Source of the DNA: an uncultured delta proteobacterium
GTDB lineage: Bacteria; Myxococcota_A; UBA9160; SMWR01
Assembly (NCBI GenBank): GCA_963832165.1
Contig: CAWHTE010000011.1
Location: 448,001-512,000, forward strand
Reading direction: 5' to 3'
Length of the DNA stretch: 64,000 bases
The notes under the pieces are model-generated. The model was not told where the DNA came from. It worked only from the letters and a program-made list of their open reading frames with translations, and made no database searches. Below, piece by piece: positions 1-64,000 of the stretch. Positions within the stretch are counted from its first letter, which is position 1. Each line of letters opens with the position of its first letter. A program made the translations under genes and the position numbers.

Positions 1-572
1 ACGAAATCGACGCAGCCGCTGTCGATCGCGCTGTGTGGCATCCCCGAATGTTTCGCGGACAGCTCCTCCTGCGCGAACGTGATCCCACCGACCGCCTTGA
101 TCTCGCACAGGCCCAGCGTTCCGTCCGAGCCCGTGCCCGAGAGGACAACCCCAATCGCCCGCGCTTGCTGGTCTTCCGCGAGAGAGCGGAACAGGTGGTC
201 GATCGGCAGGTGGGGTCTCTGGGCCGCCGGACGCGGACTCACGCGAAGCACACCGCCTCCGATCGCGAGGTCCGCGTTGGGAGGGATCACGTAGACGTGG
301 TTCGGACGCACGGCGACACCGTGGGTCGCCTCCTCGACGGCCATCGGTGTGGCCTTGGCAAGAAGATCGGTCAGCCCACTTTCGTGTCTGGGGTCGAGGT
401 GTTGAACCAGCACGAAGGCCATGCCGGTCTTCTCGGGCAGGTGCGCCAGCAGCTGCTTGAACGCCTCGAGACCGCCCGCCGAAGCTCCGATGCCGACGAC
501 CGGGAACGGCTTGTCTTCGCGCGGCTCGTCGGTCGAGCGCTTGATGCTCGGGGGATCCGGCTTGACGCTCAC
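1..572 (-). CDS. cheB: CheB methylesterase-domain protein, probably the N-terminus of a CheB-CheR(-PAS/kinase) fusion; runs off the window
   Basis: Not in the ORF track. Manual translation from GTG 572 gives ...FPVVGIGASAGGLEAF...FVLVQHLDPRH...HLPIDHLFRSLAEDQQARAIGVVLSGTGSDGTLGL, containing the CheB Ser/His/Asp motifs with no receiver domain. Confidence 0.9.
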   Translation of the reverse strand, partial: MSVKPDPPSIKRSTDEPREDKPFPVVGIGASAGGLEAFKQLLAHLPEKTGMAFVLVQHLDPRHESGLTDLLAKATPMAVEEATHGVAVRPNHVYVIPPNADLAIGGGVLRVSPRPAAQRPHLPIDHLFRSLAEDQQARAIGVVLSGTGSDGTLGLCEIKAVGGITFAQEELSAKHSGMPHSAIDSGCVDF

Positions 573-593
573 TGCATGGATAGGCAGGGCGTA

Positions 594-848
594 TCAATCA
601 CGGCGGATCGAATCCGAGTCCGCTGCCGAACTCTTTGCGCGCGCGAGCTCGCGGAGCTGGCTCTCGAGCGCATCGCGGGTTTCGTGGAGAGAGTGGCACG
701 TCGCGCTGACGCGACCCGCGCCGGTATGGATCGTCGCCGTCCAGAGACTGTCGCGGCCCGGCAGGAGGTCGTACGTGATCGTGGCCGGAAGGGCGGGAAA
801 CCCGCCGGGCCCCCTGTGATGACGACGGCCGATGTTCGTCTCTGCCAT
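594..848 (-). CDS. Hypothetical 84-aa protein
   Basis: ATG-started ORF filling the gap upstream of cheB on the same strand; no recognisable motif. Confidence 0.4.
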   Translation of the reverse strand: MAETNIGRRHHRGPGGFPALPATITYDLLPGRDSLWTATIHTGAGRVSATCHSLHETRDALESQLRELARAKSSAADSDSIRRD

Positions 849-1133
849 ATCCGAGGCTCTCTGAGGCAGAGTACCCCGTCGCTCCGCTGGGCGCTGAAAA
901 ATCTCAGGTGGGTGAATCGAAGTAGCTGGATGAAAGGATGAAAGGAGCAGCGCCTAATCAGGCCCGCTGCCCGCGGCGACCCCTCGGGGTGGCGGCTCGC
1001 GATGCCGATCCTTCGGGAACGGCGAGGCGGAACTCCTCGCCGTTGGCATCCATATGCTCAAGGATGTGACGGGCCACACCGATAGCTCCTGTGCGCGCCG
1101 TGTGCAGTTCATGGCGCATGGGAGGTCTTTAGA

Positions 1134-1340
1134 ATGCGCAATTTCCTCAAGCGATTGCTCTCCGAGGAGAGCGGTGCCACGGCCATCGAGTACGGCCTGA
1201 TTGCCGGCCTGATCGCCGTCGTGATCATCGGCGCGCTCACCGTCACGGGCACGAGCCTCAACACGCTGTTCGAAACGGTTTCGGGCGAGCTCGAGACCGT
1301 GGCGGGCGGCGGTGGTGGTGGCGCTCCCGCTGCTCCGTAG
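1134..1340 (+). CDS. flp: Flp family type IVb/IVc pilin
   Basis: SEESG|ATAIEYGLIAGLIAVVII prepilin cleavage site and Flp motif; GGAGG RBS. Confidence 0.97.
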   Translation: MRNFLKRLLSEESGATAIEYGLIAGLIAVVIIGALTVTGTSLNTLFETVSGELETVAGGGGGGAPAAP

Positions 1341-1405
1341 TCCGATCGCGGTGTGATACGGCGGCGGCTCTGACTGCCGGGCGTAGCTGCGCCGCGGAAG
1401 GCGGT

Positions 1406-1894
1406 GTGATGAGTCGCGTGCAGAAGACTCGGGATCGTCGACGCGAGCGCGGTGCGAGCGCGATCGAGTTCGCACTCGTGTTCCCGATCTTCTTCGGCCT
1501 CATCTACCTGATGATCAGCTACGGGCTCCTGTTCAGTCTTCAGCACTCGATTACGGAGGCAGCGAAGGAGTCGGCGCGCTCGGCAGTGGCCTGCGATCCG
1601 ACGCTCGCGACGGCGGCGCACGAGACATGCGTCACGACTCGCGCGCGCGCGACCGCAGCCGCATCACTCGACTGGCTCCCCAGCGATCTCCGCAATCGGA
1701 TCCTCGGCGCGTCGAACGGCAACGTGGATGTCACGTTCGCCACGAACGCGGGCACGGGGAAGACCGTGGAAGTTCTCGTGGAACTTCCCGACTACGCAGC
1801 GACTCCAATCCTTCCCACCCTCACTCTTCCGTTCCTCGGTTCGATCCCCCCCCTTCCGGACCGCCTCGCGGGCCGGGCCGTGGTCTTGCTCTAA
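1406..1894 (+). CDS. tadE: TadE/TadF-like pseudopilin
   Basis: RERG|ASAIEFALVFP motif followed by EAAKESAR. Confidence 0.9.
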   Translation: MMSRVQKTRDRRRERGASAIEFALVFPIFFGLIYLMISYGLLFSLQHSITEAAKESARSAVACDPTLATAAHETCVTTRARATAAASLDWLPSDLRNRILGASNGNVDVTFATNAGTGKTVEVLVELPDYAATPILPTLTLPFLGSIPPLPDRLAGRAVVLL

Positions 1895-1919
1895 CGCACC
1901 GCGCAAAGGGGCCTAACAT

Positions 1920-2750
1920 ATGCAGAGTCGGACGGTGCGAAACCTGGCGATCGCAATGATCGTCGTCGCACTCGGGCTGGGACTGTTCGCGCTGCGGCTG
2001 GTGCGGGACCTGCGCAATTCGGCGCAGGCCACCGAGACCACCGTCCGCAGCGACCTTCCGCGCGTGGTGGTCGCGGTCGCCGCGATCCCGGAAGGGAAGT
2101 CGGTCGAGTCCGAAGCGCTCTCCCTCGAGGCCGTATCGCTGGTCCCGGAGGGCTCGTTCCGCAAGCTCGAGGACGTGGTCGGGCGCAAGGTCTACCAGTC
2201 GGTGGGGCAGGGCGAGTCGCTGCTCGCGCGCCACTTCCGCCCGCCGGGTCCGGTTTCGAGCCGGATCAAGCCCGATGAACGCGCGATTGCCGTGAAGGTC
2301 GACGGTGTGATCGGGCTCGGCGGATTCATCCAGCCCGACGATCGCGTCGACGTGCTGCTCTATCTCGCGCGCGACCAGAGGGAGATCCCCGACACCCAGG
2401 CGCGCGTGCTGCTCGAGAACATCCGCGTGCTCGCCTACGGCGCGAACCTCGAGCGCCGCGAGCAGGAAGAGAGCGACGACAACACCAACAACGCGCGCAC
2501 GGCCGTGCTCGCGGTGCCGGAGGCCGACGTCGATCGCCTGATGCTCGGTGCGAGCAAGGGTCTCCTGCGGCTCGCGCTGCGCGGCGATCCGGTCGAAGGG
2601 GAGCTCGGGGCACTGCCCCGGCCCAAGGGTGAGTACGAGAGTCTGGCCAGCCTGCTCAGCAACGCGCCGTCCAAGGTCAGCGGTTCCGGCAAGGCTGTGC
2701 GCAAGCCCCGAGTGCTCCGCGGCGAGGAGCAGGAGATCGACCGCTATTGA
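1920..2750 (+). CDS. cpaB: Flp pilus assembly protein CpaB/RcpC
   Basis: N-terminal TM, SAF domain (VVVAVAAIPEG), RcpC motifs ERAIAVKVD..GLGGFIQPDDRVDV and LLENIRVLA. Confidence 0.95.
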   Translation: MQSRTVRNLAIAMIVVALGLGLFALRLVRDLRNSAQATETTVRSDLPRVVVAVAAIPEGKSVESEALSLEAVSLVPEGSFRKLEDVVGRKVYQSVGQGESLLARHFRPPGPVSSRIKPDERAIAVKVDGVIGLGGFIQPDDRVDVLLYLARDQREIPDTQARVLLENIRVLAYGANLERREQEESDDNTNNARTAVLAVPEADVDRLMLGASKGLLRLALRGDPVEGELGALPRPKGEYESLASLLSNAPSKVSGSGKAVRKPRVLRGEEQEIDRY

Positions 2751-3961
2751 GCGCCCAACACCACAACTCCTGGCGACGTCGACTCGCTGCAACCGGTCTC
2801 GCGATCGCGGGTTGGGCCGTGTTTGCGGGCCCGGCCCGCGCCACCGACATCGCGGTCGAGGCCGGCTCGCAGAGCGTGATCGTGCCTCCGAGCCCGGTGC
2901 GCCGTGCCGCGGTGGCGGATCCCGCGATCGCCGACGTCGAGATCATCAATCCGAACGAAGTGCTCGTGATCGGCAAGCATCCGGGTGCCACCAATCTCGC
3001 GCTGTGGGTCGAAGGCGCCGAGGAGCCCCACCGCTACGACGTGAACGTCGAGGCGGCGAGCCTGGGCAAGCCCAGCGAGGGCTCGGCCCAGGTCCAGATC
3101 GACACGCGCATCGTCGAGCTCTCGCGCAAGGCGCTGCTCCAGGCCGGAATCAACTTCGCGCGCGTCTCCAACAACTCCGCGATCGCGGTCTCGCCGCCGG
3201 GCACCCTCTCGGGCATCAGCGGCGGCGGCGGCACGGGCTTCCTGCTCGACAGCGCGAGCGGCTTCCTGCCGCTCTCCCAGGCGTTCAATCTCGCGTACGG
3301 GAACAACAGCGAGAACCTGCTCGTGACCGTGAGCGTGCTCGAGCAGAACGGCTTCGCGCACACGCTCGCCGAGCCGAGCCTCGTGGCGCTCTCCGGGCAG
3401 ACCGCGAGCTTCCTCGCGGGCGGCGAGCTCCCGATTCCGGTCGTTCAGAACAGCGGCGGCGGGAACTCGATCACGATCGAGTACAAGCCGTTCGGAATCC
3501 GCCTCATGGTGACTCCGACCGTGCTCGCGAACGATCGCATCGCGCTCAAGGTCGCACCCGAGGTGAGCGAGATCGACTTCACCACGAGCGTCGACACGGG
3601 CGGTGTGACGGTGCCGGGCCTGCGCACGCGCCGCGCCGACACGGCAATCGAGCTCGGGAGCGGCGAGAGCTTCGCGATCAGCGGGCTGATCAGCCAGCAG
3701 ATGAACTCGAACATCGACAAGATTCCGGGGCTCGGCGACCTGCCGATCCTCGGCGCGCTCTTCAAGACCACGCGCTTCGAGCGCGAAGACCGCGAGCTCC
3801 TCATGATCGTTTCACCCCATCTCGTGAAGCCGCTCCGCGCGGACGCAACGAAGCTGCCCACTCCCGGCGAGGAGTACGAGCACTACCTGCCGGGCCTGTG
3901 GGAGCTGCAGTTCGGCGAGACGGGAAAGTTCGACCCGGAAGGTCCCGGTTTCTGGCCCTAG
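2747..3961 (+). CDS. cpaC: Tad secretin RcpA/CpaC
   Basis: Signal peptide, RAAVADPAIADV N-domain, secretin motifs LAEPSLVALSGQTASFLAGGELPIP and KIPGLGDLPILGALF. Confidence 0.95.
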   Translation: MSAQHHNSWRRRLAATGLAIAGWAVFAGPARATDIAVEAGSQSVIVPPSPVRRAAVADPAIADVEIINPNEVLVIGKHPGATNLALWVEGAEEPHRYDVNVEAASLGKPSEGSAQVQIDTRIVELSRKALLQAGINFARVSNNSAIAVSPPGTLSGISGGGGTGFLLDSASGFLPLSQAFNLAYGNNSENLLVTVSVLEQNGFAHTLAEPSLVALSGQTASFLAGGELPIPVVQNSGGGNSITIEYKPFGIRLMVTPTVLANDRIALKVAPEVSEIDFTTSVDTGGVTVPGLRTRRADTAIELGSGESFAISGLISQQMNSNIDKIPGLGDLPILGALFKTTRFEREDRELLMIVSPHLVKPLRADATKLPTPGEEYEHYLPGLWELQFGETGKFDPEGPGFWP

Positions 3962-3971
3962 GGAGACGTCC

Positions 3972-5180
3972 TTGAAGCACCGGTTCATCGCCGTGACGGA
4001 GAGCGAGGCCCACGTCCAGTGGCTCGAGGAGAGCCTCGGTCCGCTCGCCGAGGCCGTCATCGCCGACGACATCGCGCCCGATCGCATCGCCCAGCTCGCG
4101 GACGCCGCGGCGGGCAGCGTCGTGTTCGTGCGCGTGAACGTGGCAGACCTGCGCTCGCGCACGGAGCTGATCAAGGCGCTGCTCCAGCGCAAGCCGCACC
4201 TGGGCGTGATCGCGATCGGCGACGAAGAGGACAAGGACGTGATCCTCGAATCGGTGCGGGCCGGCGCGCGCGACTTCGTGCGCGTGGGCTCCGACCGGCG
4301 CGAGGCCTACGCCGCGTTCCAGCGCGTGTTCGAGAGCGCGCCGAGCCAGACCGCGACGCCGAGCGGCAAGCAGATCGCGCTCTTGTGCTCGCGGCCCGAC
4401 ATCGCAGCGTCGAGCTTCGCGGTGCACCTCGCACTGCGCTTCGTCGAGATGGCGAGGCGGGACGAGAAGGTGCTGATGATCGACCTGGGCGTGCCCGCGG
4501 CCGACTCGCTGCTCTATCTCGACGTCGAGCCCTCGTATACGTTCGTCGACGCGGTCCGCAGCGTGCGGCGCTTCGACCAGACCCTGATCGAGACGGCCTT
4601 CTCGCGCGATCGCAGCGGGCTCGCGCTGCTGCCGCTGCTCGACGACCCGGGCCAGATCCGCGACGTGAACGGCAACGACATGCTCGCGCTGTTCTCGATC
4701 CTGAAGGCCCACTTCAGCCGCACGATCCTCTATCTGGGCGGGCTCCGATCGCCCGACTTCCTCGTGCAGGCGCTCTCGCAGGCCGACGAGGTGCTGCTGC
4801 TCGCCGACCAGTCGGTGGCGAACTGCTCGGCCGCGCGCCGCCTGCTCGACGATCTCAAGGAGCTCAACTACCCGGTTCGCGACATCCGCCTCGTGCTCGA
4901 GCGCTACACCGACAAGCTCGAGCCCCACGCGGACAAGGTGTCCGAGCTGCTGGGACTCCCGCTCGCCGCGGCGCTGCCGCCGAACGGCTTCGACATCGTC
5001 CGCGCGATGAACGGCGCCACGAACCTGTTCGAGATGGTGCCGAACTCGCCCTACGTGACCGGTATGCGCGCGCTCGTCGACGATCTGCTCGGTCGCAAGA
5101 CGTCGGAGAAGCCCACTTCGCGAGGCGCCGTTCTCATGAATCGGCTGCGCAAGGTCGTACGCCGCCGTGGCGCGCAATGA
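3972..5180 (+). CDS. cpaE: TadZ/CpaE pilus localisation protein (degenerate receiver plus MinD-like domain)
   Basis: ESVRAGARDF receiver remnant, VLMIDLG, DAVRSVRRFDQTL; position between secretin and ATPase. Confidence 0.9.
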   Translation: MKHRFIAVTESEAHVQWLEESLGPLAEAVIADDIAPDRIAQLADAAAGSVVFVRVNVADLRSRTELIKALLQRKPHLGVIAIGDEEDKDVILESVRAGARDFVRVGSDRREAYAAFQRVFESAPSQTATPSGKQIALLCSRPDIAASSFAVHLALRFVEMARRDEKVLMIDLGVPAADSLLYLDVEPSYTFVDAVRSVRRFDQTLIETAFSRDRSGLALLPLLDDPGQIRDVNGNDMLALFSILKAHFSRTILYLGGLRSPDFLVQALSQADEVLLLADQSVANCSAARRLLDDLKELNYPVRDIRLVLERYTDKLEPHADKVSELLGLPLAAALPPNGFDIVRAMNGATNLFEMVPNSPYVTGMRALVDDLLGRKTSEKPTSRGAVLMNRLRKVVRRRGAQ

Positions 5181-6466
5181 TGTTCGACAACTCCGCGTCG
5201 CCGATTCGCCTCCGCCAGGAAAACGACATGCAGGGCCTGAAGGGCCGCCTGCATCGCCATCTCATCGACGCGATCGACGAGGATCGCGCCGACATCGACG
5301 CGTGGTCGGCCGACGAGCTGCGCCGCTATCTCGAGACCCGGATCGCGCGCTTCATCAGCGAGAACAAGATCGCGGTGAACCGCAACGAGACGCAGGATCT
5401 CGTCGCGAGCATGGTCGACGAGCTCTCCGGGCTCGGCCCGATCCAGCCGCTCGTCGACGACGACGACGTGAACGACATCCTCGTCAACGGCCGCGACCGC
5501 GTATTCGTGGAGCGCAAGGGCAAGCTCGAGCTCACCGACATCCGCTTCAACGACGACCGCCACGTCCAGCGCATCATCCAGCGCATCATCGCGCCGCTGG
5601 GCCGGCGCATCGACGAATCGTGCCCGATGGTCGACGCGCGGCTCCAGGACGGCAGCCGCGTGAACGCCGTGATTCCGCCGGTCGCCCTCGACGGGCCCGC
5701 GCTATCGATCCGCAAGTTCCGCAAGGAGCCGCTGCGCGCTGGCGACCTGATCGCCTACGGCACGTTCGACGACCAGATGCTGCGCATGCTCACGGCGGCC
5801 GTGCAGGCGCGCTGCAACATCATCGTCTCGGGCGGTACCGGCGCGGGCAAGACGACGCTCTTGAACGTGCTCTCTCAGCACATTCCCGAAGGCGAGCGCC
5901 TCGTCACGATCGAGGACGCCGCGGAGCTCTCGCTCGGGCATCCCCACGTGGTGCGGCTCGAGACGCGCCCGCCGAACCTCGAGGGGACCGGCGAGGTCGC
6001 GGCACGCGACCTCGTGAAGAACGCGCTACGCATGCGCCCCTCGCGGATCATCGTCGGCGAGGTCCGCGGTGAAGAAGTGATCGACATGCTTCAGGCCATG
6101 AACACGGGCCACGAAGGGTCGATGACGACGATCCACGCGAACAGCGCGCGCGATGCGCTCACGCGCGTCGAGATGCTCGTCGGAATGAGCGGATTCAAGG
6201 GCAGCGACGCGACGCTGCGACACAACATCGCGAGCGCGATCGATTTCATCATCCAGATCAGTCGACTCCCGAGCGGCAAGCGCAAGCTCGTGAGCATCAC
6301 CGAGCTCACGGGCATCGGCGACGACACGTACATGACCCAGGACCTGTACAGCTGGGACTACGACAACGAGCGATTCAAGAGCGCCGGGGTGACGCCGAAC
6401 CACGCCGGGCTGCAGCGCACGCTGGGACAGCGGCCGCAGGCGAAGAGCGGGTTCTCCATTGGCTAG
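5177..6466 (+). CDS. cpaF: TadA/CpaF assembly ATPase
   Basis: GGTGAGKTT Walker [44 protein letters not shown] overlaps the cpaE stop. Confidence 0.97.
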
Positions 6467-7368
6467 CGTCCTGCTGCTCGCGACCTTCGCTGCCCTGCTC
6501 TCGATCGCCGGGGCGGCGTTCTCGACGGTGATCCGCGAGCACGCGCAGCAGCGCGAGCGGATCCACGCGCTATTCGAGCGCGAGGCGCGCGTGGGTGCTC
6601 CGTCGGAGACGGTGATCGCGGCCCCTTCGGCCGTGGCCTCTTGGGTCGAAGACCGCATGCGGCGCGCGGGGATCGAGCCCCGCAGCTGGCACATCGTAGC
6701 GGCCGCGTTTGCGGGCGTGCTCTGGATCGGCACCGCTGGGCTGTTGCGCGGTCCGATCGGCGCGCTCGTCAGCGCGGTGGCACTGGGCGCCGCGGTCGTC
6801 CTGTTCCTCAACTGGAAGACGCGCAAGCAGAGCGAGAAGATCCTCGAGCAGCTGCCGAGCCTTCCTCGACCACATCACGCGCGCGGTGCAGACCGGCAGC
6901 AGCCTGCCGAATGCGCTCGTCGCGGCCACCGAGGAGATCCCGGAGCCGATCCACAGCGTGTTTGCGCGCGTCGTCCGCCAGACGCGGCTCGGTGTTACGA
7001 TCGAGGAGGCGCTGGATCAGGCCGCGTCGCTCTACTCGGTGCGCGAGCTCTCGATCCTGGCGCTCTCGGTTCGCGTCTCGCAGCGCTACGGCGGAAGCGT
7101 GCGCGACGTGCTCGGGAGCATCGTGACGATGATCCGCCAGCGAGAACGCGCGCGCCGCGAGTTCCGTGCGATGACGGGCGAGACGCGCCTGTCGGCGTTG
7201 ATCCTGGGGGCCTTGCCGACCGTGATCGGCGCCTACGTGATGATCGTGAATCCGGACTACCTCGGGCGGATGATGGCCGATCCGGTGGGCGTGATCCTGC
7301 TCTACGTGTCGGGCGGCCTCCAGGTGCTTGGAAGCTTCGTGCTCTGGCGGATGGTCAAGTCGGTCTAG
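6459..7368 (+). CDS. tadB: TadB inner-membrane platform protein; frameshift near 6860, likely sequencing error
   Basis: N-half in ORF 6459 (..EQLPS); C-half in ORF 6709 (FLDHITRAVQTGSSL..RYGGSVRDVL..AMTGETRLSA). Removing one C at about 6860 joins them. Confidence 0.9.
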
Positions 7369-7370
7369 CG

Positions 7371-8297
7371 ATGGAAACGCTCGTGATGCTGCTGTTCGGC
7401 GCGGTCGCACTGCTCGTCTCGGGCAGCGGGGTTCTGCTGTTCTCCATGGCGCGCGCGGGTGCGGTATCGCGCGATCGCTCGAGTCGCTTCGAGCGGATCG
7501 TGCGCGGCGAGCGACTGAGCGCAGTGCGCAGCCGGCGCAGCTTCCGCTCGACGCTGATCGAGTTCGGCGCGCGGCGCGTCGACTCGGCCGACCAGGAAGT
7601 CACCCAGCTGCTCGCTCGCGCGGGCTTCCGCGGCCACGAGGCGATCGCGCTGTTCTCCGCGATCCGCTTGCTGTGCCCGATCGGCGTCACCGCGCTGTCC
7701 GCGCTCCTGTGGGTGGTGTTCTTCGGCAAGGGCGTCGGGGTGGGAATCGCGCTGGTCTGCTACGCGTCGTTCACGGTCAGCTATCTGGCGCCGAAGACAC
7801 TCCTGCGCGCGCGCGCCGACGCGCGGACGCGGCGCTTGCACGACGACATCTCGGCATTCACGCATATCCTGCGCGTGCTCTACGAGTGCGGGCTCAGCAC
7901 GGAGCAGGCGCTGCACGTGTTCTCGAAGGAGCAGCGCGGCGTGCTTCCGGATGTGGCGATGGAGATCGGCGAGGTCACGCGGCGCGTCAGCGCGGGCTCC
8001 GACCTCGAAGAGGCGACGCGATCGGTCGCGGACGAGGCCGGCGACGCCGAGCTCTCGGATCTGTTCGCGATGATCCGCCAGATCGATCGCTACGGCGGCG
8101 CGGTACAGGAGCCGCTCATGAAATTCGCGCAGCTGCTCGAGGATCGCGAGCGCACGCGGCTCCAGGAAAAGATCGGCAAGCTGTCGGCGAAGCTCACGAT
8201 GGCGATGGTGTTCTTCCTCTTGCCCGCGCTGCTCACGTTCGTGGGCGGGCCCGGCTTCGTCGCCGTGGTCCGCGCCCTGAGTCAGATCAATGCGTAG
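7371..8297 (+). CDS. tadC: TadC inner-membrane platform protein
   Basis: LARAGFRG, ECGLSTEQAL, RYGGAVQEPL, EKIGKLSAKLTMAMVFFLLPALL. Confidence 0.93.
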   Translation: METLVMLLFGAVALLVSGSGVLLFSMARAGAVSRDRSSRFERIVRGERLSAVRSRRSFRSTLIEFGARRVDSADQEVTQLLARAGFRGHEAIALFSAIRLLCPIGVTALSALLWVVFFGKGVGVGIALVCYASFTVSYLAPKTLLRARADARTRRLHDDISAFTHILRVLYECGLSTEQALHVFSKEQRGVLPDVAMEIGEVTRRVSAGSDLEEATRSVADEAGDAELSDLFAMIRQIDRYGGAVQEPLMKFAQLLEDRERTRLQEKIGKLSAKLTMAMVFFLLPALLTFVGGPGFVAVVRALSQINA

Positions 8298-8988
8298 CCG
8301 ACGGTCGACGCGCTGGATGACGGTCTCCGGGCTGCTGCTCACGGCGATCCTCGCGGGCAGCTGCGCGAGCGATCGCGGGCCCGCGCCGGTCGCGACGGAG
8401 GTGCGCAAGGAGCTCACTGGGAAGGAAGGGCCGAAGCTGCACCTCGAGCTGATCGAGAAGATGCTCGAAGGGGGGCGCGCACATGCCGCGCTGGCCCACC
8501 TCGACTCGCTCGGACCCGACGCGGCGCGCCCCGAAGCGCAGCTCTTGCGCGCCGAGGCCCTGCGCCGGACCGGGCAGCTCGAGGCCGCCTGGAAGGTCTA
8601 CGAGCCGCTGCTGCACAGCGCCGTCGCGGCGCCGGCGTGGCGCGGGCTCGGGCTGATCAAGGCCGACCAGGGCGATCTCGTCACTTCGATCGCCTGGCTG
8701 CGCCGCGCGCGCGACCTCTCCCCGACCGCAGGACGGATCCGCAACGACCTCGGCTACGCGCTGCTCTTGAACGGCGAACTCGAGCAGGCGCGGATCGAGC
8801 TGGTCACGGCGCTCGAGCTCGAAGGCGGGGTGCGCGCTGCGCGCAACCTGGTGCTCGTGCTCTTGATCGAGGGACAACCCACGGCCGCGGACCGGGTCGC
8901 GCGGCGCCACGAAATCGACGCGGCGGCGGTGGACCGCCTGCGCCGGCGCGCGGATCGCATGCGCGCAGGCATGGAACAAGGAGGTTGA
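8290..8988 (+). CDS. tadD: TadD TPR lipoprotein (pilotin)
   Basis: Lipobox-like LAGSC, TPR motifs AWRGLGLI and RNDLGYALLLNG. Confidence 0.88.
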   Translation: MRSRRSTRWMTVSGLLLTAILAGSCASDRGPAPVATEVRKELTGKEGPKLHLELIEKMLEGGRAHAALAHLDSLGPDAARPEAQLLRAEALRRTGQLEAAWKVYEPLLHSAVAAPAWRGLGLIKADQGDLVTSIAWLRRARDLSPTAGRIRNDLGYALLLNGELEQARIELVTALELEGGVRAARNLVLVLLIEGQPTAADRVARRHEIDAAAVDRLRRRADRMRAGMEQGG

Positions 8989-8990
8989 TC

Positions 8991-9278
8991 ATGATGCGCA
9001 AGATCGGTTTGGTCGCGGTGGTGGTGGCGGGATTCCTGCCCGCGATCGCATGGGCCGACGAGTCGGACGCTGCGAGCGAGGAGACGCCCACGCACCACGA
9101 GTTCCCGCTCGGGACGCGAACGCGCGCACATCTCGAGCGCCAGCGAAACGGCGACGAGGCATCGGTGGCGCACGGCTTGACGCCGCCCGCCGAGCGCCGC
9201 GCGCGCAAGCGCTACCTGCAGAGCTTCGAACATCCGATTCCGGAGCTGTTCGAAATGGACGAGGGCGGGGAGAAGTAA
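8991..9278 (+). CDS. Small secreted DUF3613-like protein
   Basis: Signal peptide (..PAIAWA), TRAHLERQRNG..AS and RYLQSFEHPIPE pattern; GGAGG RBS; lies between tadD and tadG. Confidence 0.75.
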   Translation: MMRKIGLVAVVVAGFLPAIAWADESDAASEETPTHHEFPLGTRTRAHLERQRNGDEASVAHGLTPPAERRARKRYLQSFEHPIPELFEMDEGGEK

Positions 9279-9279
9279 C

Positions 9280-11033
9280 GTGTCGCGCGTGATGGGTCGC
9301 CTGGACCCCCGCCGGCGACGCGAGCGCGGGGCCATCTCTTTCGCCGCACCGTCGGTGTTGATCCTCGGGATCTTCACCACGGCGCTTGCCGTCGACGTGG
9401 GGCGTCTGGCCTGGAACCGGCGCCAGCTCCAGGAGATCGCCGACATCGGCGCGATCGACGCGATGCGCGCGTTCGGCCAGTGCAGCGCGAACCCGACCGA
9501 TCCGGTCGCGGCCGCGCAGGCGAGCGCAGTGCGCAACGGCTACACGGGAAACCTCGCCTCGGCGCCCAACGCCGTGCAGATCGGCAGCGTCACCACGGGC
9601 GCGAGCGGCGTGCGCACGTTCACGGCAGGAGGGTCGATCGAGACGGCAACGGCCGTGCGCGTGCTCGCGACGCGCCAGGTTCCGTTCACGATGATCGCGA
9701 GCTCGTTCCTGCCGGGCTCGGCGCAGCTCTCCGCCGAGGCGGTGGCCGCGCGCGAGGCGTGGGGAGCCTTCTCCGCGGGCAGCTTCGCGGCGCGCGTCGA
9801 TACCAGCGACTCGCCGCTCTTGAACCCGCTGATCGGCGGCCTCTTGGGCGGACCCTTGTCGATCAGCGGCGTCTCCTACGAGGGCCTCGCGAACGCGTCG
9901 CTCACCGTCGGCGAACTCGTCGCTGCCGCGAACGTGGCGACCGTCGACGAGCTGCTCGCGCTGGAGATGACGGCGCCCGAGTACATGGAGCTTCTGGCCG
10001 AGGCGCTCGCGGACGGGGGCGATGCGAGCGCCGCCGCCACGCTGACCACGATCGCGAACTCGGCCAACGACGCGCTCACGGTTCCGCTCGGCGAGGTGCT
10101 CGACATCGCCTCGGGCGCCACCAACTGCCGCGTTCGACGCGCAGCTGAACGCGTTCGACATGCTCGCCGTCGGCGCGCAGGTGGCGAACGGCGACGTCGG
10201 TATCTTGATCAATAATCTGGGCATCTCGGTGCCGGGGGTCGCAGGAATCTCGGCGAAGCTCAAGATCATCGAGCCGCCCCAGATCGCGATCGGTCCGCCC
10301 GGCCGCGATTCCGACGGCGAGTGGAACACGGCCGTGCACACGTCCCAGGTTCGCCTGGAGCTCAACGTCCGCCTCCTGGGCGTGCTCGGGATTCTCGGCA
10401 GCAGGCCGGTAGCCGTCGACATTTTCGCCGAGGCCGCGCAGACCGATGCGCATCTCGACGCGATCGATTGCGCCGACGCCGACGACCCGGTCCACCGTGC
10501 CATCGTGGGCGCCGAGCCGGGCCTCGTGCGCCTGGGGCTCGGCCACTTCCCGAACTTCGACACCTCGACGGATCCGGTACCGACCGACATCGTGAACCTG
10601 ACGCTGCTCGGGCCTGGTGCCGGTCGCCAAGATCACCGGATTCGCGGACGTGCCGTTCCAGAGCTCGGGCGAGGAGATCGAGTTCGCCGGGCCGTTCGTG
10701 CCCGCGATCTCGGTTCCCTCCGACGACAATACGCAGACGGTGGGCACTCCGCTCGGAGACGGGATGGCGACCGCGCTGTCCGGCCTGCTGGGGAACACGC
10801 AGCTCAAGGTCGTCGTGCTGGGCGGACTGCCGCTCTCGCTCGGGCAGAAGAACTCCGCACTCGCGGGCGTGGCGAATCTGCTCACGCCCGTACTCAACGT
10901 GATCGATGGGCCGCTCACGCAGCTGTTCGAGGCGCTCGGCCTCCACCTCGGTGGAGCCGACATCACGATTCTCTCGGTCTACACTCCCGGCGCCGACGAT
11001 CCTCCCGTCGAGCAGCCCTCGCTCGCGAGGTAG
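9280..11033 (+). CDS. tadG: TadG-like pilus-associated protein; frameshifts near 10126 and 10612
   Basis: RERG|A pilin-like N-terminus and ALAVDVGRL..RRQLQEIAD. Continues in ORF 10160 (KIIEPPQIAIG) and ORF 10617 (LFEALGLHLGGADITI). Confidence 0.85.
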
Positions 11034-11065
11034 CCAGGGCTCCGCGACCCGCTACGTTTCGCCGC

Positions 11066-11629
11066 GTGGCGGTCATTCTCGGCCTCGCGGGCAGCCTGCG
11101 CAGCGGGTCGTACAACGCGGTGCTCCTGCGCGTGCTGCGCGACCTCGCACCGGAGTCGGTGCGCATCGAAGAAGCGTCGATTCGCGGCATTCCGCTCTAC
11201 GACGGCGACGTCGAGGACGCGACCGGACTGCCCGAGACCGTGCGCGCGCTCAAGGAGCGGGTCGCGAGCGCGGATGGACTCCTGCTCGTGACACCCGAGT
11301 ACAACAACTCGATTCCGGGTCCGTTCAAGAACGCGATCGACTGGCTCTCGCGCCCACCCTCGGACATTCCGCGCGTGTTCGGCGACCGCCCGGTCGCGCT
11401 GTGCGGCGCGACGGTCGGCTTCGGCGGGACGAACATCAGCCAGCTCGCGTGGCTGCCCGTGCTGCGCGTGCTCGGCGTTCGACTGTGGACGGCGCGCAAG
11501 CTCGCGGTGCTGACCGCGCACAAGGCGTTCGACGAGTCGGGCGCGCTGATCGACGAGAAGCTGCGCGAGCAGGCACGCGCGTTCATCGCGGGGTTCGCGG
11601 AGTTCGTCCTGGGCTCGCAAGCGCGATGA
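11066..11629 (+). CDS. NADPH-dependent FMN reductase (ChrR/SsuE family)
   Basis: GSLRSGSYN and ADGLLLVTPEYNNSIPGPFKNAIDWLSR. Confidence 0.93.
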   Translation: MAVILGLAGSLRSGSYNAVLLRVLRDLAPESVRIEEASIRGIPLYDGDVEDATGLPETVRALKERVASADGLLLVTPEYNNSIPGPFKNAIDWLSRPPSDIPRVFGDRPVALCGATVGFGGTNISQLAWLPVLRVLGVRLWTARKLAVLTAHKAFDESGALIDEKLREQARAFIAGFAEFVLGSQAR

Positions 11630-12605
11630 AGGCGATCCTGTTCGACAAGCCCGGCGACGAATCGGTGCTCTACCTCGGCGAGACCGCCGATCCCGCGCTG
11701 GGCGCGGGTGAGGTGCGGCTGCGCGTGCGCGCGTGCGCAGCGAATCGCGCCGATCTCCTGCAGCGCCAGGGGCTGTACCCGCCGCCGCCGGGTGCATCGC
11801 CGATCCTCGGGCTCGAGTGCGCGGGAGAGGTGATCGAGCTCGGCGCGGGCGTGCGCGAATGGAAGGTCGGTGACCGCGCGATGGCGCTGCTCGCGGGCGG
11901 CGGCTACGCCGAGCAGGTCGTGGTGCACGCGGGGTCGCTGCTTCCGGTGCCCGCGCACTTCTCGTGGGAGCAGGCCGCGTGTCTGCCCGAGGTCTACCTC
12001 ACGGTATTCCTGACCGTGTTCCAGCTCGGCGCGCTGCCCGCCGGGCAGGCGCCGTGCTCGTGCACGGCGGCGGCAGCGGGATCGGCACCGCGTGCACTCA
12101 GCTCGCGAAGCTCGCGGGAGCGATCGTCGTGGCGACTGCGGGCTCGGACGAGAAGTGCAAGCGCTGCCTCGAGCTCGGCGCAGACGTCGCGGTGAACTAC
12201 CGCGAGGGCGACTTCGTGGCCGGGGCGAAGCAGGCAACGGGCGGCCGCGGGGTGGACGTGGTGCTCGACTCGATCGGCGCGCCCTACCTCGAGCGCAACC
12301 TCGAGGCGCTCGCGATCGGCGGCCGGCTCGTGCTGATCGGGCTCATGGGCGGTGCCAGGAGCGAGCTGAACCTCGCGGCGCTGCTCGCGCGCCGGCTCTC
12401 CGTGATCGGCTCCACGCTGCGCGCGCGGCCCGTCGAGGAGAAGGCGGAGCTGGTCTCGGCGTTCCGGGCCCGCTTCGGCGACGCGCTCGCGCGAGGCGCG
12501 ATCACGCCCGTGGTCGATCGCGTGCTGCCGCTCGCGGAAGCGGGCGAGGCGCACCGCGCGATGAAGGCCTCCGAGCACTTCGGCAAGATCGCGCTCCGGG
12601 TGTAG
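11626..12605 (+). CDS. NAD(P)H-quinone oxidoreductase, PIG3/zeta-crystallin family; frameshift near 12046
   Basis: [52 protein letters not shown]. Confidence 0.92.
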
Positions 12606-12622
12606 GCGGGGATCGGCAAGGA

Positions 12623-12669
12623 GGCCGACGAAAGTCGGCCGACGCGCAGCGAGGCGAAGCCGAGCGAAG
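12623..12669 (+). repeat. REP-like element: GAAA-tetraloop hairpin followed by CGCGCAGCGAGGCGAAGCCGAGCGAAG
   Basis: ggccgac-gaaa-gtcggcc at 12623-12640. The unit at 12643-12669 is 25/27 identical to the reverse complement of 32627-32653. Confidence 0.6.
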
Positions 12670-12733
12670 CGTGGGCCCCCGCGAAGGAGGGCCGCTAATC
12701 TCCGGCGCCTTCGCCCGCGAGGAGAAGCCGACC

Positions 12734-13174
12734 ATGGCCACCGAACGCACCCTCTCGATCATCAAGCCCGACGCGACCGCCGTGCCCGGCGCCACCGGCG
12801 AGATCCTGCGCCGCTTCGAACAGGCGGGGCTCACGATCGTGGCGCTCAAGAAGATCCGCCTGTCCGAATCGCTCGCGCGCGGGTTCTACGCGGTGCACAA
12901 GGAGCGGCCGTTCTACGGCGACCTCGTGAAGTTCATGACTTCGGGGCCGGTCGTGGTGAGCGTACTCGAGGGCGAGAACGCGATCCGCGCGCACCGCGAC
13001 CTGCTCGGGCCCACCAACTCGTCCGACGCGCCCAAGGGCACGATTCGGGGCGATTTCGGCACCGACATCGAGCGCAACGCCGCGCACGGCTCCGACGCCG
13101 CCGCGACCGCAAAGATCGAGATCTCGTACTTCTTCGGCGCGGCCGAGATCCTCGCGCCGGTCGAGGCGCTGTAG
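12734..13174 (+). CDS. ndk: Nucleoside-diphosphate kinase
   Basis: [38 protein letters not shown]. Confidence 0.98.
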
Positions 13175-13308
13175 CCAGCTCTCGCCGGGAGGCCGTTCTC
13201 ACTCCGCGCGACTTTTCGTGTGACGCTCGTCACCCGGATCGATCTTCTCGCTCAAGACCCGCGCGTATTGCGCGAAACGGTGAGCTGGATCGAAAATCGG
13301 GGAGAACC

Positions 13309-13395
13309 GTGGAGCGCGCCCTCCGCAACCACAACGTCTGGCTGACGATCGCCTACGTGAGCTTGATCCTGCTCCTCGCGCAGACCTACGCCTGA
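13309..13395 (+). CDS. Putative 28-aa single-TM small protein MERALRNHNVWLTIAYVSLILLLAQTYA
   Basis: GGGGAG RBS just upstream of GTG 13309, GC3-rich codons, hydrophobic helix, GC hairpin right after the stop. Below the ORF-track size cutoff. Confidence 0.6.
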   Translation: MERALRNHNVWLTIAYVSLILLLAQTYA

Positions 13396-13518
13396 TCCCC
13401 CGCCGCGGGCGGCGGAGGGGCTGCCCGCGCGGCGGAGAAGAGTCTGCAAAGCGCGCTGCAAGTTCGCGCGCGTCGCCCCGTCGTTGCGCCCGCGCGAAAG
13501 GCTGCGGCGTCGCCATCC

Positions 13519-13534
13519 TGGCCTGCGATTTGCA
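13519..13534 (+). promoter_or_regulatory. Putative sigma54 (-24/-12) promoter
   Basis: TGGCCTGCGATTTGCA has GG-N10-GC spacing and a TTGCA -12 box, about 35 nt upstream of ATG 13569. Confidence 0.6.
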
Positions 13535-13568
13535 CCTTCCCGTTCGACGGAACCCACCGGAGAACCGG

Positions 13569-14711
13569 ATGAAGCGCAAGATCCGCTACGCGGTGATCGG
13601 GCTGGGCCACATCGCGCAGGTCGCGGTGCTGCCGGCATTCCGGCATGCGAAGCGCAACAGCGAGCTCGTGGCGCTCGTGTCGAGCGATGCGGAGAAGCTC
13701 GAGGAGCTCGGGCAGCGCTACCGGGCGAAGCTGCGCTGCGACTACGAGGGCATCGACGAGCTGTACTCGAGCGGAGAGATCGACGCGGTCTACATCGCGC
13801 TGCCGAACTCGATGCACCGGGAGCACACGCTGCGTGCGGCGCGCGCCGGCCTGCACGTGCTCTGCGAGAAGCCGATGGCGGACTCTGTCGCGGAATGCGA
13901 GTCGATGATCGCGGCCGCGCGCGACGGCCGCGTCAAGCTGATGATCGCCTACCGCCTGCATTTCGAGCGCGCGACGCTCGAGGCACTCACGATTGCGCGC
14001 GCGTGGCGCTCGCGCCGCGGCGGCCGTTTCGCGCCGCGGCCCGGCCAGCTCGGCGACCTGCGCTTCTTCAGCTCCGAGTTCTCGATGCAGGTGTTCGACA
14101 ACAACACCCGCCTCGATCGCGACCTCGGCGGCGGGCCGCTCCAGGACATCGGGATCTACTGCATCAACGCGGCGCGCGCGGTGTTCGCGGAGGAGCCGAC
14201 CGAAGTGTGGGCCAGCGCGGTGACGCGAAGCGGTGGCCAGCGGTTTGCGGAGGTGCCCGCGACCGTCGCGGCGGTACTGCGCTTCCCGGGCGAGCGCGTC
14301 GCCTCGTTCACGTGCAGCTTCGACGCGGCCGACCGCTCCGTCTACACGATCGCGGGCACGAAGGGCAGCCTCACGATGGAGCCCGCCTACGCATACGCCG
14401 AGGGCCTGGCCTACCAGCTCCGGATCGGCGAGCGCAGCCGCAAGAAGAAGTTCTCGAAGAGCGACCAGTTTGCGCCCGAGCTGCTCCACTTCTCCGATTG
14501 CATCCTGCGCGACGCGGAGCCCGAGCCCTCCGGCGAGGAGGGACTCGCCGACGTGCGCGTGATCGAGGCACTCGAGCAGTCGATCGCGAGCGGCGACGCC
14601 GTGGCGCTGGACGAACCGCTGGATCGTCTGCGCCGTCCGGCGCTCGATCAAGAGGTGCGGCGACCTCCGGTCGAGAAGCCGCGGACCGTGAACGTGCGCG
14701 CGCCGCACTGA
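13569..14711 (+). CDS. Gfo/Idh/MocA family oxidoreductase (glucose-fructose oxidoreductase-like)
   Basis: IRYAVIGLGHIA, AVYIALPNSMH, HVLCEKPMA, GGGPLQDIGIYCINAAR. Confidence 0.93.
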   Translation: MKRKIRYAVIGLGHIAQVAVLPAFRHAKRNSELVALVSSDAEKLEELGQRYRAKLRCDYEGIDELYSSGEIDAVYIALPNSMHREHTLRAARAGLHVLCEKPMADSVAECESMIAAARDGRVKLMIAYRLHFERATLEALTIARAWRSRRGGRFAPRPGQLGDLRFFSSEFSMQVFDNNTRLDRDLGGGPLQDIGIYCINAARAVFAEEPTEVWASAVTRSGGQRFAEVPATVAAVLRFPGERVASFTCSFDAADRSVYTIAGTKGSLTMEPAYAYAEGLAYQLRIGERSRKKKFSKSDQFAPELLHFSDCILRDAEPEPSGEEGLADVRVIEALEQSIASGDAVALDEPLDRLRRPALDQEVRRPPVEKPRTVNVRAPH

Positions 14712-14726
14712 GCTCGCGCGCATCGC

Positions 14727-16226
14727 TCAGAGCCCGAGCGGGCGCAATCTCGGGGCTACGATCGAGAAGCGATCGACCACGTTCACGCCGTTCTTCGCGA
14801 GCGCTGATGGCGCTCATGCGCGCGGGCTGGAATGCGGTTGCCGGTGCGACATCCACCACGAGGACGCTGTGGTCGCCGAGGTAGCGCACGGCCGACCACG
14901 CCGCCGTCTCGGGCACGCGGATTCCGCCCTCGCACGTGACGTACGAGAGGGGGTGGAGCGTGCTCGGGTAAGGGGACTGACCGCCCGCGCCCGCCGTGAC
15001 GTAGGTGGTGCCCAGCACGCGAGGCGTCGATCTCGCTGCCGATCGGCGCGGCGGCCGTGACTGCTCCGTTGCGCACGGGGTGGGTGCGCTCGTAGCTGTG
15101 GTTGTGGCCGTTGATCACGAGGTCCACCCGATAGCGGTCGAACAGGCGCCCCACGCGACGCGAACGCCGCCGTCCGAGCCGTGCACGGTGTTGCTGCAGT
15201 ACATGCAGTGGTGGAAGCCGACGATGATGAAGTCGATCGCGGGATCGCTGCGCAGAGCGGAGAGCGTCGCATCGAGCCAGGCGCGCTGTCGCCCCGCCGG
15301 TGTAGCCCCGATTGCGATCGATCTCGTAGGAGACGTCGTTCGCGTCGAGCGCCACGAACGCGACGTTGCTCCAGCGGGTCACGTAGTAGGTGGCGGGCTG
15401 GGGAGCCGGGCAGATCTGCGATCCGCTGCCCGGAAGAACGATCCGGGCATGGAATCCGTCGTAGCCGAGCTGGCCCTGGCCGACCTCCATCTCGTGATTC
15501 CCGACCGTCGGGATCCACGGCACGCTCGCCGCGCTGGGCTCGATCTGCGCGAAGCCACGCGTCCCAGAGCGAGAGGTCCTGCAACGGCGTGCCGGAATAA
15601 TCGACCAGAGGGAGTGCGCCGCCGAGCCGATCGGCATAACACAGATCACCGACCATGAACACGCAATCCGGCTGTGCTTCCACGATACGGCTCGTGATCG
15701 CGGCCGCGTCGGCGTTGACGCCCATGTCTCCCATCGCACAGAACCGGAACGGGGTCTTGCCCGACGGCGCGGTGGTGAACGTTCCAGGTGCCGCCGGGAT
15801 CGTCGCCGTGGAATGCGCGATAGGAGTAGGTGGTGCCCGGCGCGAGGCCCGAGACCGGGCACGTGATGGTAGAGCGGTCCCGACGCCGTCGACGGCGCAG
15901 GTGTCTCCCGTGAACATGTTGCCCAGATATTGGTTGGGACCGATCTCGAGCCGGGGCGCGTCCACGATGCCGCTCGTGGACCACGAGACGGTGATCTCCT
16001 TGCGGGCGTCGCTCCCGAGGTTCACGTGCAGTCCCGCGGGCGTCGGGTCTGCGGCGCGCGCGGGACGCACCCAGATGAGCGGACCCGCCGCCGCTGCGGC
16101 GCCTGCGCCGACCATCCCCTTGAGGAACTGACGACGTGTGTGGCGCGCGCGCAGATAGTCGTGCGTCTCGGCCATCGACATGTCTCGCAAGAGGCGCAGC
16201 GGAATGTCACGGAGAGCGGTGCGCAA
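14727..16226 (-). CDS. Tat-exported purple-acid-phosphatase-like metallophosphoesterase; about 5-6 frameshifts
   Basis: TRRQFLK Tat motif and FN3-like N-domain. GDMG, GDLCYA, GNHE, HHCMY and GHNHSYER motifs are spread over three frames. C-terminus ..VVDRFSIVAPRLRPLGL*; GGAGG RBS before TTG. Confidence 0.85.
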
Positions 16227-16350
16227 GGGGGACCTCCGTTCCTATGCGTGGCCCGCACATCCTAGAGGGATGAGCGGTTCCCGGCCAATGATTGTTAGTC
16301 CAGCGAATCAACGAGCGAGCGATTGCGCGGATCGTCTAGCATCGGCGCGC

Positions 16351-17013
16351 ATGGAAGATCGGATCAGCGAGTTCCTGTACCTCGAGCTCTCGAGCCGCGC
16401 TACCTCCGCGTATGCGCGCGAACGCGTTCCGGAGGTGCTCGCGCTCGCGGGTGTCGAGCGCGCGACCTGGTGGCAGAACCAGAAGCCCGGGCGCACCGAG
16501 TTCGCGCGCACGATCGAGGAGTTCACGGGGCTCGGCATCTACGAGGTCGGCGACGGCTTCGAGGCGCCGCAGACTCCGCGCGACGTGCGCGGCCTCCACT
16601 TCCGCCACTACGGCCGCCCGGGTCAGGGCATCCTCACCGGCAAGCCGACGCTGGGGATCGAGCTCGTGCTCGTCTCGCCGCGTGATCCCGCGGGAGCACA
16701 GGCGTTGCGCGACTGGGCCGACTTCATCCACATCCGCTACATCGCCGCCGCGGCCGTCGAGGGCTTCACGATCATCACGCCCTATGAGAACGTCGCGGAC
16801 GGCTCGCCGCGCTTCATGCATCTGTACGAGATGGACACCGCGGACGCCGAGGAAGCGTTCCAGCGCATGACGCCGACCACGCGCGAGCGCCAGATCGGTC
16901 GCAACCGCGCGCTCTGGAAGGAATGGTCGGGCCACGAGCAGCTCGTGATCGACTACGTCAACACGTTCGCGAGACAGGGAGTCGCGCTACCCGGGATCGG
17001 GGGCCCGCGATGA
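16351..17013 (+). CDS. Hypothetical protein, possibly EthD-like dimeric alpha/beta barrel
   Basis: Coding-like codon bias; DWADFIHI and PRFMHLYEMD resemble EthD/DUF4286-type motifs. Confidence 0.65.
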   Translation: MEDRISEFLYLELSSRATSAYARERVPEVLALAGVERATWWQNQKPGRTEFARTIEEFTGLGIYEVGDGFEAPQTPRDVRGLHFRHYGRPGQGILTGKPTLGIELVLVSPRDPAGAQALRDWADFIHIRYIAAAAVEGFTIITPYENVADGSPRFMHLYEMDTADAEEAFQRMTPTTRERQIGRNRALWKEWSGHEQLVIDYVNTFARQGVALPGIGGPR

Positions 17014-19122
17014 GACGCGCTCGCGCAGGCGCCAGAAGAGCGGCGCGAGCGCGTTCTGGTAGTCGTCGGTCCAGAGCGTCGCAGATTCTACGCTCTGGTC
17101 GGAGCGCCAGTCGCCGCCCAGCAGCGCTGCGACGCGCTGCGCGTTCCGGCTCAGCAGATATGCGCGCGTCGGGGATTCGAACGGTGCGAGCGGCGCCGTC
17201 GAGCGTCCGTAGGCTCCGTGCAGTCCGAGCTCCTCGCCTGCGGCGCGCAGGATCGGATCGAAGTCGTAGAAGCGACTCGAGACGTGGAAGAGCAGCAGGC
17301 CGTCGCGGCGGAGCTTCTTCAGGTAGCCCTGCAGCGCCTCGCGCGTGAGCAGGTGCGCTGGGATCGAATCGCCGCTGAACGCGTCGACGAAGATCAGGTC
17401 GTAGTACCCGTCCGGCGCCTGCGCATCGCGCGCGAGCGAGAAGCGCGCATCGCCGACCACGAACCGCAGCGATGCGGCGCTGTCGCGCAAGTAGTGGAAG
17501 TAGGTCCGCGCGATCGACTCGCCGTCGGCGTCGAGCTCGTAGAACGCAACTGTGTCGTCGGCGCCGAAGTACGCCGCGACCGACCCGGCTCCGAGCCCGA
17601 TCGCGGCGACTCGCAGCGGTCCGTTCGGCAGTGAGCGCATCACCTCGCCCACGGGCGAGGCCGGGTGGTAGTAGCCGAGCGGGTGCCGTCCCCCGTCGTG
17701 GCCCATGAGCTGGACGCCGTGGACGGTGCCTCCGTGCACGAGGTAGCGCGTCTCGGCGCGCGGTGACGAGGGTACGCTCACGAGCCCGACTGGCTTCTCG
17801 GCGATCCGGTAGACGCCGTAGTAGTTGCGCAGCGCGATCGCGTCGGGGCCCTCGAGCAGGGTCCGGGCCGCGAAGTTCAGCAGTGTTCCTGCGGTGCACG
17901 CGAACGTGACGGCGCGCAGCAGGCGCAGCCGGCGCGCATCCGCGGGCGGATCCGGCTCGCGCGATACTCGCTTGCGCACGAGCAGCGCACCCGAGAGCAC
18001 GACGAGCGCGAGCGGCCACTCGATCAGGTCCGTGAACCAGAGCGGCGCGGCGAGACTCACGAACGCCAGTCCCGCCCAGCCTCCGAGGCCGATCACGAGG
18101 TAGTAGGTCGTGAGCTCGGCGGCGGGCGGCCGAACCCGGTGCAGCTCCGCGTGCGCGGACAACGCCACCCAGAACAGCAGCAGCAGCGGCGGCGCCAGCT
18201 TGCCCGTGAGTGCGATGCACGCGAGCGCGACGATCTCGGCGCGGTAGCGGCGCCACCGCGAGCCCGATGCGCAGCGCCCGCGGAACGCGAGCATGAACGT
18301 GCACAGGTAGACTGCGAGCGGGGCGACCCACGCGAGCGGGATCGAGCCGAGCTCGTTCACGATCAGGTTCGTCACCGCGAGCAGCGCGATCGCGGGCGAC
18401 GCGGAGAGCGCGAACCAGTAGGCGAGCATGCGCGGCGTGGTCGTGCGACGCGCGGCGGGCGCCTCGTACTGCATCGGCGCCGCGGGCTGCACGAGCAAGA
18501 ACGCGAGCCCTGCGTAGGCCACGAGCAGCCCGTTCCAGAGCAGGCGCTGCGCCTCGATACCGAATAACGGCTCGATCGCGAGCGGGTACGCGATCAGCGC
18601 GAGCAGCGACCCGGTATTCGATGCGGCGTAGAGGTGATAGGGATCTTCCGCGGATGGATCCGTCCGGCGCGCGAGCCACTGTTGCGCCACGATGCTCGTC
18701 GTGGAGAGCGCCACGAACGGGATCGCGGCGCGGTAGAGCAGGGCCCACAAGACCTCGAGCACGGGGCCGCCCGCGTATCCTGCCGTCCGCGGCTCCATCG
18801 CCATCCAGAGCAGCGCGGCGGCGATCAGGACGAGATGTCCGCGGCCGATTCGCGGTGCCACCCAATGCGCGTAGAGGTACCCGACCACGAGCGCGCCCGA
18901 GTAGAACATCATGCAGGTGTTCCAGACGTGGACGCCCGCACCGAACTCGACCGACAGCTGCCGGCCGGTCATCGGCTCGAGCATGAACAACAGCACCGCG
19001 CCTAGCACCACGAAGCCCTGCAGCGCGACACTCGTTGCGAGGCTCCCGGCGTTCGCATGACGGCGCCCGAGCGCCGGAATCGCGGCCGCCGTCGCGGAAC
19101 TCGCTGTGCTCCTCGGGTCCAT
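16987..19122 (-). CDS. Fused multi-TM / spermidine-synthase-like SAM-dependent transferase
   Basis: LLFMLEPM and DPYHLYAASNTGS in the TM region; RNYYG, HGGTVHG, IGLGAGS, YELD, GDAR, DAFSGDSIPAHLLTREA. Confidence 0.9.
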   Translation of the reverse strand: MDPRSTASSATAAAIPALGRRHANAGSLATSVALQGFVVLGAVLLFMLEPMTGRQLSVEFGAGVHVWNTCMMFYSGALVVGYLYAHWVAPRIGRGHLVLIAAALLWMAMEPRTAGYAGGPVLEVLWALLYRAAIPFVALSTTSIVAQQWLARRTDPSAEDPYHLYAASNTGSLLALIAYPLAIEPLFGIEAQRLLWNGLLVAYAGLAFLLVQPAAPMQYEAPAARRTTTPRMLAYWFALSASPAIALLAVTNLIVNELGSIPLAWVAPLAVYLCTFMLAFRGRCASGSRWRRYRAEIVALACIALTGKLAPPLLLLFWVALSAHAELHRVRPPAAELTTYYLVIGLGGWAGLAFVSLAAPLWFTDLIEWPLALVVLSGALLVRKRVSREPDPPADARRLRLLRAVTFACTAGTLLNFAARTLLEGPDAIALRNYYGVYRIAEKPVGLVSVPSSPRAETRYLVHGGTVHGVQLMGHDGGRHPLGYYHPASPVGEVMRSLPNGPLRVAAIGLGAGSVAAYFGADDTVAFYELDADGESIARTYFHYLRDSAASLRFVVGDARFSLARDAQAPDGYYDLIFVDAFSGDSIPAHLLTREALQGYLKKLRRDGLLLFHVSSRFYDFDPILRAAGEELGLHGAYGRSTAPLAPFESPTRAYLLSRNAQRVAALLGGDWRSDQSVESATLWTDDYQNALAPLFWRLRERVSSRAPDPG

Positions 19123-19243
19123 CCCCCGTGAGTTGCCTCGGCGCGGAGTCCGGTGGCGGGGGCACGGTTAGTCGTCCCGCGGGCGGGACGCGTCCCGGGT
19201 CCGGGACGCGCGGTTCTGCGCTGCGGGATGCCCGGAAGGCGGC

Positions 19244-20353
19244 TCAGCCGCTCGAGTCGCCCTCCGTCACGTCCTGCATCGAGATCCGCTCCTCGATCGA
19301 GTGGGCGAACGCGCCCAGGAACGCGTTGCGGAACACGCTCGCGATCGTGGTGAGGAGGTCGGTCTGGGTGCCCTGGATCGAGCCGCTGAACGGGATCTGC
19401 GCCGCAACCTGCTGGCGTGGCTGGTTCTCGAAGAGCTCGGCCGCGAGCTGGAGCGTCGCGCTCCAGAGCGTCTTCACGGGGTTCTGCTTCCCGGGTTCAT
19501 CGATGCCGATGAATCGCACGTCCTCGAGCATCGGCTTGGCATAACCCTCGTAGTGGCCATTGGCGGAGGCGATCTCGAGGTAGAGATCGAAGTCGCCGCT
19601 CTCCGCGTCTGCCTTGAGGTACTCGCGCAGCCAGGGATTGACCTTCGGGATCTTCACGTTCTCTACGGCGAAGTTGAGATCGAAGGTCGAGTTGTTCGTG
19701 AACGGCTTGGCGCTGCCGAACGCATATGCGGGCGCGTCGCCGAGCAGATCGCTGACGATGCGGAACTCCGCAAACGTCGGCTTATCCGTCTCCTCGACGT
19801 TGGTGATGTTGGTGATGATGCCGTTCACCTTGCGCGCGGTGAGCGCGTCCTCGCTCTCGATTCCGGGCGCACGGAACGTGATCGTGCCGCCGTGCACTTC
19901 GACCGTGTTGAACCGGAACGGAAACAGCTCTTCGAGCTTGCTGTGCCAGTTCTCCTCGGTGCCGAGCTGCGACCGCTTCTTCGAGCGCGACTCCACGAGA
20001 TTCAGCTTCGGCTGGTAGAAATGCGCCTCCGAGACGAGGCGTCCGTTGAGCAGGCTGTGCCACTCCACCGAGAAGTCGACGCGCTCGCTGTCGAAGAACG
20101 GTGTGCGCTGCTTGCCGCCCTTCTTGACGATCTCGAGGCCGTCGATGCGGTACGCGCCGCGCCAGAGTCCGATGTCGATGTCTGCGACGCGTCCGTCGTA
20201 GGCGTCGAGCGCGTGCAGGCGGCCGTTCACGTAGTCCTTGACGATGTACGGAAGTGCCGCGCGCAGCGCGATCAGCGCGATGGCGATCCCGAGGAGCGGG
20301 TAGAGCAGGTCACGTCGCCGGTGGACCCTTCGCGAGAGAGATCGGATCGTCAT
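19244..20353 (-). CDS. DUF748/AsmA-like protein
   Basis: N-terminal TM followed by beta-rich sequence, GYAKPML, C-terminal SVFRNAFL. Confidence 0.75.
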   Translation of the reverse strand: MTIRSLSRRVHRRRDLLYPLLGIAIALIALRAALPYIVKDYVNGRLHALDAYDGRVADIDIGLWRGAYRIDGLEIVKKGGKQRTPFFDSERVDFSVEWHSLLNGRLVSEAHFYQPKLNLVESRSKKRSQLGTEENWHSKLEELFPFRFNTVEVHGGTITFRAPGIESEDALTARKVNGIITNITNVEETDKPTFAEFRIVSDLLGDAPAYAFGSAKPFTNNSTFDLNFAVENVKIPKVNPWLREYLKADAESGDFDLYLEIASANGHYEGYAKPMLEDVRFIGIDEPGKQNPVKTLWSATLQLAAELFENQPRQQVAAQIPFSGSIQGTQTDLLTTIASVFRNAFLGAFAHSIEERISMQDVTEGDSSG

Positions 20354-20374
20354 GCTGCGCCCCGTCTACATCCC

Positions 20375-20390
20375 AGCAAGCGGCGTGCCG
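20375..20390 (-). promoter_or_regulatory. Putative sigma54 (-24/-12) promoter
   Basis: Minus strand CGGCACGCCGCTTGCT is a near-consensus GGCACG-N4-TTGCW, lying between the ftsZ terminator and ATG 20353. Confidence 0.7.
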
Positions 20391-20452
20391 TGCTCGCGCG
20401 AGCCTCGCGCGCGGAGCGAGCGATCCGATTCGCAATCCAGGGGCATTTCTAC

Positions 20453-20491
20453 AAAACGAGAAGGGACGGGCGCTCTCGCGCCCGTCCCTTC
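20453..20491 (-). terminator. Rho-independent terminator of the dcw operon
   Basis: Perfect 14-bp stem GAAGGGACGGGCGC/GCGCCCGTCCCTTC with GAGA loop, followed by TCGTTTT on the minus strand, just after the ftsZ stop. Confidence 0.85.
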
Positions 20492-20517
20492 TTTCATGAC
20501 TCCGGTCTGACTGGTTC

Positions 20518-21924
20518 CTAGTCCGCCGAGCGGCGCAGGAACGCCGGGCTCTCGCGCTCTTCTTCGTCCTCATCCGTCCCGCGCCGGCGCAGGAAGGTGG
20601 GCACGTCGAGCTCGTCCTCGAACGGCGAGATCCAGTCGTCGCCGCCTGCGGGAGCGCGGTTGGCTTGTGCGGCGGGTGCCGCGTCTCGGCTGCGCGCGGG
20701 CGGCAGCATCGAGGGCTGCTCCCCTCGCGCGTAGTCGCCGCGTTCCGCGGACAGCGGCGCACGTTCGACCGGCACGGGCTCGCGGCGCAGCGGCGTGACC
20801 TTGCCGCCGTCTTCGATCGGGATGTCGCGGTCGCGCGTGCCGCGGCCGCGCCGCATCCGATCGCCCTCGAGTCCCGTCGCGATCACCGTCACGCGCATCT
20901 CGCCTTCCGGGATGCTCTCGTCGATCACGGCGCCGAAGATGATGTTCGCATCCTCGTGCGCGGCCTCCTGGATCAGCGTCGAGGCCTCGTTCACCTCGTA
21001 CAGCGACAGATCCGGACCGCCCGTGATGTTGATGAGCACCCCGTGCGCGCCGTCGATCGACAGATCTTCGAGCAGCGGGCTCGAGATCGCCATGCGCGCG
21101 GCCTCTTCGGCGCGGTCCTCGCCGCGCGCGACGCCCGTGCCCATCAGCGCGACGCCCATCTCGTTCATGATCGTGCGCACGTCGGCGAAGTCGAGGTTGA
21201 TCAGGCCGTGCACGGTGATCAGGTCCGAGATGCCGCGTACCGCGTTGTGCAGCACGTCGTCGGCGAGCTTGAACGCATCGCGCATCGCGGTGTTCTTTCC
21301 CGCGATCGAGAGCAGGCGCTGGTTCGGAATCGTGATCACGGTGTCGACCACGCGGTGCAGCTCGTCGAGCCCGCGCTCCGCGTGCCGCTGGCGCACCCGT
21401 CCCTCGAACAGGAACGGCTTGGTCACCACGCCCACCGTGAGCGCGCCCGCCTCGCGCGCCACCTCGGCCACGATCGGCGCGGCGCCCGTGCCCGTGCCGC
21501 CGCCGAGGCCCGCCGTGACGAACACCATGTCGGTGCCGCGGAACAGCTCGATCAGGCGCTCGCGCACCTCGATCGCCGAGGCGCGCCCCTTGTCGGGATC
21601 GGCACCGCAGCCCAGCCCGCGCGTCACCTCGCTTCCGAGCTGGATCTTGATCGGCGCGAGGTTGTGCTGGAGCGCCTGGGCATCGGTGTTCGCGGCGATG
21701 AACTCCACGCCTCGAAGTCCCGACAGCACCATGTTGTTGAGCGCGTTGCCGCCGCCGCCGCCCACGCCCACGACCTTGATCACGGCGTGGTGCGAGTCGG
21801 TGTCGGCAAACTCGATCGGATCTCGCTGCGGCTCGACAGCGACATCCGGGCTCGTAATGAGCTCGGTCTGACCCGGAAGACCCGCGCGCCCCGGCGCGCG
21901 GTCGTTCGGACGCTTGATGGCCAT
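20518..21924 (-). CDS. ftsZ: Cell division protein FtsZ
   Basis: [30 protein letters not shown]-terminal DVPTFLRR. Confidence 0.99.
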
Positions 21925-22031
21925 GCTCTCACCCCCCAGTGCGCATTGCCGATTTGAAATCGGATCCTATCGAAAAACGTCGTTTCTTGTGAGTCCTCGG
22001 GGCGGTTTTTTTGCCCCGATCGTGAGAAAAC

Positions 22032-23261
22032 TCACTCGAACTGGAAGAACCAGTCCCGCATCCGCTGCTTCACTCGTCCGAAGATCGACTCATCGCGGAT
22101 CCGGAACCGGGTGTTGTCGCGATCCTGCGAGGCGCCGAATAGCACGAGCCCCACGCCCGTGGCGTACATCGGGCCGCGCACCACGTCCTGCAGACCGCCC
22201 ACTCGGGACGGGATCCCGATCCGGACCGGCGTCTCGAAGATCTCCTCCGCGAGGTCGGGCACGCCCTCGAGCGCGGAGCAGCCGCCCGTGAGCACCACGC
22301 CGGACGGGATCCGGTCCTCGAGGCCCTCCTTCACGAGCGACTGGCGCGCGAGCGAGAGGATCTCGTCGACGCGCGGCTCGATGATCTCGCACAGGAGCTT
22401 GCGCGAGACCTCGCGCGGGCGCCGGCCGCCCACGCTCGGGACGCTGATCACGTCGTCGCTGCCCAGGAAGCGCGCGGCCGCCACGCCGAACTTCTTCTTG
22501 ACCCGCTCCGCCTCGTCGAACGGCGTGCGCAGGCCCACCGCGATGTCGTTGGAGACGTGCGCGCCGCCGAGCCCGAGCACCGAGGTGTGCTTGATCGAGC
22601 CCTCGGAGTAGACGGCCACGTCCGTCGTGCCGCCGCCGATGTCGATCAGGCAGACGCCGAGATCGCGCTCGTCCTCGGCCAGGCAGGCCTCCGCGGACGC
22701 GAGCGGCTCGAGCACGATGTCCATCACGTTGAGCCCGGCCTTGTTGGCGCACTTGACGATGTTCTGGGCGCTCGTGACCGCGGCCGTGACGATGTGGATC
22801 TTGGCCTCGAGCCGCACTCCGCTCATGCCGAGCGGCTCGCGGATGCCGTCCTGGTCGTCGATGATGAACTCCTGCGGGATCACGTGGATCACCTCGCGGT
22901 CCATCGGAATCGAGACCGCCTTGGCGGCGTCGATCACGCGCTTCACGTCGCCGGGCGCCACCTCGCGGTCCTTCACCGCGACCACGCCGTGCGAGTTGAA
23001 GGCTCGGATGTGGCTGCCTGCGATGCCCGCATAGACCGAGCTGATCTCGCAGTCCGCCATCAGCTCCGCCTCCTCGACCGCCTGTTTGATCGAGTGGACG
23101 GTGGCGTCGATGTCGACCACCACGCCCTTGCGCAGCCCGCGCGAGGGATGGGTGCCGATCCCGATGATGTCGATGGTGTCCCCGTTCGGCGCCGCGACGA
23201 TCACGCAGACCTTCGTGGTGCCGATATCCAACCCGACGATCAGATCCTCTTTCTTGGCCAT
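22032..23261 (-). CDS. ftsA: Cell division protein FtsA
   Basis: GLDIGTTKV, LIDIGGGTTD, GVVLTGG, C-terminal amphipathic helix. Confidence 0.99.
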   Translation of the reverse strand: MAKKEDLIVGLDIGTTKVCVIVAAPNGDTIDIIGIGTHPSRGLRKGVVVDIDATVHSIKQAVEEAELMADCEISSVYAGIAGSHIRAFNSHGVVAVKDREVAPGDVKRVIDAAKAVSIPMDREVIHVIPQEFIIDDQDGIREPLGMSGVRLEAKIHIVTAAVTSAQNIVKCANKAGLNVMDIVLEPLASAEACLAEDERDLGVCLIDIGGGTTDVAVYSEGSIKHTSVLGLGGAHVSNDIAVGLRTPFDEAERVKKKFGVAAARFLGSDDVISVPSVGGRRPREVSRKLLCEIIEPRVDEILSLARQSLVKEGLEDRIPSGVVLTGGCSALEGVPDLAEEIFETPVRIGIPSRVGGLQDVVRGPMYATGVGLVLFGASQDRDNTRFRIRDESIFGRVKQRMRDWFFQFE

Positions 23262-23352
23262 GACGTTGTCTCCCCCCTGAGACTGGACCGCCGGAACTAG
23301 CCGCGCGGTCCTGGTTCGGTGCCGCAGCGCCCCCCGCGCCGCGGCGCCTGAT

Positions 23353-24234
23353 TCAGGCCGACCCCTTCGGGTCGGTCTTGTTCGAAAGCACTGCCTGACC
23401 CGCGAAGCGCAGGTCCACCGAGGCCGCCTCGGCGACCTCCGCGGGCCGCTTCGCGAGCAGTTCGGCGAGCATCCCCACGCGCGCGTCGAGGTCGTCGGCG
23501 CCCATCACGAAGCGCGCCTCCATGCCCGGCAGACGCACCACGAGTCCCTCCGGATCCGCTTCCTTGCCGAGCGCGATCTCGCGCGGCATCGCGAGCCCGC
23601 GCGACGGAAACGTGCGCGCCACGCGGATCGCCTCGGCGATGCGGTGGTCGGGCTCGCCCGGCGGCGGCGTGCTCTCGCAGCGCAGCCGGGGCAGGTCCTT
23701 CGCTTCGCGCGCGTCGAGCACCGCGAACGGGCGCCCCTCCGCGTCCACGCCGAGCGGTCCGCCCCGCGCCTCGATCACCGCGAGCGCCTCGCGCTCTCGG
23801 ACGCGCAGCACGACCGTGCCGCCGGGTAGCCGGGCCGCACTCGCCTCGGCGATCCAGGCGTTCTGGCGCAGTCCACCCGCGAGGCGGCGAGGCTCCGCGG
23901 CCGAATAGCCGTCGCCCACCGCGATCCGTGCCGAGTGCGCGATCTCCTCGGCGGTCAGGTGCGAAGCGCCCTGGACCTCGATGGCCGAGACCTGCCAGCC
24001 CACGCTGCCGATCTGCGCGAGCGCGTCGTCGCCCACCCAGGCGCCGACGAAGAGCGCGAGCACGGGCGCGGCGATCAGCCAGACGCCGCGCGGCACGGGC
24101 AGCGAGCGCGTCGGTTTCGGCTCGCCGCCGCGCCGGTTGCGCAGGCGATCCAGGTGCTGGTTCGCACGGGTGCGCCGACGCTGCGCCTCCTGCTCGGTCC
24201 GATCCGTGAAACGAGAGATGCTGCTGTGATTCAT
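23353..24234 (-). CDS. ftsQ: Cell division protein FtsQ/DivIB
   Basis: TM, POTRA domain (IEVQGASHL..WIAEASAARLPGGTVVLRVRE), VDLRFAGQAV; position in cluster. Confidence 0.9.
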   Translation of the reverse strand: MNHSSISRFTDRTEQEAQRRRTRANQHLDRLRNRRGGEPKPTRSLPVPRGVWLIAAPVLALFVGAWVGDDALAQIGSVGWQVSAIEVQGASHLTAEEIAHSARIAVGDGYSAAEPRRLAGGLRQNAWIAEASAARLPGGTVVLRVREREALAVIEARGGPLGVDAEGRPFAVLDAREAKDLPRLRCESTPPPGEPDHRIAEAIRVARTFPSRGLAMPREIALGKEADPEGLVVRLPGMEARFVMGADDLDARVGMLAELLAKRPAEVAEAASVDLRFAGQAVLSNKTDPKGSA

Positions 24235-25148
24235 GCTGTCCCCCCTACGATCCGCACCTCGCACTCGAGTCGGGTGCCGCTCTGCGCGTGCACCCGCTCC
24301 TGCGCGAGGCGGATCAATTCCAAGACGTCGGAGGCGGTGGCGCCTCCGAGGTTGGCAATGAAGTTCGCGTGCAGGGGGGAAATCTGGGCGCCGCCCACGC
24401 GGTGCCCCTTCAGTCCGGCGGCTTCGATCAGGCGCCCGGCGTAGTCGCCGGGCGGATTCTTGAACACGGATCCACACGAGGGCACCGAGAGCGGCTGGGT
24501 CTGCTCGCGGCGCTCGAGCAACTGGTCGACCTCGGCGCGTACGGCGGCCCCCGTGGAGCGGTCGATGCGCAGAAGCGCCGAGACGATCACGCTGCCGGGC
24601 GCGAGGCCGCGCAGCGCGCGGTAGCGGAAGTGCAGCCGCGAGCGCTGCAGATGCGAGAGGCCGGTTCCGCTCGGGTGGGCCACCTCGATCTCGAGCACGC
24701 GGTCGCCGATCTCGCGCCCCGGGATGCCCGCGTTCATCGCGATCCAGCCGCCGATGCTGCCCGGAATGCCCGCGCCGAACTCGAGGCCCGCGAATCCGCG
24801 CTCGCAGCAGAAGCGCGTGAGCTGGCTGTGCGACACGCCGGCCTCGACGCGCAGCGCGTTGCCGGGACGCTCTTCGAGTCGGCGGAAGCGCGAGAGCTGG
24901 ATCACCACGCCCGCGACGGGCGTATCGAGCGCGAGGCTGTTGAAGCCGCCGCCGATCACGTGGTGCGGCACGCGCGCGCGCGCGACGCGCCGCAGCGCGG
25001 CGCACAGCTGCGCGCGATCCGTGGGTGTCACCACCGCGTCGACGGGTCCGCCCACGCGCAGCGACGTGAGACGCGCGAGCGGTACGTCGAAGCGCACCGC
25101 CGACCCGAGCTGATCGGACAGCTCCGCGCGCAGCTCGCGCCCGATCAT
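24231..25148 (-). CDS. murB: UDP-N-acetylenolpyruvoylglucosamine reductase
   Basis: TSLRVGG, GIPGSIGG..MNAG, SCGSVFKNP, HANFI. Confidence 0.97.
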   Translation of the reverse strand: MIGRELRAELSDQLGSAVRFDVPLARLTSLRVGGPVDAVVTPTDRAQLCAALRRVARARVPHHVIGGGFNSLALDTPVAGVVIQLSRFRRLEERPGNALRVEAGVSHSQLTRFCCERGFAGLEFGAGIPGSIGGWIAMNAGIPGREIGDRVLEIEVAHPSGTGLSHLQRSRLHFRYRALRGLAPGSVIVSALLRIDRSTGAAVRAEVDQLLERREQTQPLSVPSCGSVFKNPPGDYAGRLIEAAGLKGHRVGGAQISPLHANFIANLGGATASDVLELIRLAQERVHAQSGTRLECEVRIVGGTA

Positions 25149-26543
25149 CGCGCGCGCTCCCTTGGTTTCTGCGAGAGCCGCTCGACCAGGCGCGCGCCCA
25201 GGCTCGCAATGCTTCCCGCGCCGAGCGTCACCACGAGGTCGCCCGCACGCACCTCGTGCACGAGGCGCTCGAGCGCGGCGTCGAGGTCGCCCTCGAAGTG
25301 CACGGAGCGGTGGCCGTGGTCGCGGATCGCCTCGGCGAGCAGCGACGCCTCGACGCCGGGCAGCTTGTCCTCGCTCGCCGCATAGATCTCCGTGAGCACG
25401 AGCACGTCGGCGTCGTTGAAGCAGCGCGTGAACTCGTCCCAGAGGTCGCGGGTGCGCGTGTAGCGGTGGGGCTGGAACGCGACCACGACCCGGCCGCGGT
25501 GGATCTCGCGCGCGGCCGCGAGCGTGGCCTCGATCTCGGCGGGGTGGTGGCCGTAGTCGTCGATCACGCGCACGCCGGCCGCGCTGCCCTTGTCCTCGAA
25601 GCGCCGCTCGATGCCGAGGAAGCTCTCGAGCGCGTCGGCGGCGGTGCGGAACGAGCACCTCGACCTCGTGCGCGACCGCGAGCGCCGCGAGCGCATTCAG
25701 CACGTTGTGGCGACCCGCGAGGCGCAGCCGCACGCGGCCGAGATCGCGGCCCTCGTGGCGTACCGAGAACCCGAGCCGGTCTCCGTCTCGCGCGATCTCG
25801 CTCGCGATCCAGTCGGCCTGCGCGGTCGTGCCGTAGCGGATCGCGCGCCGGTTCAGCCGCGGCAGGATCGCCTGCACGCCCGGATGATCGGCGCACAGCA
25901 CCACCGCACCCCAGAACGGCACCCGGTTGCAGAACGCCGCGAACGCGTCCTGGAGCGTGTCGTAGCTGCCGTAGTGGTCGAGGTGCTCGGGGTCGATGTT
26001 GGTCACCACCGCGATCACGGGCGCGAGGCGCAGGAACGACCCGTCGCTCTCGTCGGCCTCCGCGACGAGCAGCGACCCCGCGCCGCGGCGCGTGGTCGAC
26101 GGATCGCGGTCCGCCGCGAGCACGCGACCGCCGACCACCGCGGTCGGGTCGAGACCCGCGGCATCGAGCACGTGCGCGACCAACGAGGTCGTCGTGGTCT
26201 TGCCGTGGCTGCCCGCGACCGCGATCCCATCCTTGAGTCGCATCAGCTCGGCGAGCATCTCGGCGCGGCCGATCACGGGGATCTTCGCGGCTTCGGCGCG
26301 GCGCAGCTCGGGGTTGTCGGCGCGTATCGCCGACGAGTAGACCACGACGTCGGCGTCGCCGACGTTTCCGGCGTCGTGGCCGATCGTCACGGCGATGCCG
26401 AGCGAGCGCAGCCGCTCGGTATTCGCGCTGTCCTTCTGATCGGAGCCCGTGACGCGGTAGCCCTGGCTCGCGAGCAGCTCGGCGATGCCGCACATGCCGA
26501 TGCCGCCCGCGCCGACGAAGTGGATGCGCTGGATGCGTCTCAT
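25145..26543 (-). CDS. murC: UDP-N-acetylmuramate--L-alanine ligase; frameshift near 25653
   Basis: IHFVGAGGIGM, GSHGKTTT, EADESDGSF; the C-part in ORF 25145 has DDYGHHP and FQPHRYTRT. Confidence 0.95.
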
Positions 26544-27643
26544 GATGCCGCCTCCGCGGTCCACGCGGCGCACGCCTCGACGATCTGCGCCGCGGCATCG
26601 GGACGCGCCTGGCGCGCCGCGGCCGCGCCCATCGCGACGAGCCGCTCGGGGCTCGCGGCGAGATCCGCGAGCGCGCGCAAGAGATCGTCGACCGCGAGCG
26701 GGCGCGACGGCAGCACGATCGCGGCGCCCGCGTCGGCCATCGCGCGCGCGTTCGCGCTCTGGTGATCGTCGGCCGCGTGCGGATAGGGCACGAGCAGCGC
26801 GGGCAGACCCGCCATCGCGAGCTCGGCCACCGTGAGCGCACCGCTGCGGCACAGCGCGAGGTCGCTCTCGGCATAGCGCGTGGGCATGTCGCGCTCGAAC
26901 GCCACCACGCGCGCGGGGATCCCCACCGCCTGGTAGGCGGCCTCGACCCGCTCGCGATCCGCCTCACCGGTCTGATGGAAGATCTCGAAGCCCGCTCGCG
27001 CGAGCCGCGGCGCGGCCTCGACCATCGCGTCGTTGATCTGTCGCGCGCCCTGGCTGCCGCCGAAGACGAGCAGGCGCAACGGCTTGGCGGGCGTGCGGCG
27101 CGGGGGTGAGTTGCGGAATGCCGCGATCAGCGCCTGGCGCAGCGGCGCGCCGACCACGGTCACGGCGCCTGCGCGGCGCAGCGCGTCCGCGGCGGCCCCG
27201 AACTGCACGAAGACGCCGCGCGCGAGCCGCGCTGCGAACCGGTTGGCGCGCCCGGGCATCGCGTTAGGCTCGACCAGCGCGATCGGAATCCGGCGCAGCG
27301 CCGCGGCGATCACGCCGGGCACCGAGGCGTAGCCGCCCACCGAGATCAGCACGCTGGCGCGCCGGGTCGCGAGCTCGCGCCGCGCCGCGAGCGCGCCGCG
27401 CAGCGTCGCGATCAGCGCGCGCAGCCGCGCGACCGCGCCGCGCCCCATGATCTGACCGCTCGGCAGCGTCACGAGCTCGAAGCCGGCCTCCGGCACGAGC
27501 CGGCGCTCGAGGCCGATCTCTCCGCCGAGCAGGAACGGCGCATCGCCGCGCGCGGCGACCGCCTCGGCGAGCGCGAGCGCGGGCGTGACGTGGCCGCCCG
27601 TGCCGCCGCCGGCGATCGCCCAGACGCGACGCGTGCCCGTCAT
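26540..27643 (-). CDS. murG: Lipid II GlcNAc transferase MurG
   Basis: GGGTGGH, GGYAS, EPNAMPG, FGGSQGA, RSGALTVAEL. Confidence 0.97.
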   Translation of the reverse strand: MTGTRRVWAIAGGGTGGHVTPALALAEAVAARGDAPFLLGGEIGLERRLVPEAGFELVTLPSGQIMGRGAVARLRALIATLRGALAARRELATRRASVLISVGGYASVPGVIAAALRRIPIALVEPNAMPGRANRFAARLARGVFVQFGAAADALRRAGAVTVVGAPLRQALIAAFRNSPPRRTPAKPLRLLVFGGSQGARQINDAMVEAAPRLARAGFEIFHQTGEADRERVEAAYQAVGIPARVVAFERDMPTRYAESDLALCRSGALTVAELAMAGLPALLVPYPHAADDHQSANARAMADAGAAIVLPSRPLAVDDLLRALADLAASPERLVAMGAAAARQARPDAAAQIVEACAAWTAEAAS

Positions 27644-28782
27644 GCGCGAGCGAGCCGGCGCGCCGCAGAGTGCGTGCGCGGGGGACTGTAGGGCTCGCGG
27701 CCGGCGCGCAAGAGGATGCCGATCGCGAGCGCGGTACACAGAAGCGAGTTGGTGCCGTGCGAGAGGAAGGGCAGGGTGAGCCCCTTCGTGGGCACGAGCC
27801 CCATCACGACGGCCGCGTTGCAGAGCGCGGGCACGACGACGATCGCGGTGCACGCGCTCGCGGCCAGCAGCGCGAACGGCGTCCGCGCGCGGCGCGCGAT
27901 CCGCAGGCCCGCGAAGCACAGTGCCGCGAACGCGCCGAGGACGAGCAGCACGCCGAGCAGGCCCAGCTCTTCCGCCACCACGGAGAGGATGAAGTCGGTG
28001 TGGGCCTCGGGCAGGTAGGAGAGCTTCTGCAGGCCGTTGCCGAGTCCGACCCCCGTGGTTCCGCCGCGTCCGAACGCCACGAACGACTGCACGAGCTGGA
28101 AGCCCTCGCCTTGCGCGCTCTGCCACGGGTCGACGAAGCCGCGCACGCGCGCTGCCGCGTACGGACGCACCGCGATGTAGAGCGCCGCGCCGAGCGCGCC
28201 CGCGACCACGGGCAGCGCGAGCACGCGCAGCGGCAGGCCCGCCGCGAAGAGCACGAACCCGACCACCGCGCACAACATGACTGCGCTGCCGAAGTCCGGC
28301 TGCAGCAGGAGCAGCCCGACCGGCAGTGCGACCAACAGCCCCACGCGCTGCAGCAGCGCCCACGAGGCGAGGTTCTTCGGAGTGGCGTTCGCGAGCAGCG
28401 TGGCCACCGCGAGCGCGGTGGCGAGCTTCACGGGCTCGGCGGCCTGGATCGCCACGGGCACACCCGGGATCAAGAGCCAGCGCCGCGCGCCGTTCGCCTC
28501 GATGCCGAACGCGAGCGTGAGGACGAGCAGTGCGACGGTGCCCGCCCACAGCCACAGCGAGGCGCGCTCCCACATCCGCAGCGGCGCGCGCGCTGCGAGC
28601 ATCGCGCACAGGAGTGACGCGGCGACACCGGCCACGTGGCGCAACGCGAGCGGCGGCAGCGTCTGGCCGATCTCGAGCGCCGCCGTCGTGCTGTAGTTCA
28701 TGAGCACGCCGAGCGCGGTGAGCCCGAGCGCGCTCGCGACCACCGCGCCGTCCCAGGATTGAGTTGCGTTCGTGTCGCTCAT
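27640..28782 (-). CDS. ftsW: SEDS peptidoglycan polymerase FtsW
   Basis: NGARRW, LLQPDFGS, YLPEAHTDFI..EELG, PTKGLTLPFLS. Confidence 0.97.
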   Translation of the reverse strand: MSDTNATQSWDGAVVASALGLTALGVLMNYSTTAALEIGQTLPPLALRHVAGVAASLLCAMLAARAPLRMWERASLWLWAGTVALLVLTLAFGIEANGARRWLLIPGVPVAIQAAEPVKLATALAVATLLANATPKNLASWALLQRVGLLVALPVGLLLLQPDFGSAVMLCAVVGFVLFAAGLPLRVLALPVVAGALGAALYIAVRPYAAARVRGFVDPWQSAQGEGFQLVQSFVAFGRGGTTGVGLGNGLQKLSYLPEAHTDFILSVVAEELGLLGVLLVLGAFAALCFAGLRIARRARTPFALLAASACTAIVVVPALCNAAVVMGLVPTKGLTLPFLSHGTNSLLCTALAIGILLRAGREPYSPPRTHSAARRLARA

Positions 28783-30110
28783 TGGATGGCCGGGCCCTCT
28801 GCTTCGGCACGCGCCGCGGCGCGAAAACGCCGCCCGCGCTCCTCGAAATTCTGGAACTGGTCGTGGCTCGAGCAGCCCGGCGCGAGCAGCACGACGTCGC
28901 CCGGGCGCGCGAGCGCGCCGGCGCGGCGCACCGCGTCCTCGATGCTCGCCTCGCGGTGCACGGGCGGTCCGCCGCGCAGACCCTGCTCGAGCTGTGCGGC
29001 GGCCTCGCCGATCAGCACCGCGGCGCGCACGCGCGAGCGCGCGGCGCCCGCGAGCAGGCCGAGGTCGAGGCCCTTCGCGCGGCCGCCCGCGATCCAGATG
29101 ATCGGCTCCGCGAACCCCTCGAGCGCGCGCAGCGCGGCGCCCGGATTGGTCGCCTTCGAATCGTCGACCCAGGTGACGCCGTGCGCGCGCGCGACCACCT
29201 CGGTGCGGTGGGGCAGGGGCCGGAACAACGGCAGCGCCGCGAGCGCCCGCGCGAGCGGAGCGCCGAACGCGTACACGGCGGCCGCGGCCGCGATCGCGTT
29301 TTCGCGGTTGTGCACGCCGGGCTCGCGCCAGTCGAATGCGAAGCGCTGCGCGGGCGCGTCGTCCGCCCGCACCACGAGAGACCCCGCGTCGACTCCGACT
29401 CCGCGCTCGGGCACGCCGATGGCGCGGAACGGCAGCACGCGTCCGCGCGCGGCGTCGCGGAACAACGCGTACCACTCGTCCGCTTCGTTGAGCACGGCCC
29501 AGTCGTCGGCGCGCTGGTTCTCGAGGATCCGCGCCTTCGCGGCGACGTACGCCTCGAGCGTGTGATGGCGATCGAGGTGGTCGGGCGTCACGTTGAGCAC
29601 CACGGCCACCGTCGGCCGGAACTGCTCCGTGGTCTCGAGCTGGAACGACGACACCTCGAGCACCGCGGCGTCGAGCGGCATGCCGACCAGCGAGAGCGCG
29701 GGTGTGCCGACGTTGCCGGCCATCTCGGCGCGCAGCCCCGCCGCGCGCAAGAGCTCGGTCACGAGCGAGGTGGTGGTCGACTTCCCGTTCGTGCCCGTCA
29801 CGGCGACGATCGGCACCGAGAGCGCCGCGCAGGCGAGCTCGACGTCGCCGCACACGCGCGCGGCGCGCGACCGGTAGCGCTCGGGAGGCACGCCCGGGCT
29901 CGGCACGACGATGTCGAAATCCGCGGGGTCGGGGAACGAGCGCCCGAGCCACGGCTCGACGCCCGGCGGCACCGCACCCGCGAGCTCGTCGGCGGAGCGC
30001 TCGTCGGCTGCCACCACGCGCGCGCCGCGCTCGGCGCACCACGCGGCCGCGCTGCGCCCGGAAATTCCGAGGCCGAGCACGAGCACGCGTTTGCCGGCGA
30101 GCGATTCCAT
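28779..30110 (-). CDS. murD: UDP-MurNAc-L-Ala--D-glutamate ligase
   Basis: LGLGISG, SPG, GTNGKSTT, LEVSSFQL, DHLDRH, DDSKATN. Confidence 0.97.
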   Translation of the reverse strand: MESLAGKRVLVLGLGISGRSAAAWCAERGARVVAADERSADELAGAVPPGVEPWLGRSFPDPADFDIVVPSPGVPPERYRSRAARVCGDVELACAALSVPIVAVTGTNGKSTTTSLVTELLRAAGLRAEMAGNVGTPALSLVGMPLDAAVLEVSSFQLETTEQFRPTVAVVLNVTPDHLDRHHTLEAYVAAKARILENQRADDWAVLNEADEWYALFRDAARGRVLPFRAIGVPERGVGVDAGSLVVRADDAPAQRFAFDWREPGVHNRENAIAAAAAVYAFGAPLARALAALPLFRPLPHRTEVVARAHGVTWVDDSKATNPGAALRALEGFAEPIIWIAGGRAKGLDLGLLAGAARSRVRAAVLIGEAAAQLEQGLRGGPPVHREASIEDAVRRAGALARPGDVVLLAPGCSSHDQFQNFEERGRRFRAAARAEAEGPAIQ

Positions 30111-31183
30111 CAGCGCAACTTCAGCGACGACAGGGCGACGAGGCCCAGAATCGCGGAGATGATCCAGAAGCGCACGACGATCTTCTGCTCGGCCCAGCCC
30201 TGCTTCTCGTAGTGGTGATGGATCGGCGCCATCAGGAACACGCGCTTGCCGCGCAGCTTGAACGATGCCACCTGGATGATCACCGACAGCGCTTCCACTA
30301 CGAAGATTCCGCCCACCACCGCGAGCAGGATCTCCTGGCGCACGAGCACCGCGAGCGTGCCGAGCGCCCCACCGAGCGCGAGCGAGCCGACGTCGCCCAT
30401 GAACAGCTGCGCGGGCGCTGCGTTGAACCACAGGAAGCCCATTCCGCCGCCGATCAGCGCGCCGCAGAAGATCGCGAGGTGGCCCGAGCCCGGAACGAAC
30501 TGGATCGCGAGGTACTCGGCGTACTTCGCGTGCCCGGCCACGTAGGCGAGGATCAGGAACGTCCCCGCGGCCACCATCACGGGGCCGATCGCGAGTCCGT
30601 CGAGGCCGTCGGTGAGGTTCACCGCGTTGCTCGCGGCCACGATGATGAACGTGGCCAGCGGCACGTAGAACCAGCCGAGGTGGGGCGTCACGTTCTTGAA
30701 GAACGGCACCGTGAGGCGCGCGTCGAAGTCGGGATGGGTATAGATCGCGATCGCGACGCCGAGCGCGCCCAGCGTCTGCCAGAACAGCTTTGCGCGCGCC
30801 GAGAGGCCTGCGCTCGACTTCTTGGTGACCTTCGCGTAGTCGTCGATGAAGCCGAGCACCCCGTACCAGACGGTGAGCCCGATCAGGATCCACACGCCGC
30901 GCTCGTCGAGGTTCGACCACAAGAACACCGAGACGAGCGTCGAGAGCAGGATCAACAGGCCGCCCATCGTCGGAGTGCCCGCCTTCGCCTGGTGCGCGGG
31001 ACCGACCTCGCGGATCACCTGGCCCACGCGCAGCCGCGAGAGTGCGCGGATCAGCGGCGGGCCCACCACGAACGCGATGAACATCGCCGTGAGCGTGGCC
31101 GCGGCGGTGCGGAACGTGATGTAGCGGAAGACGTTGAAGATCCCGTACTCGGAGGAGAGCGGAACGAGCAGGTGGTAGAGCAT
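30110..31183 (-). CDS. mraY: Phospho-MurNAc-pentapeptide transferase
   Basis: KAGTPTMGG, GFIDDY, NAVNLTDGLDG, FMGDVGS, MAPIHHHYE. Confidence 0.98.
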   Translation of the reverse strand: MLYHLLVPLSSEYGIFNVFRYITFRTAAATLTAMFIAFVVGPPLIRALSRLRVGQVIREVGPAHQAKAGTPTMGGLLILLSTLVSVFLWSNLDERGVWILIGLTVWYGVLGFIDDYAKVTKKSSAGLSARAKLFWQTLGALGVAIAIYTHPDFDARLTVPFFKNVTPHLGWFYVPLATFIIVAASNAVNLTDGLDGLAIGPVMVAAGTFLILAYVAGHAKYAEYLAIQFVPGSGHLAIFCGALIGGGMGFLWFNAAPAQLFMGDVGSLALGGALGTLAVLVRQEILLAVVGGIFVVEALSVIIQVASFKLRGKRVFLMAPIHHHYEKQGWAEQKIVVRFWIISAILGLVALSSLKLR

Positions 31184-32589
31184 CAGGCGTGATCTCCCGC
31201 GCCGGCTGCCTTCTGCAGGTGCGCGACGATGCGCTCCATGCGCATCGAGCGCGATCCCTTCACGAGCACGCGGTCGCCCGGGGCCAGGTCCGCGAGCACG
31301 CGCTGTGCGGTCTCCTCCCAGTCGCGCGTGGCGTGCAGTGCGCTCGCGTCCATGCCCGCCGCGCGCGCGGCGGCCACGACCTCGCCCGCGTGCGCGCCGA
31401 CCGCGAACAGCCGGTCGATGCCGAGCTGTGCAGCGAGCGCGCCCGCGTCGCGGTGCGCCTCGGCGCCGTACTCGCCGAGCTCGCCCATGTCGCCGATCAC
31501 GGCGATCCGCCGCCCGCTGCCGTCGGCGCGCGCGAGCGTGCGCAGGGCTACTTCCATCGACTGCGGGTTCGCGTTGTAGGTGTCGTCGATGAGCAGGCCG
31601 CCGCTCGGGAGCGCGATCGGCTGGAGTCGCCCCGCGACGGGCGAGTAGGAGCGCAGACCCGCGGACACGTCTGCGAGCGACACGCCCGATGCGATCGCGG
31701 CCGCCGCGGCCGCGAGCGCGTTCGGAACCGTGGTCTCGCCGAGGCCCGCTACCTCCACCTCGGTGCGGCCCGACGGCGCCGTGAGCACGAAGTGGTAGCG
31801 GCCGTCCGAGGTCGGCTTCACCTCGTCGGCGCGCACGTCGGCGAGTTCGCCGCGCCCGAAGCGCATCACGCGCGCCGCCGTGCGCGCGGCCTGCGCGAGC
31901 ACGAGCGGATCGTCGGCGTTCAGGACCGCGGTGCCGTCGGCGTCGAGCGCGGCCACCAGGTCGCCCTTCTCGAGCGCGATCGCCTCGCGGCTGCCGAGGT
32001 GCTCGATGTGGGCCGTGCCCGCGTTCGTGATCACACCCACGCGCGGCTGCGCGATCGCCGCGAGGCGCGCGATCTCTCCGCGGTGGTTCATGCCGAGCTC
32101 GACCACGACGCTCTTGTGCTCTGCTCCGCGGCGCAGGAGCGTGAGCGGCAGGCCGAACTCGTTGTTGAGATTGCCCTCGTTCTTGAGACACGGCCCCGCG
32201 ACCGCGAAGATCGCCGCGCACATCTCCTTGGTAGTGGTCTTGCCGTTGCTGCCTGTGATCGCCACGAGCGGCCCGCTGTAGCGCCGGCGGTGGCCCGCCG
32301 CGATCGCGCCGAGCGCGCTCGTCGTGTCCTCCACTGCGATCGCGCAGCCCGCCGTCTCGGGCGCCTTGCGACCCGCGCGCAGCACCACACCGGCCGCGCC
32401 CGCACGCACGGCATCCTCGAGGAAGTCGTGGCCGTCGAAGCGCGCGCCCGAGATCGCGACGAACAACGAGCCAACCGGCACGTTGCGGCTGTCGATCGAG
32501 ACTCCCGTGAAGCGCGCCTCGCGCGCGCCGCGCACGAGCTCGCCGCTGCTCCAGCGCAGCGCGTCGTCGGCGGAGAACGGCTCGCTCAT
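31183..32589 (-). CDS. murF: UDP-MurNAc-tripeptide--D-Ala-D-Ala ligase
   Basis: TGSNGKTTTK, NNEFGLP, ELGMNH, DDTYNANP, KGSRSM. Confidence 0.97.
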   Translation of the reverse strand: MSEPFSADDALRWSSGELVRGAREARFTGVSIDSRNVPVGSLFVAISGARFDGHDFLEDAVRAGAAGVVLRAGRKAPETAGCAIAVEDTTSALGAIAAGHRRRYSGPLVAITGSNGKTTTKEMCAAIFAVAGPCLKNEGNLNNEFGLPLTLLRRGAEHKSVVVELGMNHRGEIARLAAIAQPRVGVITNAGTAHIEHLGSREAIALEKGDLVAALDADGTAVLNADDPLVLAQAARTAARVMRFGRGELADVRADEVKPTSDGRYHFVLTAPSGRTEVEVAGLGETTVPNALAAAAAAIASGVSLADVSAGLRSYSPVAGRLQPIALPSGGLLIDDTYNANPQSMEVALRTLARADGSGRRIAVIGDMGELGEYGAEAHRDAGALAAQLGIDRLFAVGAHAGEVVAAARAAGMDASALHATRDWEETAQRVLADLAPGDRVLVKGSRSMRMERIVAHLQKAAGAGDHA

Positions 32590-34217
32590 CGTCCCCCCGG
32601 CCGATCTTCGCTCGAGCCCTTATGGTCTTCGCTCGCCTTCGGCTCGCTGCGCGAAACTTGCGGCTCGCTGCGCGCCGCACGGCTGGCATTGCGTGCGCGC
32701 AGCGCCCGCACTGCCTCGGAGCGGTCGGAGAACGGCAGACGCTCGCGTCCGAGGATCTGATAGTCCTCGTGGCCCTTGCCGGCGATCGCGACCGTGTCGT
32801 CGGGTCCCGCGATCGCGATGGCCGCGGCGATCGCGGCGCGCCGATCGGGGATCCGCGCGTAGCTGCGATCAGCGTCGAGCGCGGAGGCATCCACGCGCGT
32901 GAGCCCCACGAGGCCGCGCTCGACGTCGTCGAGGATCCGCTCGGGATCCTCCGTGCGCGGATTGTCGCTCGTGAGCACGACGCGGTCGGCATGGCGCGCC
33001 ACCGCCTCGGCCATGCGCGGGCGCTTCCCGCGGTCGCGGTCGCCGCCGCAGCCGAATACGGCGATCAGGCGCCCGCGGCACAGCGGCCGCAGCGTCGCGA
33101 GCAGCTTCTCGACCGCATCCGGCGTGTGGGCGTAGTCGACGATCACGCGCGGTCCGTCGGCGCCGCTCACCCGCTCGATGCGGCCCGGAACCTGGCGGCA
33201 CGAAGCCACGCCCGCGGCGATCTGCGCCGGGCTGACTCCGAGTGCGACGCCGATCCCGACCGCGACGAGCAGGTTCTCGAGGTTGAAGTCGCCCAGCAGC
33301 GGAAGCGAGAGTGCGATCTCGGCACCCGGCAGCGCGAGCGCAGCGCGCGTGCCATCCTCGCCGAGCTCGGCCGAGAGCAGCCGCACTTCGGCATCGCCGT
33401 GCGCGTCGCGCGAGACGCGGATCGCGCGCGCGCCGGCCGCGCGCGCCGCGTCCACGAACCAACTTCCGCTCGGATCGTCGACGTTCACCACGGCCGCTCC
33501 CTCGGGAGCGAGATGGTTCTTCATCAGCAAGAGCTTCGCTTCCCGGTAGCGGTCCATGTCGCCGTGGAAGTCGAGGTGGTCCTGGGTGAGGTTCGTGAAC
33601 GCGGCCACCGCGAAGCGGCAGCCCTCGACGCGGCCGAGATCGAGCCCGTGCGACGACACCTCCATCACGGCGGTGTCGATTCCCTGCGTGCGCATGTTTC
33701 GCAGCGTGCTCTGCAGGTCGAGGCTCTCGGGTGTCGTGTTGCGCGGGCGCTCGCGCACGTCGCGGTAGCGGACCTCGACGGTGCCGATCAGCCCGACCGA
33801 GCGCCCCGCGCTCGCGAGGATCGACTCGGCGAGATAGGTCGTGCTCGTCTTGCCGTTGGTGCCCGTGACGCCGACGAGCGCGAGCTCGCGGCTCGGATAC
33901 CCGAAGAAGCGCGCTGCGATCGGCGCGAGCGCGCGGCGCGAATCGGGCACGACGACGCCGCACGCGGTGCCGAGCACAATCGCGTCGGGCAGCTCTTCGA
34001 CGATCAGCGCCGCCGCTCCGAGATCGAGCGCCGAGCGCAGATAGGCGTGTCCGTCGGTGTCGGCGCCGCGCAGCGCGAAGAACGCGTCGCCGGGTGCGAC
34101 CGCCCGCGAGTCGTACACGAGTCCGCGGATCACTGGATCGCCGCCCGCCGATCCCGCTACGCGCTGCGTCGGCGCGTTGTGCGCGGGCAGTGCGTCGAGC
34201 AACGCCGCCAGACGCAT
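32586..34217 (-). CDS. murE: UDP-MurNAc-dipeptide--meso-DAP ligase
   Basis: GTNGKTS, TTP, MEVSSH, DHLDFH, VDYAHTP, DNPR (DAP-specific), AGKGHE; C-terminal extension derived from a repeat. Confidence 0.97.
   Translation of the reverse strand: MRLAALLDALPAHNAPTQRVAGSAGGDPVIRGLVYDSRAVAPGDAFFALRGADTDGHAYLRSALDLGAAALIVEELPDAIVLGTACGVVVPDSRRALAPIAARFFGYPSRELALVGVTGTNGKTSTTYLAESILASAGRSVGLIGTVEVRYRDVRERPRNTTPESLDLQSTLRNMRTQGIDTAVMEVSSHGLDLGRVEGCRFAVAAFTNLTQDHLDFHGDMDRYREAKLLLMKNHLAPEGAAVVNVDDPSGSWFVDAARAAGARAIRVSRDAHGDAEVRLLSAELGEDGTRAALALPGAEIALSLPLLGDFNLENLLVAVGIGVALGVSPAQIAAGVASCRQVPGRIERVSGADGPRVIVDYAHTPDAVEKLLATLRPLCRGRLIAVFGCGGDRDRGKRPRMAEAVARHADRVVLTSDNPRTEDPERILDDVERGLVGLTRVDASALDADRSYARIPDRRAAIAAAIAIAGPDDTVAIAGKGHEDYQILGRERLPFSDRSEAVRALRARNASRAARSEPQVSRSEPKASEDHKGSSEDRPGGR
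32606..32674 (-). repeat. REP-like repeat (one full and two partial copies) within the 3' end of murE
   Basis: Minus strand CGCGCAGCGAGCCGCAA..CGCGCAGCGAGCCGAAGGCGAGCGAAG..CGAGCGAAG, translated as ARSEPQVSRSEPKASED..SSED. Confidence 0.6.
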
Positions 34218-36304
34218 CAGCGACCTCCGCGCGCCGACGCGACTGCGGCGGGCGCCGCAGCGCTCCGCTGCGCCGCGGGGCGGAAGTGGATCCGCACGAT
34301 CTCGTTTCCCGACGCCACCACGCTGCCCGGCGGCGGTTCCTGGCGCACGGCGAGTCCGTCGCCGTGCAGTTCGGCGCGCAGTCCGTTCTTCGCGGTGACC
34401 TGGCTCACCTCGCTCTTCGAGAGCCCGGAGAAGTCGGGCAGCAGCACGCGATCGCGGAATGCGGAGACCGCCACCGTCGGAGGCGCGGGCTTGGGCTCGG
34501 TGCGCGGTGCGCGCACGTCGGCGCTCGGCGCGCGCGCGGGCAGGGCGGGTCCCGCGCTCGACACGGGCGGCAGCTCGGGCGTGGGCGACTTCGCGCGCGC
34601 GATCTGCGTGTCGCTGCGGCGCAGGAAGATCCCGCGGTGAGCGAGCTGGCCCGGTGCGACCTGCGCGAACAGCGGCGCAGCGGACGCGCCGCCGGTGTGG
34701 AGCGGGTACTTCGGTTCGTCGAGCTCGGACACGATCACGATGCGCGGGTCGTCGGCAGGAGCCATGCCGATGAACCAGGCGCGGAAGCGAGTCTGCGAGT
34801 AGGTGCCGCTCGCCGCATCCCACTTCTGCGCGGTGCCGGTCTTGCCCGCGACGCGCACGCCCGGCAGCGCAGCCGCGCGCGCGGTGCCCTCGTTCGTGAC
34901 GACCGTCTCGAGCATGCTGCGCAGCGCCTTCGCGGTCTCCTCGGAGATCACGCGGTGCACCACTTCGCTGCGCGTGGGCTGCCACGCTCCGTTCGGCGCG
35001 CGGCGCGCCGCGATGAGACGCGGCCGCACGAGCAGTCCGCCGTTGGCGATCGCGGACGCCGCGCTCGCAAGCTGCACCGGCGTCACGCTGATCCCCTGTC
35101 CGAACGAGATCGTGGCGTGGTCCACGGGCTTCCACTCGCGCCAGCCGCGCAGGAGGCCCGACGATTCGTCGGGGAACAGGCTGCGCGTCGAGATCCCGAA
35201 GCCGAACGCGCGCAGCATTTCGAAGTGCGCGCGCGGCCCGAGCGCATAGCCGATCTTCACCGCGCCGATGTTGCTCGACAGGCGCAGCACTCCGGCCGGG
35301 TCGAGCGGGCCGAAATCGCGCTTGTCGGTGATCGTCTTGCCCGGAACGCGCATCCGGCCGCCTTCGGTGTCGATGACGTCGCTGCGCGAGATCGCGCCGC
35401 GGTCGAGCGCACCCGCGACCAGGAACGCCTTCATCGAGGAGCCGGGTTCCATCGCGTCGAGGAACGCGCTCGATCGCGTCGCCGCATAGGGAGTGCGGCG
35501 GAAGCGGTTCGGGTCGAAACCCGGAAGCTCCGCGGCGGAGAGCAGCTCGCCCGTGTGGGGGTCCATCGCGATCACGAGGCCGCCGCGCGCGCCCGTGCGT
35601 TCGACGGCGGCCGCGAGCGCGCGCTCGGCGTCGGCCTGGAGCGTAGCGTCCAGCGTGAGCGCGACGTCGCCGCCCGCGGTCCCCCAGGTGGTCTTGGAGT
35701 CCTGGAGCAGGAAGCGGCCCGACCCGTCGCGCTCGACGCGCAGCCGGCGCGTGGTACCGCGCAGCCACGCGTTCTCCTGCTGCTCGATGCCGCGCGCGCC
35801 GTTGCCGTCGATGTTGGCGAAGCCGACCACGCGCGCGGCGAGCTCGCGATACGGGTAGATCCGGCGCGGCTCGGTGACGAGACCCACTCCCGCGAGCTTC
35901 GCGGCGGCGATCTTCTCGCTCTGCTCGGGTGTGATCCAGCGGCGCACGAACGAGAAGCCCTTGCGGCGGCGGAACGTGTTCGTGAGCTCGCGTCGATCCG
36001 CGCCCAGGATCGCACCGAGCGTGCGCGCCGCGGTTGCCGGATCGCGCACCTCGCGGCCCACCGCGTACACCGACGGCGCCTCGACCGTGAGCGCGAGACT
36101 CGTGCCGTTGCGATCGACGATGCTGCCGCGGTCGGGCAAGAGCGTCATCATGCGTTCGGTCTGGTCGTCGCCGCGCTGCGCGCCGCGTTCGTCGAACACC
36201 GATAGATGTGCCGCGCGCGCTGCGAGCACTGCGAACATGCCGAGGAGCGCTGCGCGCGCGATGGCCACGCGCCGGGCGCTCGTCCGCACGTCCGCAGATC
36301 TCAT
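34217..36304 (-). CDS. ftsI: Septal transpeptidase FtsI/PBP3 with C-terminal PASTA domain
   Basis: RGSIVDRNG, RIYP, EPGSSMK, SSN, KTGTAQK; PASTA LPDFSGLS..QEPPPG. Confidence 0.96.
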   Translation of the reverse strand: MRSADVRTSARRVAIARAALLGMFAVLAARAAHLSVFDERGAQRGDDQTERMMTLLPDRGSIVDRNGTSLALTVEAPSVYAVGREVRDPATAARTLGAILGADRRELTNTFRRRKGFSFVRRWITPEQSEKIAAAKLAGVGLVTEPRRIYPYRELAARVVGFANIDGNGARGIEQQENAWLRGTTRRLRVERDGSGRFLLQDSKTTWGTAGGDVALTLDATLQADAERALAAAVERTGARGGLVIAMDPHTGELLSAAELPGFDPNRFRRTPYAATRSSAFLDAMEPGSSMKAFLVAGALDRGAISRSDVIDTEGGRMRVPGKTITDKRDFGPLDPAGVLRLSSNIGAVKIGYALGPRAHFEMLRAFGFGISTRSLFPDESSGLLRGWREWKPVDHATISFGQGISVTPVQLASAASAIANGGLLVRPRLIAARRAPNGAWQPTRSEVVHRVISEETAKALRSMLETVVTNEGTARAAALPGVRVAGKTGTAQKWDAASGTYSQTRFRAWFIGMAPADDPRIVIVSELDEPKYPLHTGGASAAPLFAQVAPGQLAHRGIFLRRSDTQIARAKSPTPELPPVSSAGPALPARAPSADVRAPRTEPKPAPPTVAVSAFRDRVLLPDFSGLSKSEVSQVTAKNGLRAELHGDGLAVRQEPPPGSVVASGNEIVRIHFRPAAQRSAAAPAAVASARGGR

Positions 36305-36654
36305 CGCGTAGCTACGGCGCCCGCGCGAGTGCGCAGATCGATCACGTGTTCCGGGGGCGCGAAGCCGCGCTTCTGCGCGAGCTCGACGAGGCGCGACGGA
36401 TTGCGCCGCGCCTCGAGCGTGGCGGTCTGCTGCCGCTGCTGCTGCACGAGCGCCTTCTCCTCGCGGATCGCCTCGCCGAGCGCATAGCGCACGCGCAGGA
36501 TGTCGATGCGCAGCGCCGCGAGCGCGAGCGCGCACGCGAAGCCGACCCCGACCAGCCAGGCGATCCGACGCGTGGAGAGGCGGCCCGTCGCGCGTACGCG
36601 CGCGAAGTCGCGGCCGACCAGGTCCCCCGTTGCACGCCGCACCGTTGCACTCAT
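36301..36654 (-). CDS. ftsL: Cell division protein FtsL
   Basis: Small TM plus coiled coil ending NPSRLVELAQKRGFAPP; between rsmH and ftsI with overlapping start/stop codons. Confidence 0.85.
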   Translation of the reverse strand: MSATVRRATGDLVGRDFARVRATGRLSTRRIAWLVGVGFACALALAALRIDILRVRYALGEAIREEKALVQQQRQQTATLEARRNPSRLVELAQKRGFAPPEHVIDLRTRAGAVATR

Positions 36655-37616
36655 GCCGCCTCCGCCTCCGCCACCCGCTCCGCGGCCCGCAGCCGGGCAG
36701 AACGCGCGCGGGGGTTTCGAGAGATCTCGATCGCACCCGGCGAAACCGGGCGGCGCGTGAGCACGCGCAGCCGCACGGGCTTGCCGCACACGCAGACGGG
36801 GACGTGCGGCGGGCAGGTGCAGCCGCGCGCCGCGTCGCGCAGGCCGTTCTTCACGATCCGATCCTCGGCCGAGTGATAGGCGATCACCACGAGCCGCCCG
36901 CCCGGGCGCAGCGCGTCGATCGCGGCGTCGAGGCCGTCGGCGAGCGCGCCGAGCTCGTCGTTCGTGGCGATCCGCAGCGCCTGGAACACGAGCGTCGCGG
37001 GGTTGTGGCTCCGTCCGCCGCCGACGCGCGCTTCGTGGATCACGCGCACGAGATCGGCCGCGGTGCGCAGCGGTGCGCGCTCGCGTGCGGCGACCAGCGC
37101 GCGCGCGAGCCGGCGCGCGCCGCGCAGGTCGGCGTAGCGGCGCAGCCAGTCCTCGAGCTGCTCGGCATTCGCGCGATGCAAGAGCTCCGCGGCATCGGGT
37201 CCCGCGCCCGCATCCATGCGCATGTCGAGCGGGGTCTCGTGCGCCGTGTCGGTGCCGAAGCGGAATCCGCGCGCGGGCGTATCGAGCTGGTGCGACGAGA
37301 CGCCGAGGTCGAGCAGCACGCCGTCGACGCGGCCATCGCCCTGCTCGGCGAGCACCGCGCGCAGGTCGCGAAACGACGCGTGCACGAGCCGCACGCGATC
37401 GCCGTAGCGGGCCAGCCGCTGCGCTGCGACCGCGAGCGCGTCGCGGTCGCGATCGAGTCCGATCAGCCGCCCGTCGGGCGCGCTGCGCTCGAGGATCGCC
37501 TCGGCGTGTCCGGCGCCGCCGACGGTGCCGTCGACGACGAGCGAGCAGGGCTGCAACGCGAGCCAGTCCAGGCTCTCTTCGAGCAGCACGGGCGCGTGTG
37601 CGAACTCAATGGCCAC
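36651..37616 (-). CDS. rsmH: 16S rRNA C1402 N4-methyltransferase
   Basis: HAPVLL, DGTVGGAGH, DLGVSSHQLD, PLDMRM, FQALRIATNDEL, NPRARSARLR. Confidence 0.98.
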   Translation of the reverse strand: MAIEFAHAPVLLEESLDWLALQPCSLVVDGTVGGAGHAEAILERSAPDGRLIGLDRDRDALAVAAQRLARYGDRVRLVHASFRDLRAVLAEQGDGRVDGVLLDLGVSSHQLDTPARGFRFGTDTAHETPLDMRMDAGAGPDAAELLHRANAEQLEDWLRRYADLRGARRLARALVAARERAPLRTAADLVRVIHEARVGGGRSHNPATLVFQALRIATNDELGALADGLDAAIDALRPGGRLVVIAYHSAEDRIVKNGLRDAARGCTCPPHVPVCVCGKPVRLRVLTRRPVSPGAIEISRNPRARSARLRAAERVAEAEAA

Positions 37617-37654
37617 AAAGGGGCTCCCAACCCATGCCCCAAGAGAAGGAGCCG

Positions 37655-37830
37655 CAGCTCCCCGCCCGTCCGAGCGGCTCGCTTCGCGACCCCGCGCAGG
37701 GCCGAATTCGGCCCGCCGGTCGCAGGGCGGGAGCTGGGGTGCCTCGGAGCACCTATCTCCTTGAAAACCGGGCTGTCCCCCCCATTGACTGACCCGATTT
37801 CTTCAGGAGCGGTGCTCCGAGAACACCCCC
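37655..37830 (-). ncRNA. Candidate structured RNA in the mraZ-rsmH spacer (two large adjacent hairpins)
   Basis: 37737-37753 pairs with 37811-37829, with further inner helices. 37655-37667 pairs with 37725-37736, enclosing the perfect palindrome GGGCCGAATTCGGCCC. Confidence 0.45.
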
Positions 37831-37889
37831 AACCTCTCATTGTCCGGAGACGGACTTGCCTCCCCCGGACCCCCCCCGCTTGTAACTCC

Positions 37890-38333
37890 TCAGTTGCCCA
37901 GCTTCGCCGCGAGGGACATCGCCATCTCCTCGAAGCGGGCCTGGGTCTGGATCAAATTCGCTTCGAACCGCGCCGAGTTCCAGAGTTCGATCTTGGGCCC
38001 GACGCCGGCTACGGTCACGTCTCGCTCGAGTCCCGCGTACTCCCGGAGGTGCTGCGGGACGAGGATCCGGCCCTGCTTGTCGACCGGACATTCGACCGCG
38101 CCCGAAACCATCATTCGCGCGAGGGCCTGGGCCTGCGGGTCGATCGTCGCGATGCCCACGATCCGCTCCTCGAACAGCTGCCAGTCGTCGTACGGGTGCA
38201 GCTCGAGGCACTGGTGGGCGTTGGTGAGGATCGGCGGGTGATCGCTGCGCCGCTGGAGTTCCGATCGGAAGCCGGCCGGAAGACTCATGCGGTTCTTGCT
38301 GTCGATCGTATGCACGAAGCGGCCTCTGAACAT
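37890..38333 (-). CDS. mraZ: Division/cell-wall cluster regulator MraZ
   Basis: MFRGRFVHTIDSKNRMSLP and VDKQGRILVP..LREYAGL..IELWN. Confidence 0.97.
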   Translation of the reverse strand: MFRGRFVHTIDSKNRMSLPAGFRSELQRRSDHPPILTNAHQCLELHPYDDWQLFEERIVGIATIDPQAQALARMMVSGAVECPVDKQGRILVPQHLREYAGLERDVTVAGVGPKIELWNSARFEANLIQTQARFEEMAMSLAAKLGN

Positions 38334-38394
38334 CTGCGTTTCAGTGCGCGGGAGCCGTCCTCTGGCCGACTGGGTCACCGGGGCTGGATCGGAA

Positions 38395-38450
38395 CCACCG
38401 GTTTACCACTTAACCCCACCCGACGGCGCATTTTTACCACCGGATACCAC
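38395..38450 (-). promoter_or_regulatory. MraZ-binding GTGG direct repeats
   Basis: Five GTGG boxes on the minus strand (plus-strand CCAC at 38395, 38406, 38416, 38437, 38447), spaced 11/10/21/10 nt, upstream of mraZ. Confidence 0.8.
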
Positions 38451-38623
38451 CGGCCGCAACAACTTTTTTTCGTGCCCTCGCATATTTCCTGCCGGAGTTG
38501 CGAGTCGACTACAAGATCTCGTGCTGTGGAATCGGGTCTCCCACAAGATGCTGCGGGTCCAGAAATAGTGATCCAGCTCACGTGACCGGGATCACCAGCG
38601 GCCCACGTGGGCCGCGACCCCAC

Positions 38624-39679
38624 TCAGCGCGCGCCGATTCCCGGGATCTGCGACCCGTGGACCGCGGCCGCACGCGCGACCAGGCCCTCGAGCACGCTGC
38701 CGGGCGCGAGGTCGGGCCCGGTGGGCCACGCGGGCGCGTCCGCGAGCAGTCCCGCGACTAGCGCTTGGACGCCCTCGCGCAGACCGCGCAGCGAATAACC
38801 TCCCTCGAGCACGAATAACATCCGGCCGCCCGACAGTTCGTCGGCGAGCGTGCGCACGATCGCGGTGAGCGCCGCATAACCCGATTGGGTGACGCGCATT
38901 GCGGCGAGCGGATCGTCCTCGTGCGCGTCGAAGCCGCACGAGATGATCCAGTAGTCGGGTCGGAACGCGCGCGCCGCAGGCGCGAGGATGCGCTCGAACA
39001 CGCCGATGTATTCGGCGTCGCCGCAGCCTGCAGGCATCGGGACGTTCAGCGTCGCGCCCTCGCCGCGCCCCGTGCCGATCTCGCGCGCGGCGCCGGTGCC
39101 GGGATAGAACGGGTACTGGTGCGTCGAGACGTAGAGCACCGACGGATCCGACTCGAACGTGTGCTGCGTTCCGTTGCCGTGGTGCACGTCCCAGTCGAGC
39201 AACAGCACGCGCTCGACGCCCGCCTCGCGCTGCACGGCGCGCGCCGCGATCGCCGCGTTGTTGAACAGACAGAATCCCATCGCGCGATCGCCCTCGGCGT
39301 GGTGCCCGGGCGGTCGCACCGCAGCGAAGCCCGCGCGCGCCGCACCGCTCGCAACGCGCAGCGCGAGATCGGTGCAGCCGCCGGCCGCGAGCAGCGCCAC
39401 GTCGTAGCTCGCGGCCGACACGAACGTGTCCGGGTCGAGCTGCGCCGTACCCGCGGCCGCGGCGCGTCGCACGAGCTCGACGTGTGCGCGTTCGTGCACG
39501 GCGTAGAGCTCGTCGGGCGAGGCTTCGCGCGGCGCGCGTCGCGCGAGCGCACCCCCGAAGCCGTCGAGCGCCTCTGCCACGGCCCGCAGCCGCTCCGGGC
39601 GCTCGGGGTGACCGGCCGGCCCCGCGTGCTCCGCGTAGCGCGGATCCGTGATCACCTCGACGCCGCGCTGGGCATCCAT
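38624..39679 (-). CDS. Histone-deacetylase-family (Zn-dependent) deacetylase
   Basis: HPERPER, RPPGHHA, GFC, DWDVHHGNGTQ, GFDAH, LEGGY. Confidence 0.96.
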   Translation of the reverse strand: MDAQRGVEVITDPRYAEHAGPAGHPERPERLRAVAEALDGFGGALARRAPREASPDELYAVHERAHVELVRRAAAAGTAQLDPDTFVSAASYDVALLAAGGCTDLALRVASGAARAGFAAVRPPGHHAEGDRAMGFCLFNNAAIAARAVQREAGVERVLLLDWDVHHGNGTQHTFESDPSVLYVSTHQYPFYPGTGAAREIGTGRGEGATLNVPMPAGCGDAEYIGVFERILAPAARAFRPDYWIISCGFDAHEDDPLAAMRVTQSGYAALTAIVRTLADELSGGRMLFVLEGGYSLRGLREGVQALVAGLLADAPAWPTGPDLAPGSVLEGLVARAAAVHGSQIPGIGAR

Positions 39680-39742
39680 CGCTTCGCATGGTATCCCCGT
39701 GCCGCAAGTCGCGCGAAGCGCGCGGGGAGGAGGGCACCGTCG

Positions 39743-40711
39743 GTGCCGACCAGCGGACCGGGCGTCGTCGCAATCCTGGGCATGCAGACCTTCGTGGGCC
39801 AGGAGCTCGCGTCGCGGCTGCTCGCGCGGGACCTCCGGCTGGTGGGCCTCGACGTGCGCCGCCCGTTCGGCATCGACGAACGCGTGAAGTTCCACCGCAT
39901 CGACCTCACCGATCCGCGCGCGGACGCGAGCCTCGCGGAGGTCTTTGCGAAGGAGCACGTCGAGGCGGTGCTGCACGCAGCGTTCCGGACCGATCCGACC
40001 CCCGAAGTCGAGCTCGATCACGAGCTCGACACGATCGGCAGCCTGCACGTGATGAACGCGTGCGCGGCGGCGAAGGTGCACCGCCTGGTCGTAGCCTCGA
40101 GCACGATGCTGTATGGGCCGCACCCGGACAATCCCAACTACTTGAGCGAAGCGCATCCGCTGCGCGGGCATCCCGCGGCGCACGCGGTGCGCGATCGAGT
40201 CGAGATGGAGCGGCTGCTCGCCGATTGGCGCGAGCGCCATCCCGGTGTCGAAGTCACCGTGCTGCGCGCGTGCTGGCCGATCGGGCCCACGTTCTCGAAT
40301 CGCGTCGTTCGCTATTTCTCGCTGCCGGTCGTGCCGCTGCCGATCGGCTACGACCCGCTGCTCCAGCTCGTGCACGAGCAGGACCTGCTCGACGCGTACG
40401 AGCGCGCGGTGCTCGAGCCGCATCCGGGCGTGTTCAACGTGGTGGGCAGCGGCGTGTTGCCGGTGTCGACGCTGTTCCGGCTCGCGGGCAAGAGCACGAT
40501 TCCGCTGCCCTCGCTGGTGCTCGACCGCCTCTCCTACTATCCCTCGCAAGGGCAGACCGGCGATCCGCCCGCGGCCTTCTTCGACTACCTCCGCTACCTC
40601 TGGGTGGCCGACGGACGGCGCGGCTGGGATGCGTTCGGCGAGCCCGCCTACTCGACGAAGGAGGCATGGATCTCCTTCGTTTCGTCGCGGCGCATGCGCC
40701 GCTATCGGTGA
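39743..40711 (+). CDS. NAD-dependent epimerase/dehydratase-family (atypical SDR) protein
   Basis: AVLHAAF, LVVASSTMLYG..PDNP, GYDPLLQLVHEQD, GVFNV; GGAGG RBS. Confidence 0.85.
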   Translation: MPTSGPGVVAILGMQTFVGQELASRLLARDLRLVGLDVRRPFGIDERVKFHRIDLTDPRADASLAEVFAKEHVEAVLHAAFRTDPTPEVELDHELDTIGSLHVMNACAAAKVHRLVVASSTMLYGPHPDNPNYLSEAHPLRGHPAAHAVRDRVEMERLLADWRERHPGVEVTVLRACWPIGPTFSNRVVRYFSLPVVPLPIGYDPLLQLVHEQDLLDAYERAVLEPHPGVFNVVGSGVLPVSTLFRLAGKSTIPLPSLVLDRLSYYPSQGQTGDPPAAFFDYLRYLWVADGRRGWDAFGEPAYSTKEAWISFVSSRRMRRYR

Positions 40712-40716
40712 ACGCG

Positions 40717-41772
40717 ATGACCGCCGGCCGCTCCTCTCTGCCCGCACCGCTCGCGGGCGACGATCCCGCGCGCGTCGCTGCGCGCGCGGCGCTCGCAGAG
40801 CTGCGCCGGGAGATCCGCGCGCGCTTCACGCGCGAGCCGCACGACGCGTCACCGCGCATTGCGCTCCCCGCCGAGTGGGAGAGACGCTTCGAGCAGCTGC
40901 GCGAGCAGCTCGGCACGCTCGGGATGCGCGAGCGCAGCGGTCTCGTCGACGATTTCGGTATGGACGAGGGGTCTCTGCGCGCGCTGCGGCCTCTGCTCGA
41001 CTTCCTGTTCGACCGCTACTGGCGCGTCGACGTGCGCGGGATCGAGGAGCTGCCCGAGCGCGGACCGTTCCTGCTCGTCGCAAACGCGGCCGGGATCCTG
41101 CCCTACGACGCGCTCATGATCGCGCATGCGGTCGAGCGCGCGCGCGCAGAGCGACCGCGCTTCGCGGTGGCCGACTGGCTGATCACGCTGCCGTTCGTGC
41201 AGCCGCGGCTCGCGAAGCTCGGCGGCGTGCGCGCGTGCCCCGAGAACGTCGAGCGCCTGCTCGCCGCGGGCCACAGCGTGGCGGTGTTTCCGGAGGGCGT
41301 GAAGGGCGCCGCGAAGACCTACCGGGATCGCTATCGGCTCGCGCGCTTCGGCCGCGGCGGCGCGATCCGCCTCGCGCTGGAATGCGGGGTGCCGGTGGTA
41401 CCGGTCGGCGTGGTCGGCGCCGAGGAGACCCATCCGATTCTGTGGAAGGCCTCGGCGCCCGCGCGCACGCTCGGGCTGCCGTTCTTTCCCGTGACGCCGA
41501 CCTTTCCGTGGCTCGGCCCGCTCGGTGCGCTGCCGCTGCCTGCGCAGTGGGTGCTGCAGTTCGGCGAGCCGATCTCCTACGCCGACCTGACCTCCGATGC
41601 GGCGCGCGATGCGCTGCTGCTCTCGCGCTTGACCGAGGAGCTGCGCATGCGCATCCAGTCGCTCGTCGATGCCGGCCGGCGCGCGCGCGCGTCGGTGTGG
41701 AGCCTCGCCGCTACCGCGGGGAGTGATGATCAGGCGAGCGCGGGCGCGCCTTCGGATCGCACCGGCTCGTAG
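40717..41772 (+). CDS. Lysophospholipid acyltransferase (PlsC-like) family protein with catalytic His replaced
   Basis: DDFGMD, YWRV..RGIEELP, AVFPEGVKG, FGRGG, PVGVVGAEE; block I reads NAAGILPYD. Confidence 0.88.
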   Translation: MTAGRSSLPAPLAGDDPARVAARAALAELRREIRARFTREPHDASPRIALPAEWERRFEQLREQLGTLGMRERSGLVDDFGMDEGSLRALRPLLDFLFDRYWRVDVRGIEELPERGPFLLVANAAGILPYDALMIAHAVERARAERPRFAVADWLITLPFVQPRLAKLGGVRACPENVERLLAAGHSVAVFPEGVKGAAKTYRDRYRLARFGRGGAIRLALECGVPVVPVGVVGAEETHPILWKASAPARTLGLPFFPVTPTFPWLGPLGALPLPAQWVLQFGEPISYADLTSDAARDALLLSRLTEELRMRIQSLVDAGRRARASVWSLAATAGSDDQASAGAPSDRTGS

Positions 41773-42446
41773 ACGGGCGGCTCGCCCACGCGGAGCTGCT
41801 CGCGCACACGAGTGAGCGGCTGCGCGAGCAGATCTTCCCACTCGGCGCCGGGCAGCCACGCGGCGTTGCGCCCGCGCCGATAGCCCTCGCGCAGCAGGCG
41901 CCGCGCCGGCCGGTTGATCCCGCGCGCCCTCAAGTAGGCCACCGCGACGATGAAGCCGATTCCGGGATTGCGGGTCTGCGCGTAGGTGAACGCGAGCAGT
42001 GACGCTTCGCCGAGCAGGTCGCGGCCGTAGCCGGTCACGACGTGCCAGAGATCGTGGGTGTCGCGCAGCCGGTCCGCGAACCAGCGGCGGTCGGCGGGGA
42101 TGTCGAGGCGCAGCCAGTCCTCGCTGGCTTCGACGAGGCCGTCCGCGCTGATCTGCTCGCGCGACATGAACTCGCCATAGGTGCGACCGAGCGTGCCCGG
42201 CGGCAGCGCGAGCAGTGCCTCGCGATTGGAGAGCAGCGCGAGCAGGTTCGGACGCCTGGCGAGCAGGCGCTGGCCCGATTCGGTCGTCGAGAAGCGGTCC
42301 CAGACGCGCGTGCGCGACCTGCCCGAGAGCGCCTCGATGATCTCGAATACGAGCGCGGTGTCGTCGGGGTTCTTGATCAGCGCGCGGATCGCGCGCAGGG
42401 CGGCGAGCGGTCGGATCCGGTCCGAATATCGCGGAGAAGTGTCCAT
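41730..42446 (-). CDS. Coq4 family protein
   Basis: LALPPGTLGRTY and HDLWHVVTGYGRDLLGE (HDxxH-x11-E metal motif). Confidence 0.9.
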   Translation of the reverse strand: MDTSPRYSDRIRPLAALRAIRALIKNPDDTALVFEIIEALSGRSRTRVWDRFSTTESGQRLLARRPNLLALLSNREALLALPPGTLGRTYGEFMSREQISADGLVEASEDWLRLDIPADRRWFADRLRDTHDLWHVVTGYGRDLLGEASLLAFTYAQTRNPGIGFIVAVAYLRARGINRPARRLLREGYRRGRNAAWLPGAEWEDLLAQPLTRVREQLRVGEPPVYEPVRSEGAPALA

Positions 42447-42490
42447 GTGAGATCCTTCGGCGCGGGCGCATCGAGCCTGGACGCTCGAGT

Positions 42491-42520
42491 AGGCTACTAG
42501 TACTTACAAAATTGTCAATA
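42491..42520 (-). promoter_or_regulatory. Sigma70-type promoter for the Coq4 gene overlapped by a probable TetR operator
   Basis: TTGACA-N16-TAGCCT on the minus strand; imperfect inverted repeat TACTTACAA-aa-TTGTCAATA (42501-42520) in an AT-rich patch. Confidence 0.65.
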
Positions 42521-42537
42521 GACCGGGGAGCGGGACA

Positions 42538-43185
42538 TTGGCCGGAAAGCGCACGGGGAAGCGACGGCGGGTGCGCCGCAGCGCCGAGGACGCGCAGCGG
42601 CTGATCCTCGACGCCGCGGAGAAGCGGCTGCGCGAGGGCGGGCCCGAGGCGATCCGGCTCCAGGACATCGCGCGCGACGTCGGCATCTCGCACCCGGCGA
42701 TCCTGCACCACTTCGCGAGCCGGGACGGGCTCACGCAGGCGCTCGAGCGCCGTGCGATGGCGCGCCTCGAGGCCGAGCTCGTGGAAGTGCTCTCGACCCG
42801 GCCCGCGCGCGGCGAAACGGCCGTCCACGTGATCGAGCGCGCGTTCGCGACGCTCGGCGACGCGGGTCACGCGCGCATGCTCGCATGGCGCGTGCTGCAG
42901 ACCGCGCCTGCGGAACCCAATGTCGATCAGACGCTGTTGAAGGCGCTCGCCGAACTCCTCCACGCGCGGCGCGTCGAGGCGGCGGTGGCGGAGCGGCGCG
43001 CGCCCCCGAGTCCCCAGGACACCGAGTTCGTGGTGCGCCTCGCGGCAGCCGCAATGCTGGGCGACGGCATCTTCGCGCCGTTCCTCGACGCGAGCTTCGG
43101 TCGCGCCAACGACCCCGCGCGCCAGCGCCGCTTCCGCGAGTGGTTCGCGCGCCTGCTCGTGGCGCACACCGGAGTCGAACCGTAG
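42538..43185 (+). CDS. TetR/AcrR family regulator
   Basis: ILDAAEKRL..G..IRLQDIARDVGISHPAILHHFASRDGL HTH. Confidence 0.95.
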   Translation: MAGKRTGKRRRVRRSAEDAQRLILDAAEKRLREGGPEAIRLQDIARDVGISHPAILHHFASRDGLTQALERRAMARLEAELVEVLSTRPARGETAVHVIERAFATLGDAGHARMLAWRVLQTAPAEPNVDQTLLKALAELLHARRVEAAVAERRAPPSPQDTEFVVRLAAAAMLGDGIFAPFLDASFGRANDPARQRRFREWFARLLVAHTGVEP

Positions 43186-43201
43186 CGGGTACCCTGCGAG
43201 C

Positions 43202-44482
43202 GTGTCCGCATCGGCCGCGACCCCGCTTCCTGCTCCGGTCCCGAGCCCGCGCTTCGACGGCTGGCGCATGGTCGCGCTCGGCGGGCTCGCGCAGGGGCTC
43301 GCGCTGCCGCTGATGGGCGCGTTCGGCGTCGTGGCCACGCCGCTGATCCAGGAGTTCGACGCGAGCGCAGCCCATCTCGGTATCGGGATGTCGGTGGCGC
43401 TGCTGGCCGCCGCATTGGCCGGCGCACCGCTGGGTGCAGCGCTCGACCGCGGCCCGTTGCGCGCGATCATGCTCACGGGCGCCGCGCTGATGTTCGTATC
43501 GGTTTTCGCGCTCTCGCGCGGTGTCGCGCTCTGGCAGCTCGCCGCGTGCTTCGCGTTCGCCGTGGTCGGTATGTCGATGTACGGCATGCTGCCGGTGCAG
43601 GTGATGCTCGTGAACTGGTTCGCGCTGCGGCGCGGAACCGCGCTGTCGCTCGCCTGGGTCGGCACGAGCGTCGGCGCCCTGATCGTGCCGACGACCACCG
43701 CCTGGCTGATCGAGTGGTTCGGCTGGCGCAATGCGCTCGTGGCACTCGCGGCGGGCGCAGCGGCGCTCGCGGTGCCTGCGATCGCGTGGCTCGTGAAGCG
43801 ACCCGAGGAGCTCGGGCAGTCGCCGGATGGGATTCCCAGCCCGCCGCGGAACCTGCAGCCGTCGGCCGAGCGCGACGAGGCCAGACATGAATCGCGCGAG
43901 ATCACAGCCTGGCTGCGCGACCGCAACTTCTGGCTGCTCGGCACTGGCGTCGGCCTCGCGCTCTCGGTCTCGATCGCGACGCTGTTCCTGGTGCGGCACC
44001 TCGAGACGCTCGGGATCCCGCGCACACAGGCCGCTCTGGTCCCATCCTCGATGGCGCTATTCGGAATCATCGGAAAACTTGGAGCCGGCTGGCTGATCGA
44101 TCGGTTCGATGCGCGCGCCGTCGTTGTGGGTGCACTCGCGCTGCATGCCCTCGGCTGGACGATCGTGGCTTCGCAGTCGAGCTATGCCGCGATGCTATTC
44201 GCGGCGCTGCCGCTGGGGCTCGGCGGGGGTGGCTTCCTACCGCTTCCGCCCGTTCTCCAGGGCCGCTGCTTCGGGCGCGGCGCGATCGGGCGCATCGGCG
44301 GCCTCCACGCGCTGATCCATCTTCCGTTCCTGCTTGCTGTCGCGCCGCTCGTCGGTTGGGGCGCGGGCGGCACGGACGGTTTCGCGGCGCCGTTCTTCGG
44401 GCTCGCGGTCGTGCTCGTGGTCGCCGCGCTCGTGCTCGCGTGCCTGCGCATCCCGGAGATCGAGCCGGTCGAGCGACGCTAG
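43202..44482 (+). CDS. MFS transporter (OFA/MCT-like)
   Basis: About 12 TM segments, GAALDRGPLR and GWLIDRF motif A, NWFALRRGTA. Confidence 0.92.
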   Translation: MSASAATPLPAPVPSPRFDGWRMVALGGLAQGLALPLMGAFGVVATPLIQEFDASAAHLGIGMSVALLAAALAGAPLGAALDRGPLRAIMLTGAALMFVSVFALSRGVALWQLAACFAFAVVGMSMYGMLPVQVMLVNWFALRRGTALSLAWVGTSVGALIVPTTTAWLIEWFGWRNALVALAAGAAALAVPAIAWLVKRPEELGQSPDGIPSPPRNLQPSAERDEARHESREITAWLRDRNFWLLGTGVGLALSVSIATLFLVRHLETLGIPRTQAALVPSSMALFGIIGKLGAGWLIDRFDARAVVVGALALHALGWTIVASQSSYAAMLFAALPLGLGGGGFLPLPPVLQGRCFGRGAIGRIGGLHALIHLPFLLAVAPLVGWGAGGTDGFAAPFFGLAVVLVVAALVLACLRIPEIEPVERR

Positions 44483-47193
44483 TCGAGCGACTGTCGCCTG
44501 CGCAGGCGGTCGAGCCAGCCGACCAGTGCGATCCCCGCGCCGAGCAAGAGGGCGCGCGCGGGCTCGGGGAAGTAGTGCGCGGCGAACATGCCGTCGCTCT
44601 TTCCGGTCACGAGGTCCAGGTCGCCGTCCGCATCGAGGTCGCCGCTGGTGGGAGCGGAATGATTGCCGACGCTTTGCCCCGTCAGTGGATTCGCGGCGCC
44701 CGTGAGCGGCACGAACTGGGGGCTCGTCGCGCTGCCCGTGTTGCCGAAGTAGTTGAAGTCGCCATCGCTGTCGCCGGCGATCAGATCGAGATCGCCGTCG
44801 CCGTCGAAGTCGCCGAGCGCCGACGTCGATTCGGTGCCGACATCGACGGCGTCGAACGGGTTGGCTCCTCCGGTGCGTTCGACGAACGCCGGACTCGTGC
44901 GACTGACGGTGTTCTCGAAGTAGTTCAACTCCCCGTCGAAGTCGCCCGCGACCACGTCCAGGTCGCCGTCGCCGTCGAGGTCGCTGAGCGACGCCGTCGC
45001 GAACGCCCCGATGTCCTGACCGGCGAGTGGGTTCGCGGCGCCCGTGCGCTGAACGAAGTCCGGGTTCGTGGCGCTGCCGGTGTTCTCGAAGTAGTCGAAG
45101 TTGCCGTAGTACGCGCCCGCCACGACATCGAGGTCGCCGTCGCCGTCGAGATCGCCGAGCGCAGGCGCCACGGCGCCGCCGAACACGAACTGGAGTCCGA
45201 GTGGATTCGCAGCTCCCGTGCGCCGCACGAAGGCTGCGCTGATCGCCGTACCCGTGTTCTCGTAGTAGGAGAACTCGCCGTAGGGGTCGCCGACCACCAG
45301 GTCGAGGTCGCCGTCGCGATCGAGATCGCCGAGCGCGGGTTTCGATTCGGCCCCGACGCTCTGCCCGTCGAGCGGGTTGGTCTGTGCCGCGGCGAACGCC
45401 TGTTGGGGCGCGGACGCTCTCACGAAGTAGTAGAACAGACCGTCGTTTGCGCCAGAGAGCACCTCGCGCTCGCCATTGCCATCGAGGTCGACGATCGAGG
45501 GGAGCGAGAGAGTCCCGACGTCCCAACCCGCGAGCGGATTCGCTTCGCTGGTGCGCTCAAGGAAGGCCGGACTCGCCGCGGTGCCGGTGTTCTCGAAGTA
45601 GTTGAAAACGCCGTCCTGCTCGCCCGCGACGACGTCGAAGTCGCCGTCACCGTCGAGGTCGCCGAGTGCGGGCGCCGAGCGCACGCCCAGGTCGTGCCCG
45701 TCGAGCGGGTTGGCAGCGCCGGTGCGCAGGAGAAAGCTGGGGCTCACGGCAGTGCCCGTATTCTCGAAGTAGTTGAACACCCCGTCGTTCTCGCCCGCGA
45801 CGACGTCGAGGTTGCCGTCGCCGTCGAGGTCGCGAACCGCCGGCGTCGCAGCCGCGCCGACATCCTGGCCGTTCAGCGGATTCGCCACTCCCGTGCGGGC
45901 GATGAAGGCCGGGCTCGCCGGGCTGCCGGTATTCTCGAAATAGAAGAACACCCCGGTGCTCTCTCCCGCGATCAGGTCGAGGTCGCCGTCGCCATCGAGG
46001 TCGCCGAGCGAAGGCGACGACCGGGCTCCGACGTCCTGGCCGTTCAGCGGGTTTGCGGTTCCCGTGCGGGCGACGAAGGCCGGGGCGAGCGCACTGCCGG
46101 TGTTCTGGAAATACCGGAACACGCCGTTGTACTCACCCGCGACCAGGTCGAGGTCCCCGTCGGCATCGAGGTCTCCGGGCGCGGGAGCCGAGAGCATTCC
46201 TGGACTCAGCCCGTCGAGCGGGTTGGCCGCGCCAGTGCGCCAGATGAAATCGGCGGCGAAGCTCTCGAAGTAGGTGAAGAAGCCGTCGGCCTTGCCCGAA
46301 AGCAGATCGGGATCACCATCGCCGTCGAGATCGCCCAGTGACGGCGTGGAGTTGGCGCCCACATCCACACCGTTGAGCGGGTTTGCCGCACCGGTCCGCG
46401 CGATGAAGGCCGGGATCGTCGCGCTGCCCGTGTTCTCGAATGTGTCGAAAGTGCCGGCACTGCTGCCCGCGACGAGGTCGGTGTCGCCGTCGCCGTCCAG
46501 ATCGACGAGCGCAGGTGCCGAGAGAACGCCCGCATCGAACCCAAACGGGTTGGCCGCGCCGGTCTGCGGGAGGAAGCTGGGGATCGTGGCGGTGCCCGTG
46601 TTCTCGAAGTACCGGAACGTGCCGTCGTACGCTCCCGCGACGAGATCGAGATCAGCGTCGCCATCGACGTCGCCGAGCACGGGCCTCGAGAACAGCCCCA
46701 CATCCTGGCCGTTGAGCGGGTTGGCCGCGCCGGTGCGCAGGATAAGAGCCGGGGTCGTGGCGCTACCCGTGTTCTCGTAGTAGTTGAACACACCGTCCTG
46801 CTCGCCGACGACAAGGTCGTAGTCGCCATCGCCGTCGAGGTCCGCGTAGCAGGGATGCGAATGGTCCCCCACGTCTTGAAAGGCCGTCGGGTCCGCCGCG
46901 CCGCTTTGAGGAGCGTATGCCGGGCTCACGGCGCTGCCGGTGTTCTTGAAGTACCCAAAGCCTCCGCTGAAAGCTCCTGCCGAGACGTCGAGATCGCCGT
47001 CGCCGTCGAGATCGACGAGCGAGAGAGTCGAATAGGACCCTACGTTCTGATCATTCAGCGGGTTCGCCGCTCCGGTCCGAGCCTCGAACTGGGGAAGCTC
47101 CGCAGCCGCCTTGCCCGGCGAAAGTCCGAGCAACGCGACGGCCAGCGCGGAGCTCGCCCCCACGGTGCGCAGCACCCACGTCAGTAAGTTCAT
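44479..47193 (-). CDS. Secreted FG-GAP/VCBS-repeat Ca-binding protein with PEP-CTERM-like anchor
   Basis: Signal peptide (..GKAAA|E), 15 repeats of about 57 aa with DLDGDGDLD, C-terminal FPEP-TM-RLRRR. Confidence 0.9.
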   Translation of the reverse strand: MNLLTWVLRTVGASSALAVALLGLSPGKAAAELPQFEARTGAANPLNDQNVGSYSTLSLVDLDGDGDLDVSAGAFSGGFGYFKNTGSAVSPAYAPQSGAADPTAFQDVGDHSHPCYADLDGDGDYDLVVGEQDGVFNYYENTGSATTPALILRTGAANPLNGQDVGLFSRPVLGDVDGDADLDLVAGAYDGTFRYFENTGTATIPSFLPQTGAANPFGFDAGVLSAPALVDLDGDGDTDLVAGSSAGTFDTFENTGSATIPAFIARTGAANPLNGVDVGANSTPSLGDLDGDGDPDLLSGKADGFFTYFESFAADFIWRTGAANPLDGLSPGMLSAPAPGDLDADGDLDLVAGEYNGVFRYFQNTGSALAPAFVARTGTANPLNGQDVGARSSPSLGDLDGDGDLDLIAGESTGVFFYFENTGSPASPAFIARTGVANPLNGQDVGAAATPAVRDLDGDGNLDVVAGENDGVFNYFENTGTAVSPSFLLRTGAANPLDGHDLGVRSAPALGDLDGDGDFDVVAGEQDGVFNYFENTGTAASPAFLERTSEANPLAGWDVGTLSLPSIVDLDGNGEREVLSGANDGLFYYFVRASAPQQAFAAAQTNPLDGQSVGAESKPALGDLDRDGDLDLVVGDPYGEFSYYENTGTAISAAFVRRTGAANPLGLQFVFGGAVAPALGDLDGDGDLDVVAGAYYGNFDYFENTGSATNPDFVQRTGAANPLAGQDIGAFATASLSDLDGDGDLDVVAGDFDGELNYFENTVSRTSPAFVERTGGANPFDAVDVGTESTSALGDFDGDGDLDLIAGDSDGDFNYFGNTGSATSPQFVPLTGAANPLTGQSVGNHSAPTSGDLDADGDLDLVTGKSDGMFAAHYFPEPARALLLGAGIALVGWLDRLRRRQSLD

Positions 47194-47415
47194 GTCGCGC
47201 CGATGCCCGCGCACGAAGCGCCGCGCCGCGGCGCGCACCTGTTGGCGCGTGCCCACACCGTGCGAACGCGCCGATCGCGCGAGGGCGCGCTCGCAGGCGT
47301 GCACGAGGCCGGGGCCCGCGTTCACCAGTCCACTGCGCCGCTTCCGCATCCGATCCCCCACGGCCCGCCCGCGGGACAATGTCTCACGGAAGCGAACGGG
47401 GGGTCAAGGAGAGCG

Positions 47416-47991
47416 TTAGTCGTCCGCGACCACGCGCCGGAGCGGATCGCCGTGCGGCGGCGGCGCCGGTGCCTCGCGCTCGCCTTCGAGCTTCTCGAGC
47501 GCGGCCGCGACGCGTTCGAGATTCTCGCTGAGCGCTTCGATGTCGCTGCGGCGCGGCAGGTCGAGTGCCTTGAACACGCGCTCGACGGCGCCGTGCACCA
47601 TCTCGTCCCACTCCGCGCGCGCGCTGTCGCGCCACCGCGCCGCCTCTTCCTCGCGGTGGCGGATCGCGTCGCGCACGTTCTTCTGGAGCTCGCCGATGTT
47701 CTCCTGCGCGTCGCCGACGCCGCGCTTGAGCGCGCCGTAGAGCACGTCGCCGCCCTTCTGGATCAGATCGGAGAGCAGCCCGCGCGGCACCGCGCGCTGC
47801 GCGCGCTCGTTGTCGACGAGGATCTGCGAGAGCGCGACGTTGGTGATGTCCTCGCCGGTCTCGTTGTCGACCACGCGGACTTCCGCGCCCTGCTCGATCA
47901 GCTCGGCGATGCCCTTGAGCGTGATGTAGCGGCTGGTCTCGGTGTTGTAGAGCTTGCGGTTCGCGTAGCGTTTGATCAGGACGGTGGCCAT
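47416..47991 (-). CDS. PhaR/PhbF-type DNA-binding domain fused to a phasin-like C-terminus
   Basis: LIKRYANRKLYNTETSRYITL..VVDNETGEDIT...LSQI; C-terminal LDLPRRSDIEALSENLERV. Confidence 0.9.
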   Translation of the reverse strand: MATVLIKRYANRKLYNTETSRYITLKGIAELIEQGAEVRVVDNETGEDITNVALSQILVDNERAQRAVPRGLLSDLIQKGGDVLYGALKRGVGDAQENIGELQKNVRDAIRHREEEAARWRDSARAEWDEMVHGAVERVFKALDLPRRSDIEALSENLERVAAALEKLEGEREAPAPPPHGDPLRRVVADD

Positions 47992-48024
47992 CGCCGGGAC
48001 CCTAGCGCTCCATGGCGCAGCGCG

Positions 48025-48501
48025 TCATCCCTGCACGGCCACGCGCTGGACCCGGCGCGGCCCGGGTGCGCGCTGGAGCGGCCCCGCATCCGCGGGGCGC
48101 GGGTCGACGCGCTCGCGCGGTGCGCGCACACCGAGCTCCCAGAGCACCTCGCGCAGGCCCAGGAAGGCGCGCAATACCGGGCGCGCGTCGTCGTCGCTCT
48201 TCGCGCGCTGCTCCCACCGCTCGATCTCCAGCTCGAGCGCGTGCGCGATCTCGGACGCGAGCCGGTCGGAGAGTCCGCCCTCGGTGGTCCAGCCGCGGCT
48301 CGCGCGACCGACCCAGCGATCGATCGATGCGAACAGCGAATTCTCCGCCGCAGACGCGCCCGACGTCGCGAGCGACGCCGCGTCGAGCAGCGCGCGCAGC
48401 GCCTCGAGCGCTTCGGCCACGGCATTCTTCGCGTGGCGGCGCGCGCGCGCGAGCGCTTCGTCGAGTGCGGCGCGATCGGAACCGTCTTCAGCCACGCCCA
48501 C
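48025..48501 (-). CDS. Hypothetical helical protein
   Basis: GTG start with GGAGG-like RBS overlapping the end of the upstream ATPase; co-oriented within the operon. Confidence 0.7.
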   Translation of the reverse strand: MGVAEDGSDRAALDEALARARRHAKNAVAEALEALRALLDAASLATSGASAAENSLFASIDRWVGRASRGWTTEGGLSDRLASEIAHALELEIERWEQRAKSDDDARPVLRAFLGLREVLWELGVRAPRERVDPRPADAGPLQRAPGPRRVQRVAVQG

Positions 48502-49717
48502 CTCCTCGCTTCGCGCTCACGGGCATCGCCTGCTGTTTCTCATCGCGCGCGGCCGGCGCCTGTGAGAGCGCCGTCGCGACCTTCTGGAGTCCCGTGAGAT
48601 CGTGCACGTCGCCGAGCAGCTCGGGCACCGCGCGGAAGAAGCTGCCGCGCCGCTCCGCGTGCTCGCGCAACGCGTCCAGCGCGGTCGCGTCGCGCCGGAC
48701 GAGCGCAGCGTACCGCGCCGCCGCCTCGATCGCTGCGCGCGCCGCCCGCACCGCGGGAAAATTCGCATCCCCTTGCTCCGCGAGAGCGCGCGCGAGCCGT
48801 GCTGTGTCGGGAGATTCGGGGTCGAGCGCACCCGGAGCCGGTCCGTCGTCGGGCCACGCGCGCACGCGATTCGCGACGATGCCGGCCACGGACACGTTGC
48901 TCGCCTCGAGTCGCGCGAGGAATCGCTGCGCCGATTTCACGGATTCGCTCTCGGGGCTCGCCACGAGCACGAACGCGGACTCCGGCCCGAGCAAGAGCGA
49001 CCTCACCTCCTTCGCGCGCGCCTGGAACCCCTCCGACATGTGCTCGAAGGCCATCAGGAATTCAGAGACGTCCTGGAGGAAGCCGATCCCGCTGATGCGC
49101 TCGATCAGCCCGAGCGCGCGGCGCGTGCCCCACTCGAACCAGCGCGCGCCGAGGCGCCCCGCGACCATCGCGGGATGGATCAGCATCTTCACGAGTCGGC
49201 TGTCGAGGAACTCGAGCAGCCGCTCGGGCGCGTCGAGGAAATCGAGCGCGTGCTGCGCGGGCGGCGTGTCGACCACGAGCGTGTCGTAGGCGTCGGAGCG
49301 CGACAGCTCGTAGACCTTCTCCATCGCCGAGTACTCGACGCTGCCCGCGAGCGCATCGGAGACGTGGCGGTAGATCGGATTGTGCAGCACGCGCTCGCGC
49401 GCGGCTGGGCTCTCGGCGAAGCGCGCCACGAGGTCGTCGAACGTGCTCTTCATGTCGAGCATCAGCGCCGAGAGCGAGCCCTCGGGCGGCACGCCGAGCG
49501 CGGCCAGCGTTTCGCGCGGCAGCGGCTCGGGCTGATTGCCCAGCGTCTCCACGCCGAGCGCGTCGGCGAGCCGGCGCGCCGGGTCGATCGTGATCACGAG
49601 CGCGCGGCGACCCGCGCGCGCCGCCTCGAGCGCGATCGCCGCGGCCACCGTGGTCTTGCCCACGCCGCCGCAGCCGACGCATACCACCACGCGGCGCTCG
49701 AGTGCGGGCAGCGTCAC
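48488..49717 (-). CDS. ArsA/Get3-family ATPase, subunit B
   Basis: VCVGCGGVGKTT, TIDPARRLADALG, EYSAMEK, VVDTPPAQHALDFLDAP. Confidence 0.92.
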   Translation of the reverse strand: MTLPALERRVVVCVGCGGVGKTTVAAAIALEAARAGRRALVITIDPARRLADALGVETLGNQPEPLPRETLAALGVPPEGSLSALMLDMKSTFDDLVARFAESPAARERVLHNPIYRHVSDALAGSVEYSAMEKVYELSRSDAYDTLVVDTPPAQHALDFLDAPERLLEFLDSRLVKMLIHPAMVAGRLGARWFEWGTRRALGLIERISGIGFLQDVSEFLMAFEHMSEGFQARAKEVRSLLLGPESAFVLVASPESESVKSAQRFLARLEASNVSVAGIVANRVRAWPDDGPAPGALDPESPDTARLARALAEQGDANFPAVRAARAAIEAAARYAALVRRDATALDALREHAERRGSFFRAVPELLGDVHDLTGLQKVATALSQAPAARDEKQQAMPVSAKRGGGRG

Positions 49718-50689
49718 GCGGCCGACCCGAGCGCGGCGTAGAGCGGCGCGGCGAGCAGCGCGGCGTCGTCGGGGCCGCGCAGTCCGTCGCGCAGGTAGGG
49801 AAGCGGCACGGTCGGCAGACCCGTCTCGCGCGCGATCTGCGCGACGTAGTGGCGATTCAGCTCCGCGCGCGCGCGGAGTGCGCTGCCGCACGCTGCGAGC
49901 ACGCGCGTGGAGGGCAGCTCGCCGAGCGCGAGGTCGTCCGGGCAGCGCCGCGAGGCGCTGATCGAGGTCGGCGAGATCGTCGGGGTAGGGCGGCTCGTGC
50001 ACCGCGTTCACCACGACGCGCTCGATCGCAACGCCGAGCTCGTTCTTCGCGCGCGCGACGAGCTCGACGGTCTCGCGCGCGGGCAGCTCCTCGGCGATCG
50101 CCACGGGCAGCAGGAGCGTGCGCTTGCGGTCCTCGATCAGTGCTTCCACGCGCTCGGTGTGATGGCGCAGCGGACCCGCGCGCACCGCCGAGACCACGAC
50201 GCGCGGCACGTCGAGGAACGTGAGGCTGTGTCCCGTGGCGGGCGCGTCGACGATGATCAGGTCGAAGCGCGGCCGGGCGCCGTCGCGCATCTGCTCGAGG
50301 TGCCAGACCTTCCCGAGCGTGATCAGCTCGCGCCAGCCCGGCGACGCGAGCAGGAGCTGGCGGAAGCCGCGCTGCCGCAGCACCGGATCGACCAGGCGCC
50401 GCGTGCCGATCTGGAGACCGAGGTACTCGCCGAGCGCCTCGAAAGGCTCGATGTGGGTGATCCAGACGTTCTCGCGCGCGAGGACGGGCTGGTAGCGGAG
50501 CGGGCCGGGTCGCGCCGAGAGGAGCCCCGCGAGCCGCGCGTCGGGGTCCACCGCCGCCACGAGCACCCGCTTCCCCCGGGCGGCGGCGCCGAGCGCCAGC
50601 GCCGCCGCGATCGTCGTCTTCCCCGTCCCCCCCTTGCCGGTGACGATGACCAGCCGGCGGTGGTCGAGCGGGCTGGCGGGGTGGGTCAA
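49714..50689 (-). CDS. ArsA/Get3-family ATPase, subunit A; frameshift near 49940
   Basis: VTGKGGTGKTT, PGWRELITLGK, IIVDAPATGH, EELPARET; C-terminus lies in ORF 49714..49902. Confidence 0.9.
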
Positions 50690-50762
50690 GCTCGCTTCTC
50701 CGAGCCTCAAGCGGGCAAGCAGCGGCTCCGAAACGTGTGGTTGGAATGGGGGAAACGGTAGC

Positions 50763-51899
50763 GTGATCGTCGTCTGCGAGCGCTGCAGCACCGAGTTCCA
50801 TCTCGACGATGCGCGTGTGCCCGAAACCGGTGCGCGCGTGCGCTGCTCGCGCTGCAAGCACGCGTTCTTCGTCACGCGGCCCGCGAGCACGCCCGAGGAG
50901 GAGATCGACCGCGCGGCGAGCCTCGCGCTCGAGGACGACCCCACGCCCGGCGTCACCGAGGACCTGCCCGACGAGCCGGTTCCGGCGCAGATGGACGCGG
51001 GCGACGACCTCGTCGACGACCTGGACGCCGGCGGGCTTCTCGGCGAGGAGCTGGACGAGGATCCGGTCACTGGGCGCGGGGAGGACTCCGAGAGCGATTG
51101 GGAGTTCAACGGGGACCTGCCCGCGGAGGGCGACGAGTCCTCGCCGGACCTGCACGGAACGCACGCGCCGCCGATGAACGCGCCGCACCGGAAGACGGAT
51201 CGGTTCGGAGACGAGGATTCTGACGGGAGCCTCGATCTCGCGGACGACGAGCCGGCGGCGCCGCCCGCGCGCGAGCCCGACAGCCCCGTCGACTGGGATT
51301 TCCTCGACCGCGGCGCGGAGCGCGCCGCGCCGGTCGCCGCCGCACCGTCGGGGCGCGTCATCACGGTGGAGCCGGATCAACCGCGCGAGATCGCGAGCGA
51401 GTCGCAGCACCCGACCGGCGCAGCACCGCTGGCCCTGCGCCGTGTCGCAGTCGGCGCCGGATGGCTCGCGACTGCCGGCCTGTGCGCGATCGCGTTCTGG
51501 TACGGGCTCGCGCCCGCGGCGCCCGCCGCGACGTCGTGGCCGAATCCCGCACCGGGGATCGCGATCGAGCAGGTGCGCGGGCGCTGGCTCGACAACCTCT
51601 CGGTGGGTCGACTCTATGTGGTGTCGGGCCGCGTACACAACGTCGCACCCACGGCCGCCTCGCTCCCGCCGCTCGTGCTCGAGCTGCGCGACGCCGCGGG
51701 ACAGCCGGTCGGCAGCCCGATCCCCGTGCGCGGGTCGAGCTTCCCGGGGAACCTGCGCACCGCGAGCGCGGCCGAGCTCGCCGCGGCGGGCGCCGATGTA
51801 CCGGGCGGACTCGCGCCCGGCGTCACGTGGGATTTCGAAGTGGTCGCGTGGCCGCTGCCGGACCACGCGGCGCGTTTCGCGATCCGCGCGGGGTCGTAG
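50763..51899 (+). CDS. MJ0042-type zinc-ribbon / acidic linker / TM / DUF3426-like protein (ZitP/AgmX-like)
   Basis: MIVVCERCSTEF..GARVRCSRCKHAF, long D/E-rich linker, one TM, VVSGRVHN..LELRDAAG Ig-like domain. Confidence 0.85.
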   Translation: MIVVCERCSTEFHLDDARVPETGARVRCSRCKHAFFVTRPASTPEEEIDRAASLALEDDPTPGVTEDLPDEPVPAQMDAGDDLVDDLDAGGLLGEELDEDPVTGRGEDSESDWEFNGDLPAEGDESSPDLHGTHAPPMNAPHRKTDRFGDEDSDGSLDLADDEPAAPPAREPDSPVDWDFLDRGAERAAPVAAAPSGRVITVEPDQPREIASESQHPTGAAPLALRRVAVGAGWLATAGLCAIAFWYGLAPAAPAATSWPNPAPGIAIEQVRGRWLDNLSVGRLYVVSGRVHNVAPTAASLPPLVLELRDAAGQPVGSPIPVRGSSFPGNLRTASAAELAAAGADVPGGLAPGVTWDFEVVAWPLPDHAARFAIRAGS

Positions 51900-51906
51900 G
51901 AGCGGG

Positions 51907-52107
51907 CTACGAGGAGCGCGGCGGCTTGCCGTCGCCGACCTCTTCCTTCGGCGTGACGTCGAGCTCGTCCTTGCCGGAGATTCCGGCCTTGAAATTCCGG
52001 ATCGCCTTGCCGACGCCCGCGCCGAGCTCGGGCAGGCGACGCGCGCCGAACAGCACCACGACGATCCCGAGAACGATCAGCAGCTCGGTCGTGCCGATTC
52101 CGAACAT
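51907..52107 (-). CDS. tatA: Twin-arginine translocase TatA/E
   Basis: [37 protein letters not shown]. Confidence 0.96.
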
Positions 52108-52164
52108 GATTGGCCTCGCCCGGTTAGGGTGGCGGTCGCGAGCTGCGGGGTCAAGCTGACCTAT

Positions 52165-53193
52165 CTAGGAGTCCGACTCCGCCTGGCCTAGCTCCTCGCG
52201 GATCACCGCATCGAGCTCGTCGGCCGATTTGAGACCGGACATCAGGATCCCGTTCACCACGAACGCGGGTGTTCCCGTGATGCCGATCCGCTTCGCCTCC
52301 TGCGCGTCCTGTTCCACGGCGGCCTGATGGCGTCGCGTGCGCACGCACTCGTCGAACGCCCCGGCCTCGAGCCCCACCTCGGCCGCGTACTTGCGCAGAT
52401 CGTCGTCGGAGAGCGCGCGGTTGTTCTCGAACAGCTTGTCGTGGTACTCCCAGAACTTGTTGCCCTCGGCCGCGCACGCGGCCGCCTCGGCGCTCGGCCG
52501 CGCGCGCGGATGCAGGCTGTCGAGCGGCAGGTGGCGATAGACGATCCGCACGTCCTTGGGATGGCGTTTCGCGATCTCGTCGAGCACGGGCTTCGCGCGC
52601 ACGCAGAACGGGCACTGGAAGTCGCTGAACTCGATCAGCGTGACGCGCGCGTCGGCGGGTCCGCGGGCGGCTCCGACCGCGCTCACTTCCACGCGCGGGC
52701 GCTCCAGCTCGATCTTGGTTTCCGCCTTCGCGACGATGTCGTCGAGCGCCTTGCGCTTCGCCTCGTTCTCGAGGTGGGAGCGGATGCGCGGAGAGATCGA
52801 TTCGAACGGAGCGCCCTGGAGCTGAGCCGCGTTCTTGTCGTAGAACGCCTTGACGTCGGCGTCGCTGATCGGCGGCAGCGTCTTGAACTCGGACTCGAGG
52901 AACGCCTCGGACTCCATGCCCTTCTTCTTCGCCGCGGCTTCCACCGCTCGCTTCGCGACCAGCGATTTCGCGGCGGCCATGCGCAGGTCGTGCACGCGCG
53001 ACGGGTTGCCGTCGCCGGTCTCGCGCTTCCAGAGGTCTTCCTTGATCTCGGCGTCGAGCTCGGCGACCGTGATCACCTCGTCGCCGACCCGCGCCGCGAT
53101 CGGCTCGTCCGACTTGCCGTTGCCGAACTTGGCGCACGCCAGCCCGATCGCAGCGAGCGCGACGAGCGATCCAAACGCGAGTCTTCGAACCAT
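52165..53193 (-). CDS. DsbA-family thioredoxin-fold lipoprotein with SurA-like N-domain
   Basis: Lipobox GLAC, EFSDFQCPFC, YRHLPL, GITGTPAF. Confidence 0.92.
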   Translation of the reverse strand: MVRRLAFGSLVALAAIGLACAKFGNGKSDEPIAARVGDEVITVAELDAEIKEDLWKRETGDGNPSRVHDLRMAAAKSLVAKRAVEAAAKKKGMESEAFLESEFKTLPPISDADVKAFYDKNAAQLQGAPFESISPRIRSHLENEAKRKALDDIVAKAETKIELERPRVEVSAVGAARGPADARVTLIEFSDFQCPFCVRAKPVLDEIAKRHPKDVRIVYRHLPLDSLHPRARPSAEAAACAAEGNKFWEYHDKLFENNRALSDDDLRKYAAEVGLEAGAFDECVRTRRHQAAVEQDAQEAKRIGITGTPAFVVNGILMSGLKSADELDAVIREELGQAESDS

Positions 53194-53266
53194 GGAACCT
53201 CCGATCGGGCGCATCGGCGCGCACGGGAGCGCGAGTATACGGGTTGAACGCGCGCCGCGACCGCGC

Positions 53267-53956
53267 TCAGGGCGCGAGGCACCGCTTCAGGAAATCCCAG
53301 ATCGCGCTGGCGGCCTCGGCGGGGGACTCGTCGACTTGCAGCACCGGGCGCGGCGCGATCCGCCCGAGGTAGTGCGCGGGATCCGGTCCCCCTGCGAGCG
53401 CAGCGCCGACGCCCGGCGCGAGCGCCGCGGCGGCCGGGCGCGCGTCGAGCGCGCAGAACGCGCTGCCGATCTGTCCGCCGAGCCCGAAGCCCACATAGGC
53501 GATCCGCTCGGCGTCGATCCACTCGGTGGCCGCGAGCGCGTCGAGCGCGCGTTCGAGATCGATCACGGCCTGCTGCGCGAACTCGGCCGCGAGCAGTGCG
53601 CGGCGCGGATCCCCGGCGCGCCCGTCGGTCAACACGCGCAGGAGCTTCTGGTCGGCGCGCGCTCCGTGCAGCGGGAAATCCACCGCAGCCACGGCCGCGC
53701 CCGCGAGGGCCCAGCTCGGGCCGAGCGCGGCGAGCACGCCCGCGGCGGAGTCGCCGAGCGCGTGCTGCACGAGCACGAGTGGATGGGGGCCGCCGCCCTG
53801 CGCGGGCAGGATCAGCTGTCCCGTCACGCGATCGCCCCGGCTCGAGAACTCGAGCTCCTGCGTGCGCAGACCCGGGTGCGCGGCGATCCGCGCGCCCTTG
53901 CGCACCCAGAGCCCGAGCGGCTCGCGATAGCCGGCCAGACGCAGCTCGTCGCTCAT
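53267..53956 (-). CDS. Alpha/beta-hydrolase-fold protein, degenerate
   Basis: GDRVTGQL..P, AVDFPLHGAR, IDAERIAYVGFGLGG (GxSxG serine replaced by Gly). Confidence 0.75.
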   Translation of the reverse strand: MSDELRLAGYREPLGLWVRKGARIAAHPGLRTQELEFSSRGDRVTGQLILPAQGGGPHPLVLVQHALGDSAAGVLAALGPSWALAGAAVAAVDFPLHGARADQKLLRVLTDGRAGDPRRALLAAEFAQQAVIDLERALDALAATEWIDAERIAYVGFGLGGQIGSAFCALDARPAAAALAPGVGAALAGGPDPAHYLGRIAPRPVLQVDESPAEAASAIWDFLKRCLAP

Positions 53957-53985
53957 CTCGCGCGCAGCATAGTGCCCGGCGAGAA

Positions 53986-54564
53986 CTAACGGGAGAGCAG
54001 CACCTTGCGGACGCGGTAGAGGTTCGACTTCACCGCGTCCACGCTCTTGTCGAGGAGCACGGCCACCTCGGCGATCGGCCGGTGCTCGAGGTGATGGAGT
54101 CGGAAGAGCTGGCGCTGCTCCGGCGTCAGATCGTGCTCCGCGGCGGACTCGAGCTGATCGATCCGCTCGCGCAGCTCGTAGTAATCGAGCGGCGTGGTGT
54201 CCTGGATCGCCGCGTCGGGGACGGTCTCGAGCTCGCCGCTCTCGTCGGTCTGGAGCGGCACCGTCGGGTGCTGCTTCTTCTTGAAGCGCCCCGAGATCGT
54301 GTGGCGCGCCACGCCGAGCACCCACGCCGCGAACGGCGCCTCGGCCCGGAATGACCCGAGCGAGGTGAACACGTTCACGAACACTTCCTGGGTGGTCTCC
54401 TCGACGTCGGCGCGGTTGTGCAGCCGGGTCTCGACGAAGCGATACACGCGGCCCACGTAACGCCCATAGAGCAGGTCGAAGGCGTCTTTCTCGCCGGACC
54501 GGACGCGCAAGACCAGCTGCTCATCGCTCACATGACGCGCGGGGGAACACGTCGGTGCCGACAT
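53986..54564 (-). CDS. ECF RNA polymerase sigma factor
   Basis: SDEQLV..G..DAFDLLY, DVEETTQEVF, FAAWVLGVAR, region 4 IAEVAVLL..VKSNLYR. Confidence 0.93.
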   Translation of the reverse strand: MSAPTCSPARHVSDEQLVLRVRSGEKDAFDLLYGRYVGRVYRFVETRLHNRADVEETTQEVFVNVFTSLGSFRAEAPFAAWVLGVARHTISGRFKKKQHPTVPLQTDESGELETVPDAAIQDTTPLDYYELRERIDQLESAAEHDLTPEQRQLFRLHHLEHRPIAEVAVLLDKSVDAVKSNLYRVRKVLLSR

Positions 54565-54726
54565 CCCGGACCTCCCAGTGGGCCCCGGGGCTTTCGGCCG
54601 CCTTCCCCCCGGTAGGCGGTCACTCCGGTGCCTGAGAGGGTAGTGGGATCGGCAACTACAATGGTGTTGAAAATTCTTTGGGCGAGCGGAATTCCCCGGA
54701 GGAAACCCGGGGTTGGAGCCGCGGGC

Positions 54727-55293
54727 TCAGAACCGCTCGCGCTCCTCGAACTCGGCGCGCTCCTCGGGAGTGAGATCGAGGTCGGCTGCCGACAGACCCG
54801 AGCGGAAGCCCGCCGCACCCGCGCCGTCGGCCGGATCGGCGCCATCGCCGATCGCCTCGATCAAGGGCGCGACTCCGCTGCCGTTTTCGACGAAGCGCAG
54901 CGCGGCGAGCCGGAGCCCGGGCGCGCCGGCGGCGCGCGCGGCGGCGATCGCGGCGGGCCGGAACTGGGAAGCGAGCAGCACGACCATCACCTCCGCGCCG
55001 GGCCGTAGGCCCGAATCGGGTGCGAGCTGTGCCCAATCGGCCACGCGTGCCGCCACCCAAGCGCGCTGCGCGAGGCCCTCGGCGACGAGCTCGAGGTCGC
55101 CGCCGGGACGGCCGACGAGCGCGATCACGCAGCGCCCCTCGCCGTCGCGGCCCACCCAGTCGATCCGCGTGTCGGCGCCGAGCACGTTCTCTGCGAGCGG
55201 ACGCCAGCCCGGCACGAGCGCGCCGAGCGCATCGCGCAGCGCGCGTCGCCGCTCGTCGGGCGGCGGCGTTCCCGCGATGCGTACCTCAGCCAA
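54727..55293 (-). CDS. Hypothetical protein, probable degenerate PD-(D/E)XK (NucS-like) fold
   Basis: RIDWVGRDGEGRCVIAL..DLELVAEGLAQRAWV..VMVVLLASQF follows the NucS-C pattern without the ExK motif; start overlaps the upstream stop. Confidence 0.65.
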   Translation of the reverse strand: MAEVRIAGTPPPDERRRALRDALGALVPGWRPLAENVLGADTRIDWVGRDGEGRCVIALVGRPGGDLELVAEGLAQRAWVAARVADWAQLAPDSGLRPGAEVMVVLLASQFRPAAIAAARAAGAPGLRLAALRFVENGSGVAPLIEAIGDGADPADGAGAAGFRSGLSAADLDLTPEERAEFEERERF

Positions 55294-56071
55294 GGGTCAG
55301 CTTCTGGGCGTCGCTCCAGAGCATCTGCGCGACGTCGCCGAGCGCGCGCGCGGCTCTCGACTGGGGATGTTCGATCCCGATCGGACGGCGCGCCGCGATC
55401 GCGCGATACACGTGCAGGTCGTCGGCGAGCAGCCCGTAGCTCTGCGGCGCGCGGCCCAGGTGGCGCGACGCCACGCGTGCCACGTGCGCGTACGCGCGCT
55501 CGGCCTCGCGCAGCCGGCGCACGCCGTGGATCACGAGGCCGACCAGCGGGTCCGAGCTGCGCCGATAGGCGAGCTTCGCGAGCGCATACGCCTCGCGCAG
55601 GTCGTTCAGCTCGGGTGTGCCGAACAGCAGCATCCAGCGCAGGAGCGGGCGCACCGCCGCGCCGCGCACGAGCCACTCGGGCGGCACGCACACGACCACG
55701 GCGCCGCCCTCGGCGGCGTCCGCGGCTCCCGCGATCGCGGCGTCGAGCGCCGCGTGACCCAGCGCCACGAGGTCGCCCGCTTCGGGATACGACACCTGGG
55801 CGCCGAGCGGACCGCGTCCGGGCTCGGGCCACAGCGCCGCGGCTCCGGGATCGCGCGGCGCAATCATCACCGCGCGCGCGCCGAGCCGCGCGAGCTCGAC
55901 GGTGAGATTCCACGCGAACGCAGCGCGCACCACGTCGCGGCTCGCCACGGGCAGCGTGAGGATCGGCAGCGCGATGGGCATCGGGCCCGTCTCGCGCGGG
56001 CGATCGAAGCGCTCGGAGCGCTCCGCGACTGGAAGGAAATAGTGCAGGACGTCGTCGAGATCGCGCGGCAA
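55286..56071 (-). CDS. Degenerate MinD/FlhG-like protein lacking Walker A
   Basis: WNLTVELARLG, TPELNDLREAYALAK, DLHVYRAIAARRP...PQSRAARAL are FlhG/MinD-like; the P-loop position reads PVASRDVVRA. Confidence 0.75.
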   Translation of the reverse strand: MPRDLDDVLHYFLPVAERSERFDRPRETGPMPIALPILTLPVASRDVVRAAFAWNLTVELARLGARAVMIAPRDPGAAALWPEPGRGPLGAQVSYPEAGDLVALGHAALDAAIAGAADAAEGGAVVVCVPPEWLVRGAAVRPLLRWMLLFGTPELNDLREAYALAKLAYRRSSDPLVGLVIHGVRRLREAERAYAHVARVASRHLGRAPQSYGLLADDLHVYRAIAARRPIGIEHPQSRAARALGDVAQMLWSDAQKLTLG

Positions 56072-56089
56072 GTGGAGCTCTTCAGCGCA

Positions 56090-57166
56090 TCAGCGCACTA
56101 CGAGAACGGAATTACGGCCGCCGACCTGACTCGCGACGCCTTCCGGATTATCCGGGTCCTCGCGCCATTCACCGTCGACAACATAGCGATATTGATAACG
56201 ACCCGGAGCGAGGTGAAGGATCTTGGTCCAGATCCGCGTCTCGCCTTCGGCCTCGATCAGCGATCGCACGCCCTTGTCGGGCACCCAGCCGTTGAAGTCC
56301 CCGGCGATCCGGACGTCGCTCGCGCGCTCGTCGCGGAATCGCACGACCACCTCGCGCGGCGGGGAGAGATCGGGGGCGATCACGTCGCGCACCGCGTCGG
56401 GTGCGCTCGCGGCCACCTCGATCGCGAGCGCCGCGTAGTCGTGGGCACCGTTCGCGCTGCGCGCCACGGCGTTGATCGGCTTCCCGCGACTCGCCGCTTC
56501 GCGCAGCTTCACGTTCTGGCGGATCACGGTGTCGAAGCACATGTCCTTGAACATCTCGCGGATCTCGCCGAGTGTCTGGCGCGCGTAGCGCGTGCGTCCG
56601 TCGTAGAGCGTGGGCAGGATCCGCACGGTGAGCTCCTGGCCGATCCGCTCCGTGAGCAGCGCGATCGTCTCGAGCAGCTTCTGCACGCCGTGGATCGCGA
56701 AGAAGCTGGTCTCGAGCGGGACGATCACCTCGCGCGCTGCCCGCAGCGCGTTGAACGTGAGCAGCCCGACGTTGGGCGCGCAGTCGATCAGCGCGAAGTC
56801 GTAGCGGTCGCCGAGCGTCGCGAGCGCCTGCGTGAGGCGCGCGGTGCGGTTCTCGACCGGCTCGGCCGCGAGCTTCTGCTCGAGCGCCGAGAGCACGATG
56901 CCCGACGGCGCCACGTCGAGCCGCTCGCCGACCGACACGCACACGCGCGCGAGCCGGCTCGGGCCGTCGGGATCTGCGAACACCTCGTAGAGGTTCTCGT
57001 CGAGGCGGTCGGGGTCGGCGCCGAGCGCGAGCGTGGCGTGTGCCTGGGGATCGAGGTCGACCACGAGCACGCGATGGCCATCCGCGGCGAGTGCACCGGC
57101 GAGATTGACCGTGGTGGTGGTCTTCCCGCAGCCTCCCTTCTGATTCACGATCGCGATCACGCGCAT
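56090..57166 (-). CDS. ParA/Soj ATPase fused to a C-terminal CBM48 (AMPK-beta-type glycogen-binding) domain
   Basis: NQKGGCGKTTT, VDLDPQAHAT, IDCAP, TLYDGRT, IRQNVKLREA; C-terminal AGDFNGW..LAPGRYQYRYVVDGEWREDPDN..GGRNSVL. Confidence 0.93.
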   Translation of the reverse strand: MRVIAIVNQKGGCGKTTTTVNLAGALAADGHRVLVVDLDPQAHATLALGADPDRLDENLYEVFADPDGPSRLARVCVSVGERLDVAPSGIVLSALEQKLAAEPVENRTARLTQALATLGDRYDFALIDCAPNVGLLTFNALRAAREVIVPLETSFFAIHGVQKLLETIALLTERIGQELTVRILPTLYDGRTRYARQTLGEIREMFKDMCFDTVIRQNVKLREAASRGKPINAVARSANGAHDYAALAIEVAASAPDAVRDVIAPDLSPPREVVVRFRDERASDVRIAGDFNGWVPDKGVRSLIEAEGETRIWTKILHLAPGRYQYRYVVDGEWREDPDNPEGVASQVGGRNSVLVVR

Positions 57167-57234
57167 CCGCCGCTCTCCCCCTTGGTTTCCGCGCTCGGTG
57201 CTCGCGAGGCGGCCGCGCTGGATGCGGGCCGGCC

Positions 57235-57286
57235 CGGAGTCGGGCTACGGAGTGCCGGCGAGGCGGTCCGGAGTCGGACTCCGGAC
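57235..57286. promoter_or_regulatory. 21-bp palindrome plus CGGAGT repeats between merR and parA
   Basis: GTCCGGAGTC-G-GACTCCGGAC at 57266-57286; CGGAGT at 57235, 57248 and 57269. Confidence 0.45.
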
Positions 57287-57299
57287 GGGGGCAGTCGTT

Positions 57300-57767
57300 T
57301 CAGGTCAGCCGGTCGTTGGTCCCGGCCGCGGCCGCGGGTGTGCGCGGGCTGCCATCGACGACGCGCTCGGCCCGGAATGCGTCGACCTCGCGCTGTAGCT
57401 GCGCGATCTCGAACACCCATTCCTGACCGGACACGGCGTCGAAGGCGGTGCCGTCCTTGAAGGCCAGCACCACGTCGCCCGTCGCCACCAGCACGACCTC
57501 GGCCAGCGGACGCTCGACCGCGGGCAGGATCTCTCTCAGTGCACGGATCGACTTCCGAATCCGTTGGACCGAGACGCCGGCATCAATCAGTCTTTTCGCA
57601 GTCTTGAGGGCCACCAAATCCTCGAACGCATAACGCGCGTGGCCCCCGGGAGTCCGAGCACCGGGCGGGACCAGATCGGTCTCGTCCCAATATTGGAGCT
57701 GGCGGCGCGAGATCCCGATGATCTTCGCGACGTCACCCACGCGATACAGATCGCGGGTAGCTCTCAT
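57300..57767 (-). CDS. MerR-family HTH regulator (Rv1830/McdR-like subfamily)
   Basis: YRVGDVAKIIGISRRQLQYWDETDLV.P..RYAFEDLVALKTAKRLIDAGVSVQRIR; no metal-binding Cys. Confidence 0.9.
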   Translation of the reverse strand: MRATRDLYRVGDVAKIIGISRRQLQYWDETDLVPPGARTPGGHARYAFEDLVALKTAKRLIDAGVSVQRIRKSIRALREILPAVERPLAEVVLVATGDVVLAFKDGTAFDAVSGQEWVFEIAQLQREVDAFRAERVVDGSPRTPAAAAGTNDRLT

Positions 57768-57955
57768 GTCCGTGGCAGACCCCCCAGTCCACTGGACATT
57801 AGATGGAAAAAAACGCAGGGACGGACCGAAAGTAAGCCGGACCGGGTGCTCGAGTCAACCCAATAAGGGAGTCGAATTGTCTGGATCGGGGGTCGGCCCC
57901 CGTTCCACAGCAAAAGCCCGGCGAAGGACGGGTGAAGGGGATAGGTTTCGGCGAG

Positions 57956-59212
57956 ATGAGCAAGCCCGAACCGATCGCGCCAGCGGGCGCTCCGGAGGAC
58001 GAGCCCGAGCCGGTGGCCGAGCCCGCCCCGGAGGCCGAAGCCGCGCCCGCCGCGGAGGAACGCGACCGCCGGCTCTGGGTCGATGACGGTGGCGTCCGCC
58101 GACCGTTCATGCGCGGGATCATGATCCACTCTCTGATGGCCCGGGGGTTGCCGTTCGAGGAGGCGAACCGCGTCGCGAACACCGTGCGCGACCGGCTGCG
58201 CCCGCGCGGGCTGGTCGACAAGCCCGCGATCCTCGAGGCGCTCCGCGAGCTGCTCGACGCGAGCCTGTTCGAGGCCGAGAGCCGCCTGCCGATCGCCCCG
58301 GAGATCACGGTGAAGGGGGCGCGCCGGCGCGGCCAGCCGTTCTCGAAGGGCGTGCTCTCGCAGTCGCTGCTCGCGGCCGCGATCGACCCGAACGATTCGT
58401 TCGAGGTGGCGCGCGACATCGAGCGCGAGCTGCTCCGGCGCGGGCTCACCGAGATCGACCGGCGCGAGCTGCGCCGGATCACGCACGCCACGATCGAGCG
58501 GCGGCTCGGGCCCCGCTCCGCGCGCCGCTATCTGGTGTGGCGCCACCGCGCGTCCGTTCAACGCCCTGTGATCCTGCTGCTCGGCGGCGCGGCCGGTGTC
58601 GGCAAGACCACGCTCGCGCTCGAGGTCGCGCACCGGCTCGGGATCGGCCGCGTGCTCTCGACCGATTCGATCCGCCAGATCATGCGCCTGATGCTCTCGC
58701 AGGATCTCGTCCCGGCGATCCACGGATCCTCGTACAACGCCTACACCCACTTTCCGCCCGGCGCGCTCGGCGACGATCCGCTGCTCGAGGGCTTCCGCGC
58801 CCAGGCGGCGACCGTCGCGGTGGGCGTGCGCGCGTCGATCGAGCGCGCGATCGACGAGAACGCGAGCACGGTGATCGACGGCGTCGCGCTGTTCCCGGGC
58901 GCGTTCGACCTCGCGCTCTACAGCGAACGCGCCGATGTGATCTTCCTCGTGGTCGCGGCGCTCGACCGCGACTCGTGGGCCGCGCGCTTCTCCTCGCGCG
59001 AAGCGGGCGAGAGCCAGCGCCCCGCGCACGAGTATCTCGCCAACCTCGACAACATCCTGCGCATCCAGGATCAATTCCTCGAGGCCGCGGAGCGCCACGG
59101 CATCCCGATCGTCGTGAACGACCGCCTCGACCGCGCCGTGCTGCTCGTGATCCGACACCTGACCGAGTCGCTCGGCAAGCGGCCCGACTTCGACGCGCGC
59201 GCGCTGCTGTAA
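57956..59212 (+). CDS. 2-phosphoglycerate kinase-like protein with tandem ATP-cone domains
   Basis: PFMRGIM and PFSKGVL cone repeats, RYLVWR, LLGGAAGVGKTTLALEVAHRLGI..LSTDSIRQIMR, HGSSY, NILRIQD. Confidence 0.85.
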   Translation: MSKPEPIAPAGAPEDEPEPVAEPAPEAEAAPAAEERDRRLWVDDGGVRRPFMRGIMIHSLMARGLPFEEANRVANTVRDRLRPRGLVDKPAILEALRELLDASLFEAESRLPIAPEITVKGARRRGQPFSKGVLSQSLLAAAIDPNDSFEVARDIERELLRRGLTEIDRRELRRITHATIERRLGPRSARRYLVWRHRASVQRPVILLLGGAAGVGKTTLALEVAHRLGIGRVLSTDSIRQIMRLMLSQDLVPAIHGSSYNAYTHFPPGALGDDPLLEGFRAQAATVAVGVRASIERAIDENASTVIDGVALFPGAFDLALYSERADVIFLVVAALDRDSWAARFSSREAGESQRPAHEYLANLDNILRIQDQFLEAAERHGIPIVVNDRLDRAVLLVIRHLTESLGKRPDFDARALL

Positions 59213-59272
59213 TCCTCCGCGGCTGCACTCGCCGGCTGTATAGTGGGACTACCTCGTGCGCAGGAGTTCCCG

Positions 59273-60682
59273 ATGCCCACTCCGCCGGATCCGACCACGC
59301 TGGGAGCGCTCCGGGCTTCGGGCTATCGCGCTCGCACGGTGCGCGAGGAGCTGCGCGTGAACCTGCTCGCGAAGATGGCGAGCGGCGCGCCCGTGTTCAC
59401 GGGCGTGATCGGCTACGAGGAGACGGTGGTGCCTGCGGTCGAGAACGCGCTCTTGTGCGGTCACGACCTGATCTTCCTCGGCGAGCGCGGTCAGGCGAAG
59501 ACGCGCATGATCCGCCAGCTGACCGGACTGCTCGACGAATGGGTGCCCGAGGTCGCGGGCAGCGAGATTCACGACGACCCGACCGCGCCCGTGTCGGCGT
59601 ACGCGCGCGCGCTCGTCGCCGAGCGCGGCGACGCGACGCCGGTCACGTGGGTGCACCGCGACGACCGCTACGTCGAGAAGCTCGCGACGCCCGACGTGTC
59701 GGTCGCCGATCTGATCGGCGACGTCGACCCGATCAAGGTCGCGCAGGGCCGTTCGCTCTCCGACGAGCTGACGATGCACTTCGGACTCGTGCCGCGCACG
59801 CACCGCGGGATCTTCTGCATCAACGAGCTGCCCGACCTCACCGAGAAGGTGCAGGTCGGCCTGTTCAACGTCATGGAAGAGCGCGACGTGCAGGTGAAGG
59901 GCTACCGGATCCGCCTGTCGATCGACGTGCTCGTCGTTGCGAGCGCCAACCCCGAGGACTACACGAGCCGCGGTCGCATCATCACGCCGCTCAAGGACCG
60001 CTATGCGGCCCAGGTGCGCACGCACTACCCGCGCACGCCCGAGCTCGAGCTCGAGATCGTGCGCCAGGAGGCCGAGCCGCCGCGCGCCGACGGTGTCGTG
60101 GTGGTGGTGCCGCGCTTCATGGAGGACGTGATCGCGGAGCTCACGTTCCAGGCGCGCTCGAGCCCGGACGTGAACCAGGCGTCGGGCGTGTCGGTGCGAC
60201 TCTCGATCGCGAACTACGAGACGCTCGCGGCCAACGCGCTGCGCCGCGCGCTGCGACTCCGCGAGTCGGCCGCGGTGCCGCGCATCTCGGATCTCGACGC
60301 GCTCGACACCAGCACGCTCGGCAAGATCGAGCTCGAGTACGCGGGCGGCGAGCGCAGCGAGGGCGACGTGGTGCGCGAGCTGCGCAAGCGCGCGTGCAAG
60401 CGCGTGTTCGACCGCATCGTGAGCGCGGAGGCGGCCGCCGAGGTGGCGCGCGCGTTCGACGACGGCTGGAAGGTGGAGGTGTCGGCGCAGATGCCGTCGC
60501 GCGAGTACCTCGCGGGCCTCGACCAGATCGCGTCGCTGCGCGAGGCGGCGGCGAAGCTCGCCGGCTCCGAGGAACCTGCCGCGATCGCCTCCGCGATCGA
60601 GTTCCTGCTCGAGGGGCTCCATCTGTCGAACAAGCTCAACAAGACCGAGCGCGAACACGGCGCGCGCTACGCGCGCTCGTGA
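59273..60682 (+). CDS. Mg-chelatase-subunit-I-like AAA+ ATPase
   Basis: LGERGQAKTR, EKLATPD, INELPDL, SANPEDYTSRGRIITPLKDR. Confidence 0.9.
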   Translation: MPTPPDPTTLGALRASGYRARTVREELRVNLLAKMASGAPVFTGVIGYEETVVPAVENALLCGHDLIFLGERGQAKTRMIRQLTGLLDEWVPEVAGSEIHDDPTAPVSAYARALVAERGDATPVTWVHRDDRYVEKLATPDVSVADLIGDVDPIKVAQGRSLSDELTMHFGLVPRTHRGIFCINELPDLTEKVQVGLFNVMEERDVQVKGYRIRLSIDVLVVASANPEDYTSRGRIITPLKDRYAAQVRTHYPRTPELELEIVRQEAEPPRADGVVVVVPRFMEDVIAELTFQARSSPDVNQASGVSVRLSIANYETLAANALRRALRLRESAAVPRISDLDALDTSTLGKIELEYAGGERSEGDVVRELRKRACKRVFDRIVSAEAAAEVARAFDDGWKVEVSAQMPSREYLAGLDQIASLREAAAKLAGSEEPAAIASAIEFLLEGLHLSNKLNKTEREHGARYARS

Positions 60683-62182
60683 AATCGAGCGTCTACAGCC
60701 GCTGGGACGGCAGCCAGGACGAGTTCCGTCTCGACGCCGAGCGCGCGCTCGACGCGCTCTCGAACCTGATGATGGAGGGCCTCGACGCGCGCGAGGCGCT
60801 CGAGTGGATGCGCCAGCACGGCTTCGAGCTCGCGGGCCTCGACATGCGTGTGATGGGGCTCTCGGAGCTGCTCGAGGAGATCCAGGAGCAGATCCGGCGA
60901 GGCGCGCGCCGATCTCGCGCGGCGCTTCGAGGAATTGCTCGACCGCGAGCAGGAGCGCCTGCGCGAGAACCACGGCTTCGAGTCGGAGCGCATGAACGAG
61001 TTCAAGCAGCGCCGGCACGCCGACGCGAAGGGCCTCGCCGAGGCGATCGCGCAGTTCTCCGACTATCGCTTCGAAGACGAGGACGCCGCGCGTGCCTATC
61101 GCGAGCTGCTCGAGATGCTCGAGCGCATGCGCGCGATGGAGCAGCTGGCGCGCGACATCGCCGAAGGGAACCTCCAGGAGATCTCACTCGACCAGCTGCG
61201 CGAGATGCTCGGCGAGGACGCGATGCGGTCGCTGATCTTGATCCGCGACCTCGAGTCGACGCTCGAGCGCGCGGGCTATCTGCGCGGCGGAGATCCGCAG
61301 CTCACGCCGCGCGCGATCCGCCGGATCGGCGCGCACGCGCTCGCCGAGGTGTACGCGGCGCTGCGCCGCGACCGGCCCGGCGCACACGAGACCGACGCGC
61401 GCGGCGCCGCCTTGCCGCGACCCGACGAAGTGAAGCCGTTCGAGTTCGGCGATCCGCTCGACCTCGACGTCGTGCGCACGCTGATCGATGCCGTGAAGCG
61501 CAACGCGCGAGCGGCGCCCGGGCGGCCCATCCCTCTGCCGGTACCGCTCGAGGTCGAGGACTTCGCGCTGCGCGAGCGCGACTACAACACCCAGACCACC
61601 ACCGTGCTCCTGCTCGACATGAGCTGGTCGATGTCGTGGGCCGGCCGCTTCCCGGCCGCGAAGCGCGTGGCGCTCGCACTCGATCACCTCGTGCGCACGC
61701 GCTTTCCGCGAGATCATTTCTTCGTGGTCGGTTTCTCGACGCGAGCGCGAGAGCTCTCGCCGAGCGAGCTGCCCGAAGTCTCGTGGGACATGGGCGACCC
61801 GTTCACCAATCTGCAGGAAGGGCTCATGATCGCGGAGCGGCTGTTCGCGAAGCACCCGTCGGCGAGCCCGCAGGTGCTCGTGGTGACGGACGGGCAGCCC
61901 ACTGCCTACTACGCCGGCAAAGAGCTGCATGTCGAGTGGCCGATGGGCTTTGGCGGCGTGTCGCCGCACGCGGTGGCCGAGACGATGAAGCAGGTGCGGC
62001 GCATCACGCGTCAGGGCGTGACGATCAATACCTTCATGCTCGACGACTCGCCGGAGCTGGTCGGATTCGTGGAGCGCATGACGCAGGTCAACCGCGGACG
62101 CGCGTTCTTCACGAGCCCCGAGGCGCTCGGCTCGTTCCTGATGGTCGATTATCTGCGCGGGAGCCGGAAGCGCCGGCGCTGA
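60679..62182 (+). CDS. VWA (MIDAS) domain partner protein; frameshift near 60900
   Basis: N-terminal YSRWDGSQ (GTG overlaps the ATPase stop), LTPRAIRRIG, FGDPLDLD, DMSWSM, TNLQEG, VTDGQPT. Confidence 0.88.
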
Positions 62183-63759
62183 TGAGACCGCAGGACACCG
62201 CGCGCCGGATCGGGGAGGGCGCCGTGCGCTGGCTGCGGCGCACGGCCGCGCGCCGCGCGCTGCCGCGCGCGGGCCCGTTCTGGGTTTCGCTCGAGCTGCC
62301 GTCGCCGCTGCACGACGTGCCCGGGCGCTTCGCAGCCGAGCGCGCGCGCACACTGCTCGGCGTGCTCCAGACGCTCGAGGCGATCGCCGACGAGCCGCGC
62401 GCGCACGGGATCCTGCTCACGCTGCGCGGCGCGCCGGGTGGGCTCGCGGCCGCGCAGTCGCTGCGCCGCGCGCTCGAATCCGTGCGCGCGCGCGGGAAGT
62501 CGATCGTGGCCTGGGCGGAGAGCCTCGATCTCGTGTCGCTGTACGTCGCGTCCGCAGCAGACCAGATCTGGATTCCGGAGACCGGCCGCGTGTACGCGGT
62601 GGGGCTCCGCGCCGACGCCTTCTACCTGCGCGATCTGCTCGCGCGTTTCGACGTCCGCCCCGAGGTGGTGCGGATCGGCACGCACAAGAGCGCGGGCGAG
62701 ATGTTCACGAATCAGAGGATGTCGGACGAGCAGCGCGAGCAGCTCGACGCGGTCCTCGGCGACGAATTCGACGCGCTCGTCGAGGGGATCGCGGCCGGCC
62801 GGCAGCAGAGTCCGGCGCACGTGCGCGCGTGGATCGACGCCGGCCGCTACACGGCGTCGGCCGCGCGCGAGTCGGGGCTCGTCGACGGCCATGCCTATCG
62901 GGACGAGCTCGAGGATCGCCTGGGTGACTGGAGCTCGGAGCGATCGTCGGCGCCGGGCCGGCCCGAGCTCGTGGACGCGCGCTCGCTCTGGGCACTGCGC
63001 GCGAACGCGCGCGCGAGCTTCCGCGCACCGCCGCCGCGGATCGCGGTGCTGTTTGCGAGCGGGACGATCTCGCGCGGCGATCAGGGGCGCGGAATCGCGT
63101 CGCGTGCCGCAGAGGAGATGCTCGCCGCTCTCGCGCGCGATGCGCGCGTGCGCGGCGTGGTGCTGCGGATCGACAGCCCCGGCGGCGACGCGCTCGCGTC
63201 GGACCTGCTCTGGCGCGCCGTGCGCGCGCTGCGCCGCGAGAAGCCGGTCGTGGCGTCGCTGTCGGAGGTCGCTGCGTCTGGCGGCTACTACCTCGCTTCC
63301 GCTGCGGATTGCGTGATCGCGGAGCGCTCCTCGATCACCGGATCGATCGGTGTGATCGGTGGGAAGCTCGACCTGTCCGGTCTGTTCCAACGGATCGGAC
63401 TGGGACACGACTCGGTCGAGCGCGGCGCGCGCGCGGGCATGCACAGCGCCGCACGCGGGTTCACGGACGACGAGCGCGAGCTCGTGCGCAGCGAGATGGG
63501 CGCTCTCTACGAGACGTTCGTCGCGCGCGTGGCGGAGGGGCGCGGCCTCGCGGCCGCGGCCGTGGAGCGCGCGGCACAGGGGCGCGTGTTCACGGGCGGT
63601 CGCGCGCTCGCTCTCGGCCTCGTCGACGCGCTGGGCGGCCCGCTCGAGGCGCTCGCCGAAGTGCGCCGGCGCGCGGGTCTGCGCCGCGCCGAGCCCGTGC
63701 TCGTCGACCTGCACCCGCGCGTCTCCGCGCTGCGCGCGCTCACGCGCTGGCTCTCGTGA
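62182..63759 (+). CDS. sppA: Signal peptide peptidase SppA (S49, two-domain type)
   Basis: YVASAADQI, GTHKSAGE, LRIDSPGG, AASGGYY, TGSIGV, QGRVFTG. Confidence 0.92.
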   Translation: MRPQDTARRIGEGAVRWLRRTAARRALPRAGPFWVSLELPSPLHDVPGRFAAERARTLLGVLQTLEAIADEPRAHGILLTLRGAPGGLAAAQSLRRALESVRARGKSIVAWAESLDLVSLYVASAADQIWIPETGRVYAVGLRADAFYLRDLLARFDVRPEVVRIGTHKSAGEMFTNQRMSDEQREQLDAVLGDEFDALVEGIAAGRQQSPAHVRAWIDAGRYTASAARESGLVDGHAYRDELEDRLGDWSSERSSAPGRPELVDARSLWALRANARASFRAPPPRIAVLFASGTISRGDQGRGIASRAAEEMLAALARDARVRGVVLRIDSPGGDALASDLLWRAVRALRREKPVVASLSEVAASGGYYLASAADCVIAERSSITGSIGVIGGKLDLSGLFQRIGLGHDSVERGARAGMHSAARGFTDDERELVRSEMGALYETFVARVAEGRGLAAAAVERAAQGRVFTGGRALALGLVDALGGPLEALAEVRRRAGLRRAEPVLVDLHPRVSALRALTRWLS

Positions 63760-64000
63760 TGTCGCGCACGATCAAGACCGACATCCCGGGAATCGACTGG
63801 CGCGTCTCGCTCGACGAAGTGCGCGAGCAGGGCTTCGAGAAGATCTTCGCGGGGCGCGTCGCGCATCCGCTGCCGCTCGTGGTGGAGATCGGCTTCGGCC
63901 GCGGGGAGTTTCTGCTCGAGCTCGCGCAGCGCGAGCCGGAGCAGGCGTTCGTGGGCATCGAAGTCTCCTACAAGCGCGCGCTCAAGATGACGCGCCGGCT
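63759..64000 (+). CDS. trmB: tRNA (guanine-N7)-methyltransferase, 5' part
   Basis: Manual translation MSRTIKTDIPG..PLVVEIGFGRGEFLLELAQREPEQAFVGIEV; runs off the window. Confidence 0.9.
   Translation, partial: MSRTIKTDIPGIDWRVSLDEVREQGFEKIFAGRVAHPLPLVVEIGFGRGEFLLELAQREPEQAFVGIEVSYKRALKMTRR

Follow-up and report, generated by a model that had tools for sequence, protein, structure and literature searches.

A ParA ATPase carrying a CBM48 domain and two pseudo-enzyme partners form a candidate housekeeping module of an uncultured Myxococcota order

Within the 64,000-nt stretch of DNA analysed here (the window), a four-gene locus encodes a ParA ATPase fused to a CBM48 domain, which is followed by two partner proteins, ORF3 and ORF4, that adopt the predicted folds of a MinD/FlhG ATPase and of a NucS-like nuclease and lack the corresponding catalytic motifs. 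With a probability of roughly 45%, slightly under an even chance, we read this locus as a vertically inherited housekeeping module in which ParA and its partners tether or position a glycan ligand. More tentatively, it may be a core housekeeping machine in which ParA connects the nucleoid with a glycan of the cytoplasm, or with some other CBM48-site ligand, in bacteria devoid of any α-glucan metabolism, and in which two pseudo-enzymes substitute for ParB. ParA/MinD ATPases organize chromosomes, plasmids, carboxysomes and chemoreceptor arrays; to our knowledge, none is experimentally known to act on carbohydrate. Members of the large ParA-CBM family occur in many phyla, and in one uncultured Myxococcota order the gene belongs to the core set; the two opposed readings of the family, granule positioning and immunity, are both weakened here in their simple form. 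The question is at the same time sharpened: the putative sugar-site residues are invariant even where glycogen genes are missing, and the partner appears to mimic the docking peptide of ParB.

As originally observed, the four genes are co-oriented, all being found on the minus strand (Table 1), and the last three are tightly coupled: MerR and ParA are 133 nt apart, 18 nt separate ParA from ORF3, and the reading frames of ORF3 and ORF4 share 8 nt. The accompanying statement that no parB, chemoreceptor or microcompartment genes lie nearby holds for the ORFs scanned between 48.5 and 62.2 kb of the window, and the description of the fusion as an orphan ParA with dedicated partners is borne out by the canonical parA-parB pair of the same genome, which resides on a separate contig (C7).

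Table 1. Features of the ParA::CBM48 locus (positions in the window)
Feature	Position	Strand	Details
MerR-family HTH protein	57300..57767	-	155 aa; Pfam MerR_1 2e-17, residues 8-76
ParA::CBM48 fusion	56090..57166	-	358 aa; Pfam AAA_31, CbiA, AMPK1_CBM
ParA ATPase domain of fusion	56402..57166	-	residues 1-255; AAA_31 3.8e-49, CbiA 6.4e-26
CBM48/AMPK1_CBM domain of fusion	56093..56344	-	residues 275-358; PF16561 9.5e-11
ORF3, predicted pseudo-MinD/FlhG-fold partner without P-loop	55286..56071	-	261 aa; structure model and Foldseek
ORF3 N-terminal peptide resembling the ParB N-terminus, MPRDLDDVLHYFLP	56030..56071	-	residues 1-14; alignment A1
ORF4, predicted NucS/PD-(D/E)xK fold without E-x-K motif	54727..55293	-	188 aa; model and Foldseek
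ORF4 acidic C-terminal tail motif FRSGLSAADLDLTPEERAEFE	54745..54807	-	residues 163-183; alignment A2
Perfect 10+10 nt palindrome GTCCGGAGTC g GACTCCGGAC	57266..57286	.	in MerR-ParA spacer

The ATPase domain of the fusion, whose AAA_31 match spans residues 1-180 and which also matches CbiA (Pfam), has ParA 8ray (4.8e-46), Soj 6iub and Soj 1wcv as its closest solved relatives. It had been called intact, and K10-G-G-C-G-K-T16, D37, D39 and D128 are indeed invariant in 40/40 aligned family members, comprising the signature Lys and Walker A motif (KGGxGK[ST]), the Walker A′ Asp residues and the Walker B Asp of ParA. The DNA-binding patch of HpSoj (K199, K227, K230 and K247) corresponds to R196, Q217, K220 and S237, two of which are basic, and R216 and R236 adjoin the aligned patch positions. 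The C-terminal domain is recognized as AMPK1_CBM with 42.2 bits (Pfam cut-off 26.8; residues 275-354) and aligns to the CBMs of AMPK β-2 and β-1 (4y0g, 8e-9; 1z0n), LSF1 and SEX4, whose aligned Trp, Lys/Arg, Trp and Asn are kept; unlike in these proteins, its fusion partner is a bacterial ParA, and it occurs in genomes devoid of α-glucan enzymes. W294, W313, W334 and R/K327 are each kept in 40/40 aligned family sequences, and N352 in 36/40; two Trp platforms, a Lys and an Asn are what we take to be the carbohydrate-site residues of AMPK β. The domain was found in 21/21 family genomes. Judged from its sequence, ParA::CBM48 retains every ATPase motif together with a putative carbohydrate site of the AMPK-β type.

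ORF3 gave no match in a Pfam search, and its structure model (pLDDT 86.7) was found by Foldseek to resemble FlhG 4rz3 (E 4.8e-12, TM 0.66) as well as FleN, MinD 1hyq and Soj. The likeness to FlhG, FleN and MinD (E 5e-12 to 4e-10, TM 0.60-0.67) includes an N-terminal helix followed by a flexible linker; unlike them, ORF3 of this clade lacks the Walker A loop, the position of which reads PVASRDVVRA, and is predicted to be a non-ATPase, in agreement with the earlier description of this protein as a dead MinD. GK[ST] loops are still present in three distant orthologues (L063, L065 and L030), which match CbiA.

The ORF3/ORF4 unit always starts with an LGRGL-type, ParB-like peptide (consensus LGRGLxDVSHxFLS; here MPRDLDDVLHYFLP), in which L5 is invariant, L13 is nearly so (alignment A1) and R3 occupies the position at which distant orthologues have the Arg of LGRGL. 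Among 965,619 aa of ORFs, the motif has 33 matches, all but one of which (32) are at the start of the gene directly after ParA::CBM48. According to a study of ParB (PMC11229316), Leu7 and Arg9 of the LGRG motif dock onto ParA, the Arg being required for ParA binding, and a docking peptide of this kind is typical of partition-type cycles; the ParB of the host genome itself carries ALGRGIGALIP. The partners had been expected to act as activator or scaffold, and a putative ParA-docking motif at the N-terminus, as in ParB, would fit the role of an activator or adaptor.

ORF4, for which neither Pfam nor NCBIfam returned a match, was modelled with a pLDDT of 89.4, and the model resembles NucS 2vld and EndoMS 5gke (Foldseek E 5e-5, with a modest TM of ~0.4); one homologue bears the JGI name 'RecB family endonuclease NucS'. 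The protein shares the PD-(D/E)xK fold of the C-terminal nuclease domain of NucS/EndoMS, unlike which it has neither the E-x-K motif nor the NucS N-terminal domain and ends in a conserved acidic tail: D45 is kept, and the E-x-K position is occupied by A-L-V here and by V-L-V in the consensus, so that the term 'dead nuclease fold' was well chosen. The tail (consensus FR(T/S)GLSxADLxLTxEExxEFE) follows a variable linker (alignment A2) and was modelled with a helix at residues 176-187 (pLDDT ~85).

The ParA-CBM/partner core was detected in Myxococcota, Planctomycetota, Omnitrophota, Rokubacteria, Eisenbacteria and Desulfobacterales. An ORF3-like gene is located directly downstream of ParA-CBM in 21/21 Myxococcota-type loci, one of which (L016) contributes only a weak remnant (2.2e-5), and in 21/59 others, and the corresponding counts for an ORF4-like gene are 17/21 and 13/59; the partner profiles were iterated on the same small locus set, so weak partner matches may be drift. 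Planctomycetota have the two partners as a fusion protein, and an ORF3-like protein and ORF4 form a single ORF in four loci (L033, L041, L058 and L074); Rokubacteria and Desulfobacterales lack the MinD-like part, and the peptide is there borne by the nuclease fold itself. ORF4 is lost in L017 and L019, and both partners are lost in L016. Gene arrangement indicates that ORF3 and ORF4 constitute one functional unit. With the profiles used, 27/59 distant loci showed no partner signature (ORF3-like, ORF4-like or peptide), and some distant loci have a neighbour with a P_proprotein domain instead of recognized partners. The predicted conservation of the neighbourhood extends across phyla for the three-gene core; it does not include MerR, which is confined to the Myxococcota clade.

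In the mechanism that we propose, ATP-bound dimers of ParA::CBM48 would sit on DNA while the CBM holds a glycan-bearing ligand, and the ORF3/ORF4 unit would stand in for ParB, its N-terminal peptide docking on the ParA dimer to bring about ATP hydrolysis and release, with the catalytically dead nuclease fold possibly anchoring the unit to DNA. Such a cycle would tether or distribute the ligand in the way that ParA systems handle other cargos; we infer all three underlying activities of the module, namely sugar binding, DNA binding and ATPase stimulation. If this is correct, the locus would encode an 'inverted' ParABS, with the cargo adaptor on the ATPase and the activator on DNA, in which a dead MinD and a dead NucS-like DNA binder, both of them pseudo-enzymes, retain nothing of ParB but its docking peptide. 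McdAB, PomXYZ and ParC/PpfA-type systems likewise pair an orphan ParA with a partner that is dedicated to it and evolves fast; in these, it is the cargo that bears the adaptor, and the ATPase is devoid of a domain for cargo binding, whereas the ligand-binding domain is here fused to the ATPase.

Chromosomal ParABS (Soj/ParA with Spo0J/ParB) is similar in having a deviant Walker-A ParA and a partner that opens with an LGRG-type peptide. It differs in that the CBM is here borne by ParA itself, that the partner is a pseudo-MinD plus a pseudo-nuclease without a ParB domain (ORF3 and ORF4 have no ParB match in Pfam or NCBIfam and share with ParB only the N-terminal peptide), and that the host genome has a separate, true ParAB. 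The ParB-like peptide, the DNA-binding folds of NucS and EndoMS and the Rokubacteria partner, which is made of peptide and nuclease fold only, could also be accounted for by a second DNA-segregation system, where the dead nuclease fold would replace ParB as a sequence-specific centromere binder and the CBM would modulate or anchor ParA. We regard this as very unlikely, given that the module is chromosomal, that a complete canonical ParAB already exists elsewhere in the genome and that the invariant sugar-site residues would be left unexplained.

The original prediction had the CBM48 domain grip α-glucan granules, which ParA would spread over the nucleoid. Such a cargo would suit a CBM that aligns to glycogen- and starch-binding CBMs and keeps the key Trp, Lys/Arg and Asn, and a GH57 gene adjoins ParA-CBM in 3/52 neighbour-scanned distant loci (L039, L043 and L080). 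The host genome (89% complete), however, gave no match to glgB, GH13, GH57 or GT35 (phosphorylase), and its best matches to glgA (54 bits against a cut-off of 328) and glgC (25 against 425) are not credible; a single weak GT5 match is a GT4 enzyme. This search for α-glucan genes offered no candidate ligand for the CBM. In a class sample of 96 carriers and 55 non-carriers, GT5 matches are no commoner in carriers (26/96 versus 16/55) and GH13 is rarer in them (50/96 versus 39/55). The expected co-occurrence with glycogen genes failed as well, 42/96 carriers being without GH13, GT5 and strong GH57, and carriers lacking glycogen synthesis were what the prediction itself had named in advance as evidence against an α-glucan cargo. 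In all 7 family genomes without glycogen markers, moreover, the binding residues are just as well kept. Because the host and many of its relatives have no recognizable glycogen genes, a glycogen-granule role is doubtful and, in our estimate, unlikely, and the ligand in the host organism is probably not classical glycogen. Of the first interpretation, the orphan ParA, the dedicated partners and the conserved core persist, without the glycogen cargo.

The claim that no system of this kind had been characterized remains true of experiments; the architecture itself is already listed, as the 'ParA-CBM system' of clade ConB5 with a proposed role in immunity, in a 2026 preprint (Li, Burroughs and Aravind, bioRxiv 10.64898/2026.10.19.760177, section 29). 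ConB5 variant 2, to which the locus corresponds, has the identical gene set (ParA::AMPK1_CBM, an inactive second ParA-like protein and an inactive REase-fold protein); the preprint describes the CBM as diverging rapidly, and the system as sporadic in distribution and immune in function. The ParB-like peptide and the ORF3-ORF4 fusion are not described in section 29, and 'MerR' has 0 occurrences in the main text. The proposal, the only published opinion on the system, is that of an anti-phage or anti-plasmid sensor, in which the lectin would sense an infection-linked carbohydrate, multimerization of ParA would restrict the invader and DNA would be sensed by the dead nuclease. It agrees with the frequent use of pseudo-enzymes as sensors, with the scattered distribution at the level of phyla and with a MoxR-like AAA and VWA pair (Pfam) located 1.5 kb away at 59243-62182.

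Unlike the system portrayed in the preprint, the module studied here is a core gene of its order, and its CBM evolves like the ATPase domain: mean pairwise identity among 40 sequences is 48.7% for the CBM and 52.3% for the ATPase domain, and divergence of the CBM is no faster. ORF3 was found in 103/151 genomes of the class, including 19/19 of its own family (f1; 9/10 in f3, 47/48 in f4, 4/4 in f6 and 8/8 in f10), and is near-universal in its order with one full-length copy per genome, while defence systems are patchy. The locus is syntenic with housekeeping genes, and this holds throughout the order; the divergence of ORF3 (46% identity) and ORF4 (39%) is similar to that of two flanking genes, AXE (41%) and DsbA (40%). 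The neighbours in other phyla are housekeeping genes too, with no effector, mobile or defence genes among those scanned, and PADLOC returned only generic matches, to an HTH (mad1) and to a P-loop-limited PDC-M28B region (residues 5-39), with no specific defence match. Immunity is disfavoured because vertical inheritance is near-universal in this order, and we consider it improbable.

The first gene of the locus encodes an N-terminal MerR HTH (Pfam MerR, 2.2e-11, in addition to the MerR_1 match of Table 1) and an uncharacterized C-terminal half; in NCBIfam, it has only HTH matches below cut-off (CarH, HspR, TnrA and RacA), and all equivalog matches are far below theirs, so that the protein is placed in the family but in no subfamily. 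A MerR orthologue lies upstream of ParA in 15/21 Myxococcota-type loci and in 0/59 others. Its adjacency within the clade, the AMPK-β type of the CBM and the top structural matches of ORF3, FlhG and FleN, both regulators of partner proteins, could speak for a switch that responds to carbohydrate or energy state: ParA::CBM48 would read sugar and, with ORF3/ORF4 and MerR, control transcription or the cell cycle, no cargo being moved. We give this only a small chance, in view of the 59 loci outside the clade and of the ParB-like docking peptide, a hallmark of partition-type cycles (PMC11229316). Since MerR is absent from all of these loci, the core works without it. MerR is a lineage-specific add-on and most likely a regulator. 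The stem of the palindrome in the MerR-ParA spacer recurs with different loops in two other loci (L001 and L003), and is therefore more suggestive of an RNA hairpin than of an operator.

The four co-oriented ORFs of the original prediction are all present on the minus strand (see the table), with a 133-nt gap between MerR and ParA::CBM48, an 18-nt gap between the latter and the MinD-like ORF3, and an 8-nt overlap between ORF3 and ORF4, which has a nuclease fold; the G+C content of the region is ~0.70–0.76. They are flanked on one side by genes for an ECF sigma factor, an AXE1-like esterase (AXE), a DsbA-like protein, TatA, a zinc-ribbon/DUF3426 protein and a tandem ArsA-like ATPase, and on the other by a 2-phosphoglycerate-kinase-like protein (PGK2), a MoxR-like AAA protein and a VWA protein; as anticipated, no parB, chemoreceptor or microcompartment genes were found among the flanking genes scanned. 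Neither sigma-70 promoters nor intrinsic terminators were found in a scan of positions 54500–58000. A search of sequencing runs listed no RNA run, and the shares in the DNA runs were small (0.12 or below). A perfect 10+10 nt palindrome separates MerR from ParA, and its stem is kept, with different loops, in two related loci (L001 and L003). The listed 958-aa frame of the tandem ATPase, which is adjoined by the zinc-ribbon/DUF3426 protein and TatA, probably starts too early.

Features of the module and its flanks, with window-based coordinates and profile matches
Feature	Position	Strand	Evidence
Tandem ArsA/Get3-like ATPase ORF, two P-loops	48488–52107		ArsA_ATPase 3.5e-53
ORF4	54727–55293	-	no Pfam family
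Acidic C-terminal motif of ORF4	54745–54807 (residues 163–183)		conserved
ORF3	55286–56071	-	no Pfam family; NCBIfam MinD hint 0.005 only
ParA::CBM48	56090–57166	-	Pfam AAA_31 3.8e-49 (residues 1–180), CbiA, AMPK1_CBM
AMPK1_CBM of ParA::CBM48	residues 275–354		Pfam 9.5e-11, 42.2 bits vs cut-off 26.8
Palindrome, 10+10 nt	57266–57286
MerR	57300–57767	-	Pfam MerR_1 2e-17
2-phosphoglycerate-kinase-like protein with ATP-cone	57932–59212	+	NCBIfam PRK04220 1.5e-84, below cut-off
MoxR-like AAA_5 ATPase (479 aa), then VWA protein (415 aa)	59243–62182	+

Residues 262–358 of the fusion protein align to the CBMs of AMPK beta-2 and beta-1 (4y0g, 8e-9; 1z0n), as well as to LSF1 and SEX4. A comparison of 40 members of the protein family, drawn from five or more phyla, shows no variation at W294, W313, W334 and G349; R/K327 is conserved in all 40 and N352 in 36. 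The three tryptophans, R/K327 and N352 occupy positions that we take to align with the AMPK-beta sugar site. Within the taxonomic family of the window's genome, the CBM is present in 21/21 genomes and the Trp/Trp/Arg/Trp positions are intact in all 20 loci read, including all seven genomes without glycogen markers, with Asn at position 352 in 17 of the 20.

Relatives of the fusion number in the thousands; the best 120 listed share 71–92% identity with the query, all contain PF16561 and, where named, are called only "chromosome partitioning protein" or "AAA family ATPase". Across contigs from one genome per species, 579 stretches encode a relative, and 80 of these were kept as loci for comparison: 21 belong to a clade of Myxococcota-type MAGs (L001–L021; 57–90% identity), and the others (34–47%) come from Planctomycetota, Omnitrophota, Rokubacteria, Eisenbacteria, Desulfobacterales and other lineages. 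By tblastn, the block PGK2-MerR-ParA-ORF3-ORF4-ECF-AXE-DsbA is syntenic across the Myxococcota loci, with matches in 19/21 for ORF3, 16/21 for ORF4, 15/21 for MerR and 19/21 for PGK2 (whose gene, syntenic in these 19, is divergently oriented to MerR), some of the misses falling at contig ends. Outside the clade, plain tblastn found ORF3 or ORF4 only at L063, and distant partners were reached with a motif search and with profiles taken through three rounds of iteration on every ORF in the 80 loci. The iterated profiles place an ORF3-like gene directly after ParA-CBM in all 21 clade loci (as a weak remnant only, 2.2e-5, in L016) and in 21 of the 59 others, and detect an ORF4-like gene in 17 and 13, respectively; because the profiles were built from this same limited set of loci, their weakest matches call for caution. 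Four loci (L033, L041, L058 and L074) have one ORF of 480–540 aa that matches ORF3 over its first half and ORF4 over its second.

Partners are also lost or replaced. In L016 (7075–7705), ParA-CBM is separated from the ECF sigma gene by only ~630 nt with weak ORF3 remnants, and ORF4 is missing in L017 (7961–8227) and L019; in six Phycisphaerae- and Pirellulales-type loci (L029, L038, L051, L064, L066 and L073), the ORF3/ORF4 partner after ParA-CBM is replaced by a protein of 200–240 aa with a P_proprotein (proprotein convertase P) domain. The gene directly upstream of ParA-CBM encodes a bifunctional-nuclease-domain (BFN_dom) protein in L068 (5408–5914) and L072 (497–1018), where a PilZ gene comes before it, and a flavin reductase in L063 and L065. 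MerR was not found at the 59 loci outside the clade; a role as a RacA-like DNA anchor (NCBIfam match 8e-5, far below cut-off) was set aside because the protein is clade-specific.

The fold calls of the original prediction, a dead MinD for ORF3 and a dead nuclease fold for ORF4, were both borne out by models and structure matches. The ORF3 model (pLDDT 86.7, pTM 0.83; 30-row alignment) matches FlhG (4rz3; E 4.8e-12, TM 0.66), FleN, MinD (1hyq) and Soj, and its Walker-A position reads PVASRDVVRA. GK[ST] loops are kept in the distant orthologues of L063, L065 and L030, where Pfam CbiA matches at ~5e-8, but not in the window's ORF3, which at the level of sequence marks the Myxococcota form as a decayed ATPase. 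The first structural matches of the ORF4 model (pLDDT 89.4) are NucS (2vld) and EndoMS (5gke), for which E is 5e-5 and the TM modest (~0.4); SfsA comes next. In the ORF4 alignment, D45, D66 and W79 are nearly invariant, and the window's protein reads A-L-V at the E-x-K position. After a variable linker, ORF4 carries an acidic C-terminal motif, FR(T/S)GLSxADLxLTxEExxEFE, which recurs in distant orthologues such as that of L040; the CBM and ParA are candidate binding partners for it.

The N-terminus of ORF3 is conserved in its alignment, reading MPRDLDDVLHYFLP in the window and (K/R)LGRGLxDVSHxFLS in other phyla, with L5 invariant and R3 aligned to the Arg of LGRGL. This peptide resembles the N-terminus of ParB, the genome's own ParB starting ...ALGRGIGALIP, and in Rokubacteria (L076, L077) and Desulfobacterales (L022, L032) it leads straight into the nuclease fold, without the MinD-like part. 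A degenerate pattern, used for the counts after an earlier, stricter one had matched just 6 of the 59 distant loci, gave 33 matches when run against every stop-to-stop ORF in the 80 loci (965,619 aa); 32 of them, from 32/80 loci, lie 9–527 nt past the stop codon of ParA-CBM. In the HpParA-DNA-HpParB(1-10) structure, the accessible part of the report names Leu7 and Arg9 of MAKNKVLGRG as the conserved contacts and states that R9A abolishes binding (PMC11229316). We infer that the ORF3 peptide stimulates ParA::CBM48; co-folding of two copies of ParA(1-262) with ATP, Mg and ORF3 scored 0.00, which speaks neither for nor against binding.

Since a canonical parA-parB pair is located on contig C7, ParA::CBM48 is an extra, orphan ParA. 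Its Walker A reads KGGCGKT, with a Cys (residue 13) invariant in 40/40 family members, and that of the canonical ParA reads KGGVGKT; the Cys may be a family signature and is possibly redox-sensitive. The non-specific DNA patch of HpSoj, given as K199, K227, K230 and K247 in the accessible part of its description (PMC6393308), aligns to R196, Q217, K220 and S237, two of the four being basic, with R216 and R236 adjacent; judging from these aligned residues, nucleoid binding by ParA::CBM48 is plausible.

The evidence supports the proposed ParA-plus-partner logic, to which the ParB-like peptide and the ORF3/ORF4 fusions lend further weight. We favor a housekeeping tethering or positioning cycle that would act on a putative ligand of the invariant CBM site, at somewhat below even odds (about 0.45). 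The ParA-CBM architecture is already in print: in the literature on ParA with CBM48, AMPK1_CBM or glycogen granules, the sole relevant item found was a 2026 preprint (Li, Burroughs and Aravind, bioRxiv 10.64898/2026.10.19.760177), whose accessible text describes the same architecture as a "CBM-containing system" (ConB5), includes a variant in which a second ParA and an REase are both inactive, and, on the grounds of "rapid divergence of the CBM" and sporadic distribution, infers that the system is an immune sensor. This kind of protein is therefore known but experimentally untouched.

An immune sensor fits the present clade poorly. Mean pairwise identity among the 40 members is 48.7% for the CBM versus 52.3% for the ATPase domain, and 41.9% versus 45.6% in pairs with <50% ParA-domain identity (mostly between phyla), so that the CBM is not fast-evolving in this sample. 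ORF3 and ORF4, with median identities to the window's proteins of 46% and 39% over 13 loci, show a divergence similar to that of the flanking genes (AXE 41%, DsbA 40%, ECF sigma 52%, PGK2 51.5%). Defence systems are patchy in distribution, but ORF3 occurs in 19/19, 9/10, 47/48, 4/4 and 8/8 genomes in five of the order's families; two further families have it in 11/23 and 0/3 genomes, and the other order in 2/32. Moreover, PADLOC gave no specific match for the module proteins, and the module encodes no effector.

Glycogen, the cargo originally proposed, is not supported in the window's organism. Its genome (5.54 Mb, 11 contigs, 89.4% complete) has no match to glgB (TIGR01515), GH13 (PF00128), glycogen phosphorylase (PF00343) or GH57 (PF03065), and its best glgA and glgC scores are 54 bits against a cut-off of 328 and 25 bits against 425, leaving no credible glycogen marker, although divergent alpha-glucan enzymes could escape such searches; GT35, glgB and glgC were searched in this genome only. 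A weak PF08323 match was ruled out as a glycogen synthase: the protein scores under the GT5 cut-off and is a GT4 enzyme. ORF3 matched in 103 of 151 genomes sampled from the class, of which the 96 with E of 1e-15 or better were taken as carriers, leaving out seven weak or partial matches (G010, G027, G038, G055, G096, G141 and G148). In this sample of mutually related MAGs, GH13 matched in 50/96 carriers and 39/55 non-carriers, and any GT5 in 26/96 and 16/55 (strong GT5 in 20/96 carriers); 42/96 carriers and 16/55 non-carriers are without GH13, GT5 and strong GH57, and 30/96 carriers additionally lack even weak GH57-like matches. A GH57 gene adjoins ParA-CBM in 3 of 52 distant loci scanned (L039, L043 and L080; the other 7 of the 59 have no callable ParA ORF), the remaining neighbors being housekeeping genes such as dnaN, ftsK, rnpA, fusA, purL and lpxK. 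The unexplained core is a glycogen-type binding site strictly conserved in lineages without a recognisable alpha-glucan enzyme.

Several relatives have an arrangement absent from the window's genome, in which a weak GT5-like gene (55–68 bits) directly adjoins a strong GH57 gene (among others, G068:C11:37691-39758, G112:C246:28226-30324, G033:C54:219627-221688 and G075:C19:3400-5485, given as genome, contig and positions); it resembles a compact alpha-glucan gene pair of the archaeal type.

Follow-up and report, generated by a model that had tools for sequence, protein, structure and literature searches.

Fusions of a ParA ATPase to a C-terminal AMPK1_CBM domain are described as the 'ParA-CBM system', clade ConB5, in a preprint (bioRxiv 10.64898/2026.10.19.760177). 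Its passages on the system call it sporadic, predict a role in immunity from rapid divergence of the CBM, and distinguish a variant with an upstream TM protein from one with genes for an inactive ParA and an inactive REase. For the ATPase part, the accessible text of PMC12462528 reports that M. xanthus ParA carrying R238E does not bind DNA, and that V116, L150, L152, L155, L187 and L192 form the pocket for the ParB motif; a role in DNA binding is described for R189 of B. subtilis Soj (PMC10711552). For the carbohydrate part, W100, K126, W133 and N150 of AMPK beta are given as critical for glycogen binding (PMC4032982). Apart from the prediction in the preprint, no ParA/MinD system with a carbohydrate ligand was found in the portions of the literature consulted.

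The ParA-CBM gene studied here lies in a window (the whole stretch of DNA that was analysed) of 64,000 nucleotides and belongs to this system, which is already in print with a predicted function (coordinates in Table 1). Pfam placed AAA_31 at residues 1-180 (E 3.8e-49) and AMPK1_CBM (PF16561) at 275-354, the latter with 42.2 bits against a gathering cut-off of 26.8; the ParA-CBM48 fusion proposed in the earlier note is thus real. The best PDB sequence matches were ParA/Soj for the ATPase part (8RAY, E 1e-45) and AMPK beta CBMs for the tail (E 1e-8). The AlphaFold model (pLDDT 92) has two domains, a linker disordered at residues 257-266 and an all-beta tail, and the structural comparison with Soj chains gave TM scores of 0.88-0.95 (by target length). 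The ORF is unbroken, and the fusion, as the earlier note had it, does not depend on mending a frameshift. Both domains were present in 120/120 homologues among the matches listed (71-92% identity, the named ones from Myxococcota or Deltaproteobacteria), in 131/150 representatives of clustering at 50%, and within one ORF in 73 of the 80 best loci out of at least 599 in genomes; the homologues are not always split genes, and an artefact of frameshift or assembly was ruled out by these counts. A scan for promoters and terminators at the locus found none.

Table 1. Coordinates of the ParA-CBM gene, its parts and its neighbours, in positions of the window.
Feature	Position	Strand	Remarks
ParA-CBM gene (ParA-CBM/ConB5 family)	56090..57166	-	358 aa; one unbroken ORF, 57166-56090; ParA + C-terminal CBM
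Soj-type ParA ATPase domain	56408..57166	-	aa 1-253
Walker A K10-T16	57139-57119	-	within ParA domain
R191, predicted DNA-binding	56596-56594	-	within ParA domain
K220, predicted DNA-binding	56509-56507	-	within ParA domain
Predicted ParB-type pocket V133/L135/F138/L170/I175	within 56408..57166	-	alignment
Pro/Ala linker, disordered	56357..56407	-	aa 254-270
AMPK1_CBM / CBM48-type domain	56093..56356	-	aa 271-358
W294	56287-56285	-	CBM, predicted sugar site
R327	56188-56186	-	CBM, predicted sugar site
W334	56167-56165	-	CBM, predicted sugar site
N352	56113-56111	-	CBM, predicted sugar site
Partner, FlhG/FleN-fold without P-loop, putative ATPase activator/adaptor	55286..56071	-	profile + fold matches
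Partner's N-terminal ParB-like peptide	about 56071-56033	-	conserved
Third gene, weakly NucS-like nuclease fold	54727..55293	-	start overlaps partner stop
MerR-type HTH regulator, upstream	57300..57767	-	25/41 class loci, two Nitrospirota loci
ECF sigma factor, downstream	53986..54564	-	32/41 class loci; link to module uncertain
2-phosphoglycerate-kinase-like gene, divergent	57932..59212	+	fixed-site marker, probably synteny only

Comparisons within the host's class were made on 121 genomes, each at least 85% complete. Neighbourhoods were compared in 41 class loci (the host's own and 40 picked across families) and residues in 64 fetched class sequences, 60 of which had the CBM. For the multi-phylum set, the 80 best genome loci were taken from at least 599.

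The ParA motifs listed in the earlier note, a deviant Walker A KGGCGKT with the signature Lys (K10-T16), DLDPQ and IDCAP, were all found. N8, K10, K15, T16, D37, D39, Q41 and D128 were invariant in 128 family sequences and correspond to the ParA/Soj (PriB1) motif set, and C13 in Walker A together with H43 marks the subfamily. Basic residues at the DNA-binding positions of Soj were likewise recovered by alignment: R191, which we take to be equivalent to B. subtilis Soj R189, lies within YDGRT, a motif common to T. thermophilus Soj, and K220 is aligned to M. xanthus ParA R238. Among the class sequences, R191 was kept in 64/64 and a lysine or arginine at position 220 in 64/64. For 8RAY an offset of +19 was used in the numbering, inferred from the residues named in PMC12462528. 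On the CBM, W294, R327, W334 and N352 were aligned to AMPK beta W100, K126, W133 and N150, so that the Trp/Trp/Asn correspondence seen earlier stands and is joined by R327. The residue at the tip of the CBM hairpin, V348, varies in the class and is F or Y in 58 of the 73 multi-phylum loci with both domains; we assume that it occupies the AMPK L146 position. Because both binding surfaces are conserved, binding of DNA and of alpha-glucan by the one protein appears plausible.

ParA-CBM is an old family that spans many phyla. Omnitrophota, Planctomycetota, Desulfobacterota, Nitrospirota, Eisenbacteria, Rokubacteria, Gemmatimonadota, Acidobacteriota and others contributed the best 80 of at least 599 loci. 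Across the family the proteins are about 337-698 aa long, and their linkers vary greatly in length. Within the class the gene was matched in 114/121 genomes, 113 of them with a single match; two full copies in G067 (C39, C75) reflect duplication or a binning artefact. It faces the same 2-phosphoglycerate-kinase-like gene in 41/41 class loci, with an esterase downstream in 37/41, and a quick protein tree required a minimum of 8 changes for 9 host families, compared with 40 in shuffles. ParA-CBM thus behaves as a core, vertically inherited gene in the class. The divergent kinase-like gene carries an ATP-cone and was found in 10/10 further genomes searched. A plasmid or mobile origin was rejected on plasmid records, 0/38 of those with a match covering 80% of the protein, as was identity with the chromosomal ParA, since the host genome has a separate canonical parAB. 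The host's sole ParB match lies on C7 beside the canonical parA, and no ParB CTPase gene adjoins ParA-CBM.

This profile bears on the anti-phage function proposed by Li, Burroughs and Aravind in the passages of bioRxiv 10.64898/2026.10.19.760177 on this system, in which the CBM would sense an infection-related carbohydrate or its depletion while ParA multimerises on nucleic acid and limits the infection. The scatter of the family across phyla agrees with such a role, as do the apparently inactive nuclease fold of a partner (on weak NucS matches) and the mean identities across phyla, where the CBM (0.35) is more diverged than ParA (0.41) in 128 sequences. Against it, the class gene is near-universal, single-copy, vertically inherited and fixed at one site among housekeeping genes, and its CBM is not fast-evolving: mean identity in the class was 0.66 for the CBM and 0.70 for ParA, with 24/91 and 56/252 positions invariant. 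With 19 proteins tested, PADLOC matches were limited to a P-loop, an HTH and a single weak hit, no recognised defence family was found among 50 representatives of recurring-neighbour clusters scanned (80 loci), and a dedicated ParB-like activator suits an ATPase cycle. We regard an anti-phage function as unlikely for these reasons; what the class shows is a core-gene profile, with which a domesticated defence role is still compatible.

The ligand was approached through the glycogen genes. Searches of the host genome, which is 89.4% complete, found no glgA, glgC, glgB, GH13, phosphorylase, GH57, GH77 or GT3. The fused CBM is the sole AMPK1_CBM of that genome, and a trehalose-6-phosphate-synthase-family gene and GT4-like enzymes (18 partial matches, assigned at family level only) were present. 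Of the 121 class genomes, 109 had an AMPK1_CBM, 65 any GH13, 44 glgB, 41 phosphorylase, 32 GH57, 26 glgA and 10 GT3. Counting 108 class genomes as fusion carriers (the truncated G045 included, G020 and G116 left out), 39 had glgA or glgB. No glgA, glgB, phosphorylase or strong GH57 was found in 63/108, and GT3 was found in none of these 63; 36/108, including the near-closed G010 and G011, had no match to any GH13 or GH57.

In genomes lacking glycogen genes, signs of a decaying CBM were looked for and not seen. W294, R327 and W334 were invariant in 30/30 glycogen-negative and 27/27 glycogen-positive class sequences. The dN/dS of the CBM was about 0.01-0.09 in close glycogen-negative pairs (G029/G099, 0.010/1.23; G119/G079, 0.029/0.82; G024/G010, 0.027/0.38; G003/G076, 0.044/0.50) and 0.03-0.13 in glycogen-positive pairs. 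Clean losses of the CBM were seen in G019, G064 and G103 (partners kept) and in G082, a count that leaves out G020 and G116 (contig breaks), G085 (disrupted) and G032; three of the four (G019, G064, G103) occurred in glgB-positive genomes. Since its residues are invariant and dN/dS is low in glycogen-negative carriers, the sugar site is kept independently of the known glycogen pathways in the class. None of the genes tested accounts for such strong selection on a site of glycogen type where the genome has no known alpha-glucan pathway, and the ligand in the host organism is probably not classical glycogen.

Outside the class, glgA was found in 31/50 chosen carrier genomes, phosphorylase in 39/50 and either in 46/50, these 50 genomes being taken from the best 80 loci, consisting of carriers only with no base rate from non-carriers, and having no completeness given. 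GH57 lay close upstream in 9/80 loci (best 80 of at least 599). The link to glycogen may be ancestral.

The earlier note had inferred that the protein bridges the nucleoid and glycogen, or that glycogen level tunes a positioning ATPase. The former would amount to positioning or tethering of granules, with ParA-CBM holding nucleoid and glycogen and either spacing the granules or being titrated by them. The retention of all four AMPK glycogen-binding residues fits this, as do the counts in other phyla and the upstream GH57 genes, and the niche seems open, because the accessible text of neither of two reviews on organelle and ParA/MinD positioning (PMC13052382, PMC11407121) contains the word 'glycogen'. 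The host genome without detected glycogen genes, the 63 class carriers without the glycogen core and the 36 without any GH13 or GH57 match, the invariance of the sugar site regardless of these genes, and the three CBM losses in glgB-positive genomes all speak against it, and the counts from other phyla have no base-rate control. Both surfaces of the bridge are conserved, then, and glycogen as its ligand or cargo finds no support in this host, where no pathway genes were found; tuning by glucan is possible at family level, on the 46/50 genomes from other phyla. Overall we hold granule positioning to be rather unlikely. Neither it nor an anti-phage role fits the class well, because inheritance is that of a core gene and the sugar site is kept even without a detectable glycogen pathway.

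The earlier note had missed the partner encoded downstream, which carries a ParB-like peptide at its N-terminus; it is through such a partner that ParA systems usually connect to their cargo. Against a ParA profile the partner gave an HHalign probability of 96.5, with the P-loop lost, and direct BLAST against ParA gave no match; its nearest relatives were FleN/FlhG, by profile (E 1e-25) and by fold search, and no membrane helix was predicted (by eye). The peptide is conserved in 40/41 class loci. Its class form has drifted from the ParB consensus, and the peptide on the neighbouring gene in several other phyla is close to the start of ParB, including the host genome's own ParB. Among the best 80 of at least 599 loci, 42 have a related peptide on a neighbouring gene and 38 do not, and the bodies that bear it differ, being a dead FlhG fold, a NucS-like fold or a single-pass membrane protein. 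The peptide pattern was built after the data had been seen and matches 60/3295 ORFs overall. On the side of the ATPase, the M. xanthus pocket residues map to Q97, V133, L135, F138, L170 and I175; five of the six positions are hydrophobic and conserved in the 64 class sequences, and the sixth is the invariant Q97. The conserved glutamate of the Soj E-Y-Y motif is aligned to S154. With Q97 at the V116 pocket position and S154 in place of the glutamate, the catalytic details are unlike those of Soj.

Matches of the third gene to NucS are weak: NucS_C was matched on 23% of one cluster, one match had E 0.16, and 1/22 members reached E 0.0023. The E-x-K motif is apparently absent from the NucS alignment. 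The sole class locus without the partner is that of G045 (L133), where a stop lies at the W334 codon and MerR and both partner genes are lost; it looks like a decaying module, or possibly a sequencing error. Two Nitrospirota loci (L050:8001-8900 and L056:8001-8837) keep the MerR, dead FlhG-like and NucS-like partners and have no CBM.

The ATPase, both partners and the ECF gene are missing together at the syntenic site in five class genomes (clean deletions in G001, G015, G035, G055 and G105), four of which measure 2.2-2.8 Mb; MerR survives in 2/5. Because the ATPase-partner pair is absent as a unit in these genomes and the CBM has been lost alone elsewhere, the pair appears to be the core and the CBM an accessory. 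FleN/FlhG regulates FleQ/FlrA. On that model ParA and the dead FleN-like partner could form a regulatory switch that relays a carbohydrate signal to transcription, by way of either the MerR-type regulator or the sigma factor of ECF type. That FleN/FlhG provide the partner's closest structures is in its favour, as are MerR upstream in 25/41 and ECF downstream in 32/41 class loci and the disappearance of ECF with the module in 5/5 clean deletions. We nevertheless find a switch quite unlikely, given that in family f11 (9 loci), where ParA-CBM and partner are both kept, neither MerR nor ECF was matched in the vicinity, that ECF does not recur beside the gene outside the class and that MerR outlasts the module in two of the five deletions.

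Loci of the Omnitrophota type (L048, L055, L065, L070, L073 and others) share one recurring block around ParA-CBM, made up of an alginate-export-type porin, GH57, a membrane partner, ParA-CBM, a small membrane protein and a Lys-rich protein. BcsQ in cellulose secretion offers a model for an organiser of envelope glucan, in which the partner would anchor ParA at the site of synthesis of a periplasmic or exported glucan. The upstream partner of the Omnitrophota type (19/80 loci) would suit this role: it has an amphipathic peptide at its N-terminus, a hydrophobic segment and a domain weakly resembling a CBM, and GH57 (9 loci) and the porin (12 loci) lie near it. Its CBM-like Pfam matches are, however, below cut-off, the class site (41 loci) shows no recurring gene for a glycosyltransferase or for export, and the partner at the locus studied here lacks a predicted membrane helix (by eye); an envelope function is accordingly considered improbable.

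Further genes of the window were noted. A MoxR-type AAA+ ATPase gene, a vWA gene and then an SppA-like peptidase gene (by eye) occupy 59243-63759 (+), a block present in 30/41 class loci. At 47416-47991 (-) there is a PhaR-like regulator of PHB accumulation with a phasin-like tail, adjoining an ArsA-like pair. The distance between these genes and the ParA module is 5-9 kb, and 14/41 class loci have ArsA in the neighbourhood. The PhaR-like neighbour is a weak lead towards a storage-granule cargo other than glycogen. The pair, at 48488-51364 (-), consists of two ArsA/GET3-like ATPase genes seemingly joined in a 958-aa ORF with an out-of-frame stretch between them (by eye), possibly through a frameshift or sequencing error. 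A 966-aa repeat protein, FG-GAP-like by eye, is encoded at 44479-47379 (-) and ends in what we take to be a PEP-CTERM-like tail.

We favour, at a probability of roughly 0.45, a housekeeping ParA module that has an activator of its own; its CBM would be an accessory input for alpha-glucan, not the link to a cargo. Judged by alignment, the ATPase, DNA-binding and ParB-pocket residues are intact, as is the sugar site, which is under selection, and the adjoining partner bears a ParB-like peptide. By analogy with ParABS and McdAB, ATP-bound dimers would coat the nucleoid non-specifically. Docking of the N-terminal helix of the partner in the dimer pocket would trigger hydrolysis and release, and the dead FlhG-fold body of the partner, together with the NucS-like protein, would hold a cargo or a site. 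More tentatively, the two CBMs of the dimer would bind alpha-1,4-glucan, namely glycogen where it is made and, in the host, some other glucan, malto-oligosaccharide or glucosylated target; such binding would tether or sequester the dimer and so tie the ATPase cycle to carbon status. The module reading gains from the presence of the gene in 114/121 class genomes at a fixed site, in addition to canonical parAB, and loses by the 38/80 loci without a peptide-bearing neighbour, by Q97 and S154, and by the drifted class peptide.

It is doubtful that the core, class-wide ParA machine, with its built-in sugar-binding domain and a dead FlhG repurposed as activator, serves to organise or to sense an alpha-glucan or glucosylated structure that the cell makes without GlgA, GT3 or GlgE. 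If it did, the module would position a carbohydrate body and be a sign that these uncultured Myxococcota contain a glucan not yet described, and the same machine would handle glycogen in other phyla. The anatomy given in the earlier note was right, and its interpretation is partly supported. New here are the evidence against two functional readings in the class, immunity as in print and glycogen positioning as in that note, both of which suit the class poorly, and sequence support for a candidate ParB-like activator. With the ParB-like peptide and the glycogen-negative carriers, the question of function is open to direct testing.

Compared with the systems described, the locus resembles the second ConB5 variant, having the fusion and an inactive ParA-like gene, with the weakly NucS-like third gene as a possible counterpart of the REase; the first variant, with its upstream TM protein, is matched in the Omnitrophota loci. 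It differs from the account in bioRxiv 10.64898/2026.10.19.760177 in that the gene is core and vertical in the class, with a conserved CBM and low dN/dS. The passages of the preprint on ParA-CBM contain neither a ParB-like peptide nor a likeness to FlhG/FleN, and 'MerR' has 0 occurrences in its main text. With chromosomal ParABS (8RAY, 1WCV, 6IUB) the protein shares the ParA fold, at ~37-40% identity, and the Walker motifs, and with Soj/Spo0J and the M. xanthus system, as described in the accessible text of PMC12462528, basic DNA-binding residues, a hydrophobic pocket and a ParB-like N-terminal motif on a partner; unlike ParABS, the module has no ParB CTPase, carries an added CBM and bears the marks C13, H43 and Q97. 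Like McdAB and the cargo ParA/MinD ATPases in the accessible text of PMC13052382 and PMC11407121, it is an extra ParA with a dedicated partner predicted to act via its N-terminal region, whereas in those systems cargo binding falls to the partner, and the ATPase carries no ligand-binding domain. The partner is like FlhG/FleN in fold and profile, and unlike them in its lost P-loop, in its additional ParB-like peptide and in lying outside a flagellar locus. The closest solved structures for the tail are the AMPK beta CBM48 and the LSF1/SEX4 CBMs (PMC4032982), with equivalents of W100, K126, W133 and N150. The tail differs from AMPK beta in a tip residue that varies in the class, in the greater length of the hairpin at 300-319 and in a W-x-P-D that is invariant in the class; it also sits on an ATPase, and the cells that carry it often lack glycogen genes.
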